Source of the DNA: Verrucomicrobiales bacterium
Lineage (GTDB): Bacteria; Verrucomicrobiota; Verrucomicrobiia; Verrucomicrobiales; DEV007
Length of the DNA: 64,000 nucleotides
Reading direction: 5' to 3'
Assembly: GCA_024638765.1 (NCBI GenBank)
Contig: JAHEJT010000004.1
Coordinates: forward strand, 174 to 64,173
Positions within the stretch are counted from its first letter, which is position 1. The number at the start of each line of letters is the position of its first letter. Made by a program: the position numbers and the translations under genes. This document shows, in pieces, positions 1 through 64,000 of the stretch. The notes below the pieces were generated by a model. That model did no database searches. It saw nothing but the letters and a program-made list of their open reading frames with translations, and was not told the origin of the DNA.

Positions 1-1
1 C

Positions 2-2569
2 CACCGCCGCAATGCGTCCGATGAGAGCCGGCCCTCTTCCGCCGGGCTCAAGTTCGAAAAATTCGCGCCTGACCGTCTCATCGACATCCTCCATCTCAAA
101 CTGGATATCGTACCGGACTTTGAATCCCGTTCCATTCGCGGCGTCTCGACCCTTACATTCACCCCCATCTCCAAATCCCTGCGCCAACTTCGCGTGGACG
201 CCTTGGATCTCGATGTTTCCTCAGTGGAAGGCGATCTCCCCATCCGCGAATTCCAGGTCGCCGAGGATCACATTATGATCACTTTTGAAAAGCCGATCCC
301 GGCCGACGAAAAAACTTCTCTGACGATCCGTTACACCGCCGCCCCGGAAGAAGGCCTCTACTTCCGCACGCCGGAAATGGGATATCCTGAGAGCGACACT
401 CATCTATGGACCCAGGGGCAGCCCGAGGACCACCGCTACTGGTTTCCCAATTACGATTATCCTAATGAACGCTTTACCACCGAAATCATCTGCCACGTTC
501 CGGAAAGCATGACGGCCCTTTCCAATGGCAGACTCCTCTCGACCCAAGCAGATCAAAAAACCGGGCTCACTACTTATCACTGGCTCCAGGACAAACCGCA
601 CGTCAATTATCTCGTCTCCCTGGTGGCGGGTCATTTCAAGAAGCTCGAAACCGTTTACCGGGACCTGCCGCTGGCCTTCTATGCATGTCCCTCAGATTTT
701 CCCGAGGCAAAAAATTCCTTCCGCGATACCGCGAAGATTCTTGAATTCTTCGAAAATGAAATTGGTGTGGAATACCCCTGGGACAAGTACTTCAACGTCT
801 GCGTCCAGGATTTCGTTGCCGGGGGAATGGAGAACACCAGCATGACTACCCTCACCACCCGCACGCTTTTCCACGAAGATTCCGAAAACATTCGCAGTTC
901 ACACCGCCTCGACGCCCACGAGGTCGCGCACCAGTGGTTCGGTGATCTTGTCACCTGCAAGGACTGGAGCCACATCTGGTTGAATGAAGGCTTCGCCACC
1001 TATTACCAGGTCCTTTACGAAGGCCATAAGTTTGGAGCTGATGCGCTGCGCTATGCCATGTTCCAAAACGCCAACCAGGTGTTGGAGAAAAAAGACGATA
1101 AACCGATGGTTTACCGCGGATACGAAGATCCCTGGGATCAGTTCGATTACCGCGCCTATCCCAAGGGCGCCTGGGTCCTGCATATGCTGCGCTCTCAATT
1201 GGGAGAAACTCTCTTTCGCCGCTGCATTCGCACCTATCTGCAGCGCAATCGCAATGGAAACGTCGTCACCGAAGATCTCAACCGCGTCATTGAGGAACTT
1301 TCCGGGAGATCCTTTGACCGCTTCTTCAATCAGTGGGTCTATCACGGCGGCCAACCGGATTTGCTGATCAAGTACAGCTGGGACTCGATCGCCAAACAGG
1401 GTAAGATCGAGGTCAAGCAGCGCCAGAAGGTGAGCGATCGAGTCCTGCTATTTCATTTCCCACTTCCGGTGCGTTTCATCACCGCGGAGGGCGAAGCCCA
1501 CGATTTCACGCTCGATGTGGACGAAGCCGAGGAAGAATTTTTCTGCAAACTTCCCGGACCTCCCGAAATCGTGCGGATCGATCCCGATTACACTTTGCTT
1601 GCGAAAATCGAATTCAAGCCCCCAAAACCGCTGCTCAACGCCCAGATCGCGAACAATAAAGACATGATGGGCCGCCTGCTGGGCGCAAAACTACTCTCCA
1701 AGCGCAAGGATATCGCCACCATCAAACAGCTGAGAGACCTTCTCAATAAAGATGCCTTTTACGGCGTGCGCATCGAAGCAGCCAAGGCGTTTGAGAAGAT
1801 TCATACGGAACAAGCCGGCAAGACGCTCATCGCTTCGCTTGAGCAGGACGACGCCCGCGTCCGCCAGCAGGTCGTCGAGTCGATCGGAAAATTTTACAAC
1901 CGGCCCGCGCGGGAAGCGCTGGAGGCGGTGGTCCGTAATGAAAAGAACCCGGACATCGTCACCAAGGCTATCGCGGCCCTGGGCAAGTTTCCGCAGACGG
2001 AAGTTTCCGCGAGTTTGTTGGCCACACTGGATCGCGATTCTTACCGTGGCCGGATTGGAGACGCCGCCATCGCCGCCATGCGCGCCCAGGATCACCCTTC
2101 TTATATCCCGCCTTTACTCAAGAAACTCGGCAAGGATGAGGCGGAGTTTACCAGTGAGGGGTTCGGCCAGGGGCTCGATGCCCTGGCTTATCTCGCCCGC
2201 AATCAGAAACAAGATGCCCGGGAGCCTATCCGGCGCTTTATCGCGGACAAAGTGAATCACCCCAAGGAAGAAATTCAGGTCCACGCCATCGACGCCTTGG
2301 GAACCCTGGAAGATCCCCGCTCCCTCGCCCTTCTCGAGACCTTTCCGAAGGAGCCCGCGGACCGCGCCGTGCCCGAGGCGGCCGCGCGCGCCATCGAAAA
2401 GCTCAACGGAAAGAAAACCCAGGCCAAGGAGGTCGGCGATCTGCGAAAGGAAGTCCTCGACCTGAAAGAATCCCTTCGCAAGCTCGAGAAAAGCGTGGAG
2501 ACGGTGGAGAAAAAAGTGTCCCCGAAAGCACCGGAGAAGAAGGAGGAGGGGGAGAAGAAAGAGGGATAG
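2..2569 (+). CDS. pepN: M1-family aminopeptidase N-like zinc metallopeptidase, 5'-partial (start lies left of the window), with C-terminal HEAT-like repeats and a Lys/Glu-rich tail
   Basis: The frame of ORF 194..2569 stays open back to nt 2, and the upstream residues (LHLKLDIVPDF..IRGVSTLTF) look like the N-terminal beta domain. GGMEN exopeptidase motif and HEVAHQWFGDLV ... WLNEGFA (HEXXH-X18-E). The C-terminal half has HEAT-like helices and a KE-rich coiled tail. Confidence 0.9.
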   Translation, partial: HRRNASDESRPSSAGLKFEKFAPDRLIDILHLKLDIVPDFESRSIRGVSTLTFTPISKSLRQLRVDALDLDVSSVEGDLPIREFQVAEDHIMITFEKPIPADEKTSLTIRYTAAPEEGLYFRTPEMGYPESDTHLWTQGQPEDHRYWFPNYDYPNERFTTEIICHVPESMTALSNGRLLSTQADQKTGLTTYHWLQDKPHVNYLVSLVAGHFKKLETVYRDLPLAFYACPSDFPEAKNSFRDTAKILEFFENEIGVEYPWDKYFNVCVQDFVAGGMENTSMTTLTTRTLFHEDSENIRSSHRLDAHEVAHQWFGDLVTCKDWSHIWLNEGFATYYQVLYEGHKFGADALRYAMFQNANQVLEKKDDKPMVYRGYEDPWDQFDYRAYPKGAWVLHMLRSQLGETLFRRCIRTYLQRNRNGNVVTEDLNRVIEELSGRSFDRFFNQWVYHGGQPDLLIKYSWDSIAKQGKIEVKQRQKVSDRVLLFHFPLPVRFITAEGEAHDFTLDVDEAEEEFFCKLPGPPEIVRIDPDYTLLAKIEFKPPKPLLNAQIANNKDMMGRLLGAKLLSKRKDIATIKQLRDLLNKDAFYGVRIEAAKAFEKIHTEQAGKTLIASLEQDDARVRQQVVESIGKFYNRPAREALEAVVRNEKNPDIVTKAIAALGKFPQTEVSASLLATLDRDSYRGRIGDAAIAAMRAQDHPSYIPPLLKKLGKDEAEFTSEGFGQGLDALAYLARNQKQDAREPIRRFIADKVNHPKEEIQVHAIDALGTLEDPRSLALLETFPKEPADRAVPEAAARAIEKLNGKKTQAKEVGDLRKEVLDLKESLRKLEKSVETVEKKVSPKAPEKKEEGEKKEG

Positions 2570-2601
2570 TGGTTAGTAAATAGTAAGTAGTGAATAGCAC
2601 G
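2567..2601 (+). repeat. Five tandem heptamers (TAGTGGT TAGTAAA TAGTAAG TAGTGAA TAGCACG) starting exactly on the stop codon of the aminopeptidase gene
   Basis: Read directly. The period is 7, so TAG falls in all three frames in turn. Confidence 0.8.
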
Positions 2602-2643
2602 AGGCTCTCGCCACCTACTGGCACTCCTACTCCCCTCAAACCA

Positions 2644-2841
2644 CGACCCTTACCCCCGGGCTGTCATCCCGAGAGAAGTCGAGGGATCCCACGCAATTAA
2701 GAAAAAACTACTCTTGCCGGGTCCATCATTCAAGTCTGAAGCGGGCGTCCGTGCCGCGTCGATCGCACGGAGCGTGCGCCAATCTCCAGGCAAATTGAGA
2801 GATCCCTCGACTCCGCTCGGGATGACACGGGTAAGAGTCGG
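2644..2841. repeat. Imperfect inverted-repeat element (MITE/REP-like) with arms at about 2644..2688 and 2801..2841 around a 112-bp spacer
   Basis: Core arms 2663..2688 GTCATCCCGAGAGAAGTCGAGGGATC and 2801..2826 GATCCCTCGACTCCGCTCGGGATGAC are reverse complements with 2 mismatches. The outer flanks CGACCCTTACCC / GGGTAAGAGTCG also pair. No ORF lies inside. Confidence 0.7.
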
Positions 2842-2862
2842 GTTCCCGTCTCCTGCCGATAA

Positions 2863-2890
2863 ACCATTAACTATTAACTATGAACCATTA
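2863..2890 (-). repeat. Four tandem heptamers on the minus strand (TAATGGT TCATAGT TAATAGT TAATGGT) starting exactly on the stop codon of the GH-like gene
   Basis: Read directly. This is the inverted counterpart of the 2567..2601 array, from the same TA[AG]T[AG][AG]N family. Confidence 0.8.
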
Positions 2891-4552
2891 ACGGCTGCGA
2901 AGCAGCCCCGCTCCCGCCCGGAAGGTGTAGAGATCCGCATCCCGCAGGAAGATCTCCAGCCGAATGACCTCACCCTTCAGTGAATCGAGCTCCTTTCCTC
3001 TCCAGTTTACGGAATGCGATACGCTGTCACCGGAAAAAGGGACACAGTCCGGATAGTCAAATCCCTCGATCGGCTTCCTCCTCGCGTCGCTCACCCGCAC
3101 TTTCAACTCGCCTTCCGAGGCGTCCGCATTCAACACCAGGTCGCCGCCGGGCCAGACGATGGTCCGCGTCGCGACCACCCCGCCCCCACGCGGTCCCCGC
3201 AATGAAATAATCCCTTCCTTGCGCACCGTGGCCAGACCCACCGCCCCATTCCGGTCCGGCGTGCCGTGTGGTCCGTCCCAGCCCGTGTAATAGAGATACC
3301 ACTTGTCGCCCACCTCCACCCACGAAGGGCTCCCGAAGATCATCTCGTCATCCCAGGATCCCTCCGGGCCGTATTCGATCAGCTTGGGCCGGCCTGGCAA
3401 GCGGTCGAACTGAATCCCATCCCGGCTCCAGGCCAGTTCCGTGTAGATGAAATCATTCATCCGGAACGGCTCCAGAAATCCCCAGTAAATCCCCGAGTAA
3501 TACCGCGTCGGCATTCCGTAAAAGAAATTGAAATTCGTTTCGTTGTCCGCCTCATCCGGAATCAGGATCGTTTGAGGCTCACTATCCTCCATCCAATCCG
3601 TCCACAGCGTCCTGCTGTGCATGCGGGCGATCCGCCGGGACGCGCCCGTGTCGAGCATATCCTCACCCCAGGCCCGGTAAATGTGCTTGGCCCGGCAGTA
3701 GAGGACATACTCCGCGCGCGTCGGATCCCAGCACACGGTGTTGGGATGATCGCTGTGCAGCTGCGCAATGCGAGTGTCGCTCGCCACGTCCCAATGGATG
3801 CCATCCCTGGATCCAATCACGCGGATCCCGTTGAGATCCCCGATGCCTCGACCCTTGGCGCGATACATCATCAGGTAACGCCAGCCGCGGCGGTCTTTTT
3901 CGGGGACCTCCAGAAGACATGGCGCACATGACTCCATCTCCGGCCGGTCGAGTCGGCCTATGAGGACATTGTTGGGCGTGCCGCGGTGCCAGGGAAAAAG
4001 GTTCAGATCCGGTTTCTCCCAGTGCACACCGTCCTTGGACTCCGCGTATGCGATGCGCGTCTGGAATTTGCGGCCTTTCATCTTGGCATCCGGCAGGACT
4101 TCCTGGTTCTCATCCGCAATACCCTCGCCACTGACTGGATAGTTCGCCTGGTAATACATGCGGAAGGGACCTGCATCCCCGTCGCGCACCACCCAGAGAT
4201 AACTGGGCTTGTCCCCGGTCATCACCGGGTTAGCTGGATGCTTTTCCGGCTGGTGGAAGATCCTTCGCACCGCTTCCCGCTTGTATTTGATCGCCCAATG
4301 ATTATCGACAATGTACCGGTCGAACACGAACTGAGGTTCCAACCCGATTGCGACCGGTTCCTCGGGAATCCCGGCGCCGTGGAGACTGCCGATCCCGAGC
4401 AGGATCAAGAGGCCGATGCAAAGGAATTTGCTGAAAGTTCCGTGTCCAAGACACGTCCTCAGTCCTCGGCCTCGGAAGTTTTGGCAACTTCCGCTACAGG
4501 CCTCAAATCGCCCGTAGCTGGTAATCTCTGCTTCGCGTCCATTCGCGTCCAT
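2888..4552 (-). CDS. Secreted beta-propeller glycoside-hydrolase-like protein (GH32/43/68/130-type fold is a guess) with a C-terminal beta-sandwich
   Basis: ORF 2888..4600. Signal-like segment FSKFLCIGLLILLGIGSLHGAG. Recurrent propeller-blade-like motifs: AESKDGVHWEKP, GSRDGIHWD, AWSRDGIQFDR, WYLYYTGWDG. The start is uncertain: ATG 4600 overlaps the upstream gene by 35 nt, and ATG 4552 lies inside a 10-bp tandem repeat. Confidence 0.55.
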   Translation of the reverse strand: MDANGREAEITSYGRFEACSGSCQNFRGRGLRTCLGHGTFSKFLCIGLLILLGIGSLHGAGIPEEPVAIGLEPQFVFDRYIVDNHWAIKYKREAVRRIFHQPEKHPANPVMTGDKPSYLWVVRDGDAGPFRMYYQANYPVSGEGIADENQEVLPDAKMKGRKFQTRIAYAESKDGVHWEKPDLNLFPWHRGTPNNVLIGRLDRPEMESCAPCLLEVPEKDRRGWRYLMMYRAKGRGIGDLNGIRVIGSRDGIHWDVASDTRIAQLHSDHPNTVCWDPTRAEYVLYCRAKHIYRAWGEDMLDTGASRRIARMHSRTLWTDWMEDSEPQTILIPDEADNETNFNFFYGMPTRYYSGIYWGFLEPFRMNDFIYTELAWSRDGIQFDRLPGRPKLIEYGPEGSWDDEMIFGSPSWVEVGDKWYLYYTGWDGPHGTPDRNGAVGLATVRKEGIISLRGPRGGGVVATRTIVWPGGDLVLNADASEGELKVRVSDARRKPIEGFDYPDCVPFSGDSVSHSVNWRGKELDSLKGEVIRLEIFLRDADLYTFRAGAGLLRSR

Positions 4553-4553
4553 T
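4532..4553. repeat. Perfect 10-bp tandem repeat TTCGCGTCCA x2.2 (ATTCGCG-N3 phasing) at the 5' end of the GH-like gene
   Basis: Read directly. Same ATTCGYG core and 10-bp period as the array at 55045..55081. Confidence 0.8.
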
Positions 4554-4565
4554 GGCGGTTCTCTT

Positions 4566-7500
4566 TCACTCCAAGCTGTCCAAGAACGCCACCAGGTCAA
4601 TCAACTCCTCCGGCGTCATCGTCTGATCCAGCCCCATCGGCATCAATGACATCCGGCCGGGACGGATCTCTTTAATCGAATCGCGCGGCACCGGCTTCTC
4701 TTCCGCAGCGGCATCGACCAGAAACAGGGTATCGGCAGTCTCGCGCCGAATGATCCCGAAGTGCGTTTGCCCGTCATCTGCGATGATTTCCCAGGGCTCG
4801 AAGTCCCGGGACAAGGTGGTGCTCGGGTAGAGTATCGACTCCAGGAGATCGCGCTTCGTCCGGATCCTGCCGACGCGATTGAGATCCGGGCCCACTTCAC
4901 GGCCCACGTCTCCGATCTTGTGGCAGGTCATGCAGGCGCCCTTCCCCGCGGCAAAAACCTCCTTGCCGCGCGCGGCACTGCCCCTGACGAGCCTGGGCGC
5001 CAACTCCGCGAGCCGCGCTTCCCGGTTCTCGAATTCTTTCTCCAAACGCTCCACCAGCGGTTTGGCCCGGTCGTAAACTTCCGGAGGAAACCGTGTCAAC
5101 GTGCGGCGGAACTCACTGGGCGAGAGTGCGGCGAGCACCTCGGATTCCTCCAACGCCTGCACCATGGCTATTCCCAGTTCCGCGTCCCGCATGCGATCGA
5201 AAACATTGATCAAGAGAGGAAGTTCCATGGGACCCGCGGTCTTCAACAACGGCGCCACCTGCATCCGTTGTTTCATCGTCAATCGCGCACCCGAAAGCAT
5301 GGCGGCAGCCTCCAACCGCTGGGATCCCGCCGCGCCGGGCGCAAGCAATCCCCGGAGCAAATCCAACGCCGCCTGGCTGATGGCCCCGGACCCTTTGGAC
5401 ACCGCAGCCAGGGCATCGATCCGGACCAGGGAAGGCCGCGAATCATCGTCCGCGATGGTACGCAACTGCTCATCGAAACGATCGGTATCGACTTTTTCCA
5501 GGGCGGCGAGCGCACCCCGGAGTAAAGTTTCTTCCTCCGAATCCAGGGCCGATGCGATCCCCCGTTCCCATTGCTGAAACAGAGGGATTTTCTTCGGGCT
5601 CCCCGCGATTATTTCGAAGCCAGTGCCCCTCTTCTTCTGACCCGCGGCACCGACGAATCGCGCCACCAGCGCCTGCATAGCTTTATGTTCCAGATGCAGG
5701 GAAGCCAATTCGGGGAGAATGACCCGTCGGCGCTCGGAGAGCCCGCCCTCGTCCAGCCACCCTTGAAATTCTGCGGCAATCCCGCCGGCCCAATCCGGGC
5801 GTCGCTTGGACACCTCCACTGCCGCGGCGGAGAGCTCGGCGGAAGCCGAGTCAAAGAAAGGCAAGACGTCACCCGCGGCCAACTTGGAAGATTCCATGCC
5901 GTCCAACGCCCAGAGCACACGCCGCTGCACATCCGCGGAGGCGCTTCGCAGTCCGCGCGCGGTGCCTTCGTAATCGTCGATCTCGATCAACGCGTAAATA
6001 GCGGCATGATCCCGGACGCGGTCGTAAGACCGCTCGGCATACTGGAGCAACGCGTCCACTGCCGCGCGATCTCCGATCCGCCCCAGCGCCCGCGCCGCCG
6101 CCATCTGCACCGCGGGCGATTCATCCTCGAGCAGCAGTTTTATCAGCGGCGCGACGGCTTCCCGGTCCCGTGTCTTCCAAATGCCGTTGCACGCCGTGTG
6201 CCGGAGGGAAGGGTGCGCATCTCCCAGCGCCCGCCGGATCACGGCGTTGGCCGCATCCGATCCGATCCGCGTCGCAGCCCAGACCGCGTTGCGCCGCGCC
6301 CCGACGGATTGCGAGCCGAGCGCTTTATTTAGTGCCGGGACACTGGCGTCTCCCCGCGCCGCCAGCTCCAGAATAGCACGGTCCCGCACCGCGAAGCGCG
6401 CGTCATCCAGCAGGCCGGCGAGCTCTTCGAAAGCAGCCTGTCCCCAATCAATCTGCAATCCGCGCGGGTCGTCCTTGAAATCCACAAGTCCGGCGTTGCG
6501 CACCCGGTAAATCGCGCCGGGGATTTCCGGCTTCGCGATCTGGGAAGTGGGACAACCGTTGCGAAACCATCCGCCGGTGTCGATCACCAGCAGGGTGCCG
6601 TCGGCGTCCTCGAGGACATCGGTCAAATGGGAGTCTGGATCGTCGATCACCAGGAAATCCTCGGTGCGCGCGTGCGAGAATGTCCCGCCTGCCGCTTCCA
6701 CGGTGGTCCGGGTGATTTTGTGAGTGTTGAAATGGGAGGTGAAAATCAGCCATTGATCATTAAACAAGGCGGCGCGCTTGAATCCGGGCACCGCTCCGTC
6801 GGTGATGGAATGCCGGTACCGGGTCATCCCGGAAATCGCGACATGCCCGAAGTTATAAAACTCCGGCAGAAGATCGCCGGTGCGCGTAAACTCCTCCAAG
6901 ACGGCTTCCTGATCGTAGCGCGGGTAAGCCCCGCCGTATTGCCAGTGGACCAGGGTGTCGCCGCGCGGTCGCCCGTACATGAGATTGACGCTCCCGACGA
7001 TCTCGCCCTCGGGCGTGAAATCGATTTCCACGGGATTATCCATGCCGCCCCCGGCGTAGATCTGGACGTCGCCCCCGTCGGGCGCGCACGACCATATGCG
7101 CGCGCCTTTCCCTTTGTGAATGAGATTGCCATCACGGTCGTGGACATCGAGGTCCTTGCGGCCGTGCACCCAGAAAATCCGTCCGTTCGGATGGAGAAAC
7201 GGGCCGTGAAGGTCCGCGGCGTTTCCCGTGTACCCGAAGCCCGTAACAATTTCCTGGCGCACATCCGCGACGCCGTCGTCATCGGTATCCTCCAGGCGCC
7301 AAATGGACGGCGCCGCAGTCACCCAGAGCGCCCCGTCATGCCAGAGCGCCCCCGAAGGAAAGGTCAGCTTGTCGGCGAAAATCTTGGACTTGTCGAAGAG
7401 ACCGTCGCCATTGGTGTCCTCCAGCAGGCGAATGAAATTCGGTTTCTCTGCATCCAGTTCCTCCGCTTTGCGATTCACGCCCGCGGCCTCCGCCACGAAG

Positions 7501-9140
7501 AGGCGGCCGCGATCGTCGAAATTAGCCATCATGGGATGACGCGTCAGCGGCGGCGCGGCCGCCACCTCCGCCACCAATCCCTCCGGCAACGTCATGGGCG
7601 GGACGTCCACTTCCGGATCCATGACCTGGGGTATCGGCCCGCGGCCTTCCTTGGCGCGATCGATGTGGCGTTGCTTCGACTCCTCGTCAAACCAGAAAAG
7701 CCGCGTCTGCGATCCGCCGCCGTTCCAGAGATCGTATTTCGCCAAGGCATGCTCCGCGAAAAAGGCGTCGACCTTTTCCTTCAACGCAGCCTGCCGGTCC
7801 GCCAACGCTTCGTCGCCCGCCAGGTTCCGCCTTTCTCCCGGATCCTCCACGAGATGATACAGCTCCTCGTGCTCCTCACCGCGTCGTTCGACGTATTTCC
7901 AGTCCTCGGTCCGCACGCAGCGCAGCCCCTCGTATTCGTAATAGACCTCGTCCTCCCAATCCGGCACCGCCTCTCCCTGCAGCACCGCAGAAAAATCGCG
8001 CCCCGGCAGTTTCGGCTCGGTCGGCTTTCGCGCCTCCAGTCCCAAATAGCCGAGCACCGAAGGCAAAAAATCGTAATTGCTCACCATGATGTCGCTCACC
8101 CTCCCGCCGGGAATGCCGGGCGCGGATTGTGCACGGTCGGCGCGATGCCGGAAAATCATGGGGATATGCATGGAGAACTCGCGCGCGTTGACCGGGCGCG
8201 TGTGATCACCCATGCCCCAGAGCCCGTGCTGACCCCCCGCCCAGCCCTGGTCCGCCGCGAAAATCACCAGGGTGTCCCCGGCGATACCGCAGTCCTCCAG
8301 TTTCTGCATGACCGCGCCGACCCCGTCATCGACCGCGCTCAACTCCTCGCCGTAGCGGCGCATGCTGGTGAGATTGCCGAAGTACTCCCGGTTGGACTGT
8401 TGCCAGGGGTGGATGGCCCCGCGCGGAAATGAGTGCATCGGTTTATCCGCGTAATAAGCCGCGTGCCGGTTGCCGGAGGACTCCAGCTGGTAGCGGCTCA
8501 ACCCGTAAGGACCGTTGAACGCAAGATAGAGAAAAAAGGGGCCGTCCTTATTTGAATCAATAAATTTGCACGCGTGCTCGGTCCACAGATCCGTCAGGTA
8601 AGTCGGCTCCACTCGGGTCTCACCATTTTCGATGACGCGCGCGCCGTGAAAGGTGCTCGTCCCGCCGTGCGGCATCGTGATCCAGTAATCGTCGAGTCCT
8701 TCCTGGGGTGATTCGTTGGCGCCCAGGTGCCACTTTCCCACCAGCCCGCACTTGTATCCCTCGGCCTTGAGAATTTCCGGGAGCGAGGTGAACTCTTCGA
8801 GGCTATTGCGAGCTTCCGGTCCCGTCTGCAGCCTGCCGCCCGAAAGAAAGTTATGCACCCCGTGCTGTGACGGCATCAGCCCGGTGAGATAGGTCGCACG
8901 TGTCGGCGAACAGACGGCATTATTGCAGAAGGCGCGTGAGAAGCGCACGCCTTCCGCCGCCAGTTTGTCGATGTGGGGCGTCTTGATATCCGGATTCCCG
9001 TAACACCCCAGGGTCCAGGCCCCGTGGTTGTCGGTGAGGATAAAGACGACGTTGGTTTTGACGGCAGAAAAAGAATTAGAACCGCAGATGGCGCAGATGG
9101 CACAGATAATAGAGGGAAGATGTGGAGGTCTTTTTCTCAT
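4566..9140 (-). CDS. Giant fusion protein: Cys-type sulfatase + PVC 'membrane-bound dehydrogenase' beta-propeller + HEAT repeats + C-terminal c-type haem domain
   Basis: ORF 4566..9308 trimmed to ATG 9140 (signal peptide MRKRPPHLPSIICAICAICGSNSFSA). Sulfatase motifs VVFILTDNHG, CSPTRATYLTG and GKWHLG. The propeller begins near PLTRHPMMANFDDRGRLFVAEA. HEAT-like repeats follow (SPAVQMAAARALGRIGD etc.). CMTCH haem motif near the C-terminus. Confidence 0.85.
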   Translation of the reverse strand: MRKRPPHLPSIICAICAICGSNSFSAVKTNVVFILTDNHGAWTLGCYGNPDIKTPHIDKLAAEGVRFSRAFCNNAVCSPTRATYLTGLMPSQHGVHNFLSGGRLQTGPEARNSLEEFTSLPEILKAEGYKCGLVGKWHLGANESPQEGLDDYWITMPHGGTSTFHGARVIENGETRVEPTYLTDLWTEHACKFIDSNKDGPFFLYLAFNGPYGLSRYQLESSGNRHAAYYADKPMHSFPRGAIHPWQQSNREYFGNLTSMRRYGEELSAVDDGVGAVMQKLEDCGIAGDTLVIFAADQGWAGGQHGLWGMGDHTRPVNAREFSMHIPMIFRHRADRAQSAPGIPGGRVSDIMVSNYDFLPSVLGYLGLEARKPTEPKLPGRDFSAVLQGEAVPDWEDEVYYEYEGLRCVRTEDWKYVERRGEEHEELYHLVEDPGERRNLAGDEALADRQAALKEKVDAFFAEHALAKYDLWNGGGSQTRLFWFDEESKQRHIDRAKEGRGPIPQVMDPEVDVPPMTLPEGLVAEVAAAPPLTRHPMMANFDDRGRLFVAEAAGVNRKAEELDAEKPNFIRLLEDTNGDGLFDKSKIFADKLTFPSGALWHDGALWVTAAPSIWRLEDTDDDGVADVRQEIVTGFGYTGNAADLHGPFLHPNGRIFWVHGRKDLDVHDRDGNLIHKGKGARIWSCAPDGGDVQIYAGGGMDNPVEIDFTPEGEIVGSVNLMYGRPRGDTLVHWQYGGAYPRYDQEAVLEEFTRTGDLLPEFYNFGHVAISGMTRYRHSITDGAVPGFKRAALFNDQWLIFTSHFNTHKITRTTVEAAGGTFSHARTEDFLVIDDPDSHLTDVLEDADGTLLVIDTGGWFRNGCPTSQIAKPEIPGAIYRVRNAGLVDFKDDPRGLQIDWGQAAFEELAGLLDDARFAVRDRAILELAARGDASVPALNKALGSQSVGARRNAVWAATRIGSDAANAVIRRALGDAHPSLRHTACNGIWKTRDREAVAPLIKLLLEDESPAVQMAAARALGRIGDRAAVDALLQYAERSYDRVRDHAAIYALIEIDDYEGTARGLRSASADVQRRVLWALDGMESSKLAAGDVLPFFDSASAELSAAAVEVSKRRPDWAGGIAAEFQGWLDEGGLSERRRVILPELASLHLEHKAMQALVARFVGAAGQKKRGTGFEIIAGSPKKIPLFQQWERGIASALDSEEETLLRGALAALEKVDTDRFDEQLRTIADDDSRPSLVRIDALAAVSKGSGAISQAALDLLRGLLAPGAAGSQRLEAAAMLSGARLTMKQRMQVAPLLKTAGPMELPLLINVFDRMRDAELGIAMVQALEESEVLAALSPSEFRRTLTRFPPEVYDRAKPLVERLEKEFENREARLAELAPRLVRGSAARGKEVFAAGKGACMTCHKIGDVGREVGPDLNRVGRIRTKRDLLESILYPSTTLSRDFEPWEIIADDGQTHFGIIRRETADTLFLVDAAAEEKPVPRDSIKEIRPGRMSLMPMGLDQTMTPEELIDLVAFLDSLE

Positions 9141-9278
9141 AAGTGAAGTTTGGACATTGCACATTGAACTTACAATGTCGAAGATCCAACGACGGTGTCT
9201 CTTCCAAAACGGTAAACGGATGAAACGGGGTCCAGCTTTCATTTTATCTATCTGCGCCATCTGCGCCATCTGCGGTTC
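9079..9278. repeat. 29-nt inverted repeat (arms 9079..9107 and 9250..9278, 1 mismatch); each arm is about 3 copies of the 9-mer ATCTGCGCC and encodes ICAICAICGS in a sulfatase signal peptide
   Basis: The reverse complement of 9079..9107 is ATCTGTGCCATCTGCGCCATCTGCGGTTC. 9250..9278 is ATCTGCGCCATCTGCGCCATCTGCGGTTC. Confidence 0.95.
9153..9179. promoter_or_regulatory. Heptamer motif GACATTG CACATTG -N6- CAATGTC in the 79-bp divergent sulfatase intergenic region; candidate operator
   Basis: Read directly: a tandem pair plus an inverted copy, centred between start codons 9140 (-) and 9220 (+). The function is inferred only. Confidence 0.35.
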
Positions 9279-10563
9279 AAAATCCGAGGCGGCACGACGG
9301 CCCAACATCCTCTTCCTGATCGCCGACGACCTCGGTTGGGCGGACGTGGGGTATCACGGCTCGGAAATCGATACCCCGCGCATCGACTCCCTTGCACGCG
9401 CCGGCGTGATCCTGGAACAGCATTATGTCACCCCGATGTGCAGCTCCACGAGAGCTTGCCTGCTTAGCGGACGTTATTCCACCCGCTTCGGACTCGACAG
9501 CGCCACCAACTCCCAGGTCTTTCCCTTCGGCACCGTGACCCTGGCTTCGGCGCTGCAATCAATGGGGTACCATACCGGTCTCACCGGCAAGTGGCATCTC
9601 GGCTCACAGCCGGTGACCGGCCCGCGCAAATTCGGGTTCACGCGCTCGCACGGAGCCTTCGCGGGCGGTGTCGATCAATACACGCACCTCTACAAAAAGG
9701 GCCCATACCAGAAGACCTGGCATCGCAACGACGTCCATATCGACGAAGAAGGCCATGCCACCGATCTTTTCGCGCGCGAAGCGATACGGTGGATCGAAGA
9801 CTCCGCCGAAGCCTCCGACAGGCGACCCTGGTATATCCAGGTCGCCTTTACCGCGGTCCATATCCCCATCCAGGAACCGGAGCAGTGGGTCGAGCCTTAC
9901 AAAGACCGCATCGAAAACGAATCACGGCGCCGCTTTGCAGCCTGCGCCGCCCACATGGATCACGCCATTGGGGAAATCGTCGACGCGCTCGCGCGGACGG
10001 GGCAGGAGGAGGACACCCTCATTATCTTCACTTCGGATAACGGCGGCTCCGGTCCCTGGAAACCCTCAGGACTCTACCCCGGCACTTACGCACCCTGCCC
10101 GGTCCTCGGCAACAATCTCCCGCTGCGCGGCGGTAAGGGCACCGTTTACGAAGGCGGGATTCGCGTGCCGGCGTTCGCCCACTGGCCCGGGATCCTGCAG
10201 CCGGGTAAATTGCACCATCCCATCCACGTGGTCGACTGGATGCCGACGCTCCTGAATTTGGCGGGCTGGGAATCGGAAGAAGATCTGCAATGGGACGGAC
10301 GGGATGTCTGGCCGCTGCTCACGGGCGCGGAAAAATTTCCCGAATCGCGTGTGCTCTACTTCAAGCGCGGCCGGAATTATGCATTACGCAAGGGGCGATG
10401 GAAGCTGGTGCAATCGGGGTCGGAGCGGGTGGAGCTCTTCAACCTCGATAAAGATCCTAATGAAGAGGACGACCTTTCCCGGCAAGACGCTTACCTGACC
10501 CGCGTCGATCAGCTCACCGCCTTGCTCGAGGAGCAGCGGCGGCTTGATGGAGGGGAGAAGTGA
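9220..10563 (+). CDS. Arylsulfatase (Cys-type, variant CSSTR motif)
   Basis: ORF 9028..10563 trimmed to ATG 9220 (signal peptide MKRGPAFILSICAICAICGSKSEA). ILFLIADDLGW, MCSSTRACLLSGR, GKWHLG, FTSDNGG. Confidence 0.9.
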   Translation: MKRGPAFILSICAICAICGSKSEAARRPNILFLIADDLGWADVGYHGSEIDTPRIDSLARAGVILEQHYVTPMCSSTRACLLSGRYSTRFGLDSATNSQVFPFGTVTLASALQSMGYHTGLTGKWHLGSQPVTGPRKFGFTRSHGAFAGGVDQYTHLYKKGPYQKTWHRNDVHIDEEGHATDLFAREAIRWIEDSAEASDRRPWYIQVAFTAVHIPIQEPEQWVEPYKDRIENESRRRFAACAAHMDHAIGEIVDALARTGQEEDTLIIFTSDNGGSGPWKPSGLYPGTYAPCPVLGNNLPLRGGKGTVYEGGIRVPAFAHWPGILQPGKLHHPIHVVDWMPTLLNLAGWESEEDLQWDGRDVWPLLTGAEKFPESRVLYFKRGRNYALRKGRWKLVQSGSERVELFNLDKDPNEEDDLSRQDAYLTRVDQLTALLEEQRRLDGGEK

Positions 10564-10596
10564 TCAGTTATTATTTATCGGTTTTCTTGAAATAAA

Positions 10597-11361
10597 ATGC
10601 ACCTCGGACTCGTCACCTACAACTGGGGAAAAGAGTGGGATCTGGACACTCTGCTCGTGAATTGCGTCGCCTCGGGATTCAGTGGAGTCGAGTTGCGCTC
10701 GACGCACGCGCACCGGGTCGAGATCGGACTGAACGCCGCGGAGCGCAGCGAAGTGGCGGCGCGATTTGTCGACAGCGGGATCTGGTGCGTCGGACTGGGA
10801 AGCGCATGCGAATACCATTCGCCCGACCCGGCGGTCCTGCGAAAAAACATCGATGAGACCAAGGAGTTTATCGAGCTGTGCCACGACATCGGCGGCAGTG
10901 GCGTCAAGGTGCGACCCAACGGCCTGCCAAAGGGCGTCCCGTTGGATAAGACCATCGCGCAGATCGGCAGGGCACTGAATGAGGTCGCAAGTCACGGCAT
11001 GGGGTTCGGAGTGGAGATACGCGTCGAGGTACATGGCAAAGGCACCAATGAGTGGCCCACCTTCAAGCACATCATGGATGCGGCGGATCACCCTGGCGTG
11101 GTGGTGTGCTGGAACTGCAACCGTCAGGACCTGGAAGGCAAGGGTCTGGCGCATAATTTTGACCTGGTGAAAAACAGGATCGGCACGGTCCACATCCACG
11201 ACCTGCGTAAGACGGATGCTTACCCGTGGAAAGAGCTTTTCTCTCTGCTGAAAAAAAGCCGCTTCGAAGGATGGACTCTGCTCGAGGAAGGGAAAGTCCC
11301 CGACGACATTCTCGCCGCCATGCGAGAGAACCGCATCCTCTGGGAAGCCCTGACCCAATAA
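10597..11361 (+). CDS. Xylose-isomerase-like TIM-barrel protein (sugar phosphate isomerase/epimerase family), no signal peptide
   Basis: 254 aa. Family-typical layout (GFSGVELR..., EVHG..., TVHIHD...). Family-level call only. Confidence 0.7.
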   Translation: MHLGLVTYNWGKEWDLDTLLVNCVASGFSGVELRSTHAHRVEIGLNAAERSEVAARFVDSGIWCVGLGSACEYHSPDPAVLRKNIDETKEFIELCHDIGGSGVKVRPNGLPKGVPLDKTIAQIGRALNEVASHGMGFGVEIRVEVHGKGTNEWPTFKHIMDAADHPGVVVCWNCNRQDLEGKGLAHNFDLVKNRIGTVHIHDLRKTDAYPWKELFSLLKKSRFEGWTLLEEGKVPDDILAAMRENRILWEALTQ

Positions 11362-11371
11362 CCCAAAATGA

Positions 11372-11390
11372 CGCAGGCGTCTCGCCTGCG
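11372..11390. repeat. REP-like hairpin CGCAGGCG-TCT-CGCCTGCG just downstream of the TIM-barrel gene stop
   Basis: 8-bp stem and 3-nt loop. Same CAGGCG-TCT-CGCCTG core as 60915..60935. Confidence 0.75.
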
Positions 11391-11477
11391 ATTATGAACC
11401 ATGCCCGCGGGAGCGGCTAATGAATGGGAGGAGCGGTGGCAAAATACCCAAAACCCGGCAGTTCCCCGTTAATTCTC

Positions 11478-11990
11478 ATGGAACTTCAGATCCATCCCGC
11501 GGTGCAAGAGGAAGAGCCGCTTTTGAGGCGACTTCTCGCGGATTATCTCGTCGAACTGACGACTTTTGAAATCGCCGGGGCAGACCGCGAAGCAGCGCCA
11601 AGTTACCACTCTCTTCCTCTCTACTGGTCGGAGTGCGACCGATTTCCCGTCCTTATTCGGATCGAAGAGGAGGTCGCCGGGTTCGCTCTCATGCGCCGTG
11701 AACCGCGGGAATCAACAGTCGACTGGCAGCTGGCCGAATTTTGTGTCCTTCCGGGACACCGCAAGCAGGGTGTGGGGCAAGCGGCGATCGAGCGCCTTTT
11801 CGGTCAGTCTCCGGGGCGCTGGGAATTGGAGGTCCTCGTGGCAAACACGCCCGCGGTGGCTTTTTGGAAAAAATGCCTGGAGCGGCCCGGTGTCAAAAAT
11901 GTCCACACGGAACCCATCCTCAAGGAGGATGGATCGAGGCTTCTTCACCGCTTCACTGTGGTCGCACAGGATTCGCCTCTAAGCGAGTAA
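11478..11990 (+). CDS. GNAT-family N-acetyltransferase
   Basis: ORF 11424..11990. ATG 11478 (MELQIHP) is preferred. Acetyl-CoA motif HRKQGVGQAAIERLF. Confidence 0.7.
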   Translation: MELQIHPAVQEEEPLLRRLLADYLVELTTFEIAGADREAAPSYHSLPLYWSECDRFPVLIRIEEEVAGFALMRREPRESTVDWQLAEFCVLPGHRKQGVGQAAIERLFGQSPGRWELEVLVANTPAVAFWKKCLERPGVKNVHTEPILKEDGSRLLHRFTVVAQDSPLSE

Positions 11991-12079
11991 CGAAAAGAAT
12001 CGGCTGGACGAGCCCGGAGTGTTAATCTGCTGGAACTCGATCCAAGCAATCCCTCTTCCTCCCGGGGGAAATTCCACTT

Positions 12080-12397
12080 ATGGATGCATCCCAGAGAATG
12101 AAATGCCCGCAGTGCGACGCGGGTCTCCACGGCAAGGAACTGGCGCGTCAGCCGAAGCTGCGGCCCTATCGCGAATGTCCCTGGTGCAAGGCCCGGATCA
12201 CGGTGGATCGCGCGACGCGGATACGCCAGAAGGTGGGAATCATCCTGGCGTTGACTTCCCTGGGGCTCACGGTGGGCATGTTCTTCAAGCCGGTTCCCTG
12301 GGTGGCGTTCGCGCTGCTCAGTTACGCGGTCCTGGCAGTGTTTATCTTCGACGCCAACCGGCGAGTCCGCTTTGAACCGTACTCCGCAAAAAAGTGA
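12080..12397 (+). CDS. Small zinc-ribbon membrane protein (hypothetical)
   Basis: CPQC ... CPWC pair, followed by two hydrophobic helices (VGIILALTSLGLTVGMFF, WVAFALLSYAVLAVFIF). Confidence 0.5.
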   Translation: MDASQRMKCPQCDAGLHGKELARQPKLRPYRECPWCKARITVDRATRIRQKVGIILALTSLGLTVGMFFKPVPWVAFALLSYAVLAVFIFDANRRVRFEPYSAKK

Positions 12398-12554
12398 TTT
12401 CTCCCCTGCGACCTGCACGCGCGGAGGCGGATGCAACTGAGAAAGCGGGGTATTACACGGCCCCTTCAGGGTCGTCATGCAATTGGGGCCATGACTCAAG
12501 GCCAATATATCTCACCCCATTGGGGTGACTTTCGGTGAGACCATGGCGCGCCGT

Positions 12555-13493
12555 TCAATCAAAAAAAGGAAAAAGCTTTTTCAACTGTTCTTTCCCCACC
12601 TGTGAGCCGTATTCTGTCACTTCAAAAGCCTCGGCGAATTTCGCCTGCTTCCCTTTTTCTTCTCCATACCAGTCCACGAGTTCTTCACGGTATTTGTTGG
12701 CAGTGCGCATGAAGCGCGCGCCTTGTGACATGCGGACCTCGGCGACCCGCTTCGGTTTATCCTCCGGAGTCGCCGGTAATCTTGCTTTGGAGCCCAGGGC
12801 ACCGCCCTCGAGGAACTGCGATTCCATCTCGGCGAGGGCATCCAGTTTTTTCTCCATCACGGAATCAATCGCGACGACGACGTCCGCTCGTGAGGGGTTG
12901 GGGCGCGTGAAACGGTCGGTATAATACATGAACACCGGATTCTTCTTCAAGGGAGGCACATCCGGGACAATGAAGGGGACCGCGACCATGAAAGAGGCGT
13001 CCTGGACGAGGACACCGGTGTAACGGTGGTCGGGATGGTAATCGTTGGGCCGGTGACTCAGCACCAGGTCGGCGTCCCACTCCCGGATCAGGCGAATGAT
13101 CCGCTTGCGATTTTCCAGACTGGGAATCAATTCACCGTCGTGGATATCGAGAACCTCCACGGTGGTCCCAAGAATTTCCGAGGCCTTTTTCACTTCCGCG
13201 AGTCGCCGCTTCGCGAGAGGACCTCCGGCTTCGCGCCAGTGACCAATATCGCCGTTGGTCACAGAGACAAATTTTACGTGATGCCCGCGTTCGGCCCACA
13301 TTGCGCCCACACCGGCAGCCTTTAACTCGCAGTCATCAGGGTGGGCGCCGAAGCAGATGATCCGGAGCTTGCCGCCGGCGTCCTCGGAGTCCTGGGCGTA
13401 AACCGGGAGGCCGGCACAATTCAATAGCGCCAGGGATAAAAGTAAGGGGATCGCTGACAAAGCGTCGCGGTGTAGTGCTGGGCGAGGGTCCAT
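12555..13493 (-). CDS. PIG-L/LmbE-family N-acetylglucosaminyl deacetylase with an N-terminal signal peptide
   Basis: ORF 12555..13715 trimmed to ATG 13493 (MDPRPALHRDALSAIPLLLSLALLNCAGLPVYA). Family motif AHPDDCEL plus GDIGH. Confidence 0.75.
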   Translation of the reverse strand: MDPRPALHRDALSAIPLLLSLALLNCAGLPVYAQDSEDAGGKLRIICFGAHPDDCELKAAGVGAMWAERGHHVKFVSVTNGDIGHWREAGGPLAKRRLAEVKKASEILGTTVEVLDIHDGELIPSLENRKRIIRLIREWDADLVLSHRPNDYHPDHRYTGVLVQDASFMVAVPFIVPDVPPLKKNPVFMYYTDRFTRPNPSRADVVVAIDSVMEKKLDALAEMESQFLEGGALGSKARLPATPEDKPKRVAEVRMSQGARFMRTANKYREELVDWYGEEKGKQAKFAEAFEVTEYGSQVGKEQLKKLFPFFD

Positions 13494-13515
13494 GGTTTTG
13501 AAGGGTTGAGTTTGA

Positions 13516-13866
13516 ATGTCCCGCTTATATGATTTCTTCCCTCGCTTCAAGGCCGGAAAAGATCTCATCCTCTCGATAGACTTGGGGCTGAAGCCGCCCA
13601 AGACAAGAGAGCCCGATTCTGTGCAAAACTCGTCTCCTGATAAAAAGAAGCGCTTGGCCGGCGTCCTCTTCGCCCTTTTTGCACTGGCGATCGTGATGGG
13701 CCCGGGACCGGGCATCCTGCTGGTGAATCCTGAAGCCTCCGATCCCGGTGCCGCGCGACTCTTTCTTGGAATGCCCGTGGTCTACGTGTGGGCGGCGTTC
13801 TGGTTTGGCGTGGAGGCACTGGCGGTCACCCTCGCTTACTTCCTGCTGTGGAGGAAACCCGCCTAA
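13516..13866 (+). CDS. Small two-helix membrane protein coupled to the symporter (DUF3311-like accessory subunit is a guess)
   Basis: Its stop overlaps the symporter start (TAATG at 13864..13868). Hydrophobic helices LAGVLFALFALAIVMG and VWAAFWFGVEALAVTLAYFLLW. ATG 13516 leaves only 22 bp to the divergent gene, so the in-frame GTG 13621 is an alternative start. Confidence 0.45.
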   Translation: MSRLYDFFPRFKAGKDLILSIDLGLKPPKTREPDSVQNSSPDKKKRLAGVLFALFALAIVMGPGPGILLVNPEASDPGAARLFLGMPVVYVWAAFWFGVEALAVTLAYFLLWRKPA

Positions 13867-15533
13867 TGATTTTCGCCCAGAACAGTCTCCCACCTTCCGC
13901 CGGTAATCTCGGAACGATCTGCGGAATTGTCCTCGCGTGTTACATGCTGGTCCTGCTTCTCATCGGTTTCGTGGGATACCTGCGCAGCCGCGGCACGGAA
14001 GAGGATTTTTATCTCGCGGGCCGGGGCCAAGGATTGCTCGTGACCGTGATGACAATCATGGCGACGTTTTTTTCGAGCGCGGCGATCCTGGGAATACCGG
14101 GAAACGTTTACAAGGACGGTGTGGCCTTCACGCTCTTTGCGCTGAATCTCCCCTGCGCGGGGGCTTGCATTTATCTTTTCGGCAGCCGCATCCGCCGCAT
14201 TGGCCGGAAACGACAATACGTCACCCAGGGTGATATGATTGCCGATTATTACGGCGATACGCCCCTGATCCGGTTGCTGGTGGCCACCATCGGATTCCTT
14301 TACGTTCTCCCTTACGTCATCATGCAGATTAAGGCGGGAGGATACCTGGCGCAGGGGATGTTTCCCGACGCGAGGACCGTGCCCATTCTCGGGACCGATT
14401 TCGGAATGTTCGAATTGGGCGCAACCGCGCTTTCGATCGTAACGATGTGCTACGTGCTTATCGGCGGGATGCGCTCCGTGGCCTGGACCGATGTCCTCCA
14501 GGGATTTCTCCTGTTCGGGGGCATGCTGGTGGCGGCGATCGCCACGATGGTGTCGCTCGGAGGAATCGGAGGCTTTTTCAAAGAGGTCTCGACACTCCCC
14601 CCGGAAGCCCTCTCGCTTCCGGGCCCTTCCGGGACGTGGACCCCGTGGAAACTGATGACGGTCTGCATCTTCGCGTCCATCGCATCGCTGATACAACCCG
14701 GTCAATGGATCCGGCTTTACGCCGCGCGCGATGACGCAACTTTAAAGAAATGCTCCCTGGTCTTCGCCATTGTCCTGCCCTCCTGCTTCCTCTTCGGCAT
14801 CATGCTGGTCGCGCTCGGTGGGCGAGCCCTCTTCCCGCCGGAAGTCGATGCGGACGTCATCCTCCCCCACCCTTTCGTGGGAGAATTCGACCAGATCGTC
14901 ATCGTGATGATCAAGGAACAGCTTCCACGCATGCTCGGCGTCGCCGGCGTGATACTCGTCGCGGTCATTCTGGTTGCGGTGCTCGCCGCATCCATGAGCA
15001 CTGCCGACAGCAATCTGCACGCCCTCAGCGCAGTCCTGACGCGTGATGTCTATGACCGATTGCTCCGGCCCGGGAGTTCGCAGCGCGAACGCGCCTGGAT
15101 CGGCCGTGTCGTGATTGTAGGCGCGACACTGCTGGCGCTCGGACTCGTTAACGCGGGCCACGACAACGAGGAATTCGCTCCGCTCAAGATGATCGCGGAT
15201 CTCATGTTCGCGGCCATCGCCTTCGCGTGCCAACTGCTTCCAGTCACCCTGGATATGCTCTACATCCGCAAGGGCACCAAAACGGGCGCGGCGGCCGGGA
15301 TGGTTGCCGGCATCGCGGTCGTTTTTCTTTTCACGCCTTTCCCGCACGCCCTTCTCGGGGACACTGCACTCTCCGAAAAAATTGAGAGCACTACCGGAAT
15401 CCTCAAGGCGCTCTTCGATGTCGGTTTCTGCGGCTTCGCGGTGAATTGTGCGGTTTTCGCGCTCGTAAGCCGGTTCACCCGTAAGTTGGAACCAGCGCAC
15501 AGGGAATCCTTTTCACGAGACTTGATTCAGTGA
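13866..15533 (+). CDS. Sodium:solute symporter (SSS) family transporter
   Basis: ORF 13788..15533 trimmed to ATG 13866. About 13 hydrophobic segments and the SSS-typical N-terminus (EDFYLAGRG). Confidence 0.85.
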   Translation: MIFAQNSLPPSAGNLGTICGIVLACYMLVLLLIGFVGYLRSRGTEEDFYLAGRGQGLLVTVMTIMATFFSSAAILGIPGNVYKDGVAFTLFALNLPCAGACIYLFGSRIRRIGRKRQYVTQGDMIADYYGDTPLIRLLVATIGFLYVLPYVIMQIKAGGYLAQGMFPDARTVPILGTDFGMFELGATALSIVTMCYVLIGGMRSVAWTDVLQGFLLFGGMLVAAIATMVSLGGIGGFFKEVSTLPPEALSLPGPSGTWTPWKLMTVCIFASIASLIQPGQWIRLYAARDDATLKKCSLVFAIVLPSCFLFGIMLVALGGRALFPPEVDADVILPHPFVGEFDQIVIVMIKEQLPRMLGVAGVILVAVILVAVLAASMSTADSNLHALSAVLTRDVYDRLLRPGSSQRERAWIGRVVIVGATLLALGLVNAGHDNEEFAPLKMIADLMFAAIAFACQLLPVTLDMLYIRKGTKTGAAAGMVAGIAVVFLFTPFPHALLGDTALSEKIESTTGILKALFDVGFCGFAVNCAVFALVSRFTRKLEPAHRESFSRDLIQ

Positions 15534-15559
15534 CAATCACACTCTAATCCTTTCACAAT

Positions 15560-16585
15560 ATGCACGCGGCCCGTTCCATTCCCGACTCCCCGCAGATTCT
15601 GGCGACGACCGTCGGTTCTTACCCGGTGCCGGATTGGTTGGCGGCGCTGCCCAGCGAGCAGGCCGTCATCGACGCCACGCGCGTCGTTTTTAATACACAG
15701 CGGGAGGCGGGCATTGACGTTCCTACCGATGGAGAACTTTACCGGTTCGATCCCAATCATCCCGACACCAACGGCATGATCGATTATTTCGTCGGCAGGA
15801 TGGGCGGGATCTCGACCCGCGTGGGCCGCAGCGACGGGGAGGCGTTCCGAGAAAAATCGGAAATGGGATGGCGCGCCAAACCCGCCGGTGTCGTCGAGGA
15901 CGCACTTTCCGAGGGAGGTTTAAACCTGCTCGATGATTGCCACCGGGCTGCGGAAGTCGCGGGAGGACCCTTCAAGTTCACGCTAACCAGTCCCTATATG
16001 CTGGCGCGCACACTCCTCGATCGGCATTACCGGGATTTCGAAGCGCTCACCATGGCCATCGCCGACGTCCTCGCGACACAGTCGCGCGGACTTCCTTGCG
16101 CCTGTGTCCAGGTCGACGAAGCCAATATCCCCGGTAACCCGGAGGACGCACCGCTTGCGGCAAAGGCCATCAACCGGGTGCTGGATGCGGTCGAGGTCGA
16201 AAAAGCCGTCCATTTCTGTTTCGGAAACTATGGCGGGCAGACAATCCAAAGCGGCAATTGGAGAGTGCTCATCGAATTCCTCAACAGCCTGCACGCGGAT
16301 CACCTGGTGCTGGAGCTGGCACACCGCCCGGAGAGCGATCTGGATGCGCTCGCGGATATCGAAGGAAAAATCGGCCTGGGGATCGGAGTAGTCGATATCA
16401 AGGTGAATCACGTCGAGACCGCGGATGAAATCGCGGCCGCCATCGAGAAAGCGGACCGTAAAACCGGCGGAGGGCGCGTCAAGTTCGTGCACCCGGACTG
16501 CGGATTCTGGATGCTGAAACGCTCGGTGGCGGATCGCAAGATCGAGGCTCTGGTGCGCGGGCGGGATAAGTTTCTGGGGGTGTGA
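15560..16585 (+). CDS. Cobalamin-independent methionine synthase (MetE C-terminal domain)-like zinc alkyltransferase
   Basis: TDGELYRFD and VQVDEANIPG. Putative Zn ligands are conserved: HFCFGNYGG (H, C), LVLELAH (E) and HPDCGFWM (C). Confidence 0.75.
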   Translation: MHAARSIPDSPQILATTVGSYPVPDWLAALPSEQAVIDATRVVFNTQREAGIDVPTDGELYRFDPNHPDTNGMIDYFVGRMGGISTRVGRSDGEAFREKSEMGWRAKPAGVVEDALSEGGLNLLDDCHRAAEVAGGPFKFTLTSPYMLARTLLDRHYRDFEALTMAIADVLATQSRGLPCACVQVDEANIPGNPEDAPLAAKAINRVLDAVEVEKAVHFCFGNYGGQTIQSGNWRVLIEFLNSLHADHLVLELAHRPESDLDALADIEGKIGLGIGVVDIKVNHVETADEIAAAIEKADRKTGGGRVKFVHPDCGFWMLKRSVADRKIEALVRGRDKFLGV

Positions 16586-18048
16586 TCTGTCCTGCGATGG
16601 CCTCCGCGGCACCATCCATCCTCGTCCGGGAAATCGCATTTCACGTGCTCCCCATGGAGACCCGCTTCCCGTTCCAATACGGGATCGCCAGCATGACGGC
16701 GCTGCCGCATCTTTTCGTCACGGCGCGTGTCCAGGTCGACGGAAGGGATACGACGGGAATGAGTTCGGACGGGCTTCCCCCGAAATGGTTTACGAAGAAC
16801 CCAGACACCACCTTTGAAGAGGATCTTCCGGAGATGATTGCCGTGATCCGGAATGCCGCAGACATCGTCACCGGCGAGAATACCCAGGTAAGCTTTTTCG
16901 ACCTTTGGCAACTCCTCTACGAAACACAGACCGAGTGGGCCGCGGAGAATGCAGTTCCTCCGCTCCTCGCCAATCTGGGCGTAAGCCTGGTGGAACGGGC
17001 GGTCCTCGATTCCGTTTGCCGTGGCCTGGAGACGCCTTTCCCGGCGCTGCTCCACAAGAATCTACTGGGCATCCGGCTTGGAGAGCTCTATTCCGAACTC
17101 GAAGGAACCGTTCCCTCGGATTATCTCCCCGCCATTCCCGGCAAAGAAATCATTGCGCGGCACACGGTAGGGCTCGGCGATCCACTCACTGAAACCGACG
17201 TCATTGAGCCGGTGAATGACGGTCTCCCCCAATCATTGGAAGCCTGCGTCGCAGCTTACGGGCTGGATCATTTCAAGATCAAGATCTGCGGCGTCCTCGA
17301 TCGTGACCGGGAACGGTTGCGCCGCCTTCACTCCCTGCTGGAGGCATCTGCGGGAGACGACTATTTCCTCACTCTCGACGGTAACGAGCAGTTCACGGAC
17401 ATGGCGGCGTTTCGAGAGCACTGGGAAGGCTGTCTGGAGGATGCCACCATTCGCGACTTGCTCACTCGCCTTCTCTTTGTGGAACAGCCGCTGCATCGAG
17501 ATCACGCGCTCAGTGAGGAGGTAAAGTCCGGCCTCGCGGATTGGCCCGGGGCGCCGCCGCTGATCATCGATGAATCGGAAGAAGAGATTGGTTGCCTCCA
17601 CCGGGCGCTGGAACTCGGTTATTCCGGCACCAGCCACAAGAACTGCAAGGGAATCGTCAAGGGGATCGCAAACGCCTGCCTCCTGGAATGCCGCCGCCGC
17701 AGCAACCCGGAGCAGGCTTACCTTCTCAGCGGAGAAGACCTGGCCAATGTGGGTCCCGTCGCCTTGCTCCAGGATCTCACGGTGATGGCGGTCCTGGGTA
17801 TCGCCCATGTCGAGCGCAACGGACACCATTACTTCAAAGGACTGAGCATGTTTCCCCGAGACACGCAGGACAGTATCCTCGCTTCGCACGGGGATCTTTA
17901 CCGCTACCACGAGGACGGATTTGCGACCCTGCGCATCGACAGAGGCCGCCTCTCGATCGCGAGTTTGCTGGAGGCGCCCTTCGGGACGCATCCCCTCATT
18001 GATGCAAGCCGGTTCCTGCCCCTGGACGAGTGGTTGCCGTCAGGTTGA
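16582..18048 (+). CDS. Enolase-superfamily protein (mandelate racemase / muconate lactonizing enzyme-like)
   Basis: FKIKICG (KxK), LDGNEQF, FVEQPL and IIDESEEE (metal ligands). The GTG start overlaps the upstream stop by 4 nt; ATG 16597 is an alternative. Confidence 0.7.
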   Translation: MICPAMASAAPSILVREIAFHVLPMETRFPFQYGIASMTALPHLFVTARVQVDGRDTTGMSSDGLPPKWFTKNPDTTFEEDLPEMIAVIRNAADIVTGENTQVSFFDLWQLLYETQTEWAAENAVPPLLANLGVSLVERAVLDSVCRGLETPFPALLHKNLLGIRLGELYSELEGTVPSDYLPAIPGKEIIARHTVGLGDPLTETDVIEPVNDGLPQSLEACVAAYGLDHFKIKICGVLDRDRERLRRLHSLLEASAGDDYFLTLDGNEQFTDMAAFREHWEGCLEDATIRDLLTRLLFVEQPLHRDHALSEEVKSGLADWPGAPPLIIDESEEEIGCLHRALELGYSGTSHKNCKGIVKGIANACLLECRRRSNPEQAYLLSGEDLANVGPVALLQDLTVMAVLGIAHVERNGHHYFKGLSMFPRDTQDSILASHGDLYRYHEDGFATLRIDRGRLSIASLLEAPFGTHPLIDASRFLPLDEWLPSG

Positions 18049-18074
18049 GAACTCCCGCCGGCCCGGCCCGGTGT

Positions 18075-19001
18075 TCAGCCCGCGGCGATGCATTCGCGCA
18101 GGACCCCAAGATGACGCGGGATCGCGACGTAAGGATCTTCGTTGTCCTCATATTCCAAGACGATGTACCCGCGATAATTCGCGTCTCGCAGAATTTTCAC
18201 GAGCCGGCCGAAATCCGCGGGCTCTTTCTGACCGTCCCGCGGAATGTGCACCTTGAACTGGACGTTGACGGCGTAAGGCGCGGCCCGAGCAAATTCTTTA
18301 TAGGGATCCGGGGTCCTGGCAAAGTTGCCGGAATCGAGATTGACGCCGAACCACGGCGAATCGACGGCTTTTACGATCCGAAGGAATCGATCGATGTCCG
18401 TCATGAAATCGTGATTTTCAATGGCCAGGATCACGCCTTGCCCGGCGGCGATCTCACAAGCCATTTGGAGATTGGCGATGATATTCTCCTCTGCCTCCTC
18501 GCTCACGGCTCCCTTTCCGCGGGGTTTTCCGCCGAAGACGCGGATTACCGGCGCCCCCATGGCGGCATAGGACTCGATCCACTGGCGCGTGTAAGTGAAT
18601 TGTTCCTCGAGTTCCGGCCCCTGCGGGAAGGAGAAGTTGTTACCGATGGCGCCTCCGCTGATGTGGAGACCGAGGATATGCGACCGGCGCTTGAGAGAGT
18701 GCGCGAGAGAGGAAGGACAGGGATGCGGCAGGAAATAGGAGGTCACCTCGGCGCCATCGAGCCCCTGCCCGGCGCAGTAGTCGAGGAATCCCAGCATGTC
18801 GAGGGGTTCGTCGCCGGTGGGGGAACCCTTGCGGTAATTCGGCAGGAACTGGCGGAAAGAATACGCAGCGAGACTGAGCTTGAATCGCGCGCCCGCGGAG
18901 CGCTCCAGAGGCTTCATCGCGTGCAGAGGTCCCGCACTCAGGAGACAGCCGGTGGCAAGACTGCCCCGGAGGAAGTCCCGGCGATTGAGGAATCGGTTCA
19001 T
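18075..19001 (-). CDS. TAT-exported xylose-isomerase-like TIM-barrel protein
   Basis: Twin-arginine signal MNRFLNRRDFLRGSLATGCLLSAGPLHA. TIM-barrel family pattern (AIENH..., YIVLEYE). Confidence 0.75.
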   Translation of the reverse strand: MNRFLNRRDFLRGSLATGCLLSAGPLHAMKPLERSAGARFKLSLAAYSFRQFLPNYRKGSPTGDEPLDMLGFLDYCAGQGLDGAEVTSYFLPHPCPSSLAHSLKRRSHILGLHISGGAIGNNFSFPQGPELEEQFTYTRQWIESYAAMGAPVIRVFGGKPRGKGAVSEEAEENIIANLQMACEIAAGQGVILAIENHDFMTDIDRFLRIVKAVDSPWFGVNLDSGNFARTPDPYKEFARAAPYAVNVQFKVHIPRDGQKEPADFGRLVKILRDANYRGYIVLEYEDNEDPYVAIPRHLGVLRECIAAG

Positions 19002-19089
19002 GAAATCGGAGGAGGACGGCTCTTCCAGGAGCGCGTCGCGTTCCGCATTATGAACGCGGGGCGAAAAATTGTCGAATCCCGTTTCCCCT

Positions 19090-19497
19090 TCAGGGGTTCT
19101 TCTTATAAGCCAGAGAACCCGCCTGGATCTCGAGGAAGGGTTCGGCGGATTCGCGGGCTTCGACGGAAAGACCCGGCAGGCCGAAGGAGTTTCCGGCTAA
19201 GGCGCCGCTGGTTGCCGTCGCCCCGGAGACGATGTTGTCGATGGTGGCTTCGACATCGCCCGGGACCACGAAATCGACGCCGGCGACCTGGGCGGCGGAG
19301 CAAATGGAAGCGAGGGTCTGGGCGTTGCGGCGGTTTATGGTGGGATCGACCGCCTCACTGGTGAGCCCGATGACGGTGGGGATCAGGATTCCGGCCATGA
19401 TACCGATGACCATAATGACGACCAGCAATTCGACCATGCTGAAGCCGGGCGCAGGGCGGCGCCTTGGAGGAGCTGAGTTCCCGTGGGGATGAATCAT
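19090..19497 (-). CDS. Type IV pilin-like protein, paralog 1 (prepilin-type N-terminus, no Cys)
   Basis: Leader MIHPHGNSAPPRRRPAPG / FSMVELLVVIMVIGIMAGILIP. Shares NRRNAQTL..AAQVAGVDF..GLPGLS with 19797..20222 and 25059..25463. Confidence 0.85.
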   Translation of the reverse strand: MIHPHGNSAPPRRRPAPGFSMVELLVVIMVIGIMAGILIPTVIGLTSEAVDPTINRRNAQTLASICSAAQVAGVDFVVPGDVEATIDNIVSGATATSGALAGNSFGLPGLSVEARESAEPFLEIQAGSLAYKKNP

Positions 19498-19518
19498 GGT
19501 TAGAATCTCTAAAATCCA

Positions 19519-19547
19519 TATCTACACTAATTTTCAGGATTAGTCAA
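19519..19547 (-). promoter_or_regulatory. Candidate sigma70-type promoter of pilin paralog 1 (TTGACT-17-TAGATA), within the shared GCTTGACTAAT context
   Basis: The minus strand reads gcTTGACTaatcctgaaaattagtgTAGATAtgg. The -10 is weak because it lacks the terminal T. The -35 context is shared by all three pilin genes. Confidence 0.35.
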
Positions 19548-19796
19548 GCTATCTTGAGCATCGCCTCCCCAGGTGGACGGCGGTTCCAGGGAGGTCCATC
19601 GTTGCGCTTCAGACAGTTACCCGGCCTTCTTTCCCCGGATGGCGGCGGCGCTCTTCGCCAAAGCCAAGGCCTGCCGGGAGAAAGGCCGGACGGAGTGTGC
19701 CGGCAGGAGGAATCGCCCAGGTCTGTTATGCCGTTTCAGCTTCCGCGGGTCGCCGTCGAGATGCGCCCTCAGGCAGGCCGCCCTTAACCACCGGGG

Positions 19797-20222
19797 TCAG
19801 CTCCCGATATCGGCGTTATACACGAGCATGCCGTGCTCAATGGCAAGGTAGGTAGCGGCGCGCTGCTGTTCCACGACGCTGAGGCCGGGAACGCTGAAGG
19901 TGTGACCGGCAAAAACGCCTCCGTTGGGCACACCGCCGTCGACAATGTTCTGAACCGTGTTCTCGAGGCTGCCGGGGTCCAGGAAATCGAGACCCGCCAC
20001 CTGAGCCGAGACGAAGACGTTGGTGAGATTCTGTGCGTTGCGCCGGTCCTTGGCGAGTTTCGAGGAAACCTCATTGAGACCGGTGATGCTCGGAATCAGG
20101 ATCGACCCGAGGATTCCGATGATCGCGATCACCGTGAGCATTTCGATGAGGCTGAAACCGCCCTGTGACTTGCGGGCGAGCCTGCGACTCTTCTTCGTCC
20201 CCTGGAATAAAGCTTGTTTCAT
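19797..20222 (-). CDS. Type IV pilin-like protein, paralog 2
   Basis: ORF 19797..20510 trimmed to ATG 20222 (MKQALFQGTKKSRRLARKSQGG / FSLIEMLTVIAIIGILGSILIP). DRRNAQNL..SAQVAGLDF..SVPGLS. Confidence 0.85.
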   Translation of the reverse strand: MKQALFQGTKKSRRLARKSQGGFSLIEMLTVIAIIGILGSILIPSITGLNEVSSKLAKDRRNAQNLTNVFVSAQVAGLDFLDPGSLENTVQNIVDGGVPNGGVFAGHTFSVPGLSVVEQQRAATYLAIEHGMLVYNADIGS

Positions 20223-20250
20223 TTTCCCCTGTCCTATTCTCAACATTATG

Positions 20251-20279
20251 AATATTGCCGATTTTGCTGTATTAATCAA
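20251..20279 (-). promoter_or_regulatory. Candidate sigma70-type promoter of pilin paralog 2 (TTGATT-17-AATATT)
   Basis: The minus strand reads gcTTGATTaatacagcaaaatcggcAATATTcat, about 22 nt upstream of ATG 20222. Confidence 0.4.
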
Positions 20280-20627
20280 GCTTATTCTGCTCATTATTAG
20301 CAATTTTTTATTTTTACGGCTCTCATTTTTGAGAGGAGGGCCGGCCCTTGCGCGCTGCATGGGGCGACAAAGAGGGAGATAATTCACATAACTCATTGAA
20401 CATGAGTTATTTATAGATTCTTGCCGGGCCTGCTGGAGAATCCTTACGCGGTGCAAGCGTCGCGGAACCGGGGTGAGAGCGGGGAGCGGGAGTCCGAGGA
20501 CGCCCATCAAGGCACCGCAAGTGCGCGTCAGGGCATTGAAATCAAGGCGCCTCCCAAAGGGCGCCCGGGGGGAAGGGAGTCACGGACCGGGATCAGCCGG
20601 CGCCTCGCACCCCTCAAAGAGCTGGGA

Positions 20628-21068
20628 TTAGAGGGCCGCTGATTCGGGCTTGGAGAGCCCCCACTGCACCATCTGGGAGAGCTTTTCTACAGTCACCGGC
20701 TTGTGCAGCACCCCGAAAAATCCTTCGGCGCGGAACATCTTGCCGGCGCCTTCTTCGAAGTAGCCGCTGGTCGCGATGATGCGGATGTTCGGATCGAACT
20801 CGAGCAGGGCCTTGGCGGCTTCGATTCCGGAAAGACCACCTCCCGGAAAAGTGAGATCCATGATCACGAGCGAAATCGGCTCTCCGCACTCGTAATTCTC
20901 CCGATAGATATCGAGAGCTTCCTCGCCGTTGGCTGCCAAGACTGGCTTGTGCCCGAGAGTTTCGAGGACCGCTTTGGTCACCATGAGCATACCCTCTTCG
21001 TCGTCGACGACCAGGACCCTGGCCCCGCTTTCGACGCGAGGTTGATCTTCTGTTGCAGTAGATTCCAT
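20628..21068 (-). CDS. Stand-alone CheY-like response-regulator receiver protein
   Basis: ORF 20628..21116 trimmed to ATG 21068. VLVVDDEEG, LVIMDLTFPG (phospho-Asp), IIATSGY and HKP are all present. No output domain. Confidence 0.85.
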   Translation of the reverse strand: MESTATEDQPRVESGARVLVVDDEEGMLMVTKAVLETLGHKPVLAANGEEALDIYRENYECGEPISLVIMDLTFPGGGLSGIEAAKALLEFDPNIRIIATSGYFEEGAGKMFRAEGFFGVLHKPVTVEKLSQMVQWGLSKPESAAL

Positions 21069-21129
21069 TGTTTTCCTTGGTTTGTTTCTTATCCGCAGAT
21101 GTCGCTCCCGCGTCACAGCTTGCCAGTGT

Positions 21130-23304
21130 CTACGCGGTGTAACTCAGTCCCCGGATTTCCTCGAGAGTTGTGTTTCCAGCCAGGATGTTGCGAAGTCCTT
21201 CCTGGTAAAGCGTCAGCATGCCGTTTCTGGCGGCCAACTCGCGGAGCTTGCTTTGGGGGGCGCCTTCCTCGACGAGATCGCGCATCTCCATAGTCACGGT
21301 CGTCATTTCCATGAGAGCCAATCTCCCTTTGTAACCCGTGTTATGGCATTCCTCGCAGCCGACCTTCTCGTAAATGGGATGTTTCAGCTCGCCCTTGATT
21401 ATTCCCTGCTTTTGAAGAATCTCTTCGATTTCCTTGGTCTCTTCGGAAGGTCTCTTGCAGTAAGGGCAGATCCGGCGCACCAGCCTCTGTGCCTGGGTCA
21501 TGGCCAGAGAGTCGCAAAGCAGGAAGGCGGGCACCCCCATGGAAAGCAGCCGGGAGATAGCGCGCAGGCAGTCGTTAGCATGCAATGTGGTCAAGACGAG
21601 GTGACCCGTAAGCGCCGCATTCACTGCGGCGGTGGCGGTCTCTTCGTCGCGACACTCACCGATCAGAATGACATCCGGGTCGGAACGCAGTAAGGCGCGC
21701 AGACCTGTAAGGAAATCGATGCCGTGGATAACATCGGTCTGCGTCTGGTTGATCCCTTCGATTTCATATTCGATCGGGTCCTCGATAGTGTGAATGTTGA
21801 TATCCTCTTCATTGACGCTGTTGAGCAAGGCGTAAAGGGTGGTGGTTTTACCACTACCGGTCGGTCCCGTCACAAGGATGAGACCCTGGTCGCGCGTCAT
21901 GGCGTTGGCCACGATATCGCTTTGCCGCTTGGAGAAATTCAACTCCGAGAGTTCTTTCAAGCCGTCCTGCTTGTCGAGGAATCGAAGAATCAATTTCTGA
22001 AGATCCTTCCGGCAAGGTACCGCTGCGGCACGGACGTCGACGCGGCGCGAGCCAAGAGACATCGCAAAGCGACCGTCCTGGGTATCCTTCCGGTTCTGCC
22101 CCATGTTGGCATAGTTCTTGATCAGGGCGATGAATCGCGGGAGGAGTTCCTCGGAACCGCTGTAAATAGTTTTCAGACTCCCGTCGATACGGGCGCGGAA
22201 GCGGGCCGTGTTATAATAGCGCTCGAGATGGACGTCACTGGCGCCTGCCGAAACCGAGTTGTAAAGAACCCAGTGGATGATTTCTTCGGCACTATGATTG
22301 ACGTTCTTGGGATCGATCGCGTAAACATCCTCAGGAATGATTTCGACCAAGTTCGTGCTGTCGGAATAAGCGTAATCATCGTCAGAAAGCGTGGCCGAAT
22401 CCATGCTTAGGCCGATGTCGTTACTGCGGGCAATGGCTTTGCGGATGGCCTTGCTGTCAGCAAGGACGTTGACGAACTCGATGGGATCGTTGCCTGAGGA
22501 GAGCCATTCGTCCTCGAAGGCGTAATTCTTTTCGGTCTCGCTGAGCAGGTATACGCGATGCTTGCCGGTATAGACCGGGTAGACGCCGTGCTTTTCCAGG
22601 AGCAGGTTCGGAAACTCTTCCTGGCGAGGCGCGTCCTCGGGATTAAAGCAGAGCACCGGCCGGCTGGCCGCGAGATAATGGAGGGCGATTCCCAGATGCG
22701 GCTGTATCGCATTGAACTTGGCGATATCCATTTCATCGCCTTTTTTCGCCGCGTCATGGTAAGCGCGCGCAAGCCGCTCACGCTCCACTTCATCGTAGGG
22801 GTAATTCTTGATCAGCCAGTCAAAGGCCGCTTCCAAATTCCCCTGTTCGATCTCGGGTTTGGGGAGGTGCTCGAGAGGATTTTCCTTGGGCAGCGGATTC
22901 GCAGAAACGCGCTGCACGATTTCCCGGCGGATATTCTCGTACTGAGTGGGGTTAATCGCCACCTTGACACTGAGGCAATCAGGCACTCCCCAGACTTCCT
23001 CTGATTTAGGATTGTGGTGGGCGAAGACAAGCAGCGGGCCGAGGTTGGTTACGGGAAGCCAGGGCTCCTCGCTGTGGGGCCAGCGGCCGAGGTGGCGGAC
23101 CAGCATCTCCGCCTCTACGTTGCAGGAAGCGCGCGGCAGTTCCACCGGCATGATGCCAAAGTGAACGGCCACGCCTTCGAGCGAAACCAGGCTACTGGCT
23201 TCTTTAGGCTGATCCCGCTCCGGGTTCAACAGGCGCGATTCGAAGGCGGAACTCACTTCTCCGGCTTCGTTGCCTTGGTTGACTTCTACTTGGCCTAGGT
23301 TCAT
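21130..23304 (-). CDS. pilB: PilB/GspE-family secretion/pilus-assembly ATPase with a long N-terminal region
   Basis: Walker A GPTGSGKTTTLYA. Tetracysteine CPYCKRP...CEECHNTGYKGR. 724 aa. Confidence 0.9.
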   Translation of the reverse strand: MNLGQVEVNQGNEAGEVSSAFESRLLNPERDQPKEASSLVSLEGVAVHFGIMPVELPRASCNVEAEMLVRHLGRWPHSEEPWLPVTNLGPLLVFAHHNPKSEEVWGVPDCLSVKVAINPTQYENIRREIVQRVSANPLPKENPLEHLPKPEIEQGNLEAAFDWLIKNYPYDEVERERLARAYHDAAKKGDEMDIAKFNAIQPHLGIALHYLAASRPVLCFNPEDAPRQEEFPNLLLEKHGVYPVYTGKHRVYLLSETEKNYAFEDEWLSSGNDPIEFVNVLADSKAIRKAIARSNDIGLSMDSATLSDDDYAYSDSTNLVEIIPEDVYAIDPKNVNHSAEEIIHWVLYNSVSAGASDVHLERYYNTARFRARIDGSLKTIYSGSEELLPRFIALIKNYANMGQNRKDTQDGRFAMSLGSRRVDVRAAAVPCRKDLQKLILRFLDKQDGLKELSELNFSKRQSDIVANAMTRDQGLILVTGPTGSGKTTTLYALLNSVNEEDINIHTIEDPIEYEIEGINQTQTDVIHGIDFLTGLRALLRSDPDVILIGECRDEETATAAVNAALTGHLVLTTLHANDCLRAISRLLSMGVPAFLLCDSLAMTQAQRLVRRICPYCKRPSEETKEIEEILQKQGIIKGELKHPIYEKVGCEECHNTGYKGRLALMEMTTVTMEMRDLVEEGAPQSKLRELAARNGMLTLYQEGLRNILAGNTTLEEIRGLSYTA

Positions 23305-23365
23305 TTCGGGGCAGTCTCTAGTCTCTAGTTCTTCTTAAATCGGATTCTGGGAGGAAAGTCCGGTG

Positions 23366-23938
23366 CTATGGGGCGGCCTGAGGTGGGATCGGAGGGATCT
23401 TGGGTTCCGGATCCTGGCTGGTGTAACTTGAAAGCGCAGAAGACATCCGCCCTTGACCGGAAGTGCCATCCGCGCCATTGGTAAAATCGATTTTGATACC
23501 GCTGCCCGCTGTGCCGGCCTTTAACAGTTCGAAAACTTTTCCGTTCCATCGGATACGATAGGTCTCGTCGTCGCTGGAGACTGCAGGATCCCAGTAAGGA
23601 GTCACGTACGGTGAACCGGCGTCGGCCAGTTCGTCGTCAGGGTGCCGCCACTGCAAAGTGGTAAGGACATCCATCTCGTCATCGGTATTGGCATCATCCC
23701 GGGCGAGCACGATCTCGTAATTGGTCTGCCCGAAACTGGCGATACAGTTGTTCAGATGGTTGATGAGATCCTGTGCAGCCCCATTTTTCGAGCCCTCGCG
23801 CACGCGGCTGAAAGCGGCCAGGGCACCGGCGGTGAGCACTCCGACGATAGTGATGGTCGTCAGGATTTCAACCAGCGACATGCCTCCGCGATTGGTGCGC
23901 GCGGTGGATGAAATTCCTTTGTGAAGTGATGTCCTCAT
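23366..23938 (-). CDS. Pseudopilin / minor pilin (prepilin-type N-terminus)
   Basis: NRGG / MSLVEILTTITIVGVLTAGALAAF. Confidence 0.8.
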   Translation of the reverse strand: MRTSLHKGISSTARTNRGGMSLVEILTTITIVGVLTAGALAAFSRVREGSKNGAAQDLINHLNNCIASFGQTNYEIVLARDDANTDDEMDVLTTLQWRHPDDELADAGSPYVTPYWDPAVSSDDETYRIRWNGKVFELLKAGTAGSGIKIDFTNGADGTSGQGRMSSALSSYTSQDPEPKIPPIPPQAAP

Positions 23939-24002
23939 GTCTATCCAGCAGCTTCGGCGTAAAACCTGCGAACCGCGCCTGTCGCGGAAACCACAGGGCC
24001 GA

Positions 24003-24404
24003 TTAGTAGTCGATCGCGATTGACGATCCGCCTTCAGTCTTGGTCAGTCCGCATTTCTTCAGCGTGGTAACCGCCGTCGGCAACGCGAGACCATAGTTTG
24101 TCGGCATATAGCTGTTGAACGAGTTAGGCGCGAACGCCAGGTAAGGACTCACCAGGTTGTAGCGCTGCTCGCTCGTAGCGCCGCTCCAGGCAGTGCCCGC
24201 GGCGTCACGGCCGTTGGCCTGGACAAAAGAGGCAACTCCCATGTTCATCGCTTCCGCCCGGGCGATGGCGAGGTTGGTTTCGCTGTCGCTCTTCATCTGC
24301 ACGATATTGGGAATCGCGAGGAAAGCCATAATGCCGAGGATGGCGACCGCGGCGAGGACTTCCACCAGGGAAAAGCCTTTTACTAGGGACGTCGAGTGTT
24401 TCAT
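24003..24404 (-). CDS. Pseudopilin / minor pilin
   Basis: VKG / FSLVEVLAAVAILGIMAFLAIPNI. Confidence 0.8.
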   Translation of the reverse strand: MKHSTSLVKGFSLVEVLAAVAILGIMAFLAIPNIVQMKSDSETNLAIARAEAMNMGVASFVQANGRDAAGTAWSGATSEQRYNLVSPYLAFAPNSFNSYMPTNYGLALPTAVTTLKKCGLTKTEGGSSIAIDY

Positions 24405-24434
24405 TGGAGTCTCCGATTTTCGATTTGTGGCAGT

Positions 24435-24890
24435 TTAGGATTTGATGAGACTTACTTTGGGATAAGAGGAAGATTGCCACGTTGGAAGCTCCAACCACCA
24501 TCCCAGCTTCACCATCGCGTGCGTTTGCAGGCGCGTGTTATTGGTGGTGTGATCCGTAAAGTGATCCATGGTCTCCTCGTCGAGATAAGGTTGAATCAGA
24601 TCCTCGAGTCGTTCTTGGAAAGTCCGAGCCGTGCCCCCGTCTTCGTTGTAGAGCAGGCGGGCGTCCTCGACGGTATTGAGCCCGGAGATTTCGCTGGCAA
24701 CCCAGGCGTTGACCGCGGTTTGCAAGGTAGCCTGTTGCTGACGGGCGATGACCCGGCGAGTGTCCTGGGAGGCGTTCGAGAACTGGCTGACCGCCAGGGC
24801 TCCCATGATCGCGATCACGGAGATGACAAGGAGGAGTTCCACGAGGGTAAATCCCCCCCTGCGCTTGTGCTTGTCTTTCAGGATATTCAT
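24435..24890 (-). CDS. Pseudopilin / minor pilin (G7 tract at the leader cleavage-site codons)
   Basis: MNILKDKHKRRGG / FTLVELLLVISVIAIMGALAV. Confidence 0.8.
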   Translation of the reverse strand: MNILKDKHKRRGGFTLVELLLVISVIAIMGALAVSQFSNASQDTRRVIARQQQATLQTAVNAWVASEISGLNTVEDARLLYNEDGGTARTFQERLEDLIQPYLDEETMDHFTDHTTNNTRLQTHAMVKLGWWLELPTWQSSSYPKVSLIKS

Positions 24891-24974
24891 TCGCGGGCTT
24901 CGGGTGTGATGAGATTTTGTCGAAGTAAGCGCTGGCGATTGGGGAGTGCGGAAAATTCGTAGAGGGGAAATATT

Positions 24975-25015
24975 TTGTGGAGAAAGGGCCCTCCGGCGCC
25001 GAAGCGCCGGAGGGC
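24975..25015 (-). terminator. Strong hairpin terminator after pilin paralog 3
   Basis: The minus strand reads GCCCTCCGGCGC-TTCG-GCGCCGGAGGGC (12-bp perfect stem, UUCG loop) followed by CCTTTCTCC. A second 7-bp hairpin lies at 25029..25051. Confidence 0.6.
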
Positions 25016-25058
25016 ATTGACAATTTTGTTTCAGCTAAACTTCAGCTGAAAGCCGTGA

Positions 25059-25463
25059 TCAGGTGCCGCCACCGGGAAGGTAAACGAGCATTCCGTCCGC
25101 GGTGAGGTCCAGGAAGGTACCCGCGCGGCCCTGCTCCAGGGAGCTCAAGTTCGGAACACCAAAGAAGGTGCCGTTGAACGGGCTGCCTGCGGCAGACACG
25201 GTCGCACCGGTGACAACCTTGGCGATGGTGTTGCCTTCGTTGCCGCTCACGAGGAAGTCGAGCCCAGCGGCTTGCGCCGAAGCGTAGACAGAAGCGAGGT
25301 TCTGCGCGTTACGCTTGCTCTTGGCTTCTTCGGCTGCATCGTTGATCCGGCCGATATTCGGCACGGCGATAGCGGCGATAATGCCGATGACTGCGATAAC
25401 GACGAGCATTTCAACAAGGCTGAAGCCCGAAGTATTTTTCTTTGCGATTAGTTTCGTATTCAT
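25059..25463 (-). CDS. Type IV pilin-like protein, paralog 3 (candidate major pilin; own promoter and terminator)
   Basis: ORF 25059..25493. ATG 25463 gives MNTKLIAKKNTSG / FSLVEMLVVIAVIGIIAAIAVP. KRNAQNL..SAQAAGLDF..GVPNLS. ATG 25493 is an alternative start. Confidence 0.85.
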   Translation of the reverse strand: MNTKLIAKKNTSGFSLVEMLVVIAVIGIIAAIAVPNIGRINDAAEEAKSKRNAQNLASVYASAQAAGLDFLVSGNEGNTIAKVVTGATVSAAGSPFNGTFFGVPNLSSLEQGRAGTFLDLTADGMLVYLPGGGT

Positions 25464-25532
25464 TGGTTTTGTTTCTCCAGTTATACAATGCATGACTTTT
25501 ATTGATTTTATAAGGCCATGTATAGTTGCCGG

Positions 25533-25561
25533 AATATTCCATAATTTCTATAATTAGTCAA
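25533..25561 (-). promoter_or_regulatory. Candidate sigma70-type promoter of pilin paralog 3 (TTGACT-17-AATATT) in an AT-rich island
   Basis: The minus strand reads ccTTGACTaattatagaaattatggAATATTcc. Confidence 0.4.
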
Positions 25562-25693
25562 GGAATTGCTATGGATTTTATGGAAATTGCCGGAAAAATT
25601 TCCCCGTAGCCTTCGCATTGGGGCCAGCATCCCCTGCTCTCGGTCCCCGAGAGTGAAGATTTCGTTATAACTCGTTGATTACGAGCTATTTAC

Positions 25694-26920
25694 TTAACTT
25701 TTCGGCAGGATGGTATCGCCGAGGCTGAAGATCGGGCCGTAAATGGCGTACACCAGGAGACCTACCAGGCTGCCCAGCGCCATGATCGTGATCGGCTCAA
25801 TGATCTTATCAATCTGACTCGCGATCGCGTCCAACTCCTCTTCATAGTCGTCCGCGATCTCGTTGAGCGGCTCGGTGCCCGAGCCCGTCTCCCCAGCGAC
25901 CTCCATGATTCCGCAGATGTTGCGGCCGTCGTCCCCCAGCCAGTGGGACTCCACCATGAAGCTCTCCTGAATGGAGCGCCCTTCCGAGATATGGTCCCTG
26001 ACCCGGTTGAAAAACTCCTTGTAATAGTAATTGCCCGCCCCATCCGAGGTGATGTCCAGGGCAGTGTTCAGACGCACATTCGAATCCACCAGCATGGACA
26101 GCGTGCGGAAGCTGACCGTGGCAGCCGCTTTGCGGATGATATTTCCCAGCACCGGAATCCTCACCATCACCTTCTGAACCGGCGTCTGACTCATGATCCA
26201 TCCCCATTTCTTAAAGAGCATCACCAGCCCGACTATCGGGATAAGCACGAGGTAAGGCTGTTTCAATAGGGTGTCGGAAAGCTTCATGAGAACCATGGTC
26301 GGCAGTGGCAATTCCGCCTTGAGCGAACCGTAAAGTTTCACCATCGCCGGCACCAAAGTGAAACTCATGGTAATGATGACGCCCAGCCCCAGAGTCAGGA
26401 CGATGGCCGGGTAAATCATCCCGCCGCGAAGCTTCCGGATGATGGTCATGGTCTTCTTCTGCCCGGTGGCAAGCTGCCGGAATACCCGGGGCAGCTGCCC
26501 GGATTCTTCACCGGCCCGGATCAGGGCCAGGATCTCCGTGGTGAACACCCGGGGATGTTTGGCCATGGCGTCACTTATTTTTTCACCATTGGAGATATCG
26601 TGGCAGAGATCGGCTATGATCCCCCGGTAAACCGGAGATTTCATGCGGTTGCTCTGCAACTGGAAACTCTTGACCGTGGGAATGTCTCTCTCAAAACACT
26701 TTGCCAGACCGCTGAAAAACGCCACGCGGTCAGCCAAGGGCAGGCTGGGGCTCGTCAGCCGCTGAATCTTCTCATCCAGTCCCGTGATGGTGGTGACTTG
26801 GGCAGTCTCACTGGTAGTTTGTCCCGCGCCGATCAGGGCGCGATCATCGCTAAAGGTGTCGACGAGCAAGTGCATTACCCGTCCTGTATGAACATTGGTC
26901 AGAGAGACTTTCTTAAGCAT
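25694..26920 (-). CDS. pilC: PilC/GspF-family inner-membrane platform protein
   Basis: 408 aa. Duplicated GspF-type domains with three TM segments, and a typical C-terminus (AIYGPIFSLGDTI). Confidence 0.9.
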   Translation of the reverse strand: MLKKVSLTNVHTGRVMHLLVDTFSDDRALIGAGQTTSETAQVTTITGLDEKIQRLTSPSLPLADRVAFFSGLAKCFERDIPTVKSFQLQSNRMKSPVYRGIIADLCHDISNGEKISDAMAKHPRVFTTEILALIRAGEESGQLPRVFRQLATGQKKTMTIIRKLRGGMIYPAIVLTLGLGVIITMSFTLVPAMVKLYGSLKAELPLPTMVLMKLSDTLLKQPYLVLIPIVGLVMLFKKWGWIMSQTPVQKVMVRIPVLGNIIRKAAATVSFRTLSMLVDSNVRLNTALDITSDGAGNYYYKEFFNRVRDHISEGRSIQESFMVESHWLGDDGRNICGIMEVAGETGSGTEPLNEIADDYEEELDAIASQIDKIIEPITIMALGSLVGLLVYAIYGPIFSLGDTILPKS

Positions 26921-26980
26921 CGTAATTCTCCAGCAGGTTTAAGATCGGAAATTTTCGGGCGGAATTGAAATGTCAGTGCC

Positions 26981-27430
26981 CTAGCGAATCGTATTTCGAA
27001 AGGCGCGCACCGAGAATTGGCGCGTCGGCAACGTCCCCTGAGATCCGCCGGTCCAGGAGCCCTCGGTCCAACCCCCTTCGTCCTTCACGGAATCAAGAGT
27101 GAGCGTAATCACCTGTCCCTCCAGGTTGGCTTCAGCGGGCGAGACGGTCACAAAGGTCGGTGCGCCGCTCCGGGCGGGCTCGGGTGGCATGATAGCTCCG
27201 ATTGCCGCCGGATCGAGGCCCAACTGGTAAAGGCGGGCATGGCATTCCAGGTAATTGACCCCGCGCGCCAGACGATGGCCCATTTCCTCCTGGGTCGTCA
27301 TCGTCAGGCTGAAGGAAGCAGCTGCGCTGATCCCTATCAGGAGAATTCCGCTAGCGACGAGCACTTCTATGAGCGAATAGCCCGAACCCTTCTTCCGCGC
27401 TGTTTGTGTATGAAATTCTGCTGGTTTCAT
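26981..27430 (-). CDS. Pseudopilin / minor pilin
   Basis: KKGSG / YSLIEVLVASGILLIGISAAASF. The start overlaps the upstream stop by 4 nt. Confidence 0.8.
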   Translation of the reverse strand: MKPAEFHTQTARKKGSGYSLIEVLVASGILLIGISAAASFSLTMTTQEEMGHRLARGVNYLECHARLYQLGLDPAAIGAIMPPEPARSGAPTFVTVSPAEANLEGQVITLTLDSVKDEGGWTEGSWTGGSQGTLPTRQFSVRAFRNTIR

Positions 27431-28821
27431 TTTCTATACATCTCTATCCAGGCGTTACGCACATCAAAGCCGGCAAGGCTCAGCGGATCGACAGCCTCTG
27501 CAAACACGTCGACTCGGCCGGGCCCCCCAAGATTCTCCTGAATAATGCTCCGGTCAGTTCGGATTCCTCCCTTTAATGTCACGGTCCCGCCGAAAGCGTT
27601 CTGAAGCCTCGTCGTCGTGTTCTCCACAACCAGCATCAGACGCCACTGCGGGTTGGAATTGGAGTTCCAGAAAACCACGCCGGTTTCTCCCCCTCCGGGA
27701 GGATCCTTCTTGACTCCGAGAATCAGCAGGCGGTTGTTGGCGCCTAACATGAAAACCGATCTGAGATCGTTCAGGTCGGTCGGCCGCTGATTAAGCACGA
27801 TATAAAGGGGTGGAAGTAACGCGGCGTTGGCATAGTCCGTCGGCGTCTCCTGTCCCTGCAGAAAGAGCCACTGCGCGTTTTCGATGTAGGCGCCTTCCAG
27901 GGCGCCGTCATCCAGTTGGATCGTGACGGTGCCACTGCCGTCGGATATGACCCCACGGTCGGGTCCGTGCGCCGTATTTCCGTTGACCGACACCGGGCCC
28001 TTGGAGAGCACTACCTGATAAAGGGAGTTTTCCTCGTTTCCAACGCCGGGGCGGATGACGTTCAGCTCTCCGCCGTAAGCTTCCGCTCCTGAATACTTGT
28101 TGTTGGTTCTGGGCGGAAAGGGGTAATTGCTTGGAAAAACGGCCGGACCGGTGGGATCTACCGGGCTCTGCAATGCCAAAGTCGATGTGGGCAACGGCGG
28201 GGTGATGTAGTCGATGGAAGTCAAGGTGCCCATATTGCCACCGGGTTCCGCCGTATAGATGAGCGATCGGCCGTAGATATTGAGACTTCCATCGACGAGA
28301 TTCGTCTCCCCCGGACTCAGTGTCGGCGTGTGCAGTGCGAAGATTTCTCCGCTCAGCGGACTGGAGCGCGATCGGATCTGCGCGGTGTAAGTCTCCGCGG
28401 ACACACCTTGCTTATCTGAAACGACGAAATCCAAGTCCTGGGTGTTGAGGGTGCCGGAAGACGTGGCAAACTGGTTGAACAACCCGGTGGTCGGGGATGC
28501 CAGCGGCGACTGGGCCCATGTCGCGGGGGCCGGAATCTCGTACCTAAACCAATTGCCGGTTCCGAGGACCGCGGGGGAAACGGTCGGCGGAGTGGTTTCC
28601 GTGACTACGTCCCGGTAAATCTTTTCCTTGGCGGCAGCCTTACTGTTTTGGATGCTGATACGGCGGTCCATGGTGAGGTCAAGCGCGTCAACGGCGTTAA
28701 TGCGCGCGTTGATCAGGGAGACCCAAGCGGTGAGGCCGAGGGTTCCCAGAAGGCATATAACAAGCGCCATAATCGCGATGCTGCCTTTCTGACCTTTTCT
28801 TGGTGAGATAGTTCTTTTCAT
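27427..28821 (-). CDS. Large (464 aa) PilX/GspK-like minor pilin lacking Glu5
   Basis: ORF 27427..29145 trimmed to ATG 28821. N-terminus MKRTISPRKGQKGSIAIMALVICLLGTLGL resembles the E5-less GspK/PilX_N type. The rest has no motif I recognise. Confidence 0.55.
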   Translation of the reverse strand: MKRTISPRKGQKGSIAIMALVICLLGTLGLTAWVSLINARINAVDALDLTMDRRISIQNSKAAAKEKIYRDVVTETTPPTVSPAVLGTGNWFRYEIPAPATWAQSPLASPTTGLFNQFATSSGTLNTQDLDFVVSDKQGVSAETYTAQIRSRSSPLSGEIFALHTPTLSPGETNLVDGSLNIYGRSLIYTAEPGGNMGTLTSIDYITPPLPTSTLALQSPVDPTGPAVFPSNYPFPPRTNNKYSGAEAYGGELNVIRPGVGNEENSLYQVVLSKGPVSVNGNTAHGPDRGVISDGSGTVTIQLDDGALEGAYIENAQWLFLQGQETPTDYANAALLPPLYIVLNQRPTDLNDLRSVFMLGANNRLLILGVKKDPPGGGETGVVFWNSNSNPQWRLMLVVENTTTRLQNAFGGTVTLKGGIRTDRSIIQENLGGPGRVDVFAEAVDPLSLAGFDVRNAWIEMYRK

Positions 28822-28846
28822 TTTGATCGGTGAAATCACGGTGACA

Positions 28847-29872
28847 TTAAAAGGCAGGAAACATTGGAAACACGAACATGTAGCTGGTTCGCCCTCCCAT
28901 CCAGGCGTACTCAGACACCGGATTGGAGGCCGGAAGGGCGGCAGGCAGTTCGTCCACTCGCATGGATGAAGCACCGGGATCCGGCCACCACATGAAGTAA
29001 AAAGGCCTGTTCTCCGCGACCTTGAACCGGTCGGCCCAATTTCTTTCCGCCGCGATATCGTCATCTTCGACGATCGAAAGCCGGCTCCGGCGTTCAAAAG
29101 AGACGAAAAGCGGCCGAAAAAGCACCTCATTGTCCACCTGCCCATAGAAGCAATCGTAGTAATTGGTAAGTCTCATCGGCAGACTTGCCACCGCTTGGTC
29201 CGGCGCGTAGCGGCGCACGGAGACGTAAGTGCCCGCGGGACTTGACGGCACGATCAGGTCGATCTCATAGATGGCCAGAGTATTCAGAAGAGACTCATCG
29301 TTGTTTTGCCGGAACATGAATATCGTTCCGCTGCTGGCGTCTCCCGCGACATTGAAGTAGGCCGGAGCATTTTCGAAAATCAAGCCGGCATCCGGTATCA
29401 TCGCGATAAGGTGTTGGCGGAAAGCCTCCGGTGTATCCAGCATGGGGGTGCCGGCGGGGAAATTGATGGCCTCGTCCGGATGTGGGGAAGGTCGGACTGT
29501 ATTAAGCTTGTTTCTCCCCAGACAAAAAATCGCGGAAGCACGTTCGACGTCTTCATAAAAACGCCCGCGTAATTCATCAGAGCGCGCCATTCTTCCGTAG
29601 TTTGGCGTCGCATAGACGTTTATGCTGCTCTGCGGCAGATCATACAGGTTCGTAAGCACGGTGTTATCCGGGAAAGTCACCGTAACAACGCTCGAAAGCC
29701 TCTTGTTATTCGAGGTGATGCTCTGGAAAACGAGGGAAGCCGCACTGAATGCCAGCGCGGAAATGCTCAAAGCAGCCAGAGCTTCAATCAGGGTGAACCC
29801 ATGTCCCCCCGTAGACTGCCGTACCGTCCCTCTTGGGGCGATCCGGAGTCTTCTTGGCCATTTCTTCTTCAT
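28847..29872 (-). CDS. Large (341 aa) pilin-like protein with a canonical prepilin N-terminus
   Basis: GGHG / FTLIEALAALSISALAFSAASLVF. Confidence 0.7.
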   Translation of the reverse strand: MKKKWPRRLRIAPRGTVRQSTGGHGFTLIEALAALSISALAFSAASLVFQSITSNNKRLSSVVTVTFPDNTVLTNLYDLPQSSINVYATPNYGRMARSDELRGRFYEDVERASAIFCLGRNKLNTVRPSPHPDEAINFPAGTPMLDTPEAFRQHLIAMIPDAGLIFENAPAYFNVAGDASSGTIFMFRQNNDESLLNTLAIYEIDLIVPSSPAGTYVSVRRYAPDQAVASLPMRLTNYYDCFYGQVDNEVLFRPLFVSFERRSRLSIVEDDDIAAERNWADRFKVAENRPFYFMWWPDPGASSMRVDELPAALPASNPVSEYAWMGGRTSYMFVFPMFPAF

Positions 29873-29973
29873 TGGTTTGTTTGTGTTTCCAGGCGGCCGC
29901 GAAGATCTTTCCTGTAACTTCCCGGCTGGTCCTCAGAACTCAACCCGGGAAATCACTCTGTTTTCGCAGGGCC

Positions 29974-30585
29974 TCAGTTCTTCTTCCCTCCAGGACCCTC
30001 GCCAAAGGAAGGCAAAGAAACGACACCTTCCCTCGCCTTCTTCGTCTGGGTGTAGGTCTGGATGTCTCGTTCCTTGGCATTGCTGTCTCCAGGTTGTCCT
30101 TTGAGGACAAACTCGACGCTTGGTTCCATGTTGATCGGTAAAATAAGTTTTCTGCCGTCGTAACGGGATGTTCTCTTGTCCAGCCAGGCCAGCTCCGCCT
30201 GTACTTCCGAAACGTCGCTGACAATAATCAACTCGGTCTGCCCCTTAAGGAGCTTGGGAACGAGTTTCCCTTTTTCCAGGATCAGATCTCCCACGAGAAC
30301 CTTAACCGAGCCGTTGTCGCCTTCGCTGACACCGTTGACAGCGAGATTGGCGAAAATCCTCCGGATCCGGCTTTCTTCGGACTCCTTGTCATAATAGGCT
30401 TGAACCTGTTTTTCGGCTCGGACTGCAAAGGGATTCCTTTCCGATTCCGGAATAATGATCGGACTTTTCTGCTCCGGGAGGATCCCGATGGCTAAAGCGG
30501 TTTCCTGTGCTTTCGAAGAAAGCGCGCAGAGCGATAACAGGGCCGAGAGAAGGCTGCAAAGTTTCAATGAGTTTCGCGATTTCAT
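29974..30585 (-). CDS. Secreted hypothetical protein in the PilP position
   Basis: ATG 30585 gives the signal peptide MKSRNSLKLCSLLSALLSLCALSSKAQE. A TTG at 30606 that overlaps the upstream stop is an alternative. Assigned by position only. Confidence 0.5.
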   Translation of the reverse strand: MKSRNSLKLCSLLSALLSLCALSSKAQETALAIGILPEQKSPIIIPESERNPFAVRAEKQVQAYYDKESEESRIRRIFANLAVNGVSEGDNGSVKVLVGDLILEKGKLVPKLLKGQTELIIVSDVSEVQAELAWLDKRTSRYDGRKLILPINMEPSVEFVLKGQPGDSNAKERDIQTYTQTKKAREGVVSLPSFGEGPGGKKN

Positions 30586-30602
30586 GGCGACTTGATTCTG
30601 CT

Positions 30603-31163
30603 TCAACTATTTTCGTTTCCTTGTCCGGTCTGAATCAGGGGAACATCCATGAGCACCTCTATATTGATGTCATTGCCCCCTCCTCCTTTGGAAATCCGGT
30701 AAGTCGAAATTCTTGAGGTGGGCATGCTTTCTTCCAAGTGTCCCAGCCAGTTCATGGTCTTAATGTATTCATCCTGAATCTTCAGATGCGCCCTCAATCT
30801 TTTCTGGATGAATCCGCTCTTACTCTTTTGACCGAGGATCTGGGTGCGTTGTGAGGTCGCGAACACCTGTCCGGATTTGATCAGTTCGATAATGCGCTGC
30901 TCCTCCTGCTCGGTATTCCAGGTGCTGGCCATGTAAGGCAGCCATTTTTCAAAGTACTCACGTAACCCCGAGGACTTTTGCTTGAGATCGGTAAGCTTCT
31001 TCTCGGACTCGCCTCGTTGAAACTCAGACGCTTTAGCCTTGGATTCAGCGTCCCCTGCTTCCTTCCGGATGCTATTCAGTTCACTTCGCATTTTTTGCAT
31101 CCCGTAACCCACAATCGCGATGAGCAGTGCGATCACAATGCATGCCATTTGTTTCTCTTTCAT
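30603..31163 (-). CDS. Bitopic coiled-coil protein in the PilO position
   Basis: One N-terminal TM (ACIVIALLIAIVGYG) followed by a charged coiled coil. Assigned by position and topology only. Confidence 0.5.
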   Translation of the reverse strand: MKEKQMACIVIALLIAIVGYGMQKMRSELNSIRKEAGDAESKAKASEFQRGESEKKLTDLKQKSSGLREYFEKWLPYMASTWNTEQEEQRIIELIKSGQVFATSQRTQILGQKSKSGFIQKRLRAHLKIQDEYIKTMNWLGHLEESMPTSRISTYRISKGGGGNDINIEVLMDVPLIQTGQGNENS

Positions 31164-31181
31164 GATGATCGATGAGTTAAA

Positions 31182-31751
31182 CTACTGTTTGTTGGGATTC
31201 TGCCAGATAAGTGTGGCCCTGTAATCGAGGGAGTCTTTGACCTTGTTCTGCTGGGCGGAATAGGCGCGATAGCTCAGCTCCTTGATCGACTTCAAAGTGC
31301 GCTCCAACTGCTCCGGACCCGCACCGTTAAGCTTGAGGCCCAGGTAAAGCTGCGCCGGAATTTCGGCGTTACGCGTTATCGTGAGTTCGGAAATCGTTAC
31401 CGAGGGATCCATGCTTCGCGTGATGGCAACGGTGAGCGGTTGGATGGCATGCGCGCCTTCCATCCAAGCGACAATGTCGCGAGCGCGCAGGTTCTGCTTG
31501 GTGATGGCATCCATCTCGGAAGTGAGCTTCTGGTTGGCCTGGTTTTGGCGCGCATCCTCGGCGAGCCACTTCTCCTTGCCGGCAGTGGCTTGGCGGATTC
31601 CGAGATAAAACCACGCTCCCAGCACCAGTGCTCCCACCACGGAAGCGTAAAAGAGAATCGGGACCAACCGGAGATAACCGGGGAGGCCATGGGAAACATC
31701 CGGGCGTTCCGATTTGAGATCGTGACAGAGTAAGGCGTCTTTTGCGTCCAT
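31182..31751 (-). CDS. Bitopic protein in the PilN position
   Basis: TM LVPILFYASVVGALVLGAWFYLGI followed by a coiled coil. Assigned by position and topology only. Confidence 0.5.
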   Translation of the reverse strand: MDAKDALLCHDLKSERPDVSHGLPGYLRLVPILFYASVVGALVLGAWFYLGIRQATAGKEKWLAEDARQNQANQKLTSEMDAITKQNLRARDIVAWMEGAHAIQPLTVAITRSMDPSVTISELTITRNAEIPAQLYLGLKLNGAGPEQLERTLKSIKELSYRAYSAQQNKVKDSLDYRATLIWQNPNKQ

Positions 31752-31772
31752 AGCGTGATTGCCAATTGTGCT

Positions 31773-32642
31773 TTAATTCCTCCCCAACACCGTCCACAGG
31801 TGGTCGGGCTGGGTAACATCCTGAAGGCTAAAATTCTTAAGGCCCTCCACCATCCGCTGCGCGAATGGCGTTTCCAGGCGATCGTTGAGGAATACGACAG
31901 GCGTCCCTGGTTCCAGATCCTGGAAAAATGGAGCGGTCAGCTGCGCTACGGGACCGATATCGTCTTCGTAAACGCCGCTGCGGGCACGCAGCTCAGACCA
32001 CTGCCCCTGCCGTTGCCGGAGCACGAACACCGACCCCTCGCAGCAAGTCAGCAGGATCAGGTCCTTCGGTCTTTCTTCCTCGGAGAGACGGTTTAGACCG
32101 TTCAAGTATTCGGCGACCATTCCAAAAATGCCGACGCTGATGCGCGCCGGCTGAAGACCGATCATCTTTAATACCTCATCGCTCGATTTCACCAACGACT
32201 CATCGCAGGCGAGCAGGATGCTCGCGCTGGTTTCCGGATTGTGATAGACGGCGTATTTCTTGGTTCGGTCGCATTTCGCTCCCAGGACCGCCTTCGGATT
32301 ACTACGAATGAGCTTTTCATATCCGGCACGGCGCGAGAGATTGTTTTCCAAACTGATGACAAAGCGATTGTTGATGGAAACGCAAACCCAGCCGTTGTCT
32401 GTCAGCGATTTCCACTCTTCAGCCATCTGTGGGGCAACTTCCTTGAGTTCCCCCTCGACCGATCCTGCGTCTTCGAAATCCCCCTTCTTACCAACCGATC
32501 TCCAGGAGATCTTATCGCGGCTGATATTGAGCAGGAGGTAGCGTCTCCCGACCATCCTCTTGCTCATGGCAGAGCTGCTGTCATCGGAATCGGGCTGAAA
32601 AGCCGAGAAAGTAAGAACGTCTTTAATATCCTGGAGCTTCAT
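31773..32642 (-). CDS. Cytoplasmic hypothetical protein in the PilM position
   Basis: 289 aa with no TM, 1 nt downstream of the PilT-like stop. I could not see an actin-like ATPase motif. Confidence 0.4.
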   Translation of the reverse strand: MKLQDIKDVLTFSAFQPDSDDSSSAMSKRMVGRRYLLLNISRDKISWRSVGKKGDFEDAGSVEGELKEVAPQMAEEWKSLTDNGWVCVSINNRFVISLENNLSRRAGYEKLIRSNPKAVLGAKCDRTKKYAVYHNPETSASILLACDESLVKSSDEVLKMIGLQPARISVGIFGMVAEYLNGLNRLSEEERPKDLILLTCCEGSVFVLRQRQGQWSELRARSGVYEDDIGPVAQLTAPFFQDLEPGTPVVFLNDRLETPFAQRMVEGLKNFSLQDVTQPDHLWTVLGRN

Positions 32643-32643
32643 T

Positions 32644-33702
32644 TTAAGTCGTTGGTATCGTTATGGATTCAGCCTCGAGATATTCGACGATCTCGTGTGC
32701 GGTGAATCCGCTCTTAGTAGTCGAGGAACTCTGGAAACCCTCTTCGGCACGAATGCCAATGCTTCTCTCGAAGTTCATCATTCCGCGGCTCCAGCCGGCT
32801 TCCAGCTCGTGGTCGAGCTTCTTGAATTCGTTGGCCCGGATAATCGCGGAAACGGAGTCGTATTTCAGAAGAATTTCGTGAATGGGAAAGCGCTTGTCTT
32901 TGTTCTCATCCAGCATGAGCTGCTGACACAGAATCATGCGCATGCTATCCGCGAAGGAGAGCACCGCGCTTTCCACGCGCTCCACCGGGATCAGCTTAAT
33001 GAAGCGTTGCACCGTTTCTGCGGCGGAAGAGGTGTGCAGGGTGGCGACCACAACGTGACCCGTTTCCGCAGCCTGCAGGGCAATTTCCGCGGTCTCGCCG
33101 TCACGAATTTCACCAATGATGATCACGTCGGGAGCCTGGCGCAGAGCCGCTTTAAGCGAAGCGCCGAAATCGTGCTCATCCGAGCCCATTTCCCGTTGCG
33201 AGATTAGAGAAGGTAAATCCTCGGGATAAATGTATTCGATGGGATCCTCGAAGCTGATGACGTGCTCTCGACGGCGTTCCGCGCGGGCGAGAACCAGGGA
33301 GGCAATGGTCGTCGATTTACCGCTTCCCGTCGCGCCGCACACGAGAAAGAGGCCGTTGCGTGCCTCCAGGACGGCCTTGGTGGCTGCGGGGGGCACCTTG
33401 ATCTGGTCGGTGCTGGGAATGCTCTCCGGGAGCAGGCGCATGACCCAACGGTAACGCCCCCGGGTCACCATGCGGCTGACGCGGAAGCGCCGTCCACCAA
33501 GGGTGATGGCGTAATCCAGGCAGCCGGGCTTGACCTCCATGGCCTCGGAGGGCTGGTAAACAAAAGAGTCGTAACAGAGTTTTCCGTTACGCTTGTAACA
33601 AAGCTGTTCCCAGGGAGTGATGTAGAAGTCACTGACGCCGGAATCCTGCGAGACGTGCATGATCCGGTGACCCAATTGACTCTGTTCGTTGATGTCGTCC
33701 AT
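32644..33702 (-). CDS. pilT: PilT/PilU-family hexameric ATPase (first gene of the minus-strand pilus operon)
   Basis: Walker A GATGSGKSTTIASL. DVIIIGEIRD. ETGHVVVATLHTSSA. Confidence 0.85.
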   Translation of the reverse strand: MDDINEQSQLGHRIMHVSQDSGVSDFYITPWEQLCYKRNGKLCYDSFVYQPSEAMEVKPGCLDYAITLGGRRFRVSRMVTRGRYRWVMRLLPESIPSTDQIKVPPAATKAVLEARNGLFLVCGATGSGKSTTIASLVLARAERRREHVISFEDPIEYIYPEDLPSLISQREMGSDEHDFGASLKAALRQAPDVIIIGEIRDGETAEIALQAAETGHVVVATLHTSSAAETVQRFIKLIPVERVESAVLSFADSMRMILCQQLMLDENKDKRFPIHEILLKYDSVSAIIRANEFKKLDHELEAGWSRGMMNFERSIGIRAEEGFQSSSTTKSGFTAHEIVEYLEAESITIPTT

Positions 33703-34005
33703 CGGTGGCTCAGCAGAGGAACCCGGGACTCCACGTAGAGGGATCCGGCGGGGCGGACGTGGGATACAGGGTGTGGAAGGGTTTGTTAGATTCTATGGTA
33801 ATTATGAAAAATTTGGCAATCTTTGCTTATCAAATTAATCTAGTTCACCTCTTTATTATGGATTTTTATTATAGAGTGAGTCAATACAAATTGATAGTTT
33901 TTTTTATCATAAACATATTTTTCCTTTATCAAAGTGGGAATTTCATGATATATAAATCTTTAACTTGTTCTAATTACATCTGAAGATCTCGAGAAGCTGA
34001 GTATC
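33703..34005. promoter_or_regulatory. Sharply AT-rich divergent control region between the PilT-led operon and the secretin gene
   Basis: From about 33780 to 33990 the sequence is dominated by A/T runs, unlike the flanks. There is a perfect TATAAT on the minus strand (33873..33868). On the plus strand, TTGATA-17-CATATT lies at 33891..33919. Confidence 0.5.
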
Positions 34006-35970
34006 ATGAAAAAACTAAGCCTTGTTCTACTGTCAGTGTTCCTGCTCGCCTCGGGCTCGTCCGCCCAGGACCCCAGGCAGCTTGTCCTCGCCAATTCTCC
34101 CGCCTATGAAGCTGCCGCCATTCCCCTTCGCAGTTCGTCTCCTCAGCAATACGAGTTCTCCCAAGCCGTCCTCGGGGATGTTCTTCGGCTCCTCGCTCAC
34201 GACGCCGGCATCTCCTTCTTTTCACTTCCCACGGAAGCGGATGGCGCCGACACCCTCGTCACCTTCAACATCACCTCGAGTCCCTTTAAAGCCCTGGAGA
34301 CCCTCGCCTCGGCCAACGGCGTCGCTCTCATCTACGACGAAGGGATCTGGTACATGCGGCCCGCCAACGATAAGGAGCTCATCGGCCGCACCTATTTCAT
34401 CAAGTACAACTCGCTGGAAAGCGTCACCTCCAGCGGCGGCGGCAGTGGTGGCGGCGGTGGTAGTAGTAGCGGCCTCAATACCGGGATCAGCCTCCAAGGC
34501 AACACTTCGACCTTTACCGTCGAGCCCAGCGCCCTCCTCGAAGATATTCGCGAGCTTCTCGATCTTCAAACCACCGGCTTCAGCGCGAACATTGCGGGCT
34601 CCGTCACTGTCGATAGCCTCGGGCAGACCGTCGCACCTGCCACCCTGATCAATGACCAGAGCCTGATGACCAGCAACAATACCAACTCGAGCACAGGCAA
34701 GGTCATCTGGAATTCCGACACCAACTCCCTTTACGTCGTCGCCACCCGGCAACAGCACCAGTGGATCGAAGCTTACCTCGCCTCTGCCGACCAGCCGCAG
34801 TCGCTGATCGCCCTCGAAGTGAAGTTCTTCGAAACCTCCAAGGATCCCAAGGAACAATTCGGCCTGGACTGGACCGGCACACTCGGGAAGGGATACGAAG
34901 GCGTCTTCTTCACACCCGACCCGCCGGCGGCGGGCACTCCTGCCACCCCCCGTGCGGCCGGTGATGCTGAGAATATCTTCGGCCTCGTCAACCCCAACCG
35001 GCTCGGCGATTTCGCGGCCCCGACGACCGCGGTCCTCAGCCTCGACGATGTGCGCGTCCGCCTTCGCGCGCTGGTGGACGATTCCAAGACCACGACCGTC
35101 TCTTACCCGCGGATGCTGACACTTAACAACCGTGAAGTCGTCCTGCGCAGCGTTATCAACCAGCCGGTCCTGGCCTCTTCCTCGAGCACCTCGGTCGGAG
35201 CAGGCGCCACCACGACGTCCTCGGTCGATTACCTGCCAATCGGAACCGTCCTCAACATTCTCCCCAAGACAATGTCCGACGATCAGATCTTGCTCAACAT
35301 CTCGCTGACCATCTCCAGCATCCTTACCACCGAGAACATCGAGGGCAATCCCTTCCCGGTGGCAAGTTCGCGCGTTTACTCCGCACCGGTGCTCGTGGGA
35401 TCGGGATACACGGTCGCCATTGGTGGCCTGGATGAGGCGGACGAATCTGTCTCCAATGTTGGCGTCCCCATCCTTGGAAGAATTCCCCTGTTCGGCACCG
35501 CGTTCTCTTACCGTGACCGCGCCAAGAGCCGCAAGAATCTGCTCATGATGATTACGCCGACCCTCGTCGACTCCCGTGGCGGCGGCCTTCCGGATGAACC
35601 CCAGGCGGTCGTCCGGCAGACTCCAGAGAAAACCGCTAAGCCTCGAATTTTTGCCGACGGAACCCTCGTCCAGGACATCTCGGAGTTTCCGCAGGCGCTC
35701 GAGGCGCTCTCCAACGAACTGGACGTCCTGACTCAGACAGTGCGAGAAGGGCGCAGCAGCAAGCAGGTCATCGAAAAGCTCGCGGAACTCAACGAGGCAA
35801 CCGAACTTACGGTCAGAAAAATCCGGCTGACCATCGAGCAAAATCCTGACAGCTGGGAAGAGCTTCGGCCCTACGAAATCGGATTCGTGGAAATGACCGA
35901 TCGGGTCGGACGCATTCGCCGCGACAGCAAGAAGAGCGATTACGATCGCAAGTTTCCGTTTAATTTCTAG
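34006..35970 (+). CDS. pilQ: Secretin (PilQ/GspD family) outer-membrane channel
   Basis: Signal peptide MKKLSLVLLSVFLLASGSSAQ. Gly/Ser linker. C-terminal secretin motif VPILGRIPLFGTAFSYRDRAKSRKNLLMMITPTLV. Confidence 0.9.
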   Translation: MKKLSLVLLSVFLLASGSSAQDPRQLVLANSPAYEAAAIPLRSSSPQQYEFSQAVLGDVLRLLAHDAGISFFSLPTEADGADTLVTFNITSSPFKALETLASANGVALIYDEGIWYMRPANDKELIGRTYFIKYNSLESVTSSGGGSGGGGGSSSGLNTGISLQGNTSTFTVEPSALLEDIRELLDLQTTGFSANIAGSVTVDSLGQTVAPATLINDQSLMTSNNTNSSTGKVIWNSDTNSLYVVATRQQHQWIEAYLASADQPQSLIALEVKFFETSKDPKEQFGLDWTGTLGKGYEGVFFTPDPPAAGTPATPRAAGDAENIFGLVNPNRLGDFAAPTTAVLSLDDVRVRLRALVDDSKTTTVSYPRMLTLNNREVVLRSVINQPVLASSSSTSVGAGATTTSSVDYLPIGTVLNILPKTMSDDQILLNISLTISSILTTENIEGNPFPVASSRVYSAPVLVGSGYTVAIGGLDEADESVSNVGVPILGRIPLFGTAFSYRDRAKSRKNLLMMITPTLVDSRGGGLPDEPQAVVRQTPEKTAKPRIFADGTLVQDISEFPQALEALSNELDVLTQTVREGRSSKQVIEKLAELNEATELTVRKIRLTIEQNPDSWEELRPYEIGFVEMTDRVGRIRRDSKKSDYDRKFPFNF

Positions 35971-36015
35971 CCTTGGACCACAGCCCGAACGGGCCTTTTC
36001 ATTGGTTTTGCCAAG

Positions 36016-36056
36016 CGCCCGGTTCCTCTCTGCGGGGACCGGGCGTTTCTCTTTTC
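36016..36056 (+). terminator. Rho-independent terminator of the secretin gene
   Basis: CGCCCGGTTCC-loop-GGGGACCGGGCG (11-bp stem including one G-U pair) followed by TTTCTCTTTTCT. Confidence 0.65.
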
Positions 36057-36296
36057 TCGCGAGAACCGTTGTATTCCGGAACCCGGCAATGCGGCTGGAT
36101 CTGTGCCGAGGGAGAGGATTCTCCAGCCTCTGCCCCTCCCGCACTTTTCGTCGGCCCCGCACTTCACCGGAACTCCGGCTTCTTCCCCGACTCTAATGCT
36201 CCTGAGGCTATCGGGATCCGACTCACCGAGAGACCGCGGGCGAAGTCTCTCTACCCTGGAATCAAGGAGAGTCCCCGGCGCCGGATGTGACTCAAA

Positions 36297-39095
36297 TCAG
36301 GCTTTCGCCGGTTCCTTGAAGGACCGCGCAAACGACTTCTTGATATCATCGAGCTCCACCGGCTTGGTCAGGAAATCATTCATTCCCGCTTCCTTACAGG
36401 TCTCCCGCACTCCGGTAAGCGCATGCCCTGTGAGCCCGATGACGATCGGTTGGCGCGGGAGCCGGAAATTGCCGCGAATCTCTTTGGTCGCTTCGACGCC
36501 ACCCATGACCGGCATCTGGAGATCCATCAAAATAACCGCGTAATCCTGCTGGACCACCATGTCCACGGCTTCCTGGCCGTTGCTCGCGAAATCGACCTCG
36601 TAACCCAGCTTCTCAAGAATCATCCCAACGATCTTCTGGTTCATGGCGACATCTTCCACCACCAGCACTTTACCAGGATATTCATCTGCAAACTTTGGTC
36701 CAGCCGCATCACCTCCGCCGGACGTTCCGGAGCCTCGGGCCGGTGGGGTCTGCGCCGCTGGGGCTTGCTCCGCCGGGGTCTGCGCCGCTGGGGCTTGCTC
36801 CGCCGGGGCCTGCGCCGCCGAGGCCTGCACGGGCGCCTGAGCGCCTGCGGCCGCTCCTGGAGTGCCGGTGCTTTCAGCCGATCCTGTCCCAGTGTTCACC
36901 GCGGATGCCGCAGCCGGCTGCGCAGGCTGCTGACGGGAGGCGGGAGCGCCGCCCTGCGTGGGGGCAGCCGCCTGACCATCCTCCTCGGCAAGTTCAGCAA
37001 TAGCGCGCAGGAATCCTTCGTCGCGGATGGGCTTGTGAAGTTCCCGGATAAAAGGGTTGTTTGAATCAAGGGAAGGCGGTGCTCCGCTGGACGCGCCCAC
37101 CGACAGGAAATAAATGCGACGCGCCTCTTTCGAATCGAGATGGCATGAATAAGCGTCCAGGATTGCCGGATCCTTTACCGCAGTATCCATCACGATGATG
37201 TCCGGCTTGAACCCATCCACAGCGGCCACCGACTCGCGGCTAAGGGATGATTCAACGTGGCTGGTGATTCCCCAGTCACCCAGATAGTGATTGAGCAGTT
37301 CGCACATCGTCTCGTTCTCGCAGAGCAGGGCGACACGTTTGCCTTCCACACTGGGCTTCAATTCCTGAACGATCTTAGCGTTTTTCTGCTCGTGATTGGG
37401 AACGATGCGGAAGGGGATTTCGAAGTAGAAATTGGAACCGACACCCGGTTCACTTTCCAGGTAAATATCGCCGCCCATATGATGGCACAGACTCCGGCAA
37501 ATCGCCAAGCCAAGCCCGGAACCGCCATACTTACGCGTTGTCGTCGCATCAGCCTGTGAGAATGCATCGAAAACAAGCTCCAACTTATCCTCAGGAATTC
37601 CGATACCCGAGTCCCGCACGGAGGCATGGAGCCGGGGCACCTCTTGACCATTCGCATCCTTAGCCGTCTTCAGGCTCAGCATCACCAGAATCTCACCCTG
37701 CTCGGTAAATTTAACGGCATTGCCGATGAGATTGACGAGAATCTGTTTCATCTTCTCGAAATCCCCGTAAATCGCCTGTGGCACTTCCGGATCAACGAAA
37801 TAAATAAGCTCGACGCTTCGTTCGGATAAGGTGAACGCAAACATATCGAGCACCTCGATGACGAGTTCCCGGAGGTCGACCGGAGATTCTTCCAACGCCA
37901 TCTTTGTGGACTCGAGTTTCGAATAATCCAGAACATCGTTAATCAGATGTGTCAGGGATTGTCCGCTGGACCGGATGATCCGGGCGAGTTCCCTCTGGGA
38001 GTCGCTCAGGTCCGTTTCCATAAGCAAGCTGATGGTACCGATGATTCCGTTCATCGGGGTGCGAATCTCGTGACTCATATTTGCCAGGAAATCGGATTTG
38101 GCCGCTGTCGCCACCTCCGCCTGCTTCTTGGATCGCAGAATCTCCTGAATGGCATCGTGATTCTTTTTCTCGGCCTCCTCGATTTTCTGGGACATCAGGT
38201 TGAAGCCGCGCTGAGCCTCGCCGACTTCGTCCTTGCGGCATGCGTCGAGCTGAAATCCGACTCTACCCTCTTTGACCTCGTGGATGCCCTTGGTCAGGCG
38301 CTTCACCTCACTGGCAAATCGGTTTGCCATCCAGGCGGAAGCAAGCAGAGCAGGAATTATGGTAAGCAGCCCGCCAAGCAGCATTTTTGAGGAAAGAGGG
38401 TTGAGGCCCAGGTATCCTTCCTTCAGGGGACGGACTGCGTGCAAAACGCCAACAATTTTCCCCGAGGAATCTTTAACCGGAGCTACAGCCGAAATTGTCC
38501 GGCCTTGGCTCCAGTTCCTCCCGAAGAGAATACTTGCTTCTTCTTTGAACTCACTGAACCAGCTGAGCTCATCGCCTTCGGCGTTATGATGATCGATATC
38601 GTAGAGCGACATCCCGGCCATGGCCCTGCGCAACATGGGGCTGGAGGCATCCGAGGACTCGACCAGCTTGCCTTCCTTTGTGGACGTGCCCGATGAAAAC
38701 CGGCATTCCAATCCTCCAGGCTGATTCTCGTTCGGAGTCCAGCAAAAGAGGACTAGGGAGCTGTCACCGGATTGGAGCAGGTTCAGTTGGGCAACACGCT
38801 CCAGTTTCTGCTGGAGTTCCCTGAAGCTTGCCCTCCTCTCCGGGTCGTCGATGACTCCCCTGGGCTCCAAGTCACTGATAATCGAGCCGTCGATCCCGGC
38901 AGCGGTGCTGTTGACGACAGCCAGAAGCTCCTGACCGATAGAGACTTCCACTTTGTGGCGTTCGTACGAAAACACGCTGGCGAAGAAGATGACACCCGCG
39001 ACGAGGACGATCGAAAGCGAGAGCAGCAGCATTCGCAGCGGAAGAGGCAGCAGCGGAAGAGAGATTTTAGGCATACACGTCGGAAACGATAGCAC
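36297..39095 (-). CDS. Hybrid sensor histidine kinase (periplasmic sensor, HAMP, HisKA, HATPase, pseudo-receiver, Ala/Pro/Gln linker, receiver)
   Basis: H-box [13 protein letters not shown] boxes [10 protein letters not shown] and [10 protein letters not shown]-terminal receiver [10 protein letters not shown]...ILMDLQMP...KP. Confidence 0.9.
36745..36804. repeat. Perfect 30-bp tandem duplication inside the kinase linker (encodes [10 protein letters not shown] x2)
   Basis: GGGGTCTGCGCCGCTGGGGCTTGCTCCGCC occurs twice back to back, followed by a degenerate third copy. Confidence 0.9.
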
Positions 39096-39200
39096 ATAGA
39101 AATTACTGAAACAATTAGAAAATATGAATATTATAGTAAATATTTAAGCTGCTGGACATCTCTGTGTCCTTGATTCTGAATGGATTGGGCAGAATTTCCC

Positions 39201-39222
39201 AAAAAAACCACCCACCCGGTGG
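39201..39222 (-). terminator. Weak candidate terminator after the cupredoxin giant
   Basis: The minus strand reads CCACC-GGGTG-GGTGG followed by TTTTTTT. The stem is only 5 bp. Confidence 0.35.
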
Positions 39223-39254
39223 CACGGATCCCCCTCGGCAGGCCCTCGAGCCCC

Positions 39255-42113
39255 TTAATCCGCCTTTTCGACTCCGACGCGCATCACCCCGCGCATCACC
39301 CTCCAATGCCCTGGAAACGTGCACAGGTAAGGGTAATCCCCCGGCTCCTCGGGCGCGAAAAATTGCAACCGATGCCGCTTGCGGAGGGCGAGCTGCGGCG
39401 TCCAATGCAGAACCTTCTCAGTATCAGGCACATAATTCCGCTCCAGCCCCTCCGGCGTGGCCGCCATGGCATCCGCCGCCAGCCCGACCTCTTCTTCCGC
39501 ACCCGGCATCACGATCACCAGGTTGTGATACAGGTTGTCCGGATTGACAAACTCGAGCTCCACCGCGCTGCCGGCGGGCACCGCGAAACTCGCCGGCGAG
39601 AACTTTAAATCGGGAGTGGCCGTAATCCTCACCAGGGTGACCTGCTTTTCGCGGTGTTCCAACGGCCACATCTGCCGGGGGACTCTCTGCATTGATTTCA
39701 GGGCAGCGAAGCTCAGTGCCAGATCGCCGGATCCACCTTCGGCATCCACCACCCCGCCCAGTAACTCGACCGCGGCTTCTTCGCGGCCGGCGATCCCCGT
39801 GATGGCCTCCGCCGCAGCCACCCTGATGGCCTTGGGAGCTTTCTCAAGCCGCTCAGCGATAAAAGGAAAAAGATCGCCGGGAGTATCCTCCCGCCCCAAC
39901 AAAGACACTGCCAACAATAAGTCGACCACCGCCAGCGGTCCTTTCGCCGCAGCCAATTCCGCGGCCCGCAACCCGGAACCCTGCACCTTGATCATCAATC
40001 CATATCCATATCGGGACAGATTGCGATTTTTTGATCTGGTCCAACGTTCAGCCGTCTCTTCCGCGACAGTCCTGATCTCATCGGGGCGCGGCCACTTGAT
40101 GAGTAATTTCGACATGCTTGCCAAATAACGGCCCTCCGTATCCTCCTCGACAAGAGACGCCATCAACGCAAAGGAAGCCGAGTCCTCCCCGCCACTCAGA
40201 TGCGCCAGCGCCTCGATGTAAGACCCTGTATCCAGGCCTACTCTCCTCAATATTTCGTAAGCCACCGGTTCCGTCAGCTCTTTCGCCAAAAGTTGCGCGT
40301 CCTCCAGCGTCGGTAAGAGAAACACCTCGACCTCGGACGGCGCGCGACCGGTTACTCCCGCGAGATATCCCAGTGTTTCCTGCGCCGCCAGTTGGAAACC
40401 GGTGTCCATATCGCGATCGAGCGCAAGTGCCGCCACCTCGATGGCAGACTCCGGTTCTACATGGTATCCGCATGCCAGGAGGGCCTCGAGCCGGACTGCT
40501 TGGTGTTCATCCGTGATGGCACGCTCCAGCAACTTTAGAGCGCGATCCGGTGCCATAGACCCCTGCCAGAACCGCAGGACTCGCCCGGCCGCGGTCCGCA
40601 CATGATAATCCTCGCCTCCCAAAAGTCTTTCCAGCAACGCGAAATCGTAATGATTTTGCCCCTGGTAAAGCCATAGCGCTTCCACCTGATGATGCCAGGA
40701 CGCCGGATCCGAGGTCTCCAATCCATGCACCCACTTTTCGATTTCCGGGACAACCGCTCCAGCGTCCCTTTCCTGCAGTTCCCGCCTCGCAAAATACCGG
40801 GTCCGGTAATTGGGATCCTTCAAGAGTTCCAATAAGACATCGACAGAGGCTCCGCGGATCTCCGGTTGCCATACCAGAGGCCGGGACTTATGCGTGATAC
40901 GCCACACTCGGCCATGCGTCTGGATACGGCGGGCATCCCTGAAATTGTAGGTCGTGTGCCCCACGATCGGGTTGTAATAGTCGAGCACGTAAAGAGCCCC
41001 ATCGGGCCCGAGTTGCAGGCCCGTGGGCCGAAACGTGATGTCCGTGGTCGTGAGGAGCTCCTCTTCTCCTCGAGGTTGGGTCGTCCCATAACCCGCGCCT
41101 TCCTCATGGAGTTGATACCACCGGATCCCATGCCAGCCCTTCATTTGATTGGTCACATACCATCCACGCACTTCTTCCGGAAAATGCTCGCTCAATAACA
41201 ACTCGTTCCCGCAGGAGGGCCGGCGTCCCGCCGGCGTGAACGAGTACTGATTCCTGACCGTCGTGAAGCTCTCGTACTTGCCGGGCTTGGGATAATGAAA
41301 GTTGCTCGTCATGTAAGGGAGGTAATAGTTCAAAGCCGGCGACGCGTCCGCGAGCAAAGGTTGCCCCCAATGATCGAAGACAATTCCCCAGGGATTCGAC
41401 CACCCGAAGCTCCCATGGACTTCCAGCTTGTGAGTTCGCGGATCAAAGCGGAACACCGTGGCTTCAAAGGCGCGCACCGGACCGTGGGGGGTTTCAATCT
41501 GAGTGTTCAAGAACAGCCCCTGCCCGAAATACAGTCTCCCGTCGGGCCCCCATTGAAAGCCCGAGGCAACGTGGTGATTGTCCTCAGTCCCCAGCCCGTG
41601 TAATTCGATCCGCTCCTCGTCCGCGACTCCGTCGCCATCGGTATCGGTCAAGCGGAGCAGATTGGGTTCACTAACCACGAACACCGTCCTTCCACCATCC
41701 GCCAGGGCGAATCCCATGGGCAGATAAAGCTTGTCGTAAAACACCGTGCACTTGTCCGCAGACCCGTCCCGGTCCTCGTCTTCGAGAATCAGAATCGAAT
41801 CCCGCGGTTCTACCCCGGGAAGCGCATGGGGATGGCTCGTCACACAGGAAACCCAGAGTCGGCCCCGGGAATCAAATGTCATCGCCGCGGGGCTTTGAAT
41901 CGGAAAATCTTTTTCCGAAGCAAACAAGTTGACCTGGTAATCCTCCGCGACCGTGAAGGCTTCCAAGGCCTCCTCCGGCGACAGCATTTCCGGCAGCGCG
42001 CCCCCAATGAGATCCGTCGCCACCGCGTCGCCACCGGAAATCGAAAGCAGGATTGCCGCCCCCATCGCCGGCCATTTACCGCGCGGAATCCAGTTTTTGA
42101 CTCCGATCCTCAT
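39255..42113 (-). CDS. PVC 'membrane-bound dehydrogenase' beta-propeller + HEAT repeats + C-terminal azurin-like cupredoxin domain
   Basis: The propeller begins near PIQSPAAMTFDSRGRLWVS. The C-terminus has type-1 copper ligands in azurin spacing: YHNLVI (His) and CTFPGHWRVM (Cys-X4-His-X3-Met). Confidence 0.85.
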   Translation of the reverse strand: MRIGVKNWIPRGKWPAMGAAILLSISGGDAVATDLIGGALPEMLSPEEALEAFTVAEDYQVNLFASEKDFPIQSPAAMTFDSRGRLWVSCVTSHPHALPGVEPRDSILILEDEDRDGSADKCTVFYDKLYLPMGFALADGGRTVFVVSEPNLLRLTDTDGDGVADEERIELHGLGTEDNHHVASGFQWGPDGRLYFGQGLFLNTQIETPHGPVRAFEATVFRFDPRTHKLEVHGSFGWSNPWGIVFDHWGQPLLADASPALNYYLPYMTSNFHYPKPGKYESFTTVRNQYSFTPAGRRPSCGNELLLSEHFPEEVRGWYVTNQMKGWHGIRWYQLHEEGAGYGTTQPRGEEELLTTTDITFRPTGLQLGPDGALYVLDYYNPIVGHTTYNFRDARRIQTHGRVWRITHKSRPLVWQPEIRGASVDVLLELLKDPNYRTRYFARRELQERDAGAVVPEIEKWVHGLETSDPASWHHQVEALWLYQGQNHYDFALLERLLGGEDYHVRTAAGRVLRFWQGSMAPDRALKLLERAITDEHQAVRLEALLACGYHVEPESAIEVAALALDRDMDTGFQLAAQETLGYLAGVTGRAPSEVEVFLLPTLEDAQLLAKELTEPVAYEILRRVGLDTGSYIEALAHLSGGEDSASFALMASLVEEDTEGRYLASMSKLLIKWPRPDEIRTVAEETAERWTRSKNRNLSRYGYGLMIKVQGSGLRAAELAAAKGPLAVVDLLLAVSLLGREDTPGDLFPFIAERLEKAPKAIRVAAAEAITGIAGREEAAVELLGGVVDAEGGSGDLALSFAALKSMQRVPRQMWPLEHREKQVTLVRITATPDLKFSPASFAVPAGSAVELEFVNPDNLYHNLVIVMPGAEEEVGLAADAMAATPEGLERNYVPDTEKVLHWTPQLALRKRHRLQFFAPEEPGDYPYLCTFPGHWRVMRGVMRVGVEKAD

Positions 42114-42119
42114 TTTTCG

Positions 42120-43166
42120 TTATGGCTGGGCGCGCAACTCTTTCGCAGCTTGGCTTATCTTCAAATCCAGTTCCCTGATCATGCTATCAAGCTGCATCAT
42201 TTCTGGAGGATAGGAGAGCACTCCGAAGGGTTCCTTACGGCGGCCGAAAATGTATTCGGCGTTTACCGGGCGCCAGCGAAGAAAGAACTGCTTGTTCTTC
42301 GCGACCACCAGTTCTCGCAATCTCGTGAGACTCCGCTCGGAAATTGTCAGGCTCATTTCAAGTTGATCGGCCATCATCCGGCTAACCATGGCATACCCTT
42401 TCCCGTTCAAATGGATTCCATTGATCGTCAGAGACTCTATCCCACCTCGCGCACGCATGAGGTTGAGCGTAGGCCGGAACAGATCCACGAATTGCGTGCT
42501 CTTTGCGCGCGCCACTTCTTCCATCGCCTCGGTGTAAAGAGCGAGGTCGGCATTGTGCGCTGCGGGATCCGGCCAGAAGCCACCCAGATTCTCGTGCGCA
42601 ATCGGTGAAACCAGAACCAACCGGGGTGGGGATTCACCGTTGAATCTGCCCGCGCTGAGCCGATCCACGAAATCTGCCAGATCATCCGCAAATTCCCGGA
42701 CCCCCTCGGCGCCCTTGAAAGATTCATTCATTCCGAAACACAGAAAAATCAGATCCGCTTTCGCCTCGCTCAAGTGTGTCTCCAACTCCCCGAAATTGAG
42801 GGGACGTGGCATCAGCGTCAGTTCATCGGCGCTCCATCCCATATTCCGCACCACCGGCGCCTGATCGACGAAGTGGTAGTGCAGCAGACTTTCAAAAAAA
42901 CCGTGGCCCTGCATCCGCTCGGCAAAGGTGTTCCCCAGAAAGACAATGTGGTCGCCGTCGCGCACCTCAAATGCCCGGGCGGACATTCCCCACGCGACAA
43001 AACAGCTCGCCACGCAACACCTCAGCGCCAGGCAGGCCACGCCCGCCAACTCGGAAGTCAATCTCACAGCGCCAAGATAGAAACGATTCCCAGGTAAGGC
43101 GACCGGATTTTCGCGAAGATCAAGCCCGCAGTTTCTCGTTGCCTCAGGCCCTTGCCGCCGGTTCAA
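42120..43166 (-). CDS. SGNH/GDSL-fold hydrolase-like protein with variant catalytic blocks
   Basis: Block I IVFLGNTF (GNT in place of GDS). Block II NMGWSAD. Block III FGMNESF. Block V NGIHLN (N in place of D). The start is uncertain: in-frame GTG 43067 gives a cleaner signal peptide, MRLTSELAGVACLAL... Confidence 0.55.
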   Translation of the reverse strand: MNRRQGPEATRNCGLDLRENPVALPGNRFYLGAVRLTSELAGVACLALRCCVASCFVAWGMSARAFEVRDGDHIVFLGNTFAERMQGHGFFESLLHYHFVDQAPVVRNMGWSADELTLMPRPLNFGELETHLSEAKADLIFLCFGMNESFKGAEGVREFADDLADFVDRLSAGRFNGESPPRLVLVSPIAHENLGGFWPDPAAHNADLALYTEAMEEVARAKSTQFVDLFRPTLNLMRARGGIESLTINGIHLNGKGYAMVSRMMADQLEMSLTISERSLTRLRELVVAKNKQFFLRWRPVNAEYIFGRRKEPFGVLSYPPEMMQLDSMIRELDLKISQAAKELRAQP

Positions 43167-43246
43167 TCGGATCTCCCCGAAAACCCCTTCCCCTCAGCAT
43201 TTCCCTTGCATTGATAACCTTGCTCCGCCAACTCCACCGGACACGC

Positions 43247-43984
43247 ATGCCCGATTTCATGGGCATCGGCGCCATGCGCGCCGGCACCAGCTGGCTGCGC
43301 AAAAACCTGGAGCGCCATCCCGGTATCTGGATGGCCACTCCCAAGGAACTGCACTTCTTCGACCGGCACGTCGATGAACGGCGCTGGAAATTGCTCTCCC
43401 GGGATACTGATGCGCGGCTCCGCTACGGCCTGCACTTTTCAAAATGTCCTCGGGACTGCCTGGCCGGAGAAATCACACCGGCATACGCCATTCTTCCCGA
43501 AGAAAAAATAGCGGTCATCAAACGGTGGATCCCGGGATTGAAGATTATCTATTTGTTGCGCGATCCGGTGGAGCGAGCCTGGTCCCATGCCCGCAAAGAC
43601 TTTGCGACTTACTGGGGAAAACAGATCGAAGAGGCGACCCTGGACGATCTCCGCCCTTTCTTCACTTCCCCGGATGTCGCACGCCGGAACGACTACCTCG
43701 CGTGCTTGCGCACCTGGTTGCGCCACTTTGAAAAGGAAAATATCCACGTCGCCTTCTTGGAAGATATCGAGGAGACCCCTGAAAGAATCCTGCGGCAGAC
43801 TTTCGGGTTTCTCGGCGCCGACGACTCGGTGTCCCTCGATGCGGAGGAGATTTCCGCGGTGCAAAACCCGCGCCCCCCGCTCCCGATCCCCGAGGAGGTG
43901 CGGGATTACCTGGTGGAATCACGAGAGCGGCAGGATGCGGAACTCGCCGACCTTCTCGGCCGCAGACTCCCCTGGGTGCGGTAA
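43247..43984 (+). CDS. PAPS-dependent sulfotransferase-family protein
   Basis: ORF 42806..43984 trimmed to ATG 43247. 5'-PSB-like GAMRAGTSWL. 3'-PB-like YLLRDPVERAWSH. Confidence 0.75.
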   Translation: MPDFMGIGAMRAGTSWLRKNLERHPGIWMATPKELHFFDRHVDERRWKLLSRDTDARLRYGLHFSKCPRDCLAGEITPAYAILPEEKIAVIKRWIPGLKIIYLLRDPVERAWSHARKDFATYWGKQIEEATLDDLRPFFTSPDVARRNDYLACLRTWLRHFEKENIHVAFLEDIEETPERILRQTFGFLGADDSVSLDAEEISAVQNPRPPLPIPEEVRDYLVESRERQDAELADLLGRRLPWVR

Positions 43985-43991
43985 CCGGTCT

Positions 43992-45944
43992 CTATTTTCC
44001 CCGGTAACGGTAAACGTGATAACTGAACAGCTCTTCAAGCCCTTTGAACGCGTCCCGTCCCGGCAGCTTTTCAAAGCGGGTCCCATCCTCCACCATCGCC
44101 AGCATCTCCGGGTCGTCTTTGTGCGCCTGAATGCGCCCGCATAAGTACACGAACAGGGGCTTTCCGGTTTTCTCCGCCTCCTCGATCAATGCCTCCAGAT
44201 CGCCGGCGCCCTTGAGCACCCGGTCCCACGGGTCGTAACTCTTGATCATGCCCTTGCTGGTCCCGAAGGAACCTGTGAGAGTGGCCGCGCCGGCCGGCGA
44301 CCACGCGGGCGATTCCCCCCGCACCTCCTGCACCACTGACCGCAGCGGCTGACGATCATATTTCCTTATCCGCGCCCGCGCATCTGCGGTAACCCAGGCA
44401 TACATGCACAAGAACACCGTGTGCACGGCTAGGATCATCCGGGTCTGTGCAAGCGGCCGCTTCCCACCCGGCACAAGACGCGCCACCGATTCCACTCCGA
44501 AGCAAATCAGGATCGCGGCGCCTCCCAATCCGTAGAGCACATACCACACGTGCATCCAACTCTCTCTCAACGCTCCGTGCAGGAATCCCACCAGCGCCCC
44601 GCCCAGCAGCGCGGCGCCGACCAACAAGATGCGCTTGTCACGGGCATAACTGTCAATTATTCCCGCGAGCAAGAGAAAGGGCAGGACCCACACCACCATG
44701 AAATAGGTGATCCCGCTTCTTTCCGCCTGGTCGAGCAGGCTGGTGCCGCCATGCAGGGTCGTGTCCGCCGTCTGCCAGGGAATTCCCGCACAACAGTGCG
44801 TCCACCAGTCACGCAACCAGGTCCACCCCATCGCCGCTTGGAAATTTTCGCCCGCCAGGTATTCCCGAATTTGCGGCAACGAGGGCGCCAGCACCTGTAA
44901 CACTGCCATTCCCGACACAATGTTCGCCACCACCAAACGCCCCAGCTGGGCGCGAGCCTCTTCTCCACCCTTCAATTTCAAAGCCGCAACCGCGAAGGCG
45001 ATGCCATTCTGCACCAACAGCAGGTAGAAGCTGCCCGGGTAACTCAGCATCAAGACAAATTGTACCGCCGAGTAGGCCAGCCAGTGGCTCCAACGTCCCG
45101 ATCGCATCGCCTTCAACAAGAACACCAGGGCCAGGAATCCGAATAACAGGACGTAGGCATACCCGCGCGCCTCCACCGAGTACCGCAAATGCCAGGGGTT
45201 CAATGCCAGGAAACATGCTGTCGCCAGGCCGGTGACCGGACGCCCCAGCATCGCCAGCAGGTATGCCGCCGCCACAAGACTTCCAAGCCCCGCGAGGAAC
45301 GGAATAAATCGCACCACCGATTCTTTGAAAACCGCGGACTCGTTGCCCGCAACCGCGCGCCACAACCCGTGACTGATCCGCGCGAATACGCTGTAAAAAA
45401 TGTGATTGTTGCTCTTGTTCCGGAAAAAAGTTTCCTGCCAGCTCACGGGCTCGAATTCCAGGGCCCCCTCGTCGCCCGGTGCTCCCACTCCCCAAATATA
45501 AGTGCGGAAGCCATACTCCTCGTCGTTCCAGAAACTGTGATTCAGGCGGGGAATGCGCTCCCAGGCGCCCACCCCGACGATCAGCATTAGGCCCATCCAG
45601 AACCATCGAGGCATTTGCGCCTTCTGCTCCCGGCGGGCCACCCCCGCCAGGGGCCGCGCCCACCAGCCCGAAGTGATAAGCAACCCCGCCGTCAGCACCA
45701 GGTTTCCCAGCGCCGCCCACCACAGATAAACTGCAGCGTAATGCTCGACCTTCCACGGCTTCCCATCCGCCTCCCGGCGCCCGATGCTTTCGAGAAGAGT
45801 TCCGTCCCAAGGTTTTTCCGCGGCCGCGAGAAACGCGATCAGTCCGGCGATCGTCACGATCAGTGCCCAGCGCCACGCTTTCATACCGGGATTTTTCCTG
45901 CCCCCATCGAAGCGGATGCTGCGCCGAAATTTTTCCAGCCGCAA
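43992..45944 (-). CDS. GT-C fold (ArnT/PMT-like) polytopic membrane glycosyltransferase with a C-terminal soluble domain
   Basis: More than 10 hydrophobic segments. Acidic first-loop motif FWNDEEYGF. ATG 45884 (MKAWRWALIV) is an alternative start. Confidence 0.6.
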   Translation of the reverse strand: MRLEKFRRSIRFDGGRKNPGMKAWRWALIVTIAGLIAFLAAAEKPWDGTLLESIGRREADGKPWKVEHYAAVYLWWAALGNLVLTAGLLITSGWWARPLAGVARREQKAQMPRWFWMGLMLIVGVGAWERIPRLNHSFWNDEEYGFRTYIWGVGAPGDEGALEFEPVSWQETFFRNKSNNHIFYSVFARISHGLWRAVAGNESAVFKESVVRFIPFLAGLGSLVAAAYLLAMLGRPVTGLATACFLALNPWHLRYSVEARGYAYVLLFGFLALVFLLKAMRSGRWSHWLAYSAVQFVLMLSYPGSFYLLLVQNGIAFAVAALKLKGGEEARAQLGRLVVANIVSGMAVLQVLAPSLPQIREYLAGENFQAAMGWTWLRDWWTHCCAGIPWQTADTTLHGGTSLLDQAERSGITYFMVVWVLPFLLLAGIIDSYARDKRILLVGAALLGGALVGFLHGALRESWMHVWYVLYGLGGAAILICFGVESVARLVPGGKRPLAQTRMILAVHTVFLCMYAWVTADARARIRKYDRQPLRSVVQEVRGESPAWSPAGAATLTGSFGTSKGMIKSYDPWDRVLKGAGDLEALIEEAEKTGKPLFVYLCGRIQAHKDDPEMLAMVEDGTRFEKLPGRDAFKGLEELFSYHVYRYRGK

Positions 45945-46161
45945 CCCTATTTCCTTTCGTCGAACATTATCCGCGCAAAGCGGACCCGCAATCCGCCCGG
46001 GCGCGCGACTCCCGCTCGAACCCGCTTTTTCGCGCTTGGATTTCCGCGTCTTCCCCGTATTCTCGTGCCCACGGCGATCGCGGGCCCCGGCCTTGAAAGT
46101 GCCACCTGCCTGCGCATTTCAACTGCCCCCGGTTTTCGTCCAGCCTGATAAAATCCATCCC

Positions 46162-46674
46162 ATGCTCTGCACCCTTGCCGACATCCTCAGGCGCATCCCC
46201 GTGAAAACCATGCTCGTGGTCGTCTTTCTCTGTTTCGTCGACCTGAAGAACCCTCCCCTCTCGATAAAAATGGGTTTCGCCGAGTTCTATCCGCTCTCGT
46301 GCTTTCCCATGTTTTCCACGTTCTCGCCCTATGCGAATTACGTCTACATCACTGATGCGAAGGACGAGCCCCTGGCGCTCTCGCCCACCTTCCATATGAC
46401 CTGCGGAGCCCTGACAAAAAGCTATCGCCGCTTTATCAAGGACCTGCGCGCCGGTATCGGCGGCAAGATCGGCGACCTGAGCCCGGCACAGAAACGTCCC
46501 GCCGGCGAGGCGCTCCTCCGCCGGTTGAGAGATGACATTGCGCCTTCCGCGTTTGCCGACGGCGCATTGCCTCATCTCAAGCTTTACGAGGTCATCCTCT
46601 CGCGTAAGGAAAGCGGGGAAATCGTCCGGGACACGTATCTTGTCGGAGAGCTCAAGGAAAATCCGGATGCCTGA
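46162..46674 (+). CDS. Hypothetical protein
   Basis: ORF 45784..46674 trimmed to the first ATG, 46162. It overlaps the next gene by 8 nt (ATGCCTGA), which supports translation. No motif recognised. Confidence 0.4.
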   Translation: MLCTLADILRRIPVKTMLVVVFLCFVDLKNPPLSIKMGFAEFYPLSCFPMFSTFSPYANYVYITDAKDEPLALSPTFHMTCGALTKSYRRFIKDLRAGIGGKIGDLSPAQKRPAGEALLRRLRDDIAPSAFADGALPHLKLYEVILSRKESGEIVRDTYLVGELKENPDA

Positions 46675-47578
46675 TTGGCTCAAATCGTTTCTGCGTCCGC
46701 TCTTCTCGAAGGTTCATTACGAATCCTGGGAGTGGGTCCTGATGCGCCTGGCCTTCGCCTGGTTCGGCATATACGGGGGCACTGCTTTCAATCTCGACAG
46801 ACAGGCCCAGCCTGATCCCGCCGGGATCGCCCGGTTCCTGGATATCACCTGGATCACCTCGACCCCCTGGCAACCGATCCTGACGTTTGCCCTCTACGTC
46901 TTGCTTTTCCTCTACTGCATTAACCGGCTTCCCTTGCTCGCGACCGCCGGACTCCTCGCTATCCACACGTTATACGGCACACTCGGGAATTCCCAGGGCG
47001 CCACCCATCACCACACGCAAATCGTCGGCTTCATTCTTCTCGGCCAGGTCCTCGCGCATCTCTACTGGAAGATCCGTCGCCGCCACGATGATTCGCTCTC
47101 GGGACCAACGCCCCCCTCCTCGCTGATCTATCTGTCCCAACAACTCATCGCCGCCGGTTACGTGGCTTCAGCCTTCAGCAAACTGATCCGCTCCCGCGGC
47201 CACTGGATCGCCGACACCGTGCATTTCCCGGTCCAACTGGCGAAAGGACGCGACAAGCAATACTATGATTTCCTCGTGGAAACTCCGGCCGCACCCGGTG
47301 ACTGGCTGATTCGTTTCGTCACCGATTACCCTGCGCTCGCGAAAACTTTCCTGGGGACCGGGTTATTCCTGGAACTGTTCGCTTTCCTCGCGCTCATGAA
47401 CCGGCCTTTCCTCGCCTTTTTCGGGGTCGCCCTTTATGGGATGCACGCGACCATTAGCGAACTCATGGGCCTGGGATTCGGCTTGAATAAGGTCGCGCTG
47501 CTCATTTTCTTCGTCAACGTCCCGTGGTGGCTGTTGCGGCTCTTCGAGTCCATGCGCGGAGAAACGACGCCCCGCTAG
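46667..47578 (+). CDS. Polytopic membrane protein (hypothetical)
   Basis: ORF 46532..47578 trimmed to ATG 46667. At least 6 hydrophobic segments. Confidence 0.5.
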   Translation: MPDWLKSFLRPLFSKVHYESWEWVLMRLAFAWFGIYGGTAFNLDRQAQPDPAGIARFLDITWITSTPWQPILTFALYVLLFLYCINRLPLLATAGLLAIHTLYGTLGNSQGATHHHTQIVGFILLGQVLAHLYWKIRRRHDDSLSGPTPPSSLIYLSQQLIAAGYVASAFSKLIRSRGHWIADTVHFPVQLAKGRDKQYYDFLVETPAAPGDWLIRFVTDYPALAKTFLGTGLFLELFAFLALMNRPFLAFFGVALYGMHATISELMGLGFGLNKVALLIFFVNVPWWLLRLFESMRGETTPR

Positions 47579-47789
47579 TGTGGTGTCCCGGAAATAATGT
47601 GACATGGGGCGCGAGTAATTTTTTTCAAATTCGAGGCGCGAGGAGGTCGCGGAGCCCGCTCCGCGACCAACGAGCGACGAAGAGGTTGGGAAAAAGGGCC
47701 GCGCATTCTTAATCAATGCGAGCGAAGCGAGGTGATTCTAAAATCGTTCAATACTTTTTATGTTGCAGGATTTCCGGGACACCCCGCTA
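47576..47789. repeat. 20-nt inverted repeat (18/20 match) whose two arms each begin with the TAG stop codon of a convergent gene
   Basis: 47576..47595 is TAGTGTGGTGTCCCGGAAAT. The reverse complement of 47770..47789 is TAGCGGGGTGTCCCGGAAAT. A 10-bp-stem hairpin GGTCGCGGAG-CCCG-CTCCGCGACC lies inside at 47645..47668. Confidence 0.8.
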
Positions 47790-49283
47790 AGGCAACCGGT
47801 TCAGGGTGTAATACCCCTGCGGATGCAGCACGGGATCGCCCGCTTTCGACCGCACCCCCAGGGCGTGCAACTCGTGCACGTACCCTTCCCGCAGATCCTT
47901 GCACACCAGTTCCACCGACATCCCGTCCTTCGACACCCGCGCTTCTTCGATCTTCACATCCTCCGTTTCCACCTCTTCACTGCCGTAGAGTTGGTGATAA
48001 ATGTAGGTGTAACTCGTCATCTCGTAAGAAGTGAGCTTCTCTGCCGCTGCCGCATCCACCGGCTTCGTGAACGTCAAACGAAAGCCGGTGGACATCGCCT
48101 CCATCTTCTCGATTTCGAAAGGCATCTCCCCTGTCCACACCATGCGCTCAAGACCAAAGGATCGCGTCCCCAGAGAATTCCATCCCCGATTGGATTCCCC
48201 CACCATCATTGAGCCGTCCTCGAGGAAAGCCATTTGCAGGACCGCACTTTGGAATCCTCTCCTGAAATGAAAACATGCGCCCTGGTATTCTCCTTTCACC
48301 TTCTCCAGGAACACACGGCTCACAAAAGCCTGCGTGAATTCTCCGACAAAAAACTGATGTGCAAAGGGGCCGAACTTGCCTCCGGAGTCATCCAATACGA
48401 TCCCGGTGGTACTCTGACCGACCTTATTGTAAGGAAACCACACCGCAGGCAGGACGTACCCCGGAATCGTCCGGGAAGCGTCGACCACCGTGAGTCCCTT
48501 CGGAACCGCTCCCGGATGCTCCAGTGGGGATTCAGGCCGCTTCGCGTCCGGCAGGCTTTCGGCGTGTCCGTGAAAGACGCCCTTCCGCAGGTGTACCAGA
48601 GGATTGGTGCCCCAGTAATTCCCCTGCTGATCGGTCGCAAATACGTCGCCCAGGTGATTGACCCCGATACCGAACGGGGATCGCAACCCGCAACTTATCG
48701 GCTCCAGTTTACCACCGGGTTGCATCATCATGGACCAGCCCCGCCAGGGAAATTCCGTGACCCGGTGCCCGGGAATCTCGGTGGGATCGCCGATCGTGAT
48801 GTTCAGCGTGACCCAGAGATTCCCGTCGTGATCGAAGACCGGGCCATACGCGTATTCGTGATAATTTCCGGATACCCCCCACCCCTTTGCCGCCGTCAGG
48901 TATTCGTCCGCAATCCCGTCACCGTCGCCATCGCGCAGCCGAGTGACCTCGCTTCGCTGTGTCGTGTAGAGGGCCCCCTCATGCCAGGTGAGCCCCAGGG
49001 GTTCGTGCAAACCCGATGCAAAGCGCGTGAACTTGGTATTCTCCCTGGTCGGAGGATCCGCTGCCGGATCGTCCAGGATCCAGATCTCTCCTTTCCGGAT
49101 TGCGATCGCCAATTTTCCGTCCGGCAAAGGAGCGAGACCGCTGGCTTCCAGCTTGAGCCCGGCCGGGAGAGGAATCGTAACGATGCGATAGTAATCTGCT
49201 TCCGTGGGTTCGGCCCGTCCCGGGAGCACGCAGGCGAACAGTAGAAGCAATGTTCCGAAAACTCTGTGCCAACGCGTTACCAT
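47787..49283 (-). CDS. Secreted beta-propeller protein of the PVC dehydrogenase-like family (no haem motif of its own)
   Basis: Signal peptide MVTRWHRVFGTLLLLFACVLPGRA. LPDGKLAIAIRKGEIWILDD. The start overlaps the upstream cytochrome gene's stop by 7 nt (ATGGTAA). Confidence 0.7.
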   Translation of the reverse strand: MVTRWHRVFGTLLLLFACVLPGRAEPTEADYYRIVTIPLPAGLKLEASGLAPLPDGKLAIAIRKGEIWILDDPAADPPTRENTKFTRFASGLHEPLGLTWHEGALYTTQRSEVTRLRDGDGDGIADEYLTAAKGWGVSGNYHEYAYGPVFDHDGNLWVTLNITIGDPTEIPGHRVTEFPWRGWSMMMQPGGKLEPISCGLRSPFGIGVNHLGDVFATDQQGNYWGTNPLVHLRKGVFHGHAESLPDAKRPESPLEHPGAVPKGLTVVDASRTIPGYVLPAVWFPYNKVGQSTTGIVLDDSGGKFGPFAHQFFVGEFTQAFVSRVFLEKVKGEYQGACFHFRRGFQSAVLQMAFLEDGSMMVGESNRGWNSLGTRSFGLERMVWTGEMPFEIEKMEAMSTGFRLTFTKPVDAAAAEKLTSYEMTSYTYIYHQLYGSEEVETEDVKIEEARVSKDGMSVELVCKDLREGYVHELHALGVRSKAGDPVLHPQGYYTLNRLP

Positions 49284-51580
49284 TTCACCTCCTCCTCGAT
49301 CACCGCTTCGCCCTTCTTGAACATCACCACCCGCGGCACTGCCTTTTTCCCAAGCCCTCGGAAGTAGATGTCACTCCCCTCTCCTCTCAGCCGAACCGTG
49401 CGCCGCAATTTCTCTCCGTCCGCGCTCGGCGAAAGGGTGTCTTCGACCTGCAGGCCGTCGAATGAATAGAGAAACGTCGGCACGCCGCCGGCATCCAGCC
49501 GGAATCCTCCGAACTCATAACCCGCTTCCGCTCCCGTGCCTTCCGGCCACGCGGTTTCCGCAGTCTCGAGGCGCGCCAGCGGCATCCACAACGGAAATTC
49601 ATTCACCTCGTCGCCCAGCGGCCTGGCCGGAGTCGCTTTGCGTTCGTCCCAGGTGCTCATGGCATCCAGAAACCGGCCGCGCCACGCGATGGCCCAGCGG
49701 ATTTCAAGGGAATCGAAGGCGACATGAACCCCTGCCGGGTAACCGGTGGTGACCGCCTGCATTCCCGCGCCTTCGAGGAAGGTGCGAAAGACGATCGGTT
49801 CCTGGTCCGGCACCAGTTCAAAATCTTCGGTCTTCAAGAGTCCTTCCGGGAGACGGCGCTGATCGATTTCTTTCAAGTAAGTCCAGATTTGTTCCACTTC
49901 CTCTTCGGCTTTTTTCCGACCCAGGAACAGCGGCGGCATCAGGGTCCCCGGCAGGACGCCCTGGGGATCGAGCAGCAATTCTTTGAAGAACCCGGGCTGG
50001 AGCCGGTTCACGGTGTGCGTCAGGTTGATCGCCGGCGCCCCCAAGGCCTTGGCATCTTTGAGCCCGTGACAAGTGATGCATCCCAATCCGTCGGCCCCGA
50101 GCAAATCCCGGCCGTAATGCCCCCGCTGATGACGTTGCAGTCCGCTGACGTCCATCTCCATGGCAGGCTCGCGCACGTCCGCCGCCGCAAAGCCTGCCGT
50201 CAGCGCACTGACGTTGGCTTCACCGAACGCGGGCATCCGCACCGTCATGTGGGGACGCACCTCACCCCCCTCTCCGAACAGTATCTTCTCCATCCATGAC
50301 CGGGTCAGCTTGCGGCCCACGTGGGTCAGGGAAGGCGGGATATTTCCGAAGTCACCGAGTGAGATCGCAGCGGAGTCAGTCACCCCGAAATAGGCGGCCC
50401 GGGCCAGCTCCGCCCCGCCTTTCCCGTCGCGCGCATGGCAGGCGTAACAGTTGAGTGCGGTCATCACCCGGTCGACGCGCTCCCCGGGTGCGAGCGTCAT
50501 GCGTCCCGCCGGCTTTTTCAGCTTCCTCAGCGCCAGGGTAATGGCTTCCCGCTGGATATAATCGAGGTAATAAAAAGGAATACCCCCGGCCAGAGGTCTC
50601 TCCGAAAGACAACTCCTCTCCGCCGCGGGATCGAGGGCCTCCAGATGCTTGGTCGTCGCCGGGACCGCCCCGGCGCCACTCTTATCAGTCCCCGCGTCGT
50701 GACACGCCACGCAATTCTTTCTCGCGAACACTTTTTCTCCCTCTGCGGCCAGCGCCGGATCGAGCACAAATTCCGGCTCCGTTTCTTCCTCGGCGGGCCA
50801 GCCGGCCTGCAGGTATTTCGCCACGTCAGCGGCTTCCTGGGCGTTCAACTTCATGTCCGGCATCCTGCCCGCGGGACGCACTGCCAGGGGATCCTGCAAA
50901 AAAGCCGCCAGGGCCGCCTCGTCATAGAGATAGGCCATCGCAAGGGGAACCGAAGGAAAACCGGGTAATTCCGGTTCCGTGCCGGGTGGAAAACTTTTGG
51001 GTACGTAACCTTGTTCCACATCGTGACAGGCCACGCATCCCACCTCGTGATAAATCTCTTTGCCCCGCTCGACGTCGCCTGCGGGTAACGGCTCGCGTTT
51101 CAATCCCTTCCGCGAAGCCAGAAAATGGGTGAGCGCTTCGATCGCATCAAGATCCCGGTCCGGTCCGCCGAAGAGACTCGGCATGGTCGTACCCCGCTTC
51201 ACGAAGCGCGGGTTGCGGGCCATCAAGCGAAGATCCGCCGGCTCCAGCCGCTCTCCCACCGAGTGCAGCAGCGGTCCGCTTTTCCCGGGCAATCGCGCGC
51301 GCAAAGATTTATCCTTGGGACGGTGACAAGCGACGCAATTGAGTTCGTTGAGCAGCAGTTCACCGCCCTGCGCCAGGTAATCTTCGCTGTCTTCCTGGAT
51401 GTAGAAATTTTCGAAGCCAGCGACGACAGGGTATTCGATCGATTCAAGGGCATGCGTCGGATGCGCGTCGACAGCGCCCGGTAAAACGAATGCGATCCCC
51501 GTCGCGCAGACAAGAATCCTCGCGACCGGCAAGAGGAAAATCCGCGCCGGATACCGCGTGCTCCGTCCCATCCGCGCCAT
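49277..51580 (-). CDS. Multihaem c-type cytochrome (five CXXCH motifs)
   Basis: CVACHRP, CVACHDV, CVACHDA, CYACHAR, CITCHGL. N-terminal signal/anchor. Confidence 0.85.
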   Translation of the reverse strand: MARMGRSTRYPARIFLLPVARILVCATGIAFVLPGAVDAHPTHALESIEYPVVAGFENFYIQEDSEDYLAQGGELLLNELNCVACHRPKDKSLRARLPGKSGPLLHSVGERLEPADLRLMARNPRFVKRGTTMPSLFGGPDRDLDAIEALTHFLASRKGLKREPLPAGDVERGKEIYHEVGCVACHDVEQGYVPKSFPPGTEPELPGFPSVPLAMAYLYDEAALAAFLQDPLAVRPAGRMPDMKLNAQEAADVAKYLQAGWPAEEETEPEFVLDPALAAEGEKVFARKNCVACHDAGTDKSGAGAVPATTKHLEALDPAAERSCLSERPLAGGIPFYYLDYIQREAITLALRKLKKPAGRMTLAPGERVDRVMTALNCYACHARDGKGGAELARAAYFGVTDSAAISLGDFGNIPPSLTHVGRKLTRSWMEKILFGEGGEVRPHMTVRMPAFGEANVSALTAGFAAADVREPAMEMDVSGLQRHQRGHYGRDLLGADGLGCITCHGLKDAKALGAPAINLTHTVNRLQPGFFKELLLDPQGVLPGTLMPPLFLGRKKAEEEVEQIWTYLKEIDQRRLPEGLLKTEDFELVPDQEPIVFRTFLEGAGMQAVTTGYPAGVHVAFDSLEIRWAIAWRGRFLDAMSTWDERKATPARPLGDEVNEFPLWMPLARLETAETAWPEGTGAEAGYEFGGFRLDAGGVPTFLYSFDGLQVEDTLSPSADGEKLRRTVRLRGEGSDIYFRGLGKKAVPRVVMFKKGEAVIEEEVKW

Positions 51581-51588
51581 GCCTCACT

Positions 51589-52167
51589 TCAGGCAGCCAC
51601 GCTGGCGGCCTCGCGCGCTTCCTCCAGTAGCTTGATCCAAGGGCCGATGAAGTGCCCGTGATCGTGAAAAGTGCGGCCGCTCACCAGGTTCCCGTCGATG
51701 ACGCAGGACTCGTTGACGAAGGTCCCGCCGCAGATCTCTAGATCGAACTGGCATTTCGGCACCGTGGCCATCCGCCGGCCCTTGACGCAATCGGCGCGCG
51801 CCGGAATTTCCACCCCATGACACACACTTGCGGCGGGCTTGTTCTTCTCAAAGAAATGCCTGGTGATCCGGATCAGATCCTCGTCGTCCCGGATGTATTC
51901 CGGCGCCCGCCCGCCGCTGAAGAAAATCCCGAGGTAATCGTCTTCGACGACATCCTTGAAGGCGATGTCGGCTTCAATGGTATACCCTTCCCACTCCTTG
52001 GTGATCGTCCAGCCCGGTTTCACTTCGTGCATCACCATCTGGTAAAGGCGCTGTTCCGGAGCGGCCACCACCGGCTCGAAACCGGCCTCGATCAAACGAT
52101 AGTAGGGATACAGCGTGTCCACGGTCTCCGTGGCATCCCCGACAATGATCAGGACTTTCTCGCTCAT
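51589..52167 (-). CDS. DJ-1/PfpI-family protein
   Basis: 192 aa. Nucleophile elbow AASVCHGVE. No signal peptide. Confidence 0.8.
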   Translation of the reverse strand: MSEKVLIIVGDATETVDTLYPYYRLIEAGFEPVVAAPEQRLYQMVMHEVKPGWTITKEWEGYTIEADIAFKDVVEDDYLGIFFSGGRAPEYIRDDEDLIRITRHFFEKNKPAASVCHGVEIPARADCVKGRRMATVPKCQFDLEICGGTFVNESCVIDGNLVSGRTFHDHGHFIGPWIKLLEEAREAASVAA

Positions 52168-52189
52168 AACTTATCTATAACACAGTTGC

Positions 52190-53107
52190 TCACGCCTGTT
52201 TCACCAAATTCTCCAGGTAATTCCGCGACCGGTTAATCTCCGCGGTGATCGCTTCGGCGCTATCAAGGATCGGAATCCCTCGCGGCACCGGGTGCATGAA
52301 TATCTCGGTAAACCCGCGGTAATCGATTTTCTTGAGAGCCTCTACGAGGGGATTAAAGTCGAGATCGCCCCGCCCCGGCATTTGCAGAAGCTCCTGCGCC
52401 TTGGGCAGCTGTTCTTTCGAACCCATTCCGTGCTGCTGCGCGTAAAAGAAAGCCGTCTTGTCACCGAGCGTTGCAATCAGTTTCCCCTGCATCTCCCCGT
52501 CCTGCGGCAGATGATGCGGTGCAAAGGCAATGCCCAGGTGTTGCGAAGTCGCGTGCTCCGCGAACCACTTCATGGAATCGGGACTGCTGACCAGGCTGTT
52601 CGCGTGGTTCTCGACGGCGATCGTGACGCCGTGCGCCTCCGCCACCGCCACGTGCGGCTGCATTTTTTTGCAAAACTCGGCGACCGCCTTCTTCAATTCC
52701 GCGCCCTCGAGACCCTTGGGACCCCGGGAACCACACACCATGACCGGGCATCCGAACCGCTTGGCCACCGGCATCTCTTCCTCCAATCCAAACGGCCCGA
52801 GATTGTAATGCGTGAGCACACCCAACTTGACATCGTGCTCCTTCAATAGGGCTTCAAACGCATCCAGCCCCATCTCCGTAATCTGCTCTCGCTGGTTCCC
52901 ATGCTTCAACGGCCAGATGTCGATGTGCCCCGCCCCGACCTTGCGCACTTCCGGCAGGATCTCCGCCAGCGGCATTGTCCCGAACATGGCCGACGAGAGA
53001 ATGTAGCGCAGGGAGAAAGTGTCGGGCACTCCCCGGAGCTGCGATGGACCCCCCAACGTGGAGGCGCTTCCCAACGCGAGAGTTTGCAGAAAATGACGGC
53101 GATTCAT
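52190..53107 (-). CDS. TAT-exported xylose-isomerase-like TIM-barrel protein
   Basis: MNRRHFLQTLALGSASTLGG. AVENH. The RBS-like sequence AGGAGGAG lies upstream. Confidence 0.75.
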   Translation of the reverse strand: MNRRHFLQTLALGSASTLGGPSQLRGVPDTFSLRYILSSAMFGTMPLAEILPEVRKVGAGHIDIWPLKHGNQREQITEMGLDAFEALLKEHDVKLGVLTHYNLGPFGLEEEMPVAKRFGCPVMVCGSRGPKGLEGAELKKAVAEFCKKMQPHVAVAEAHGVTIAVENHANSLVSSPDSMKWFAEHATSQHLGIAFAPHHLPQDGEMQGKLIATLGDKTAFFYAQQHGMGSKEQLPKAQELLQMPGRGDLDFNPLVEALKKIDYRGFTEIFMHPVPRGIPILDSAEAITAEINRSRNYLENLVKQA

Positions 53108-53191
53108 AATCGGACTCCTCCTATAAACGAGACGAGAATAAGAAATCTTTCGCTCTCAATCCACGCATAATTTCTACTCGGCCGACGCAAA

Positions 53192-53235
53192 CCCCTGACA
53201 TAACTTGTTACAATTATAACAAGTTATGTCAGGGG
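53192..53235. promoter_or_regulatory. 44-nt near-perfect palindrome between the sulfatase stop and the TIM-barrel operon
   Basis: CCCCTGACATAACTTGTTA-CAATTA-TAACAAGTTATGTCAGGGG: 19-bp arms plus an AATT core, with one mismatched pair. It could be a terminator hairpin, an operator, or both. Confidence 0.6.
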
Positions 53236-53237
53236 CG

Positions 53238-55031
53238 TCACTTCCCTCCCGTGGAGTCCACTTTCCGCAACCAGATCCCATTGAGCCGCATCAACTCATC
53301 CCCCGGCACTTCCACGGCTTCCGCCACGAGCAAAACCCGGCCCTCGGCCAGTTGCAACGTCCCCACCTTCTGCCTTCGAAACACTTCCGGCGTCGCCGTC
53401 GCCCGCACGCGGTGCTCGACGAAATTTCCGTCCGCGGAAATTCGCAGTAATCCCCCCGCATCACTGAATCGGCAGCCGTATCGAATGAGGATCTCGTATT
53501 CGCCTCCGCCCCGGACATCCAGGTTCCATTCGGCTCTCTCTCCCGGCGATTTCCAACCCTCGATCGTGTCCCAGTCATACCCCTGGAAATTGTATTCAAT
53601 CGCGTCCCCGTGCCAGGTCGCCCAGCTCGCTTGAATCTCGACCGGGTTCTCCTCCGGATGACCCACCGGCACGGCAATGGGGCGGTATTCCACCCCCTGC
53701 GTCACTTCCTTAAACCACCGAAGGAACTCTTCGCGCAATCTTTGCACGGTCTCTGGATTCTTTTTTGCGATGTTCGTTTCTTCTGAAGAATCTTTTTCAA
53801 GATCGAAGAGCATCCACTTTGCGGGATCCGGCGTCCCGCCGGTCCCCACCTGGCCCAGCAATTTGTAGCGTTGATCGCTGATCGACCAGCGGTTGTCCGG
53901 GTTCGGAACATACCGGTCCCAGGTGTGATACACATAATCGTGGTGCTTTTTCCCTTTCCCCGCCACCAGCAACGAAAGGAGACTCACGCCGTCGAACTCC
54001 CGGTCCGTGGGCAAATCGACGCCTGCAAGTTCGCAGAGAGTCGGCATGATATCGACGTGCCAAGCCTGGCCGGAGACCACTCCCCCCGCAGGAAACTTGC
54101 CGGGCCAACGCACGAACAGCGGACTCCGCACGCCGCCTTCGTAGACTTGGGCTTTGTTCCCGCGGATGCCTGCCTTGAAAAATTTGCTGACCCCTCCGTT
54201 GTCGCTCATGAACAACACCACGGTGTCTTCTTGCAGGTCGAGCTCCTCGAGCCGGGCCAGGATCCGGCCGATGTTCACGTCGACCCGGTCGACCAGCGAA
54301 TAAATGCGGGCCTCGCGCAGAGGCAGTCCGCGCCCCAGGTATTTCTCGAGGATCTTGTCCCCTTCCGGCTGCCCGTAATGCGAGGTATCGAGAATCCACG
54401 GCGAGTGCGGCGCGTTAAAAGCCAGCACGCAGAAAAAGGGATCCTTGCCGCTCTCCGCGATGAAATCCCCGGCGGCATCTGTGAACAAATCGCTGACATA
54501 ACCCCGGGCCTCCACCGGCCTGCCATTCTCGACGATCTGATCGGGAAACTCGTATCTCTCCATGTGTCCGTGGTAATGCCCGAGGAACCGGTCAAATCCC
54601 CGTTGGTCGGGTTGATACCCGTAATACTTCCCGAGGTGCCACTTGCCGAATAATCCCGTCCGGTATCCGGCTTTTTTCAGAAGCTGGGCCACCGTGATCT
54701 CGCCGATCCCAAGGGTATCCCCGCCGAAACGCGTGTTGTAGAGCCCGGTCCGCAGGTAATAGCGTCCGGTCATCAATCCCGCCCGCGTCGGGGCGCACAC
54801 CGGTGCCGCGTAAAATCGCGAAAAGCGCACGCCCTCCCTTGCCAATCGATCCATGTGCGGCGTGTCGATGTGGGGATTTCCGGAGACACCCGTGTCCCAC
54901 ACCCCTTGGTCATCCGTGATGATGAGGAGAACGTTCGGCTTGGAACCGCACAGATCCTCGGCGCGAGCGATCGACGCGGAAGCAATGCCTAGAGCTGAGA
55001 AAAGAATCCCGACGCTTAGACGGAAATACAT
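53238..55031 (-). CDS. Arylsulfatase (Cys-type) with a C-terminal beta-sandwich-like extension
   Basis: ORF 53238..55157 trimmed to ATG 55031 (MYFRLSVGILFSALGIASASIARA). LLIITDDQG, CAPTRAGLMTGRY, GKWHLG, MSDNGG. Confidence 0.9.
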   Translation of the reverse strand: MYFRLSVGILFSALGIASASIARAEDLCGSKPNVLLIITDDQGVWDTGVSGNPHIDTPHMDRLAREGVRFSRFYAAPVCAPTRAGLMTGRYYLRTGLYNTRFGGDTLGIGEITVAQLLKKAGYRTGLFGKWHLGKYYGYQPDQRGFDRFLGHYHGHMERYEFPDQIVENGRPVEARGYVSDLFTDAAGDFIAESGKDPFFCVLAFNAPHSPWILDTSHYGQPEGDKILEKYLGRGLPLREARIYSLVDRVDVNIGRILARLEELDLQEDTVVLFMSDNGGVSKFFKAGIRGNKAQVYEGGVRSPLFVRWPGKFPAGGVVSGQAWHVDIMPTLCELAGVDLPTDREFDGVSLLSLLVAGKGKKHHDYVYHTWDRYVPNPDNRWSISDQRYKLLGQVGTGGTPDPAKWMLFDLEKDSSEETNIAKKNPETVQRLREEFLRWFKEVTQGVEYRPIAVPVGHPEENPVEIQASWATWHGDAIEYNFQGYDWDTIEGWKSPGERAEWNLDVRGGGEYEILIRYGCRFSDAGGLLRISADGNFVEHRVRATATPEVFRRQKVGTLQLAEGRVLLVAEAVEVPGDELMRLNGIWLRKVDSTGGK

Positions 55032-55044
55032 CACGCCTGTCCTG

Positions 55045-55132
55045 ATTCGCGCTAATTCGTGCTCATTCGTGTTCATTCGTGTCAGAAAATCTTTAAACAC
55101 GAATTTTACGAATTCCACGAATGGCCACGAAT
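55045..55132. repeat. Inverted arrays of the heptamer ATTCGYG / CACGAAT (4 + 4 copies, 9-10-bp phasing) in the 5' leader of the sulfatase gene
   Basis: ATTCGCG, ATTCGTG, ATTCGTG, ATTCGTG start at 55045, 55055, 55065 and 55075. CACGAAT, TACGAAT, CACGAAT, CACGAAT start at 55098, 55107, 55116 and 55126. Confidence 0.9.
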
Positions 55133-55170
55133 AAAAAGAGGCTCCCCGCGCCAGCAAATCCCAATAACGA

Positions 55171-56142
55171 TTAACGAATCACCCCCTCCACATCCAGGAT
55201 CTGGGAGTTCGGCACCGAATTTCCGAAGGTCTCGAATTGATCGAAGGTCCACACCACCTTCTTCGTCCTCGGCTCGATCTCCACCAGCAACGGATTCTCC
55301 GGCCCGGCGTGGCAATTCCCGATGACATAATTCCCATTGGGCAACACTTCGAGCGTCGTGACCCAGGCGAACTGAATCTCCTCCAGGTCGTCCTGGTGCA
55401 GCTCCCAGACGATCTCTTTTGCGGGCGTCACTTCGATGACACTGTGCCCGTTCCCCGTGGCAATGACGGTGTTTCCGGTGGGCAACCGCAGGGCGCTGAA
55501 GCACTGGTTGCCGAATCCCTCGACCCCATGCCCCTTGGCCGGTTCCTTTCCGAACATCGGCACCTCGTATTCCCAGACCACTTTACCGGTCTCGCCGTGG
55601 TATTCGCGCACCTTGCCGTCGCCCTCATGGCAAACCAGGTAATTCCCGTTGGCAATTTTTCTCACCAGGCGCGTGTCCCGGTGTGGGTGCGGATCATCGA
55701 TCACGAGCTTGATCGTCTTCTGAATCTCTCCCTCGCGATTGATCTCGATGATCCTGCCCGCGCCGCTCTCGGCGATCATGATGTGACCGTCCCCAAGGGG
55801 CTGAAAGGCGTGCACCTCGATCTTTTTTCCCTGGTTGCCGTTCATCGTGGCGCTGTCGTAACTCCAGACCACCTTTTTGGTCGCGGGATCGATCTCCACC
55901 ACCTTGCGCATTTTTTCCTGCACCATGATGTGCCCGTCCGGCAGGACGTGGATATCGTGAATGCCGCCCCAGGGCATCTCCCACTCGATCTTGCCGCCGG
56001 CATCGACAATCGCCAGCTTGCCGTTGCCGCCGGTGATGAGGCGGTGTCCGGCGGCAGCGGGAAGAATTCCCGTCAAAAGAAAAACGAGGATCAGCACCGG
56101 AGCCGGAAATCTGAAAAGGCGCGGCAACGAAAATACATGCAT
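55171..56142 (-). CDS. Secreted beta-propeller repeat protein (PQQ/BamB-like fold is a guess)
   Basis: ORF 55171..56538 trimmed to ATG 56142 (MHVFSLPRLFRFPAPVLILVFLLTGILPAAAG). Repeated blade-like segments (GKIEWEM, KKVVWSY, GKVVWEY, KEIVWEL, KKVVWTF). Confidence 0.65.
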   Translation of the reverse strand: MHVFSLPRLFRFPAPVLILVFLLTGILPAAAGHRLITGGNGKLAIVDAGGKIEWEMPWGGIHDIHVLPDGHIMVQEKMRKVVEIDPATKKVVWSYDSATMNGNQGKKIEVHAFQPLGDGHIMIAESGAGRIIEINREGEIQKTIKLVIDDPHPHRDTRLVRKIANGNYLVCHEGDGKVREYHGETGKVVWEYEVPMFGKEPAKGHGVEGFGNQCFSALRLPTGNTVIATGNGHSVIEVTPAKEIVWELHQDDLEEIQFAWVTTLEVLPNGNYVIGNCHAGPENPLLVEIEPRTKKVVWTFDQFETFGNSVPNSQILDVEGVIR

Positions 56143-56516
56143 GGGATCAGGCGGGGTTGGGATCTCGAGGGGCAGGGATGAATCCGGGTTTCCGCTTCTA
56201 CACATTCGCCTTCGAAATTCCAACGATTTAAGATTCCTGCTTCTCGACCACACACGCCCCCCTGGGGATCGGGAAAATCGAGCTGACGGACCACCGCGCG
56301 CTCCCCGGATTCCTCTGTGAAGCCCATGCGCTGGAAAGCCGAGGAGATCTCTCACCTGGGCAGCTGGCGGAATTTGACCAAATAAGCTCGGAAACAGGCA
56401 GTTCCCCCCGATAAGACCAATGCCGGGCCCAAAATTGAACGAATAATCATACTTGAAAAAATTGCGTCTTAATACCATACTTCGCCCCGGGACCCGGGGG
56501 AGGAATACCTCAGACT

Positions 56517-56532
56517 TGGCACATCCATTGCT
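56517..56532 (+). promoter_or_regulatory. Sigma54 (RpoN) -24/-12 promoter match, TGGCAC-N5-TTGCT, upstream of the porin gene
   Basis: cTTGGCACatccaTTGCTctg. The GG and GC are at canonical spacing, about 75 nt upstream of ATG 56606. Confidence 0.55.
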
Positions 56533-56605
56533 CTGCAATGGGCTGTCCAGCTTGGCTTGTCAGGGCCAGCCGGTTTCACACTCAATTAAATCAGAAAAAC
56601 ACATA

Positions 56606-57421
56606 ATGATTACAAGAACCCTAACTTCAGTGGCCGGCCTTGGTCTTGCTTCGCTCCTTTTTGTGAGCACTGCCTTCGCAGGCGAATCCGCCTCAACCAG
56701 CGGCTATGGAAAAGCCCCCGCCTACGGCACCGGCGCAGCCATGCCCGCAAGCACCGACTCCGATTTCCCGCTCTACGGCGGAGTATCGCTCGGCTACGAA
56801 ACCCACTACATGTTCCGTGGGGTCAACCTGGGAGAGAACGCTCCCTGGGGGGAGATTGACCTCAACTACGATCTCACCGAAACCCTGTCGCTGAACTTCG
56901 GGGCTTGGTACATCAATCCGACCAGCGATGTCGGGGGCATTAATCCCACCGATGAACTCGACGTCTACGGCTTCCTTATCTTTCCCATCGGAGACCTCAG
57001 CGTCAGCGTGGGCATGACCGCTTTCTTCTTCCCGGAGGTGGACGGGGACAGCCAGGAATACGGCATCGCACTCGGATACCCGATCGGTGACCTGTTTGAT
57101 CTCGGCTTCGAATATTGGGCAGATGCCAATGCCAAAGGCCCTGATGCCTTCGGACATTACTTCGAGTTGAACGGCTCCAAATCCATCGAGTTGAGCGATG
57201 TCATTGCTCTCAACCTTGGCACGGGTGTCGGCTTCGGCGAGAATTACTTCGGTGTCTCCGGTTGGAACCACGTCTTCGCTCTCGGGGGTTTGAGCTTTGC
57301 GCTCACGGACACCGCCGCGCTCGACCTTTACGTCGGTGGCAACTGGCCGGTCGGAGACCTCAAGGACTTCGGAGAAAAAGATCGCGTGCACGGTGGCGCC
57401 AGTATCTCCGTTTCCTTCTAA
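56606..57421 (+). CDS. Outer-membrane beta-barrel porin-like protein (TorF-type is a guess)
   Basis: ORF 56453..57421 trimmed to ATG 56606 (MITRTLTSVAGLGLASLLFVSTAFA). Alternating beta-strand pattern, YMFRGVNLG motif, C-terminal Phe (ISVSF). Confidence 0.65.
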   Translation: MITRTLTSVAGLGLASLLFVSTAFAGESASTSGYGKAPAYGTGAAMPASTDSDFPLYGGVSLGYETHYMFRGVNLGENAPWGEIDLNYDLTETLSLNFGAWYINPTSDVGGINPTDELDVYGFLIFPIGDLSVSVGMTAFFFPEVDGDSQEYGIALGYPIGDLFDLGFEYWADANAKGPDAFGHYFELNGSKSIELSDVIALNLGTGVGFGENYFGVSGWNHVFALGGLSFALTDTAALDLYVGGNWPVGDLKDFGEKDRVHGGASISVSF

Positions 57422-57462
57422 TTGATCTCAACTCACGGTTGTCGAGTAGACCTCTTATTCCA

Positions 57463-57496
57463 GCCCGTCCCGCCGCAAAGCGGGGCGGGCTTTTTT
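57463..57496 (+). terminator. Rho-independent terminator between convergent genes
   Basis: GCCCGTCCCGC-CGCAAA-GCGGGGCGGGC (11-bp stem with one G-U pair) followed by TTTTTT. Confidence 0.8.
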
Positions 57497-57547
57497 GTGC
57501 CGCGCCCGCATCACCGCCTCCGGCGCGGGCGATCCTCTCCGTTCAAC

Positions 57548-59824
57548 TTACTTACTCTTGCCCATCTGCCGTATCCACTCGGTGACCAATTCGAGCCCCT
57601 TCTCGTCCACCCGGTCGCTTCCGATCAAGGGCATCTTCCCTGGCCCGCGCGTCGCCATGCGCCGCCAGATCTCCGAGCGCTCCGGTTGTCCCGGCGCGAT
57701 GATCCGCGCATCCTCCACTCCCGGCAGCCCCACCACCGGCCTGGCGCCGACGGCTCCCGTCTCTTCCAGCGTCAACCAGCGCAGCAACTGAAATTCCGCC
57801 CGCCCGCCCAGGCCCGTCTCCCGGTGACAATGCGCGCAGTTGACATGCAGATACGTCCGCACCCGCTCGTCCAGCGAGGCGCTCTCATCGCACGGAGCCA
57901 CCGAGCGCGGCCATTCCCCACGCACCTTAGGCAGCTTCTTCCCCTTGAAAAAACCCAGGCTCGAAAACGTCTCCAACTGGTTTCCCTTGCTCCCTCCGAT
58001 CGCATGGTAGTCGAAATCCCGGTTCAGTTGCCCCATATTCATTCCCAGCACAAAAAAAGAACGGTGCGTGTGACAGGCTCCGCACTCGGCCCGGCTCATG
58101 AATCGCCATTCCCGGTCCCCGATCTTCCGCGTCTCCCCGGCCTCCGGGACCAGCACCGCATCCTCCTGATTCTCGCGCCACCGGTAAGTGTAAAAATGCC
58201 ATTCCTCCGCCTCATTGAAACTCACCTGCGTTTCCACCCGCCTCTTTCCCCCTCGCGCCTTTGCATCCGGAAGATAATACGTTTGCATAAAGGCGCTCCC
58301 GCCCAGGAAACGCCATCGATCGAGCCCCGCCGCGCGCGTGCCCGCCGCCTCGATATCGAAATCCGGCATTCCCGGCGGTTTTTTCTGCACCTGGATGGAG
58401 GCATCGGCCGGCATCGCAAAAAATCGCTCCCGCTCCATCCCGTCCCACCAGGCCGGCGCGTTGAGATCGTAGGGTATCACTCCCGATTCGATTCGATGCG
58501 CCGCGGTCGACGCAAAAAGACCGGTCTCACTCAAGAGACGCGGCACCGGGCGATAAACCTGTTGCTCAGATGGCCGCGCCAGCCGCAGGACCGGCCCGTC
58601 CAGCGGTAGCACGTAAACTTCGCCCTCGCCGTCCCCGGCAAAGGAAACCACCTGCAGCCCCGCATCGGCCAATCTTCGCGGCTCCCCCGGCGTATCGCCA
58701 TCCACGGGGACCGACCACACCTTCTTCGTGACGTAACAACCGTAAAGATAATGTCCGCGCAATTCCGGGAACTTTTCTCCCCGATAAAAAAAGCCCCCGA
58801 TCACCGAACGCATTTCCGTGTGGGGATGCTCGACCGCCGGAGGCGTCAGTCCCCGCACCGGTCCGCCCAGGCCCGTGCGCGTGCGAAACGGATGACTGCC
58901 TTCAAACGCGCTCCACCCACCGTTATCCCCGCGCCGGAGCCGGCGCACCATTTCCCAGTGCTCGTCCCCGTTGTCGCCCAACCAAATCTCTTCGTGGTCC
59001 GGACGAAAGGTCATTCTCCACGGATTACGCAATCCATACGCCCATACTTCCGGCCGCACACCGGGCATGCCGACGAACGGATTGTCATCGGGAATCCTAT
59101 ACGGCGTCGCTTTCCCCGCACGATCCACGTCGATGCGCAGAATCGAACCCAGCACATTATCGACCGTTTGTCCCACGTTCCCCGGGTCACCCGGCGATTC
59201 GCCATCCCCGGTCGACAGATAAAGAAAGCCGTCGGGACCGAACTTGAGATCGCCCCCGGCGTGGCCCCGGCCTCCCCATTCCAGGAGCACCTCCTCGGTT
59301 TCACGATCGGCGCGCGGTGGATCTCCGACGGACACTTGGAAACGCGAGAGCCGGTTAATGCGTTCTCCGTTATCAAAACGGGAATTGTAACTCACAAATA
59401 CCGTGGGGTCACGCGGGTAATCCCGGTGGAACGCCACCGCGATGATGCGAATAGGGAGCTTGTTAGGCGCTCTTGATCCCGTCGCTTCGCCTCCACCTAA
59501 GCCCAAAAACAGCACTCGCTCCGCCGCGTCCGGTGCGTTGACAAAGGTCCAGAGTTTTCCCGCGAGCTCCGCCAACAGGAATCGCACATTATCACCGGCT
59601 CCCGGCACGACCGCCAGGTAGATCGGGGCATCCATCTCCAGATCCGGAAACGCCTCCACGGTCACGAACGGAAGCGGCGCGTCCCCGGTGCCTTCGAGTT
59701 TTGATGAATCCCAACGCGGAAATTCCGTCAAACCGGAAGCGCCATGCACGCCGGAAATCGTCCCCAGCAATGCCAGCAAATTCGAAAGGAAACAAAGGAC
59801 CGGCCGCGGCCCGCGACAATTCAT
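57548..59824 (-). CDS. Soluble glucose/sorbosone-dehydrogenase-like beta-propeller fused to a C-terminal haem-binding region (two CXXCH)
   Basis: ORF 57548..59902 trimmed to ATG 59824 (MNCRGPRPVLCFLSNLLALLGTISGVHG). GLRNPWRM propeller motif. CGACHTH and CAHCHRE. Confidence 0.75.
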   Translation of the reverse strand: MNCRGPRPVLCFLSNLLALLGTISGVHGASGLTEFPRWDSSKLEGTGDAPLPFVTVEAFPDLEMDAPIYLAVVPGAGDNVRFLLAELAGKLWTFVNAPDAAERVLFLGLGGGEATGSRAPNKLPIRIIAVAFHRDYPRDPTVFVSYNSRFDNGERINRLSRFQVSVGDPPRADRETEEVLLEWGGRGHAGGDLKFGPDGFLYLSTGDGESPGDPGNVGQTVDNVLGSILRIDVDRAGKATPYRIPDDNPFVGMPGVRPEVWAYGLRNPWRMTFRPDHEEIWLGDNGDEHWEMVRRLRRGDNGGWSAFEGSHPFRTRTGLGGPVRGLTPPAVEHPHTEMRSVIGGFFYRGEKFPELRGHYLYGCYVTKKVWSVPVDGDTPGEPRRLADAGLQVVSFAGDGEGEVYVLPLDGPVLRLARPSEQQVYRPVPRLLSETGLFASTAAHRIESGVIPYDLNAPAWWDGMERERFFAMPADASIQVQKKPPGMPDFDIEAAGTRAAGLDRWRFLGGSAFMQTYYLPDAKARGGKRRVETQVSFNEAEEWHFYTYRWRENQEDAVLVPEAGETRKIGDREWRFMSRAECGACHTHRSFFVLGMNMGQLNRDFDYHAIGGSKGNQLETFSSLGFFKGKKLPKVRGEWPRSVAPCDESASLDERVRTYLHVNCAHCHRETGLGGRAEFQLLRWLTLEETGAVGARPVVGLPGVEDARIIAPGQPERSEIWRRMATRGPGKMPLIGSDRVDEKGLELVTEWIRQMGKSK

Positions 59825-59990
59825 CCACCCATTAAACGAGTCCGCGCCCCACGGCACAAGCGGAATGCAGCGCGTCTCGCCATGTCCGGAAAATGGTCTC
59901 AATCCACAATTCTAATGCTTGGCCTCGAAGCGCTCCCTGTTGTATACCGGAGATTCTTCTTCCCCTGAACACTCCTAAAGAAATCGAATC

Positions 59991-60899
59991 ATGACCGCTC
60001 ACAATTTCTCCCGCTTCCTCGGAACCGCCCTCCTGGCCGCCTTCTCTCTCATTCTCCTCAACCCGCCCGCCATCGCCGCGGAGAAATCCAAGAAAGCAGG
60101 CAAAGCTCCGCCGGCAAATCCGGCACCCAAAAAACATCCCACCGGTTACACCGACACGCCGTTCCTGCCCGGCGACAAATGGCGTGTCCACGACGACACC
60201 CGGCCCCGGCCCAAGGTGGTCACCCCCGGCCCGGGATACGGCGCCCCTCCCGCGGATGCCATCGTCCTCTTCGGCGGCACCGACCTCTCCCAGTGGCGGA
60301 AGTCCAACGAAGCCGCCAACGACTGGATCATCCGGGACGGGTACATGGAAGTCCCGCCATCAAAGAAAGATCCCAACAACCCGAAGAAAACCATCAAGGG
60401 CGATCTCTTCACCAAGAAAAAATTCGGCGACATCCAGCTGCACATCGAGTGGGCCGCGCCGGCGGAGGTCGTCGGCGATTCGCAGGGCCGCGGCAACAGT
60501 GGCGTCTTCTTTTGCGACGGCGTCTACGAACTGCAGGTCCTCGATTCCTACAACAACAAGTCCTACGCAGACGGCCAGGCTTCGGCCCTCTATGGCTGGA
60601 AGCCTCCCCTGGTGAACGCATCCCGCAAGCCCGGCGAGTGGCAGACCTACGATATTGTCTGGGAAGCGCCACGCTTCAAAAAAGACGGCAAGCTGGTCAA
60701 GAAAGCGCACATCACCGTCCTGCATAACGGCATCGTCACGCACAATCGCCAGGAATACATCGGCGCCACGGGGCACAAGAAAGTCGGCGAATACAAAGCC
60801 CATCCCCCAAGAGGCAGCCTCAAGCTCCAGGACCACAACAATCCCATGCGATTCCGCAATATCTGGGTGCGTGAACTCGATTTGAAGGCCAACGAGTGA
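59991..60899 (+). CDS. DUF1080 (PF06439, 3-keto-disaccharide hydrolase-like) jelly-roll protein, secreted
   Basis: Signal peptide, then GDIQLHIEWA, NSGVFF, YELQVLD, GEWQTYDI, LKLQDHNNPMRFRNIWVREL. Confidence 0.8.
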   Translation: MTAHNFSRFLGTALLAAFSLILLNPPAIAAEKSKKAGKAPPANPAPKKHPTGYTDTPFLPGDKWRVHDDTRPRPKVVTPGPGYGAPPADAIVLFGGTDLSQWRKSNEAANDWIIRDGYMEVPPSKKDPNNPKKTIKGDLFTKKKFGDIQLHIEWAAPAEVVGDSQGRGNSGVFFCDGVYELQVLDSYNNKSYADGQASALYGWKPPLVNASRKPGEWQTYDIVWEAPRFKKDGKLVKKAHITVLHNGIVTHNRQEYIGATGHKKVGEYKAHPPRGSLKLQDHNNPMRFRNIWVRELDLKANE

Positions 60900-61612
60900 G
60901 CGAAGGGCATAGTGACACAGGCGTCTCGCCTGTGTTTGGTGGCAGACACAGGCAGGATGCCTGTGCTGCATTAGCCTTCCTACTCATCGGAGCCGCCGCC
61001 CTATCGAGTGTCGCCGGCGACCACCCCTGGACCCCGCTCTTTGACGGGTGCACACTCAACGGCTGGCAAGGGCACCGCGGAGAAACCACCCATTGGATCG
61101 CCCGGGACGGCGTCCTCGCATGGACCGGCGGCGATGGCGCCCGGTTGCTCGCGACCGAGAAGGTGTTCTCGGACTTCGAACTTCATCTGGAATTCAAATA
61201 CGCCCCCGGAACCAACAGCGGCGTGTTCTTCCGCACCCCCCTCACTTCGGGAAGACCGGCCTTCGATGGAAATGAATTCCAGATCGTCGACGAAGCCGCC
61301 CCGGAATTCGCGGAGAAAATGACCGATGACCGCCGCATGGGCGCCCTCTACGCCGTCCAACCGCCCGCCCCCAGCGTCGAAGCGCCCCCCGGAAAATGGC
61401 ATCGCCTTCGCATCCGCTGTGAGGGCAGCCGTCTCCTCGTCCGGCTCAACGGCCAAACCATACTCGAGACTGATCTCTCTTCCTATCCCGCGAGTATTCA
61501 AGAGGAACATCCCGGTCTCTCCCGACGAAATGGGCATATTGCGCTGCAGAGCAAACCCGGCTCCAAGATAGAATTTCGCAACATCAAAGTGGCATCGGTG
61601 TCGAACCCATGA
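60896..61612 (+). CDS. Second DUF1080-family protein
   Basis: WTPLFDG..LNGW, FELHLEFKY, NSGVFFR, EFQIVD, GALYAV, GHIALQSKPGSKIEFRNIKV. GTG 60896 overlaps the upstream stop. In-frame GTG 60932 gives a cleaner signal peptide, MFGGRHRQDACAALAFLLIGAAALSSVAG. Confidence 0.75.
   Translation: MSEGHSDTGVSPVFGGRHRQDACAALAFLLIGAAALSSVAGDHPWTPLFDGCTLNGWQGHRGETTHWIARDGVLAWTGGDGARLLATEKVFSDFELHLEFKYAPGTNSGVFFRTPLTSGRPAFDGNEFQIVDEAAPEFAEKMTDDRRMGALYAVQPPAPSVEAPPGKWHRLRIRCEGSRLLVRLNGQTILETDLSSYPASIQEEHPGLSRRNGHIALQSKPGSKIEFRNIKVASVSNP
60915..60965. repeat. Two tandem REP-like hairpins: ACACAGGCG-TCT-CGCCTGTGT and CACAGGCA-GGA-TGCCTGTG
   Basis: 9-bp and 8-bp stems. The first shares TGACRCAGGCGTCTCGCCTGYG with 11368..11390. 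They overlap the 5' coding region of the next gene. Confidence 0.8.
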
Positions 61613-61629
61613 CTTTCAGCAATCTCGCC

Positions 61630-61650
61630 CCCTCTCCCCCGGGGAGAGGG
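61630..61650. repeat. GC-rich palindrome CCCTCTCCCC-C-GGGGAGAGGG downstream of the DUF1080 gene (REP-like / terminator hairpin)
   Basis: Read directly; followed by CTGGGGTGAGG. No T-tract. Confidence 0.6.
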
Positions 61651-61711
61651 CTGGGGTGAGGAGAAGCCGAATTGGGAAATGTCATTTGTCACCTAACCAT
61701 CCCGCCAACTC

Positions 61712-63088
61712 ATGCAAATCGAAAATCATAAATCGGAAATCGAAAATTCTCCGGCTCTCCCCCGCCGCGATTTCATGCGCGGCGCCGCCGCAGCGGCCGT
61801 CGGAGGCGCCCTCACGAAAGTCGCCATCCCCCGCGTCCACGCCGCCGGCAGCGACGAACTCAAAATCGCCCTCATCGGGTGCGGCGGCCGCGGCACCGGC
61901 GCCTGTGTCCAGGCCTTGAGCACCGATGGGCCCGTCAAACTCTGGGCCATGGCCGACGCCTTCCCGGACAGCCTCGAGAAGAGCCATCAAAATCTTCTCA
62001 AGGGCGCTTCCTTCAGCCGTTCGGAAGATGCCGGACCGCAGACCAGCAAGATGGACGTCCCGCCGGAACGCCGCTTCGTCGGCCTGGACGCTTACCGCAA
62101 AGTGATGGCGCTCGAGGAAATTGACGTCGTCCTCATCACCGGACCTCCCGGCTTCCGCCCGATCCATTTTGACGCTGCCGTCAAAGCCGGCAAACACGTC
62201 TTCATGGAAAAGCCCGTCGCCGTCGATGCGCCGGGCATTCGAAAAGTCCTCGCGACCGCCGCGAAAGCGAAAAAGAAAAACCTCAAGGTCGGCGTGGGCC
62301 TGCAGCGCCGTCACAGCCCCCTCTACCGCGAGTGGATCCAACGCGTCCAAGCAGGTGAAATCGGCCGCATCATTACAGAACGCATCTATTACCTCGGCCG
62401 CGGTGTCGGCAAGTATTACGCACGTAGTCCCGAGGATACAGAACTCGAATACCAGATCCGCAACTGGTATTACTTCACCTGGCTTAGCGGCGATCACATT
62501 GTCGAGCAGCAGATCCACCAGTTCGATGTGGCCTGCTGGATGAAAGACCAGTATCCCGTGTCCGCCCAGGGTCAAGGTGGCCGAGAAGTCCGCACCGGAA
62601 ATGATTACGGCCAGATTTACGATCATCACAACGTGGATTTTACTTTCGCTGACGGCACCCACCTCATTACCCAATGCCGCCACATTCCCGGCTGCTGGAA
62701 TCACCAGGGCGAATACGTCGATGGAAGCAAAGGCACCGGTGCAATGATCTCGAAACGGGCGGCAACTCTCCGCCTCTGGGAACAGGAACAACCGTTCTGG
62801 CGCGACACGCTCGAAGAAAATCCTTACCAGATCGAACACGACGACCTCTTTGCGGCGATCCGCAACGATAGGCCTTATAATGAAGCCGAATACGGCGCAA
62901 AAAGCAGCATGGCCGCCATTCTCGGGCGCATGGCCACTTACTCCGGGAAAGTTGTCACCTGGGATCAAGCCATAAATTCGGATGTGTCTCTCGGCACCGA
63001 CGCCGAGCGTTTCGACGCCCCCGCGCCCATCCAACCCGGCGATGGAGACTATTACCCCGTCGCAATCCCAGGATCTACGGAAGTGTGA
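61712..63088 (+). CDS. TAT-exported Gfo/Idh/MocA-family oxidoreductase
   Basis: RRDFMRGAAAAAVGG twin-arginine signal. Rossmann motif IALIGCGGRG. FMEKP. Confidence 0.85.
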   Translation: MQIENHKSEIENSPALPRRDFMRGAAAAAVGGALTKVAIPRVHAAGSDELKIALIGCGGRGTGACVQALSTDGPVKLWAMADAFPDSLEKSHQNLLKGASFSRSEDAGPQTSKMDVPPERRFVGLDAYRKVMALEEIDVVLITGPPGFRPIHFDAAVKAGKHVFMEKPVAVDAPGIRKVLATAAKAKKKNLKVGVGLQRRHSPLYREWIQRVQAGEIGRIITERIYYLGRGVGKYYARSPEDTELEYQIRNWYYFTWLSGDHIVEQQIHQFDVACWMKDQYPVSAQGQGGREVRTGNDYGQIYDHHNVDFTFADGTHLITQCRHIPGCWNHQGEYVDGSKGTGAMISKRAATLRLWEQEQPFWRDTLEENPYQIEHDDLFAAIRNDRPYNEAEYGAKSSMAAILGRMATYSGKVVTWDQAINSDVSLGTDAERFDAPAPIQPGDGDYYPVAIPGSTEV

Positions 63089-63155
63089 TCGACGGTCTCG
63101 TCCGCCTCCAGGTAGAGTCATCACTCATCCGCGCGACAAAGCCGCGCCCTGACAT

Positions 63156-64000
63156 ATGCCCGCACCCATTCGCTTCGGTCTCATCGGCTTCGGCCGCTTT
63201 GGCAAAAACCACGCCCGGGCCATCGCGCACACCGAGGGCGCGGAACTCGTCGCCATCGCGGCACGCTCGCCCGGGTCTTGCAAGGAAGCTGAGGCCGCAC
63301 ACCCCGGAGTCGCCACTTTCACTGATTTCCGCGACATGCTCGCGCGTGACGATATCGATGTCGTCGATGTCGCCGTGCCCACGCACCTGCACTTCGAGTG
63401 CGGCAAGGCTGCCCTGGAGTCCGGTAAACACCTCTTCATCGAAAAACCCATGGCGCCCACCGTCGCCGAATGCCGGGAACTGATTCGGTGCGCCGAGGAG
63501 AAAAACCTGAAGCTCGTGGTCGGATTCAAACGCCGCGTCGCCCACCTTTGGAAAGGCGTCAAGGAACTCGTCGACAAAGGAGTCGTCGGGACACCCCAAT
63601 ACGCCGTCTTCGAACTCTGGCGCTGGCCTTATCGGCAGGGCTCCGGGGGCTGGCGTTACGACATCGACCGGGTCGGCAGCTGGGTGCTTGAGGAACCGGT
63701 CCATTGCTTCGATAAAGCGCGCTGGCTGCTCGGCCCCGCCCTCGGGGAACCGGAATCCGTTTTCGCGGCCGCCAGTTCACGGCAATCCGGGCATCCGGAG
63801 TTACAGGATAATTTCTCCGCCATGCTCAACTTTCGGGAGGGCTGTCACGCCGTGGTCACCCAAACCCTCAGTGCCTGGGGTCACCATCACGGCTTGAAAT
63901 TGACCGGGACCGAGGGCGCGATCCTCGCAAAATGGGACGGCGCTACCGACGACGCCCTGCCAACCTCCTCCCTGCACTACATGCACAGCACGACGCGCGA
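63156..64000 (+). CDS. Gfo/Idh/MocA-family oxidoreductase, 3'-partial (runs off the window); absent from the supplied ORF track
   Basis: My own translation from ATG 63156 gives MPAPIRFGLIGFGRFGKNHARAI...DVVDVAVPTHLH...LFIEKPMA..., open to nt 64000 with no stop. No signal peptide. Confidence 0.8.
   Translation, partial: MPAPIRFGLIGFGRFGKNHARAIAHTEGAELVAIAARSPGSCKEAEAAHPGVATFTDFRDMLARDDIDVVDVAVPTHLHFECGKAALESGKHLFIEKPMAPTVAECRELIRCAEEKNLKLVVGFKRRVAHLWKGVKELVDKGVVGTPQYAVFELWRWPYRQGSGGWRYDIDRVGSWVLEEPVHCFDKARWLLGPALGEPESVFAAASSRQSGHPELQDNFSAMLNFREGCHAVVTQTLSAWGHHHGLKLTGTEGAILAKWDGATDDALPTSSLHYMHSTTR

Follow-up and report, generated by a model that had tools for sequence, protein, structure and literature searches.

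The closest described relatives of the locus analysed here are the haem-tailed proteins annotated as 'putative membrane-bound dehydrogenase', in which a TIGR02604 (DUF7133) propeller and HEAT repeats are followed by a TIGR02603 domain. One haem-tailed protein, Lac161_ORF7 (AGW45552; TIGR02604, HEAT and cytochrome c), provides the sole biochemical datum for the DUF7133/TIGR02604 family, namely hydrolysis of lactose with a Km of 1.8 mM, which is not a dehydrogenase activity (PMC5342196). In lists published by Naumoff, Dedysh and colleagues (PMC7397252, PMC5352709), TIGR02604 proteins figure as putative glycoside hydrolases of the beta-propeller type. Databases already label a copper-tailed type, for example as 'glucose/arabinose dehydrogenase/azurin', and our literature search found no study of this copper-tailed DUF7133 variant. 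Individual parts of the locus can also be compared with the PF07995 sugar dehydrogenases (E. coli YliI/Asd, 2g8s; 3a9g) and fungal AA12 enzymes (6jt5), with auracyanins A and B (Chloroflexus, Roseiflexus; 1qhq/1ov8, 2aan, 6kol) and azurin, which are free or lipid/TM-tethered carriers, and with SGNH/GDSL carbohydrate esterases (Axe2, Est24, sialate O-acetylesterases). The fungal AA12 pyranose dehydrogenase has its own cytochrome domain attached.

The window, that is, the whole 64,000-nucleotide stretch of Verrucomicrobiales DNA that we analysed, contains a reverse-strand open reading frame that was confirmed to be real (Table 1). Its product of 952 residues, here called P0001, consists of three parts: a propeller, a HEAT solenoid and a type-1 copper domain. 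The preliminary description had placed an SGNH-like gene with variant catalytic blocks 6 nt upstream in the same operon, and both the junction (TAA, cgaaaa, ATG) and the blocks GNT and NGIH were found as described. The terminator-like hairpin marks the end of this two-gene operon; downstream of it lie an AT-rich stretch and then a histidine kinase gene. The window is abundant in sulfatases, DUF1080 and GSDH genes. The sequencing runs that contain the locus were of sediment-metagenome DNA only, with no RNA runs among them.

Table 1. Positions in the window of the P0001 locus, its parts and the distant haem-tailed paralogue
Feature	Position	Strand	Basis
Sulfatase + DUF7133 + HEAT + TIGR02603 CxxCH haem domain, distant paralogue	4566..9308	(-)	
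Terminator-like hairpin and run of seven T, 32 nt past P0001 stop	39200..39223	(-)	
DUF7133 propeller + HEAT + cupredoxin gene (P0001, 952 aa)	39255..42113	(-)	
Auracyanin/azurin-type type-1 copper domain, residues ~822-947 (predicted)	39273..39650	(-)	Pfam, profile, Foldseek
Motif CTFPGHWRVM	39294..39323	(-)	
Ligand codon M940	39294..39296	(-)	
Ligand codon H936	39306..39308	(-)	
Ligand codon C931	39321..39323	(-)	
Motif YHN	39522..39530	(-)	
Ligand codon H863	39525..39527	(-)	
HEAT-like alpha-solenoid, residues ~424-808	39690..40844	(-)	HEAT_2, AF2
DUF7133/TIGR02604 six-bladed beta-propeller, residues 45-409	40887..41981	(-)	Pfam, NCBIfam
N-terminal export signal, residues ~1-32	42018..42113	(-)	inferred from sequence
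Spacer cgaaaa, 6 nt, from SGNH stop TAA to propeller-gene ATG	42114..42119	(-)	
SGNH-fold partner gene	42120..43067	(-)	PF13472 E 6e-13, AF2, Foldseek

The putative export signal of P0001 comprises a basic n-region, then hydrophobic AMGAAILLSISGG, then AVA|T, and its residues were modelled by AF2 with pLDDT <50. The propeller matched DUF7133 in Pfam with an E value of 9e-69 (PF23500, 233 bits vs a cut-off of 27, covering model positions 1-384 of 385) and TIGR02604 in NCBIfam with 206.2 bits vs a cut-off of 122.2. It bears two DxDxDGxxD loops (residues 112-120 and 157-165) and an invariant histidine pair, H180/H181. Behind it, HEAT_2 matched residues 492-581 (E 6e-11, Pfam), and the AF2 model (pLDDT 88.6, pTM 0.80) was all-helical across the solenoid, with pLDDT mostly >90. 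CxxCH was absent from all 952 residues, and the TIGR02603 haem-binding domain gave no match in the protein. Judged by the sequence of its propeller, P0001 is assigned to DUF7133/TIGR02604, outside the haem-tailed architecture, and the NCBI name 'PVC-type heme-binding CxxCH protein' is a misnomer here because the tail is a copper domain and CxxCH is missing. The propeller, the HEAT repeats and export are common to P0001 and the haem-tailed proteins, which carry their electron-transfer module at the same C-terminal position; P0001, unlike them, belongs to a subfamily tied to an SGNH-like module.

The C-terminal domain matched Copper-bind (PF00127) at residues 834-946 with 25.1 bits vs a cut-off of 21.2, and auracyanin B aligned to it with an E value of 3e-15 and the H/C/H/M ligands in register. 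Foldseek gave a TM score of 0.86 to 6kol (rmsd 1.7 A), 0.76 to 1qhq and ~0.81 to azurins. The ligands H863, C931, H936 and M940 were invariant across 36 homologues, down to 37% identity. An azurin-like end with intact copper ligands (HN, CTFPGHWRVM), as claimed from the first reading of the DNA, was thus borne out, and the domain did model as a cupredoxin, where failure to do so had been named as refuting the claim. We regard it as a predicted type-1 copper site whose ligand set is intact. The azurin equivalog TIGR02695 scored 26.4 bits vs a cut-off of 105.1, below threshold; the tail is azurin-like, not azurin proper, and nearest to auracyanin. With both kinds of carrier it has in common the Greek-key cupredoxin fold (TM 0.76-0.86), His-Cys-His-Met at aligned positions and the CTFPGH loop. 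Identity to the auracyanins is 30-35%; compared with them the His-Met spacing is azurin-like (C-x4-H-x3-M), and the domain forms the C-terminus of a 952-aa enzyme instead of a separate carrier. The genome holds seven copies of this cupredoxin type, including a secreted one of 163 aa and one that is membrane-anchored.

For the propeller, a direct sequence search against the PDB returned nothing significant (best E 0.64), and Pfam gave no direct PF07995 match for P0001 itself. One DUF7133 paralogue in the genome does match PF07995 directly, and bona fide GSDH genes coexist with P0001. When the P0001-type propeller was aligned by hhalign with the genome's own PF07995 members, the match reached 97.5% probability (E 8e-12, 276 columns), with H181 aligned to the histidine of the family motif HNxGxLxFGPDG. 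The propeller family profile run against the PDB gave NHL/teneurin blade-repeat matches and a weak match to 2g8s (E 5e-4). Foldseek matched the P0001 propeller to an AA12 PQQ pyranose dehydrogenase, the sGDH-like 3a9g and HHIP, with TM scores of 0.58-0.65 to 6jt5, 6h7t and 3a9g. These comparisons argue that the propeller is a remote homologue of the PQQ-type soluble glucose/sorbosone dehydrogenases. P0001 has the six-bladed propeller and the HNxGxL histidine position in common with PF07995 and AA12 proteins and, like fungal AA12 (6jt5), a covalently attached electron-transfer domain, which binds haem b in AA12 and is of the copper type in P0001; unlike them, it has an additional HEAT solenoid and two DxDxDG loops. 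H181 is not conserved in all DUF7133 subfamilies. The RNPW motif of GSDH reads SNPW in the hhalign alignment, Arg being replaced by Ser239 and N240 kept; in sGDH this Arg is a PQQ contact. In the 93%-complete genome, a search for pqqC, run without a positive control, gave no match, and no true pqqE was detected, generic radical-SAM matches reaching at most 71 bits vs a cut-off of 381. The missing pqqC and pqqE weaken the PQQ hypothesis and leave it standing, since bona fide GSDH genes are present in the same genome; PQQ may be taken up from outside.

We then considered how the tail varies. Public homologues numbered 2276; the copper-tailed architecture predominated among the best 120, and tandem homologues occur with copper first and haem second. 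Nearly every DUF7133 family member carries a module for electron transfer, with haem c, Cu or the two together; most relatives are haem-tailed, and many homologues contain galactose-binding F5/8-type C modules. Even within one subfamily the redox tail varies between copper, haem c and the tandem form, and on the propeller tree its state switched at least six times. Within the orthologue clade of P0001, 49 of 50 members have the copper motif and none is haem-tailed; the one exception (P0054) is shorter, with 797 aa, and lacks any tail motif. In our reading, copper is the fixed tail type of this orthologue group and does not serve as a local backup for the haem paralogue. We rejected recent domain shuffling at the locus on the same clade counts.

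The 5.4 Mb genome encodes about 22 DUF7133 paralogues, 3 of them copper-tailed and about 15 haem-tailed, and the haem-tailed ones closest to P0001 (36-40% identity) lie on other contigs (C80, C122, C142). The preliminary description had paired P0001 with the giant protein at 4566..9308 as the same scaffold with a different redox module. A DUF7133 and HEAT core is indeed present in both, but the two are distant paralogues: BLASTP aligned 264 aa of the propellers at 28% identity (E 5e-18) and no part of the HEAT region, and the giant has an N-terminal sulfatase domain (residues 86-423) that had gone unmentioned. Its haem motif, noted earlier as CMTCH, reads GACMTCH within the TIGR02603 domain. 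The frame is open to an ATG at 9308 (1580 aa), and the start proposed at 9140 (Met57, 1524 aa) is plausible, lying just ahead of a hydrophobic signal-like stretch. We rejected the giant as a swap partner of P0001, as it falls outside the subfamily and below the coverage filter of the propeller tree. Exchange of copper for haem is not the trait of one neighbourhood that it had been taken for; it belongs to a huge family, in which the nearest haem-tailed paralogues are located elsewhere in the genome.

The partner gene is open to a TTG at 43166. Its likely start is a GTG at 43067, from which the product would begin with a signal-peptide-like stretch. The AF2 model of its product (pLDDT 88, pTM 0.88) was nearest in Foldseek to carbohydrate acetylesterases (TM 0.6-0.72), and the SGNH fold is common to both. 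The esterases have GDS in block I and DxxH in block V; neither the canonical block I Ser nor the block V Asp-x-x-His is present in the partner, which reads GNT (context FLGNTFA) in block I, GMNE in block III and NGIH (context TINGIHL) in block V and retains the block V His, block III Asn and block II Gly. Nearly all aligned DUF7133-linked SGNH homologues have GN(T/S) and NG(I/V)H, one of them having GGT, and this conservation across phyla argues that the variant blocks are not decay. Also unlike the esterases, the partner has a helical C-terminal extension of about 80 aa, its most conserved part (RWRPVNxEYxxGRRxxPFG), and invariably accompanies a DUF7133 propeller, as a paired gene or as a fusion. 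The SGNH gene adjoins the propeller gene at L028-L030 and in 4/4 orthologues of relatives, so that it is a regular partner of P0001, adjacent in every orthologue checked. In the same genome the module is fused to the propeller in paralogues C254, C177 and C122. Two copper paralogues of the genome carry the fusion, as do most relatives; among the first 32 fused matches in relatives, 26 had the copper domain in the same reading frame, and SGNH-propeller fusions at 43-46% identity were found in Bacteroidota.

Our preferred reading, held with moderate confidence, is that the operon represents the split, two-gene version of a common multi-domain periplasmic enzyme that would oxidise carbohydrate and pass the electrons out through copper. 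The first gene would supply an exported protein of the SGNH fold, whose non-canonical active-site blocks are conserved, and the second an exported propeller with a HEAT solenoid and a blue-copper tail. The propeller may oxidise a carbohydrate-type substrate in the periplasm and release the electrons by way of the tethered copper domain to the respiratory chain, with the stand-alone and membrane-tethered cupredoxins of the genome as possible carriers. Binding or pre-processing of the substrate, which is possibly acylated, would fall to the SGNH-like module. Periplasmic carbohydrate oxidation wired to respiration is the likely function. We infer the substrate, the cofactor and the direction of electron flow, the carbohydrate from the galactose-binding modules, the acetylesterase-like SGNH fold and a window rich in sulfatase, DUF1080 and GSDH genes. 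Ser239 in place of Arg, the lack of pqqC/pqqE, the restricted conservation of H181, an SGNH protein without the canonical Ser/Asp and the lactose hydrolysis by the haem-tailed Lac161_ORF7 count against this reading as a whole.

The propeller could instead be a glycoside hydrolase, beta-galactosidase-like and of an unclassified family, with the copper domain as a regulatory, structural or unrelated passenger. This is what the lactose hydrolysis by Lac161_ORF7 and the published listing of TIGR02604 proteins would suggest, and homologues with galactose-binding modules agree with it; but the activity is a single in-vitro report with no mechanism, fold and profile kinship point to dehydrogenases and not to known GH propellers, and neither a dedicated electron-transfer module on nearly every family member nor invariant copper ligands are easily squared with a pure hydrolase. 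We consider it rather unlikely. Oxidative glycoside cleavage is the idea behind a proposal that would unite both activities, on which a literature search yielded nothing usable. The SGNH protein, sGDH-like propeller, HEAT solenoid and blue-copper domain would form one periplasmic 'respiratory glycan-cleaving' machine, in which the propeller would oxidise a glycoside with scavenged PQQ or another cofactor, the oxidation would promote cleavage of a glycosidic or ester bond, the Thr/Asn-variant SGNH domain would carry out a non-hydrolase step, and the cupredoxin would pass electrons to the respiratory chain. Polysaccharide breakdown would then itself yield energy, and the 'beta-galactosidase' activity reported for the relative would be accounted for. 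We put this forward as a speculative and improbable combination.

The preliminary description had suggested backups for metal availability, a model in which paralogues with copper and with haem tails would be isofunctional and expressed according to Cu or Fe supply, in the manner of plastocyanin and cytochrome c6; it now appears highly improbable. One genome does hold 3 copper and about 15 haem tails, and the repeated tail changes on the propeller tree fit such a view; yet there is no near-identical copper/haem pair, the low identity of the haem paralogues (and of the giant) to P0001 making isofunctional pairs unlikely. The clade of 50 contains no haem-tailed member, tandem copper and haem proteins exist, and next to the operon we saw neither a metal-responsive regulator nor such a motif. 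Different redox partners for the two kinds of paralogue, also proposed there, are plausible. Electrons might also run inward, the copper domain feeding the propeller or the SGNH partner in a reductive or oxygen-activating glycan reaction. Their direction is not fixed by the data, and fungal AA12 and AA8 enzymes, whose propeller fold is shared according to Foldseek, supply electrons to other enzymes. However, neither an oxygenase-type metal site nor a partner gene of that kind turned up in the operon, blue-copper and c-type tails of periplasmic dehydrogenases are classically electron acceptors, and the azurin-amine dehydrogenase complex 2h3x was among the fold matches, so that we give inward flow very little credence relative to periplasmic oxidation with electrons leaving through copper.

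DUF7133/TIGR02604 is among the most expanded families of Verrucomicrobiota, Planctomycetota and many Bacteroidota, and P0001 adds another member to this very large, almost unstudied family. Copper tails are common and databases have already annotated them, so that the locus is largely ordinary and reveals no new principle. It shows that the copper/haem-tailed subfamily regularly includes the variant SGNH-fold module and, being compact, split over two genes and intact in all its parts, it could be expressed for study. If the redox tail does couple glycan processing to respiration, models of carbon turnover by abundant sediment and soil bacteria would change.

P0001, the 952-aa protein under study, contains a DUF7133 domain (residues 45-409, E 9e-69), a HEAT_2 segment (residues 492-581) and a match to PF00127, the plastocyanin/azurin family (residues 834-946; 25.1 bits, cut-off 21.2), all identified with Pfam. 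Its N-terminal domain was assigned by NCBIfam to TIGR02604 (206 bits vs a cut-off of 122), the product name of which is 'PVC-type heme-binding CxxCH protein'. Propeller and HEAT region make P0001 a member of this TIGR02604/DUF7133 family, yet it lies outside the haem-tailed architecture behind the NCBI name: it has five cysteines and no CxxCH. Its N-terminus reads as an export signal, in which a basic n-region precedes the hydrophobic AMGAAILLSISGG and then AVA|T. The SGNH-like reading frame upstream ends at 42120 and is joined to P0001 by TAA, cgaaaa, ATG, and a hairpin followed by seven T lies 32 nt past the P0001 stop codon. Because of this 6-nt gap and the hairpin with its T-run, we interpret the two genes as a bicistronic operon; a divergent sulfotransferase gene lies upstream of it and a hybrid histidine kinase gene downstream. 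The preliminary description had this protein and both of its motifs right, and we are highly confident in the identities given here for P0001 and its SGNH-like partner.

Features of the P0001 locus, its distant paralogue and related proteins of the same genome
Feature	Location	Strand	Remarks
P0001	39255..42113	(-)	ORF, 952 aa
YHN motif	39522..39530	(-)	P0001 Cu domain
CTFPGHWRVM motif	39294..39323	(-)	P0001 Cu domain
DxDxDGxxD loops	41754..41780 and 41619..41645	(-)	P0001 residues 112-120 and 157-165
SGNH-like gene	42120..43067	(-)	directly upstream of P0001
SGNH helical extension	42120..42300	(-)	KNxxFFxRWRPVNxEYxxGRRxxPFGxxxxPxE; C-terminal about 60 residues; better conserved than SGNH blocks
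Giant paralogue	4566..9308	(-)	DUF7133 + HEAT + TIGR02603 haem domain with GACMTCH (Pfam/NCBIfam)
Cupredoxin copies 1-3			three DUF7133 proteins
Cupredoxin copy (L045)	C102:13858-17865		1336-aa ThuA + DUF6797 protein with unassigned region
Cupredoxin copy			N-terminus of a DUF6797 protein
Cupredoxin copy (L047)	C275:47394-48248		membrane-anchored, TM helix + Ala/Pro-rich linker
Cupredoxin copy (L048)	C234:11216-11704		163-aa secreted stand-alone protein
SGNH N-terminal fusion	C254		SGNH + DUF7133 + HEAT + Cu
SGNH N-terminal fusion	C177		SGNH + DUF7133 + Cu
SGNH N-terminal fusion	C122		SGNH + DUF7133 + HEAT + cytochrome c
SGNH as adjacent gene	C80		

For the last 129 residues of P0001, sequence matches included auracyanin B (1ov8, E 3e-15) along with auracyanin A and many azurins, and the four ligands (His, Cys, His and Met) line up in the alignments. 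In an AlphaFold2 model built with 36 homologues (mean pLDDT 88.6, pTM 0.80), this domain did model as a cupredoxin, so the refuting outcome named earlier did not occur. In Foldseek it superposed on Roseiflexus auracyanin 6kol (TM 0.86 at 30% identity and rmsd 1.7 A) as well as on 1qhq and on azurins, the latter with TM about 0.81. H863, N864, C931, H936 and M940 were invariant across the 36 homologues, down to 37% identity. The blue-copper site of P0001, a three-domain exported protein, is intact. Assignment of the tail to azurin proper was rejected (26 bits vs an equivalog cut-off of 105), and azurin-like is the appropriate term.

A search of 5.8 billion proteins gave 2276 homologues of P0001 among the scored candidates. 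Nearly all of the best 120 of these 2276, which span Verrucomicrobiota, Phycisphaerae, Acidobacteriota (Luteitalea) and Bacteroidota (Dyadobacter), combined DUF7133, HEAT and PF00127, under source labels such as 'glucose/arabinose dehydrogenase/azurin', 'plastocyanin/azurin family copper-binding protein' and 'PVC-type heme-binding CxxCH protein'. The genome itself (recovered from a sediment metagenome at 93% completeness; 5.4 Mb in 309 contigs) encodes about 22 DUF7133 ORFs, three of them with Cu tails of the form CTFPGHxxxM (contigs C205, C254 and C177) and about fifteen with CxxCH tails; some relatives carry both, with the cupredoxin always following the scaffold and preceding cytochrome c. 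The window's contig is enriched in the family (4 DUF7133 genes in 68.7 kb vs 0.3 expected). In a maximum-likelihood tree of 130 propeller domains, from which the giant was left out as below the coverage filter, all Cu-bearing proteins grouped in one clade (SH-aLRT 100), joined there by the tandem forms and by three paralogues with haem alone (C80, C142 and C122), and the genome's remaining haem paralogues fell outside it. The tail state changed at least six times on this tree. Within the 50-member P0001 clade, 49 carried the Cu motif, the sole exception being P0054, a shorter, 797-aa homologue without a tail motif, and scaffold identity to the nearest haem-tailed paralogues was 36-40%. Since these changes recur across the tree, the P0001 clade is almost uniformly Cu-tailed and its haem-tailed neighbours are this distant, tail exchange is an old, recurrent, family-wide trait, already visible in databases, and not the feature of one neighbourhood that had been proposed. 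A rival reading, also put forward earlier, is that Cu and haem paralogues serve as backups under changing metal availability; tails of both kinds do occur in this genome, but the constancy of the Cu motif in the P0001 clade and the low identity to its nearest haem paralogues do not obviously fit such a role.

The haem-tailed giant named as the counterpart of P0001 does combine DUF7133, HEAT and CMTCH, but it is no close scaffold match: identity was 28% over 264 aa of the propeller only, and a sulfatase domain at its N-terminus (residues 86-423) was missing from the preliminary description. With a sulfatase joined to its dehydrogenase-like propeller, the giant may act on a sulfated glycan. Elsewhere in the window, a 498-aa protein without a redox tail (47787..49283(-)) has a partial DUF7133 match only (E 9.5e-11). 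The first 7 nt of its gene are shared with the end of the one upstream, which encodes a 767-aa multi-haem cytochrome c (49277..51580(-)), and the two together resemble the propeller-plus-carrier design in split form. The contig is also dense in periplasmic glycan-processing genes (57548..59902(-), 59991..60899(+), 52190..53107(-), 53238..55157(-) and 9028..10563(+)), comprising a 784-aa GSDH-family protein, a DUF1080 '3-keto-disaccharide hydrolase', a xylose-isomerase-like TIM barrel and two further sulfatases. Several unrelated catalytic domains of this genome carry HEAT solenoids, and the window encodes an M1-family peptidase fused to four HEAT_2 repeats (194..2569(+)).

No solved structure matched the P0001 propeller by sequence. 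Its fold neighbours, at TM 0.58-0.65, were 6jt5 (the PQQ domain of Coprinopsis pyranose dehydrogenase), 6h7t (Trichoderma AA12), HHIP and 3a9g (a PQQ sugar dehydrogenase), and a DUF7133 profile of eleven own-genome propellers aligned with the own-genome PF07995 (GSDH) profile at 97.5% probability (E 8e-12, 276 columns). The P0001 propeller is homologous to sugar dehydrogenases. In the profile alignment, H181 took the position of the His in the GSDH motif HNxGxLxFGPDG, and N240 that of the Asn in RNPW, the Arg of which is Ser239 in P0001; in sGDH we take this histidine to be the general base and the Arg/Asn pair to contact PQQ. H180 and H181 are both invariant in the P0001 subfamily, and conservation of H181 breaks in some DUF7133 subfamilies. 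The DxDxDGxxD aspartates, invariant in 11 of 11 aligned own-genome paralogues, surpass any putative catalytic residue in conservation, and the loops look like structural calcium sites. Searches of the 93% complete genome gave no match to pqqC, in a search run without a positive control, and only generic radical-SAM matches to pqqE.

The upstream protein matched PF13472 (E 6e-13), and its model has an SGNH fold (pLDDT 88, pTM 0.88), closest among solved structures to carbohydrate acetylesterases, namely Est24, Axe2 and sialate O-acetylesterases (TM 0.6-0.72, about 15% identity). Its gene lies directly upstream of the propeller gene in the orthologous loci examined (L028-L030) and in all four true orthologues of related genomes (G011:C13, G017:C100, G002:C96 and G014:C14). 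SGNH-propeller fusions also occur in Bacteroidota proteins at 43-46% identity, and in 26 of the first 32 fused matches from relatives the open frame also encoded a cupredoxin. The SGNH-fold protein is an obligate partner of the P0001 propeller. Its subfamily comprised 419 clusters (50% identity, E <= 1e-30) among 1.84 billion representatives, and about a third of the best 150 of these 419 exceeded 1000 aa and are fusions; the arrangement in the window is therefore a split form of a common fusion. The variant blocks noted earlier, GNT and NGIH, are present, but they are also conserved family traits: all aligned DUF7133-linked homologues have NG(I/V)H as block V, and nearly all have GN(T/S) as block I (one has GGT). 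Nearly all also keep the Gly of block II and the His of block V; the Asn of block III persists in most, with GMAD or GMGE in three. Conservation peaks in a C-terminal helical extension (K230...R237, R239, N242, E244, Y245, G248, R249, R250, P253, F254, G255), which may be a propeller interface or part of a new active site.

Many homologues of P0001 carry carbohydrate-binding modules, and its genomic context is rich in sulfatase, DUF1080, GSDH and TIM-barrel genes. The propeller would oxidise a carbohydrate-type substrate in the periplasm, with the SGNH-like module binding or pre-processing it; the tethered cupredoxin would collect the electrons and hand them on to the respiratory chain, with free or membrane-bound cupredoxins of its type as possible intermediaries. 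This resembles, by analogy, the dehydrogenase-plus-carrier designs of AA12 pyranose dehydrogenase and the amine dehydrogenase-azurin pair. Two rivals bear on the scheme, one making P0001 a pure hydrolase and the other reversing the electron flow through its Cu domain. The sole biochemistry on the family, by Cheng et al. 2017 (PMC5342196), describes a haem-tailed member from a Chthoniobacter-like clone that hydrolyses lactose (Km 1.8 mM), and in later genome papers TIGR02604 proteins are entered among putative propeller glycoside hydrolases (PMC7397252, PMC5352709); we found no literature on the copper-tailed form. Periplasmic oxidation with transfer through the cupredoxin remains our preferred reading, and as a whole, from substrate to respiration, we give it slightly less than an even chance.

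The same cupredoxin type is present in seven copies in the window's genome. With its TM helix and Ala/Pro-rich linker, L047 has an auracyanin-like tether, and the stand-alone L047 and L048 are candidate electron acceptors for the fused Cu domains. About 320 nt downstream of L045 lies a radical-SAM gene (C102:18186-19037), the genome's best match to PqqE at a sub-threshold 71 bits. This cupredoxin type was found in 34 of 41 related genomes and evidently serves the lineage as a general-purpose module for periplasmic electron transfer.

What the first reader, a model, noticed from the sequence alone, without database searches (positions are those of the whole stretch)
55045..55132. Eight phased copies of ATTCGYG/CACGAAT forming inverted arrays in a sulfatase leader, with the same repeat at the GH-like gene 5' end
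Four ATTCG(C/T)G units at exactly 10-bp spacing (55045-55081) face four (C/T)ACGAAT units at 9-10-bp spacing (55098-55132) across a 16-nt AT-rich centre. The array ends 13 nt upstream of sulfatase ATG 55031. In the mRNA this could fold into a long segmented hairpin next to the start codon. In DNA the helical phasing would put all sites on one face, as for a cooperative regulator. The same ATTCGCG-N3 decamer occurs as a perfect x2.2 tandem at 4532..4553, over the candidate start of the GH-like gene. Together with the 9-mer repeat at the other two sulfatases, all four sulfatase or GH-like secreted-enzyme genes in this window (the three sulfatase genes and the GH-like gene) carry short tandem repeats at their 5' ends.
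Basis: seen in the sequence. Interest (0 to 1): 0.6.

Follow-up and report, generated by a model that had tools for sequence, protein, structure and literature searches.

The report
Dispersed heptamer-array palindromic repeat copy
The eight phased ATTCGYG/CACGAAT words in front of this sulfatase gene are one gene-less copy of a repeat family scattered through the genome and tied to a small uncharacterised nuclease gene, so they are probably not a dedicated sulfatase switch, although in this genome such repeats do pile up at the starts of sulfatase genes.

Summary
Four ATTCGYG units at 10-bp spacing (55045-55081) face four (C/T)ACGAAT units (55098-55132) across a 16-nt AT-rich centre, and the array ends 13 nt before the sulfatase ATG.

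It is not a local operator. The genome holds 37 such ATTCGYG clusters, all intergenic. About 277 phased arms of the wider form hTNNGYG (h = A, C or T) are present, against 40 in a reversed-sequence control.

Arms of the same kind bracket GxxExxY (PF13366, PD-(D/E)XK) genes here and in related Verrucomicrobiales. ATTCGTG arms do so in three relatives, and the protein tree follows arm type. At one orthologous site the gene has been internally deleted, leaving a gene-less element.

The window copy has a tail-to-tail topology that is rare elsewhere (3 of 301 phylum genomes). Eleven such copies in this genome align over their full length, so they form one copied family.

ATTCGYG arms also lie next to aroE, tyrS, aroC and pdxJ. 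The spacers of the two arms are not complementary.

Most of that signal comes from 9-bp-period arms that encode signal-peptide cores.

Best reading: a REPIN- or Ssn/NTS-like non-autonomous repeat whose effects on the messenger are incidental.

The parts
55045..55081 (+). Left arm: four ATTCG(C/T)G heptamers at an exact 10-bp period, with 3-nt spacers cta, ctc, ttc.
   Evidence: Aligns unit for unit with ten other copies in the genome.
55082..55097 (.). 16-nt AT-rich centre (tcagaaaatctttaaa). It is the loop of the potential hairpin and the shared 'tail' side of both arms.
   Evidence: Centres of the 11 tail-to-tail copies resemble each other more than shuffled versions do (score 6.6 against 5.36, sd 0.19).
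55098..55132 (-). Right arm: CACGAAT, TACGAAT, CACGAAT, CACGAAT on the + strand (ATTCGTG/ATTCGTA read on the - strand), spacings 9, 9, 10.
55032..55044 (-). 13-nt gap between the array and the sulfatase start. On the - strand it reads CAGGACAGGCGTG and holds an AGGA Shine-Dalgarno-like motif, which the predicted fold partly pairs with the CCUCUUUU stretch 5' of the array.
   Evidence: The functional reading is inference only.
53238..55031 (-). Sulfatase gene (PF00884 plus SGSH_C) with an ordinary signal peptide that is not repeat-derived.
   Evidence: translation of the sequence.
55171..56097 (-). Upstream same-strand gene (PQQ_2 / beta-propeller-like). Its stop lies 38 nt from the array. No sigma-70-like promoter or intrinsic terminator was found in the 139-nt spacer.
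4531..4560 (+). Solo arm of the same family: cTTCGCG tcc ATTCGCG tcc ATTGGCG followed by GTT.
9083..9274 (.). Head-to-head (T2) element of the same superfamily: CGCAGAT x3 (9083-9107), a 142-nt interior, then ATCTGCG x3 (9250-9274). Each arm encodes the ICAICAICG core of a sulfatase signal peptide.

Best explanation
The array is a gene-less, roughly 90-bp copy of a dispersed intergenic repeat family. Each arm of such an element is a run of 3-4 heptamers of the form hTNNGYG (h = A, C or T; here ATTCGYG) phased at 9-10 bp, and the two arms are inverted.

Shown here:
- The family has 37 ATTCGYG clusters and about 277 arms in this genome.
- Arms of the same build, including ATTCGTG arms in three relatives, bracket the small GxxExxY nuclease gene (PF13366 / TIGR04256, Cas4 / lambda-exonuclease-like PD-(D/E)XK core).
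- The nuclease phylogeny follows arm type.
- Gene-less elements arise by internal deletion of the gene.
- The eleven tail-to-tail copies in this genome are homologous over their whole length.

Inferred:
- The phased heptamers are recognition sites that line up cognate GxxExxY protein on one DNA face, or on a folded single strand, and this underlies copying or maintenance of the repeats. The analogues are REPINs with RAYT and NTS repeats with Ssn.
- In this genome the ATTCGYG subfamily is probably orphaned. The only GxxExxY gene of the matching clade (contig C76) carries an in-frame TAG.
- The copy in front of the sulfatase was tolerated in a 139-nt spacer between two same-strand genes. If transcribed, it forms a -43 kcal/mol segmented hairpin ending beside the ribosome-binding site. 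That could change mRNA stability or translation as REP elements do, but as a side effect and not as a dedicated control device.
For: Dispersed family:
- 37 clusters, all intergenic.
- 277 arms against 40 in the reversed-sequence control.
- ATTCGYG-N3 x3 occurs in 18 of 41 Verrucomicrobiales genomes at 0-34 matches per genome; the control pattern gave 0.

Link to GxxExxY:
- 5 of 6 PF13366 genes in this genome are flanked by inverted phased arms.
- L039 and L038 carry CACGAAT x3 - gene - ATTCGTG x3; L040 has ATTCGCG elements on both sides of the gene.
- genomes with PF13366 hold ATTCGYG arrays in 17 of 31 cases, genomes without it in 1 of 10 (p 0.025).
- the protein tree groups by arm type across families f1, f4, f5, f6 (94/94 support for the clade with ATTCGYG/ATCTGYG-type arms, 9-10-bp period).
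- at the orthologous site in G039 the same arms enclose an internally deleted gene.
- TIGR04256 at E 1e-37; model pLDDT 86; best folds are Cas4 SSO0001 (4ic1) and lambda exonuclease.

Copied as a unit:
- full-length alignment of 11 tail-to-tail copies. Four share a GCGAAGCGAAT insert at the same position, and the centres are similar (z about 6.6).

Not a regulon:
- housekeeping neighbours; orientation 73 against 59; no array at homologous sulfatases.

Not selected as a perfect hairpin:
- cores 169/196 identical between arms, spacers 4/30.
- some copies pair arms of different cores.

Other:
- No Rfam family. No promoter or terminator consensus.
Against: - No movement, target-site duplication or filled/empty site was seen for the tail-to-tail form. 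No close relative of this genome is available: genus g1 holds only this genome, and exact-protein look-ups found nothing.
- The window copy has the opposite topology (ATTCGYG, centre, CRCGAAT) to the usual gene-bearing elements (CRCGAAT, gene, ATTCGYG). Its derivation from them is therefore not shown. Only L040 and L050 place a gene between arm tails.
- No GxxExxY gene with ATTCGYG arms exists in this 93%-complete assembly.
- A gene-bearing element sits at the same site in three genomes whose neighbouring protein is 74-75% identical. That argues for long vertical persistence, not frequent mobility.
- Arms are significantly enriched at sulfatase genes that are only distantly related. A purely neutral, selfish model does not predict this.
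- Binding or cutting of the arrays by GxxExxY is untested.
Confidence: 0.62

Rival explanations
1. Operator array. The phased direct repeats are cooperative binding sites for a transcription factor, for example an OmpR/PhoB-type response regulator that reads direct repeats at a 10-11-bp period, and this factor controls sulfatase and other polysaccharide-degradation genes.
For: - Exact 10-bp phasing places the units on one helical face.
- Only heptamers and phase are conserved, not the spacers.
- Arms are enriched at sulfatase genes (odds ratio 5.8) and at a second expanded family of 38 members (odds ratio 4.3).
- Arm density upstream of sulfatases is twice the background per kb (18 against 8.6 expected, p 0.003).
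Against: - The same ATTCGYG arms adjoin aroE, tyrS, aroC, pdxJ, acpS, an Fe-S assembly gene and a permease.
- Distance to the start codon ranges from 8 to more than 200 nt, and orientation is near random.
- Divergent (promoter-rich) spacers are not enriched: 35 against 46 expected.
- Copy number ranges from 0 to 34 among genera of one order.
- Homologous sulfatase loci lack the array.
- Arms flank GxxExxY genes, and whole tail-to-tail units are homologous copies.
- Many other heptamer cores share the same architecture.
Confidence: 0.08
2. Dedicated RNA element. The inverted arrays are selected as a leader or intercistronic hairpin that sets sulfatase translation or protects the upstream messenger, or is cut out by RNase III like an intervening sequence.
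For: - Strong predicted hairpin (-42.9 kcal/mol, z -4.0) ending 13 nt from the ATG, with the AGGA motif partly paired.
- All 15 tail-to-tail copies fold (z -2.6 to -7.8).
- Arms prefer same-strand (operon-like) spacers: 132 against 105 expected.
Against: - Pairing is limited to the 7-nt cores. Spacers are not complementary (4/30) and there is no compensatory pattern.
- Some copies pair arms of different cores (C266 ATTCGTG with ATCTGCG, C229), giving weak folds.
- Most arms are solo and cannot form the hairpin.
- Tail-to-tail copies occur in both orientations relative to transcription.
- No Rfam match. No U-tract terminator.
Confidence: 0.1
3. Host-serving nuclease target, like Ssn/NTS. The arrays are genome-wide recognition sites for a site-specific GxxExxY nuclease that acts on single-stranded or hairpin DNA, for example during uptake, recombination or repair. 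On this reading they are not the ends of a selfish mobile element.
For: - The layout matches the published Ssn system: a small nuclease gene flanked by its own hairpin-forming repeats, which occur in hundreds of copies near genes (PMC11893778).
- Nuclease and arm type co-vary.
- One locus has persisted at the same site in three genomes whose neighbouring protein is 74-75% identical.
Against: - The nuclease belongs to a different superfamily (PD-(D/E)XK, not GIY-YIG).
- In this genome the matching clade is represented only by a gene with an in-frame stop.
- Many unrelated unit sequences coexist in each genome, which looks more like competing element lineages than one host system.
- No functional data.
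Confidence: 0.15
4. Contingency locus. The tandem units slip during replication and switch sulfatase expression on and off (phase variation).
For: - Tandem 10-bp units lie next to a start codon.
- A relative (G017) has runs of at least 12 perfect ATTCGCGTCC copies.
Against: - The units here differ in their spacers (cta, ctc, ttc; tt, tc, ggc), so they slip poorly.
- Unit number is nearly fixed at 3-4 per arm across loci and genomes.
- The arrays lie outside promoter hexamer spacers.
Confidence: 0.03

Closest known systems
REP / BIME elements and REPINs with their RAYT (Y1 HUH) transposase
   Same: Short non-coding palindromic repeats in tens to hundreds of intergenic copies. They occur singly or as inverted doublets, often between co-directional genes. 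The associated gene is itself flanked by the repeats (the L040 and L050 layout). REPs have known incidental effects on mRNA stability and translation.
   Different: Each arm here is a run of 3-4 direct heptamers at a 9-10-bp period, not a single imperfect palindrome. The associated protein is a roughly 125-aa PD-(D/E)XK (GxxExxY), not a Y1 HUH enzyme. Many unrelated unit sequences coexist per genome. No mobility has been demonstrated.
Ssn nucleases and their NTS/SRM repeats (Chenal et al. 2025, PMC11893778)
   Same: A small nuclease gene is framed by copies of a hairpin-forming repeat that is also dispersed in hundreds of copies around genes. Nuclease and repeat variants co-vary across taxa.
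   Different: Ssn is GIY-YIG and cuts single-stranded DNA at one defined motif. Here the protein is PD-(D/E)XK, the repeat is a phased multi-unit array, and no activity is known.
Bacterial MITEs (for example Correia elements)
   Same: Gene-less derivatives with inverted ends. A derivative made by internal deletion of the gene was seen at an orthologous site (L058 against L039). Insertion next to genes has possible expression effects.
   Different: No transposase of a known family. No clear target-site duplication: the ends read TTAA-CC...GG-TTAA, which is self-palindromic and so ambiguous. The window copy has its arms tail-to-tail, the reverse of the gene-bearing topology.
OmpR/PhoB-family operators (direct repeats at 10-11 bp, for example ompF/ompC, pho and tor boxes; from general knowledge)
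   Same: Heptamer-scale direct repeats phased by one helical turn, in several adjacent copies.
   Different: No coherent regulon, no fixed promoter distance, orientation-independent, flank a nuclease gene, very uneven copy number among genera.
Four-helix-bundle (PF05635, 23S rRNA IVS protein) cassettes with inverted heptamer arrays, and the TAACTGA / STRR heptamer repeats (MacGregor 2015, PMC4679880)
   Same: A parallel system in the same genome: a small gene bracketed by inverted arrays of short tandem units, a different unit for each copy, plus many gene-less arrays in spacers next to start codons.
   Different: Period 7 with no spacer, and a different protein family. The window array is period 10 and belongs to the GxxExxY class.

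Membership tests
GxxExxY-associated phased heptamer-array elements (a class recognised only in this scan's earlier notes, not in print) | Arms made of 3 or more hTNNGYG-type heptamers at a 9-10-bp period | tested here: met
   4+4 units at period 9-10.
GxxExxY-associated phased heptamer-array elements (a class recognised only in this scan's earlier notes, not in print) | Arms with the same heptamer core bracket PF13366/TIGR04256 genes | tested here: met
   L039 and L038 (ATTCGTG) and L040 (ATTCGCG) in relatives. In this genome 5 of 6 genes are flanked, but by other cores.
GxxExxY-associated phased heptamer-array elements (a class recognised only in this scan's earlier notes, not in print) | Same arm topology as the gene-bearing element (CRCGAAT ... 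ATTCGYG, heads inward) | tested here: not met
   The window copy reads ATTCGYG, centre, CRCGAAT (tails inward). That form occurs in 3 of 301 phylum genomes, against 24 of 301 for the usual form.
REPIN / RAYT | Dispersed intergenic palindromic doublets, with the associated gene flanked by them | tested here: met
REPIN / RAYT | Associated Y1 HUH (RAYT) transposase | tested here: not met
   The flanked gene is PF13366, a PD-(D/E)XK. RAYT itself was not searched for.
MITE | Derived from a gene-bearing element by internal deletion | tested here: inconclusive
   Shown for a head-to-head element at an orthologous site (L058 against L039). Not shown for the tail-to-tail form.
MITE | Target-site duplication and presence/absence among close strains | not testable with these tools
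   No close relative is available. The TTAA at the ends is self-palindromic.
Ssn / SRM system | GIY-YIG nuclease that cuts ssDNA at its flanking repeat | tested here: not met
   The protein is PD-(D/E)XK. Cleavage cannot be tested here.
OmpR/PhoB-type operator | Sites confined to a functionally coherent regulon at a fixed promoter geometry | tested here: not met
Intrinsic terminator | GC-rich stem followed by a U tract | tested here: not met
   none found. The hairpin is followed by CAGGACAGG.
Any Rfam RNA family | Covariance-model match | tested here: not met
   only a chance snoRNA hit at E 0.64.

The most novel reading that the evidence does not exclude
GxxExxY nucleases and their helically phased heptamer arrays form an undescribed class of nuclease-plus-repeat system, parallel to RAYT/REPIN and Ssn/NTS, in which each nuclease clade reads its own heptamer. 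In this verrucomicrobial lineage the repeats have taken on a new tail-to-tail hairpin form that was copied as a unit. They are also repeatedly recruited at the 5' ends of sulfatase genes, as leaders and as ready-made hydrophobic cores of signal peptides, so a selfish repeat shapes the export and expression of the organism's largest enzyme family.
Probability: 0.35. Interest if true: 0.75.

Novelty: new variant of a known kind. Interest (0 to 1): 0.55.

Why it matters
If the link holds, a very large family of small proteins of unknown function gets a concrete, testable substrate. That family is PF13366, listed as 'Unknown' in the 2012 PD-(D/E)XK survey (PMC3424549). A type of phased repeat that looks like a regulator's operator would then be explained as a dispersed element, which should stop it being mis-annotated as a regulon.

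For this organism it shows how repeat DNA accumulates at, and is partly built into, the 5' ends of its 164 sulfatase-like genes. Sequence-specific small nucleases with cognate multi-site arrays could also be useful as tools, as Ssn has been.

Tried and rejected
- **Local sulfatase operator.** Rejected after the genome-wide scan and the neighbour annotation.
- **Conservation upstream of homologous sulfatases.** 25 loci at up to 68% identity; none carries the array.
- **Sigma-70 promoter or intrinsic terminator in the spacer.** None found.
- **Known RNA family.** None.
- **DNA-uptake-sequence-like signal.** Rejected, because the heptamer is not over-represented overall.
- **Fold-back duplication as the origin of the two arms.** Rejected, because the spacers differ and some copies have arms of different cores.
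- **Enrichment at sulfatases as an artefact of recent gene duplication.** Rejected; the genes involved are at most 36-43% identical.
- **Enrichment explained by longer upstream spacers.** Only partly; density per kb is still twice the background.
- **Strain-level filled/empty sites.** Exact-protein look-ups found nothing.
- **Literature.** No paper in the held library links GxxExxY/PF13366 to repeats.
- **First detector for heptamer arrays around PF05635 genes.** Too strict; replaced by an alignment-based test.
- **Gene calls.** Gene calls outside the window are my own crude codon-usage caller. Start-codon distances are therefore approximate.

Full report
**1. The observation**

The sequence is as described.
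- 55045-55081 reads ATTCGCG cta ATTCGTG ctc ATTCGTG ttc ATTCGTG, an exact 10-bp period.
- 55082-55097 is the AT-rich centre tcagaaaatctttaaa.
- 55098-55132 reads CACGAAT tt TACGAAT tc CACGAAT ggc CACGAAT, with spacings 9, 9 and 10.

TRF finds both arrays. The array lies in a 139-nt spacer between two (-) strand genes. Upstream is a PQQ_2 / beta-propeller-like gene that ends at 55171. Downstream is a sulfatase (PF00884, E 3e-56) whose ATG at 55031 starts a normal signal peptide.

The heptamer is not over-represented in the window: 30 matches against 30.6 expected. The signal is the clustering and the phasing.

**2. It is one copy of a genome-wide family**

The assembly is 5.43 Mb in 309 contigs at 60% GC, from an uncultured Verrucomicrobiales bacterium. 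The affiliation rests: the closest sulfatase homologues come mainly from Verrucomicrobiales/Verrucomicrobiia MAGs, and earlier notes on this genome name that order. The genome holds 37 clusters of three or more ATTCGYG within 40 bp, and every one is intergenic.

A broader detector chained hTNNGYG units (h = A, C or T) at 9-11 bp and required three or more units. It finds 277 arms, against 40 in the reversed sequence, and 218 of the arms are intergenic. The commonest cores are:

| Core | Arms |
|---|---|
| ATTCGCG | 29 |
| TTTCGCG | 26 |
| CTCTGCG | 26 |
| ATTCGTG | 25 |
| ATCTGCG | 23 |

ATTCGYG arms are strictly of period 10, and TTTCGCG arms are of period 9.

An arm has polarity. Its units are followed by (G)GTT and an A-rich 'tail'. 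Adjacent arms occur in three arrangements:
- Tails inward (T1): 13 cases, with centres of 15-37 nt plus one outlier of 372 nt. The window copy is of this kind.
- Heads inward (T2): 27 cases, with a modal interior of 75-108 nt.
- Direct: 23 cases.

The 4531-4560 repeat is a solo arm. The 9083-9274 repeat is a T2 element.

**3. Link to a nuclease gene**

Earlier notes of this scan pointed to GxxExxY genes, and I tested that lead here. The genome has six PF13366 genes. Five are bracketed by inverted phased arms, each locus with its own core.

PF13366 occurs in 31 of 41 related genomes. The flanks of 20 such genes show the same build:
- ATTCGTG arms around the gene in L039 and L038.
- ATTCGCG elements on both sides of the gene in L040.
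- Genes flanked by complete gene-less elements in L040 and L050, a REPIN-RAYT-like layout in which the gene lies between arm tails.

Genomes with PF13366 have ATTCGYG arrays in 17 of 31 cases, and genomes without it in 1 of 10 (p 0.025).

A maximum-likelihood tree of 25 proteins groups them by arm type and not by genome. One clade (94/94 support) unites the genes with ATTCGYG, ATCTGYG or ATCCGTG arms (9-10-bp period) from four families.

At the site orthologous to L039, genome G039 keeps both arms but only the two ends of the gene. Gene-less elements therefore arise by internal deletion.

The protein matches TIGR04256 and has no sequence relative in the PDB. It models confidently (pLDDT 86) as a minimal PD-(D/E)XK core closest to Cas4 SSO0001 and lambda exonuclease. 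The literature lists the family's function as unknown, and I found no paper linking it to repeats.

**4. The window copy is a special form**

Its tails-inward topology is the reverse of the usual gene-bearing element. I sampled 301 genomes of the phylum.
- The T1 pattern occurs in 3 genomes, with 10 matches in this one.
- The T2 pattern occurs in 24 genomes of 17 genera, and not at all in this one for ATTCGYG with short centres.

Family-level relatives G016 and G024 have 4+4 pairs in both topologies.

The 11 ATTCGYG T1 copies of this genome align over their whole length in one orientation. Four share a GCGAAGCGAAT insert at the same place, and the centres resemble each other more than shuffles do. 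T1 is therefore a copied unit and not a chance meeting of two arms.

No GxxExxY gene with ATTCGYG arms exists in this assembly. The only member of the matching clade (C76) has an in-frame TAG. This subfamily may be orphaned here.

**5.

*RNA hairpin.* The (-) strand RNA folds at -42.9 kcal/mol (z -4.0), and all 15 T1 copies fold. But only the heptamer cores pair. Cores are 169/196 identical between arms while spacers are 4/30. Some copies join arms of different cores, and most arms are solo.

*Operator.* The phasing is real. But ATTCGYG arms adjoin aroE, tyrS, aroC, pdxJ, acpS, an Fe-S assembly gene and an ABC permease. Distances to start codons vary widely. In same-strand spacers orientation is 73 against 59. 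Divergent spacers are not enriched: same-strand 132, divergent 35 and convergent 12, against 105, 46 and 28 expected.

No promoter or terminator consensus and no Rfam family were found.

**6. The sulfatase association is real**

| Test | Sulfatase-like genes | Comparison | Odds ratio | p |
|---|---|---|---|---|
| Any arm within -250..+100 of the start | 25 of 164 | 145 of 4165 (all genes) | 5.8 | 1.7e-10 |
| Sense arm inside the first 100 nt of the CDS | 10 of 164 | 5 of 4001 (other genes) | 52 | 1.7e-11 |
| Arm wholly upstream | 14 of 164 | 104 of 4001 (other genes) | 3.5 | 2e-4 |
| ATTCGYG arm only | 5 of 164 | 40 of 4001 (other genes) | 3.1 | 0.03 |

The strongest part of the signal is 9-bp-period arms lying in sense inside signal-peptide codons. 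They translate to ICVICVICG, LCVLCVLCG and ICAICAICG. Per kb of upstream spacer, arm density at sulfatases is twice the background.

The sulfatases involved are distant paralogues, so these were independent events. A second expanded family of 38 members is also enriched, while ABC ATPases are not. Crudely predicted signal-peptide genes as a whole are not enriched.

I read this as preferential retention or recruitment of the repeats at these genes. The cause is unexplained, and it is the main point against a purely neutral model.

**7. Verdict**

The array is a gene-less member of a dispersed, nuclease-associated repeat family. In behaviour it is closest to REP/REPIN-RAYT and to the Ssn/NTS system, but its phased multi-heptamer arms and its PD-(D/E)XK partner are not described in print.

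Recognition of the heptamers by GxxExxY, and any copying mechanism, are inferred and not shown. Any effect on the sulfatase messenger is likely to be incidental.

Noticed in passing
Genome contigs outside the window (e.g. C157:18803-19117, C130:1681-2001, C294:1250-1570, C76:26593-26889); window period-7 arrays at 2574-2597, 2862-2892, 61716-61747: The genome has 13 PF05635 (23S rRNA IVS / four-helix-bundle) genes above the family's cut-off. 11 of the 13 are flanked by inverted repeats scoring above the 95th percentile of control genes, and 8 score above the 99th. Nearly all of these repeats are period-7 arrays, with a different heptamer for each copy. This probably accounts for the roughly 800 intergenic period-7 tandem repeats in the genome. 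One copy uses TAACTGA, the heptamer described in Beggiatoaceae and cyanobacteria (PMC4679880). Earlier notes of this scan describe the same cassette in other phyla.
   Followed up: partly
Ten sulfatase genes genome-wide, including window 9220-10563 (+) and 4566-9140 (-): 9-bp-period arms (ATCTGCG, CTCTGCG, CTTTGCG, TTTCGCG) lie in frame inside signal-peptide codons and encode the hydrophobic core (ICVICVICG, LCVLCVLCG, ICAICAICG). In several cases the start codon lies in the interior of a head-to-head element (e.g. C266:38581, C171:1683). The ten genes are at most 36% identical, so these were independent recruitments.
   Followed up: partly
window 55163-55183: Three heptamers AATAACG ATTAACG AATCACC overlap the TAA stop of the propeller gene (55171-55173). 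They resemble the TTAACGA-type arms that flank a PF05635 gene on contig C130.
   Followed up: no
G017:C23:49967-50093 and G017:C93:14599-14715 (relative): Runs of at least 12 perfect ATTCGCGTCC decamers, far longer than the usual 3-4 units. These may be slippage-expanded arms.
   Followed up: no
Genome contig C295:12858-13205: The only GxxExxY gene without flanking arms also lacks the (D/E)xK motif: it has VRVM where the others have VELK. It sits on a long branch in the tree and may be an inactivated or domesticated copy.
   Followed up: no
Genome-wide paralogue families: A 38-member family (example C135:11728-12984, with a twin-arginine-like N-terminus) also shows arms at its 5' ends more often than expected: 5 of 38, odds ratio 4.3, p 0.0095.
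   Followed up: no
L038 (G007:C423) against L039 (G035:C124): A contig of a genome labelled as the window's family carries a locus whose neighbouring protein is 75% identical to one from another family, with the same GxxExxY insertion. No other genome of that family has this neighbouring gene. The contig may be mis-binned or horizontally acquired.
   Followed up: no

Follow-up and report, generated by a model that had tools for sequence, protein, structure and literature searches.

Results

Does the group of DUF1080 and Gfo/Idh/MocA genes that closes the 64,000-nucleotide stretch of DNA analysed here (the window) encode a periplasmic route that cleaves glycosides through 3-keto intermediates, and is such a route, as the initial annotation proposed, repeated across the window and joined to the use of sulfated glycans? 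The genes said to lie side by side, two for DUF1080 proteins, one for a TAT-exported Gfo/Idh/MocA oxidoreductase and one for a second Gfo/Idh/MocA protein, are all present at 59991-64000 on the forward strand:

59991..60899 (+): DUF1080_1, 302 aa, PF06439 beta-jelly-roll (Pfam E 2.4e-39)
60896 or 60932 to 61612 (+): DUF1080_2, a short PF06439 protein (Pfam E 2.6e-44)
61712..63088 (+): TAT Gfo/Idh/MocA dehydrogenase, 458 aa, PF01408 and PF22725
63156..64000 (+): GFO2, Gfo/Idh/MocA (Pfam E 2.5e-32)

No other DUF1080 or Gfo/Idh/MocA gene was detected anywhere in the window. The four are co-directional and tightly spaced (intergenic distances, in order, of -4 (or 32), 99 and 67 nt), with nothing between them that makes a convincing terminator, and by our post hoc arithmetic four specified genes among about 48 would be contiguous by chance with a probability of roughly 2e-4. 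The first distance depends on whether DUF1080_2 starts at the GTG at 60896, which overlaps the upstream stop, or at the GTG at 60932, which is the database gene call. GFO2 is seen as its N-terminal 282 aa only, because the window end cuts the gene; no signal peptide was found in it, and it is predicted to be cytoplasmic.

The system with which the cluster is most extensively compared below is the 3-keto-glycoside oxidation-elimination-hydration pathway of B. thetaiotaomicron (BT2156-BT2160) and Alistipes (AL1-AL5) (Liu et al. 2021, PMC8121099; Nasseri et al. 2024 preprint, 10.1101/2024.03.25.586180). DUF1080_1 begins with a Sec-type signal, MTAHNFSRFLGTALLAAFSLILLNPPAIAAE, and is a candidate Sec-exported 3-keto-glycoside lyase/hydratase; its orthologues are 60-71% identical, those with a source name being Verrucomicrobiota, and it matches PDB 4qhz (E 9e-57), the function-unassigned structure of P. 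distasonis BDI_3914. Its motifs GNSGV, YELQ, ALYG and LQDH correspond to N134, E164/Q166, Y190 and Q273/H275 of BT2, the H275 position thus being retained. DUF1080_2, only 28% identical to DUF1080_1, has a hydrophobic, signal-like N-terminus, and the best Foldseek matches of its AF2 model (pLDDT 84) include the characterised 3-keto-glycal hydratases AL2 (8v31, E 1.3e-15, TM 0.73) and BT2 (8tda), although uncharacterised DUF1080 structures match the model equally well. DUF1080_2 keeps the motifs TNSGV, NEFQ and ALYA, and because LQSK replaces LQDH, the position of BT2 His275 is a lysine, a change also found in the L001 orthologue (64% identical). N134, E164, Q166, Y190 and Q273 are retained in both proteins, that is, five of eight conserved BT2 positions; no alignable counterpart of E103 or K245 was found, DUF1080_2 being a short form that lacks the E103-bearing loop.

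The TAT dehydrogenase carries the twin-arginine motif PRRDFMRGAAAAAVGG, in which R18, R19 and F21 show conservation of 90% or more across 54 homologues, and its EKP motif (166-168) and E265-x3-H269 are invariant; it has more than 8000 homologues, and its AF2 model has a pLDDT of 87. We regard it as a candidate for a periplasmic enzyme that dehydrogenates glycosides by means of a bound nicotinamide cofactor. An antisense ORF opposite this gene (61682-63124) was without support and was taken as spurious.

After de-duplication, we compared the gene neighbourhoods of the TAT enzyme's 15 nearest relatives with those of 107 distant ones. A DUF1080 gene lies within 3 kb in 6 of the 15 nearest versus 5 of the 107 distant loci (Fisher p = 4e-4), and near the nearest clade both DUF1080 genes (0.91 per 10 kb within 3 kb vs 0.11 beyond, 8-fold) and TIM-barrel genes (0.65 vs 0.11, about 6-fold) are concentrated beside the dehydrogenase. 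The order dehydrogenase-TIM-DUF1080 occurs in three loci (L008, L009 and L027), and L106 has dehydrogenase-TIM-GFO2 downstream of a ROK regulator; these arrangements reproduce the full parts list of the B. thetaiotaomicron and Alistipes pathway. GFO2 orthologues (314 bits) adjoin relatives of the TAT dehydrogenase in L106 and L086. The order DUF1080-DUF1080-dehydrogenase, followed by an MFS sugar transporter, recurs where the TAT enzyme has an orthologue with 84% identity. In the window enzyme's immediate sub-clade DUF1080 is kept in L001 only.

Three xylose-isomerase-like TIM barrels, two TAT-exported and one cytoplasmic, had also been reported, and all three were recovered:

52193-53155 (-): PF01261 TIM barrel with a TAT signal
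18078-19196 (-): PF01261 TIM barrel with a TAT signal
10591-11358 (+): PF01261 TIM barrel with no signal

None lies within the four-gene cluster. They share at most 24% identity among themselves and at most 28% with the TIM barrels that accompany related dehydrogenases, to which they are not orthologous, and they occupy other gene contexts; the idea of a route repeated across the window is thus not borne out.

Discussion

The same parts list and predicted compartments as in the gut Bacteroides system are found in this operon-like PVC cluster, which is therefore probably an uncharacterised relative of the known pathway; periplasmic oxidation-elimination-hydration cleavage of glycosides, by analogy with BT2157-BT2159 and AL2-AL4, is the most likely explanation, to which we give about an even chance. 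The chemistry and substrate that we infer from gene content, export signals, folds and neighbourhoods would be as follows. The TAT dehydrogenase would be exported in the folded state, carrying a non-exchangeable NAD(P), and would act on an oligosaccharide or glycoside, whose non-reducing-end sugar it would oxidise at the 3-OH. [quoted passage not shown] The bound cofactor could be re-oxidised by reduction of a 3-keto sugar, and the proposed cycle would therefore be redox-neutral; GFO2 may reduce imported keto-sugar in the cytoplasm. Of the 3-keto-glycoside route first suggested for this DNA, the module composition, the predicted localisation and the DUF1080/TIM-barrel enrichment near the nearest clade lend support to the core, whereas its repetition across the window and its extension to sulfated glycans and electron transfer are not supported.

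Like the B. thetaiotaomicron and Alistipes loci, the cluster combines an exported DUF1080 protein, a TAT-signal Gfo/Idh/MocA protein and a signal-less second one, adjacent and co-directional, and superposition of the DUF1080_2 model on AL2 and on BT2 gives a TM of about 0.7. In contrast to those loci, it is without a TIM-barrel beta-lyase, has two divergent DUF1080 proteins instead of one (DUF1080_2 moreover being short, with a lysine at the H275 position), shows no regulator up to the window end that cuts it, and belongs to a PVC host rather than to Bacteroidota. Its dehydrogenases are also remote in sequence, with 36 bits against a cut-off of 750 for the NCBI equivalog BT_2158_fam and 53 bits against 650 for BT_2159_fam, so that neither family includes them. 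Caulobacter crescentus offers a second parallel, in which LacABC works alongside two DUF1080 proteins, CCNA_01705 and CCNA_01698 (Price et al. 2022, PMC9007349): there too, periplasmic C3 oxidation of glycosides (proposed for the window) precedes DUF1080 action and two DUF1080 genes fall within one region, but the oxidase is the membrane-bound, FAD/cytochrome-type LacABC and not a TAT Gfo/Idh/MocA enzyme.

Alternatively, one could suppose that the TAT enzyme is of the glucose-fructose oxidoreductase (GFOR) or aldose-aldose oxidoreductase type, carrying out redox-neutral C1 chemistry on free monosaccharides, or an inositol-like polyol enzyme, and that the DUF1080 proteins are carbohydrate-binding or unrelated and merely co-regulated. 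Its best Foldseek matches are Caulobacter aldose-aldose oxidoreductase, 1,5-anhydrofructose reductase, inositol dehydrogenase and GFOR, AL3 being missing from the top 50; its best NCBIfam score is that of inositol 2-dehydrogenase (83 bits vs 36 for BT_2158_fam); and the DUF1080 fold likewise resembles CBM66 and lectins. Periplasmic TAT export and a tightly bound cofactor, predicted for the window enzyme, are also hallmarks of Zymomonas GFOR and Caulobacter aldose-aldose oxidoreductase in the literature. However, these two are only 15-18% identical to the window enzyme, act at C1 of free sugars and are not partnered by DUF1080 or TIM-barrel proteins. By sequence as by fold, the window enzyme's matches are generic, placing such enzymes about level with 3-dehydrogenases, and although inositol dehydrogenase models slightly outscore the BT_2158 and BT_2159 models for the cluster dehydrogenases, every score is far under its cut-off and does not separate the candidates. 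C1 or polyol chemistry, which does not predict the DUF1080/TIM-barrel enrichment beside the nearest clade, seems unlikely to us; both DUF1080 proteins also retain most BT2 active-site positions.

The DUF1080 proteins could instead be endo-acting glucanases on xanthan, lichenan or beta-glucans, the dehydrogenases processing the released sugars in an ordinary hydrolytic polysaccharide locus. The model would be THTE_1561 of Thermogutta terrifontis, described as a DUF1080 endo-glucanase/xanthanase (Denisenko et al. 2021, as cited in PMC10881899), which by that description resembles the window proteins as a small exported DUF1080 protein of a PVC bacterium; a 23.7-kDa planctomycete DUF1080 protein is reported to cleave several beta-glucans and xanthan (PMC10881899; PMC9007349), and Planctomycetes show DUF1080 expansion and induction on xanthan (PMC5673643). 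In other genomes, relatives sharing 60-68% identity with DUF1080_1, or about 38-41% with DUF1080_2, moreover mostly lack an adjoining dehydrogenase. Yet the GH16 E-x-D-x-x-E motif is absent from both DUF1080 proteins, BT2 and AL2 alone leave simple unoxidised glucosides unaffected (literature), and the THTE_1561 claim, as cited, concerns a stand-alone hydrolase without a dehydrogenase partner, for which low specific activities are reported; we add the caution that it was made in a cellulolytic fungus. As the operon link to the TAT dehydrogenase is also left unexplained, we consider hydrolysis by these proteins rather improbable.

Nor do we think it probable that the genes form no functional unit, their adjacency being a lineage-specific accident in PVC genomes, where both families are greatly expanded. 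Each component does have most of its relatives in other contexts, and the DUF1080_2 and dehydrogenase orthologues in L165 look decayed; against this stand the tight co-directional spacing with a possible start/stop overlap, the gene order kept at 84% identity, and the local DUF1080 and TIM-barrel enrichment, measured within the same loci.

Oxidative cleavage remains our preferred reading of the cluster, and for its link to sulfated glycans or respiration we find no support. The four cytochrome- or cupredoxin-linked propellers reported for the window were found, as were three sulfatases:

4566-9353 (-): haem- or cupredoxin-linked propeller
39255-42119 (-): haem- or cupredoxin-linked propeller
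47787-49370 together with 49277-51583 (-): haem- or cupredoxin-linked propeller
57548..59902 (-): glucose/sorbosone-dehydrogenase-type propeller (PF07995, E 9.8e-36) fused to an SO2930-type dihaem cytochrome c (TIGR03806, 192 bits, under the 313-bit cut-off)

That sulfatases prepare substrates while the propellers return the dehydrogenase to its oxidised form, and so tie the oxidation of glycosides to respiration, might be suggested by a dihaem cytochrome c-FGE-like protein being the commonest TAT-enzyme neighbour in sister clades and by cytochromes having been raised as possible re-oxidants (Nasseri et al., 10.1101/2024.03.25.586180), but it is very improbable: none of the 15 nearest relatives has a sulfatase within 3 kb, and of all 155 relatives 8 do, which is no denser than further out; no cytochrome c-FGE gene occurs in the window; the haem proteins are members of large PVC-wide paralogue families (TIGR02604, two above cut-off and a third below; TIGR02603) and, like the sulfatases (the nearest 4.8 kb off, on the opposite strand), lie outside the cluster's transcription unit; no obvious one-electron path leads from hydride-carrying NAD(P)H to haem (general biochemistry); and the known route requires free 3- and 4-hydroxyls (literature). 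An undescribed variant that serves sulfated glycans and has electron-transfer modules of its own is accordingly not upheld. Membership in the system is uncertain for the 57548..59902 propeller-cytochrome, the cluster's divergently transcribed neighbour, which is syntenic in one relative: in L165 its orthologue, with 58% identity, is found upstream of DUF1080_1, with one 796-aa gene between.

Gene content and layout of the cluster

Four co-directional ORFs occupy 59991-64000, encoding two DUF1080 proteins, an exported Gfo/Idh/MocA dehydrogenase (hereafter, the TAT enzyme) and a second Gfo/Idh/MocA protein (GFO2):

59991-60899, +, DUF1080_1: 302 aa; PF06439, E 2.4e-39; Sec-type signal
60896-61612, +, DUF1080_2: PF06439, E 2.6e-44; hydrophobic signal-like N-terminal segment
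61712-63088, +, TAT enzyme: 458 aa; Gfo/Idh/MocA N- and C-terminal domains; TAT-signal model matched weakly
63156-64000 (window end), +, GFO2: Gfo/Idh/MocA, E 2.5e-32; 282 aa seen; no signal peptide

The intergenic gaps are -4 (or 32), 99 and 67 nt, the first depending on whether DUF1080_2 starts at GTG 60896, which overlaps the upstream stop, or at GTG 60932, the database gene call; no credible terminator was found inside the cluster. The 64-kb window contains no other DUF1080 or Gfo/Idh/MocA gene. By our own post hoc arithmetic, four specified genes among ~48 would be contiguous by chance with a probability of ~2e-4. At 28% identity between the two DUF1080 proteins and 25% between the two dehydrogenases, neither pair represents recent duplicates, and a recent tandem origin of the DUF1080 pair was rejected. 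An antisense ORF at 61682-63124 lacked support and was dropped.

Comparison with known 3-keto-glycoside systems

In Bacteroides thetaiotaomicron, growth on trehalose and further disaccharides depends on BT2157 to BT2160 (respectively a DUF1080 protein, a TAT-signal Gfo/Idh/MocA protein, a second Gfo/Idh/MocA protein and a regulator); 3-keto-trehalose is a substrate of BT2157, and a tightly bound cofactor has been proposed for BT2158 by analogy with glucose-fructose oxidoreductase (GFOR) (Liu et al. 2021, PMC8121099). In this system (BT) and that of Alistipes (AL), C3 is oxidised by the TAT enzyme AL3/BT3, whose non-exchangeable NAD is probably recycled via 3-keto-glucose reduction, AL1/BT1, a TIM barrel, acts as a 3-keto-beta-glucoside 1,2-lyase, and the reactions proceed in vitro without the cytosolic dehydrogenase (Nasseri et al. 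2024, 10.1101/2024.03.25.586180). DUF1080 proteins have also been tied to periplasmic 3'-ketolactose cleavage in Caulobacter (Price et al. 2022, PMC9007349). Our literature searches returned no paper on a 3-keto route in bacteria of the Planctomycetes-Verrucomicrobia (PVC) group or on sulfated substrates, and nothing relevant on DUF1080 together with sulfatases.

The window cluster shares with the BT/AL type a periplasmic Gfo/Idh/MocA protein with a twin-arginine signal, as predicted from sequence, and exported PF06439 proteins adjoining the dehydrogenase, here two genes directly upstream of it, both with signal-like N-termini. A second, signal-less Gfo/Idh/MocA gene, a candidate for the cytoplasmic dehydrogenase of BT2159/AL4 type, follows at 63156. 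The cluster differs in having two DUF1080 proteins, one of which carries Lys at the position of His275 of BT2 (BT2157), and in having no xylose-isomerase-like TIM-barrel 3-keto-beta-glycoside lyase within 59991-64000, where the window end cuts the cluster. The best-supported reading, to which we give an even chance, is a periplasmic 3-keto-glycoside route. The analysis established the gene content, signals and folds, along with partial conservation of active-site residues and an enrichment of neighbours at clade level. As to chemistry, regiochemistry and substrate, we infer that the TAT enzyme would oxidise C3 of a non-reducing-end sugar, that DUF1080_1 and/or DUF1080_2 would eliminate the aglycone and hydrate the glycal, that the cofactor of the TAT enzyme would be recycled on a 3-keto sugar, and that GFO2 would handle the keto-sugar in the cytoplasm. 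More speculatively, the two divergent DUF1080 proteins may split the alpha- and beta-lyase roles held in Bacteroides by a DUF1080 protein and a TIM barrel. The cluster is probably an uncharacterised, sequence-remote relative of the known system type; the gene set on which the initial annotation based such a route is confirmed, and its interpretation is partly supported.

The dehydrogenases

The TAT enzyme carries the twin-arginine signal PRRDFMRGAAAAAVGG, with a PRRDFMRG motif ahead of a hydrophobic stretch. Across 54 aligned homologues, conservation is 90% or higher at R18, R19 and F21, and the EKP motif and E265-x3-H269 are invariant. Its named top matches are from Planctomycetota and Limisphaerales. 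Neither dehydrogenase of the cluster belongs to NCBI's curated equivalogs: the TAT enzyme scored 36.3 bits against the glycoside 3-dehydrogenase equivalog NF058561 (BT_2158_fam; cut-off 750) and 83 bits against the inositol 2-dehydrogenase model (cut-off 355), and GFO2, represented by the N-terminal 282 aa of a gene cut at the window end, scored 53 bits against NF058563 (BT_2159_fam; cut-off 650). PDB sequence matches of the TAT enzyme were short and generic, the best being an inositol dehydrogenase (1e-11 over ~100 residues), with AL3 (8tdf) at E 0.005.

Alternatively, the TAT enzyme could be an oxidoreductase of inositol type, or one acting at C1 in the manner of GFOR or aldose-aldose oxidoreductase (AAOR), with DUF1080 neighbours that are unrelated to its function. 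We consider this unlikely. A TAT export signal is common to GFOR, AAOR and the window enzyme, and GFOR/AAOR-type enzymes are the top fold matches of its AlphaFold model (pLDDT 87), but 3-dehydrogenases match with the same scores: all Foldseek matches fell between E 1e-21 and 1e-19, among them AAOR, 1,5-anhydrofructose reductase, inositol dehydrogenases, GFOR, NAD-dependent sulfoquinovosidases and the P2B11 glucuronide 3-dehydrogenase, and AL3 was absent from the top 50. A fold search with this predicted structure is uninformative on regiochemistry. The TAT enzyme is part of its own large clade (>8000 homologues), which has no characterised member.

The DUF1080 proteins

In the family tests, the DUF1080 side of the cluster is more informative than the dehydrogenase side. 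DUF1080_1, whose named top matches are from Verrucomicrobiota, is close to an uncharacterised P. distasonis structure (4qhz, E 9e-57). The first structural match of the DUF1080_2 model (pLDDT 84) is AL2 (8v31), and BT2 (8tda, 8rr2, 9fbe, 3osd) is among the best at TM ~0.7; uncharacterised DUF1080 structures match it as well as AL2 and BT2 do. The conserved residues of BT2 are E103, N134, E164, Q166, Y190, K245, Q273 and H275 (Nasseri et al. 2024), and we mapped these onto the window proteins via BT2157 PDB sequence alignments for the N-terminal two thirds and via motif register for the C-terminus. N134, E164, Q166, Y190 and Q273 are kept in both proteins, E103 falls in a loop missing from DUF1080_2, and the mapping gave no position for K245. 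The H275 position is His in DUF1080_1 (LQDH) and Lys in DUF1080_2 (LQSK), a replacement shared by DUF1080_2 (60896-61612) and its 64% identical orthologue at L001:1140-1859, a locus holding a relative of the TAT enzyme, and found in 0 of 27 other aligned relatives (29 in all); the motif reads LQSKP in these two, against LQDH or LGH in other DUF1080 proteins. In BT2 the replaced His contacts the sugar 2-OH.

It is quite improbable that the DUF1080 proteins are endo-glucanases. Endo-glucanase/xanthanase activity is reported for the planctomycete DUF1080 protein THTE_1561 of Thermogutta (cited in the review PMC10881899), but the GH16 motif E-[ILV]-D-[IVAF]-[VILMF](0,1)-E is missing from both window proteins, even as the loose pattern E.D..?E, and a GH16-type hydrolase reading was dropped for want of this catalytic motif.

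Gene neighbourhoods of relatives

From GTDB genomes and JGI metagenomes, we collected 163 further loci with 45-57% identity to the TAT enzyme, scored their ORFs with HMMs built for this analysis (with Pfam spot checks) and de-duplicated the loci. No relative above 57% identity appeared in these scans, and other routes yielded only two close relatives, L001 (84%) and L165 (70-75%). The order DUF1080_1, DUF1080_2, dehydrogenase is kept in L001, where a peptidase_S15 gene and an MFS sugar transporter, instead of GFO2, come next. L165 holds a propeller-cytochrome gene, a gene for a 796-aa protein of unknown function, DUF1080_1, and then apparently decayed DUF1080_2 and dehydrogenase genes. At L165:6998-8035 (GCA_973530875.1) the latter two orthologues have large internal deletions, with aligned parts at DUF1080_2 residues 46-103 and 176-236 and dehydrogenase residues 63-132 and 395-458, reflecting either gene decay or assembly collapse.

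Neighbours of TAT enzyme relatives. Closest relatives (n = 15) score at least 500 bits to the TAT enzyme; distant relatives, n = 107. Densities, an internal control, compare genes within 3 kb of the dehydrogenase and beyond.
DUF1080 within 3 kb: closest 6/15; distant 5/107; Fisher p = 4e-4
TIM barrel within 3 kb: closest 5/15; distant 18/107
Dihaem cytochrome c-FGE protein within 3 kb: closest 0/15; distant 55/107
DUF1080 per 10 kb, closest group: 0.91 within 3 kb; 0.11 beyond
TIM barrel per 10 kb, closest group: 0.65 within 3 kb; 0.11 beyond
Sulfatase per 10 kb, closest group: 0 within 3 kb; 0.33 beyond

A neighbour-joining tree, computed without support values, put the TAT enzyme among ~35 leaves that form a group without the cytochrome-FGE partner, where dehydrogenase-TIM, dehydrogenase-TIM-DUF1080 and dehydrogenase-DUF1080 layouts are common; within its immediate sub-clade, DUF1080 occurs in L001 only. 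A TIM barrel lies directly downstream of the dehydrogenase in L008, L009, L027 and L106, and GFO2 orthologues (314 bits) adjoin TAT-dehydrogenase relatives in two loci: L106, with the order dehydrogenase, TIM barrel, GFO2 and a divergent ROK-family regulator upstream, and L086, where the orthologue lies 270 bp downstream of the dehydrogenase on the opposite strand. The four BT/AL modules thus all reappear around this dehydrogenase clade, though shuffled. DUF1080_1 orthologues (60-68% identity) adjoin NHL-repeat or unknown genes and DUF1080_2 relatives (~38-41% identity) adjoin NamZ or unrelated genes; among the neighbourhoods inspected, none but L165 has a dehydrogenase beside them, so that the association holds from the dehydrogenase side only.

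Few protein families are as expanded in Planctomycetes and Verrucomicrobia as DUF1080 and Gfo/Idh/MocA, and to our knowledge almost nothing is known of their roles there. We see a slim chance that the adjacency is accidental in a paralogue-rich genome.

The commonest neighbour of the distant TAT-dehydrogenase relatives is a protein in which PSCyt1 (two planctomycete-type c-haem domains) is fused to an FGE-sulfatase-like domain (L036:2358-4154 and ~66 other loci, e.g., L049, L083 and L079), absent from the window. Its gene is directly upstream of the dehydrogenase on the same strand, often with a TAT TIM barrel next, in loci spanning Planctomycetota, Verrucomicrobiota and Bacteroidota, and the protein may be an electron acceptor for the periplasmic dehydrogenase. 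We found nothing relevant in the literature on such cytochrome c-FGE/dehydrogenase sets, with or without the TIM barrel.

TIM barrels, haem proteins and sulfatases in the window

The initial annotation had described the route as repeated across the window and had proposed a variant for sulfated glycans with dedicated electron-transfer modules. Its wider inventory was right, with three PF01261 TIM barrels (two with TAT signals) and four haem- or cupredoxin-linked propellers:

10591-11358, +, TIM barrel, no signal
18078-19196, -, TIM barrel, TAT signal
~52193-53155, -, TIM barrel, TAT signal
4566-9353, -, propeller protein: sulfatase fused to DUF7133, HEAT repeats and a CxxCH domain
39255-42119, -, propeller protein: DUF7133, HEAT repeats, cupredoxin domain
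47787-49370 and 49277-51583, both -, propeller and multi-haem protein
57548-59902, -, glucose/sorbosone-dehydrogenase propeller fused to a dihaem cytochrome c

No two of these TIM barrels share more than 24% identity, and none exceeds 28% to any TIM barrel of the related-dehydrogenase loci, which does not bear out a repeated route; they sit 8-50 kb from the cluster, and their best matches are mostly not beside a dehydrogenase. The one at ~52190-53155 had no PDB match by sequence at E <= 0.01. The link to sulfated glycans fares no better: the nearest sulfatase (53238-55178) is 4.8 kb from the cluster, on the opposite strand and in a different gene run, and there was no sulfatase enrichment around relatives of the TAT enzyme, whether in 3-kb neighbourhoods or in densities. 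TIGR02604 ('PVC-type heme-binding CxxCH protein', cut-off 122) matched the 39255-42119 and 4566-9353 products at 206 and 137 bits, and TIGR02603 was present at 107 bits (cut-off 68); both are generic PVC paralogue families, not specific to the cluster. Taken with the type II secretion/pseudopilin genes at 19.8-36 kb, these haem proteins put the organism in the PVC superphylum.

One could envision an oxidative glycoside-cleavage clade of the PVC bacteria's own, with a second, His-to-Lys DUF1080 protein replacing the TIM beta-lyase and a sister-clade TAT dehydrogenase wired to the dihaem cytochrome c-FGE protein, such that net oxidation would feed the respiratory chain instead of a redox-neutral cycle, here downstream of the many sulfatases on desulfated marine or soil glycans; we regard this as a long shot. 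The sulfated-glycan, respiration-coupled variant as initially proposed is hardly credible, being hinted at only by the divergent propeller-dihaem cytochrome (57548-59902), syntenic in L165, and by the cytochrome c-FGE partner of sister-clade dehydrogenases, but with that partner's gene absent from the window and with sulfatases and PVC-type haem proteins both large paralogue families in the superphylum (PMC6388578; TIGR02604 and TIGR02603 scores).

The 3-keto-glycoside reading of the cluster is a reasonable one at the level of annotation, not a discovery, and would not surprise specialists. Environmental PVC bacteria are major degraders of complex glycans, and, if the reading is true, the non-Koshland glycoside cleavage of gut Bacteroidota would also operate in them. 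As a set of four genes with two types of DUF1080 protein and without a TIM barrel, the cluster would be a compact candidate for biochemistry.

Other features of the window

No tRNA or Rfam feature was found in the window. The 4566-9353 (-) gene is a single stop-to-stop ORF of 1595 aa, with a sulfatase at aa 101-530 and a TIGR02604 propeller at aa 592-953, continuing with HEAT repeats and a C-terminal CxxCH domain (TIGR02603); if not a sequencing artefact, it is an unusual sulfatase-cytochrome fusion. Abutting or overlapping genes form one run at 47787-56559 (-), which looks like one operon and contains a PQQ_2-type propeller, a sulfatase, a TAT TIM barrel, DJ-1/PfpI, a multi-haem cytochrome c (SoxX-like match) and a DUF7133 protein; nowhere else in the window do a TIM barrel and a sulfatase abut. 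The 56603-57421 (+) product carries a signal peptide, is rich in Gly, Tyr, Phe and Asp, lacks a Pfam or NCBIfam match and may be an outer-membrane beta-barrel. Downstream of its gene lies the region's only strong hairpin terminator (57462-57491; 12 pairs, 10 GC), which could terminate both convergent genes. A large type II secretion/pseudopilin cluster at 19797-35970 (two T2SS-E ATPases, T2SS-F, several N-methyl prepilins and a secretin) lies between the two halves of the carbohydrate-related genes. Finally, a GDSL lipase ORF (42123-43193, -) and a sulfotransferase ORF (42800-43984, +) overlap on opposite strands, both with Pfam support.
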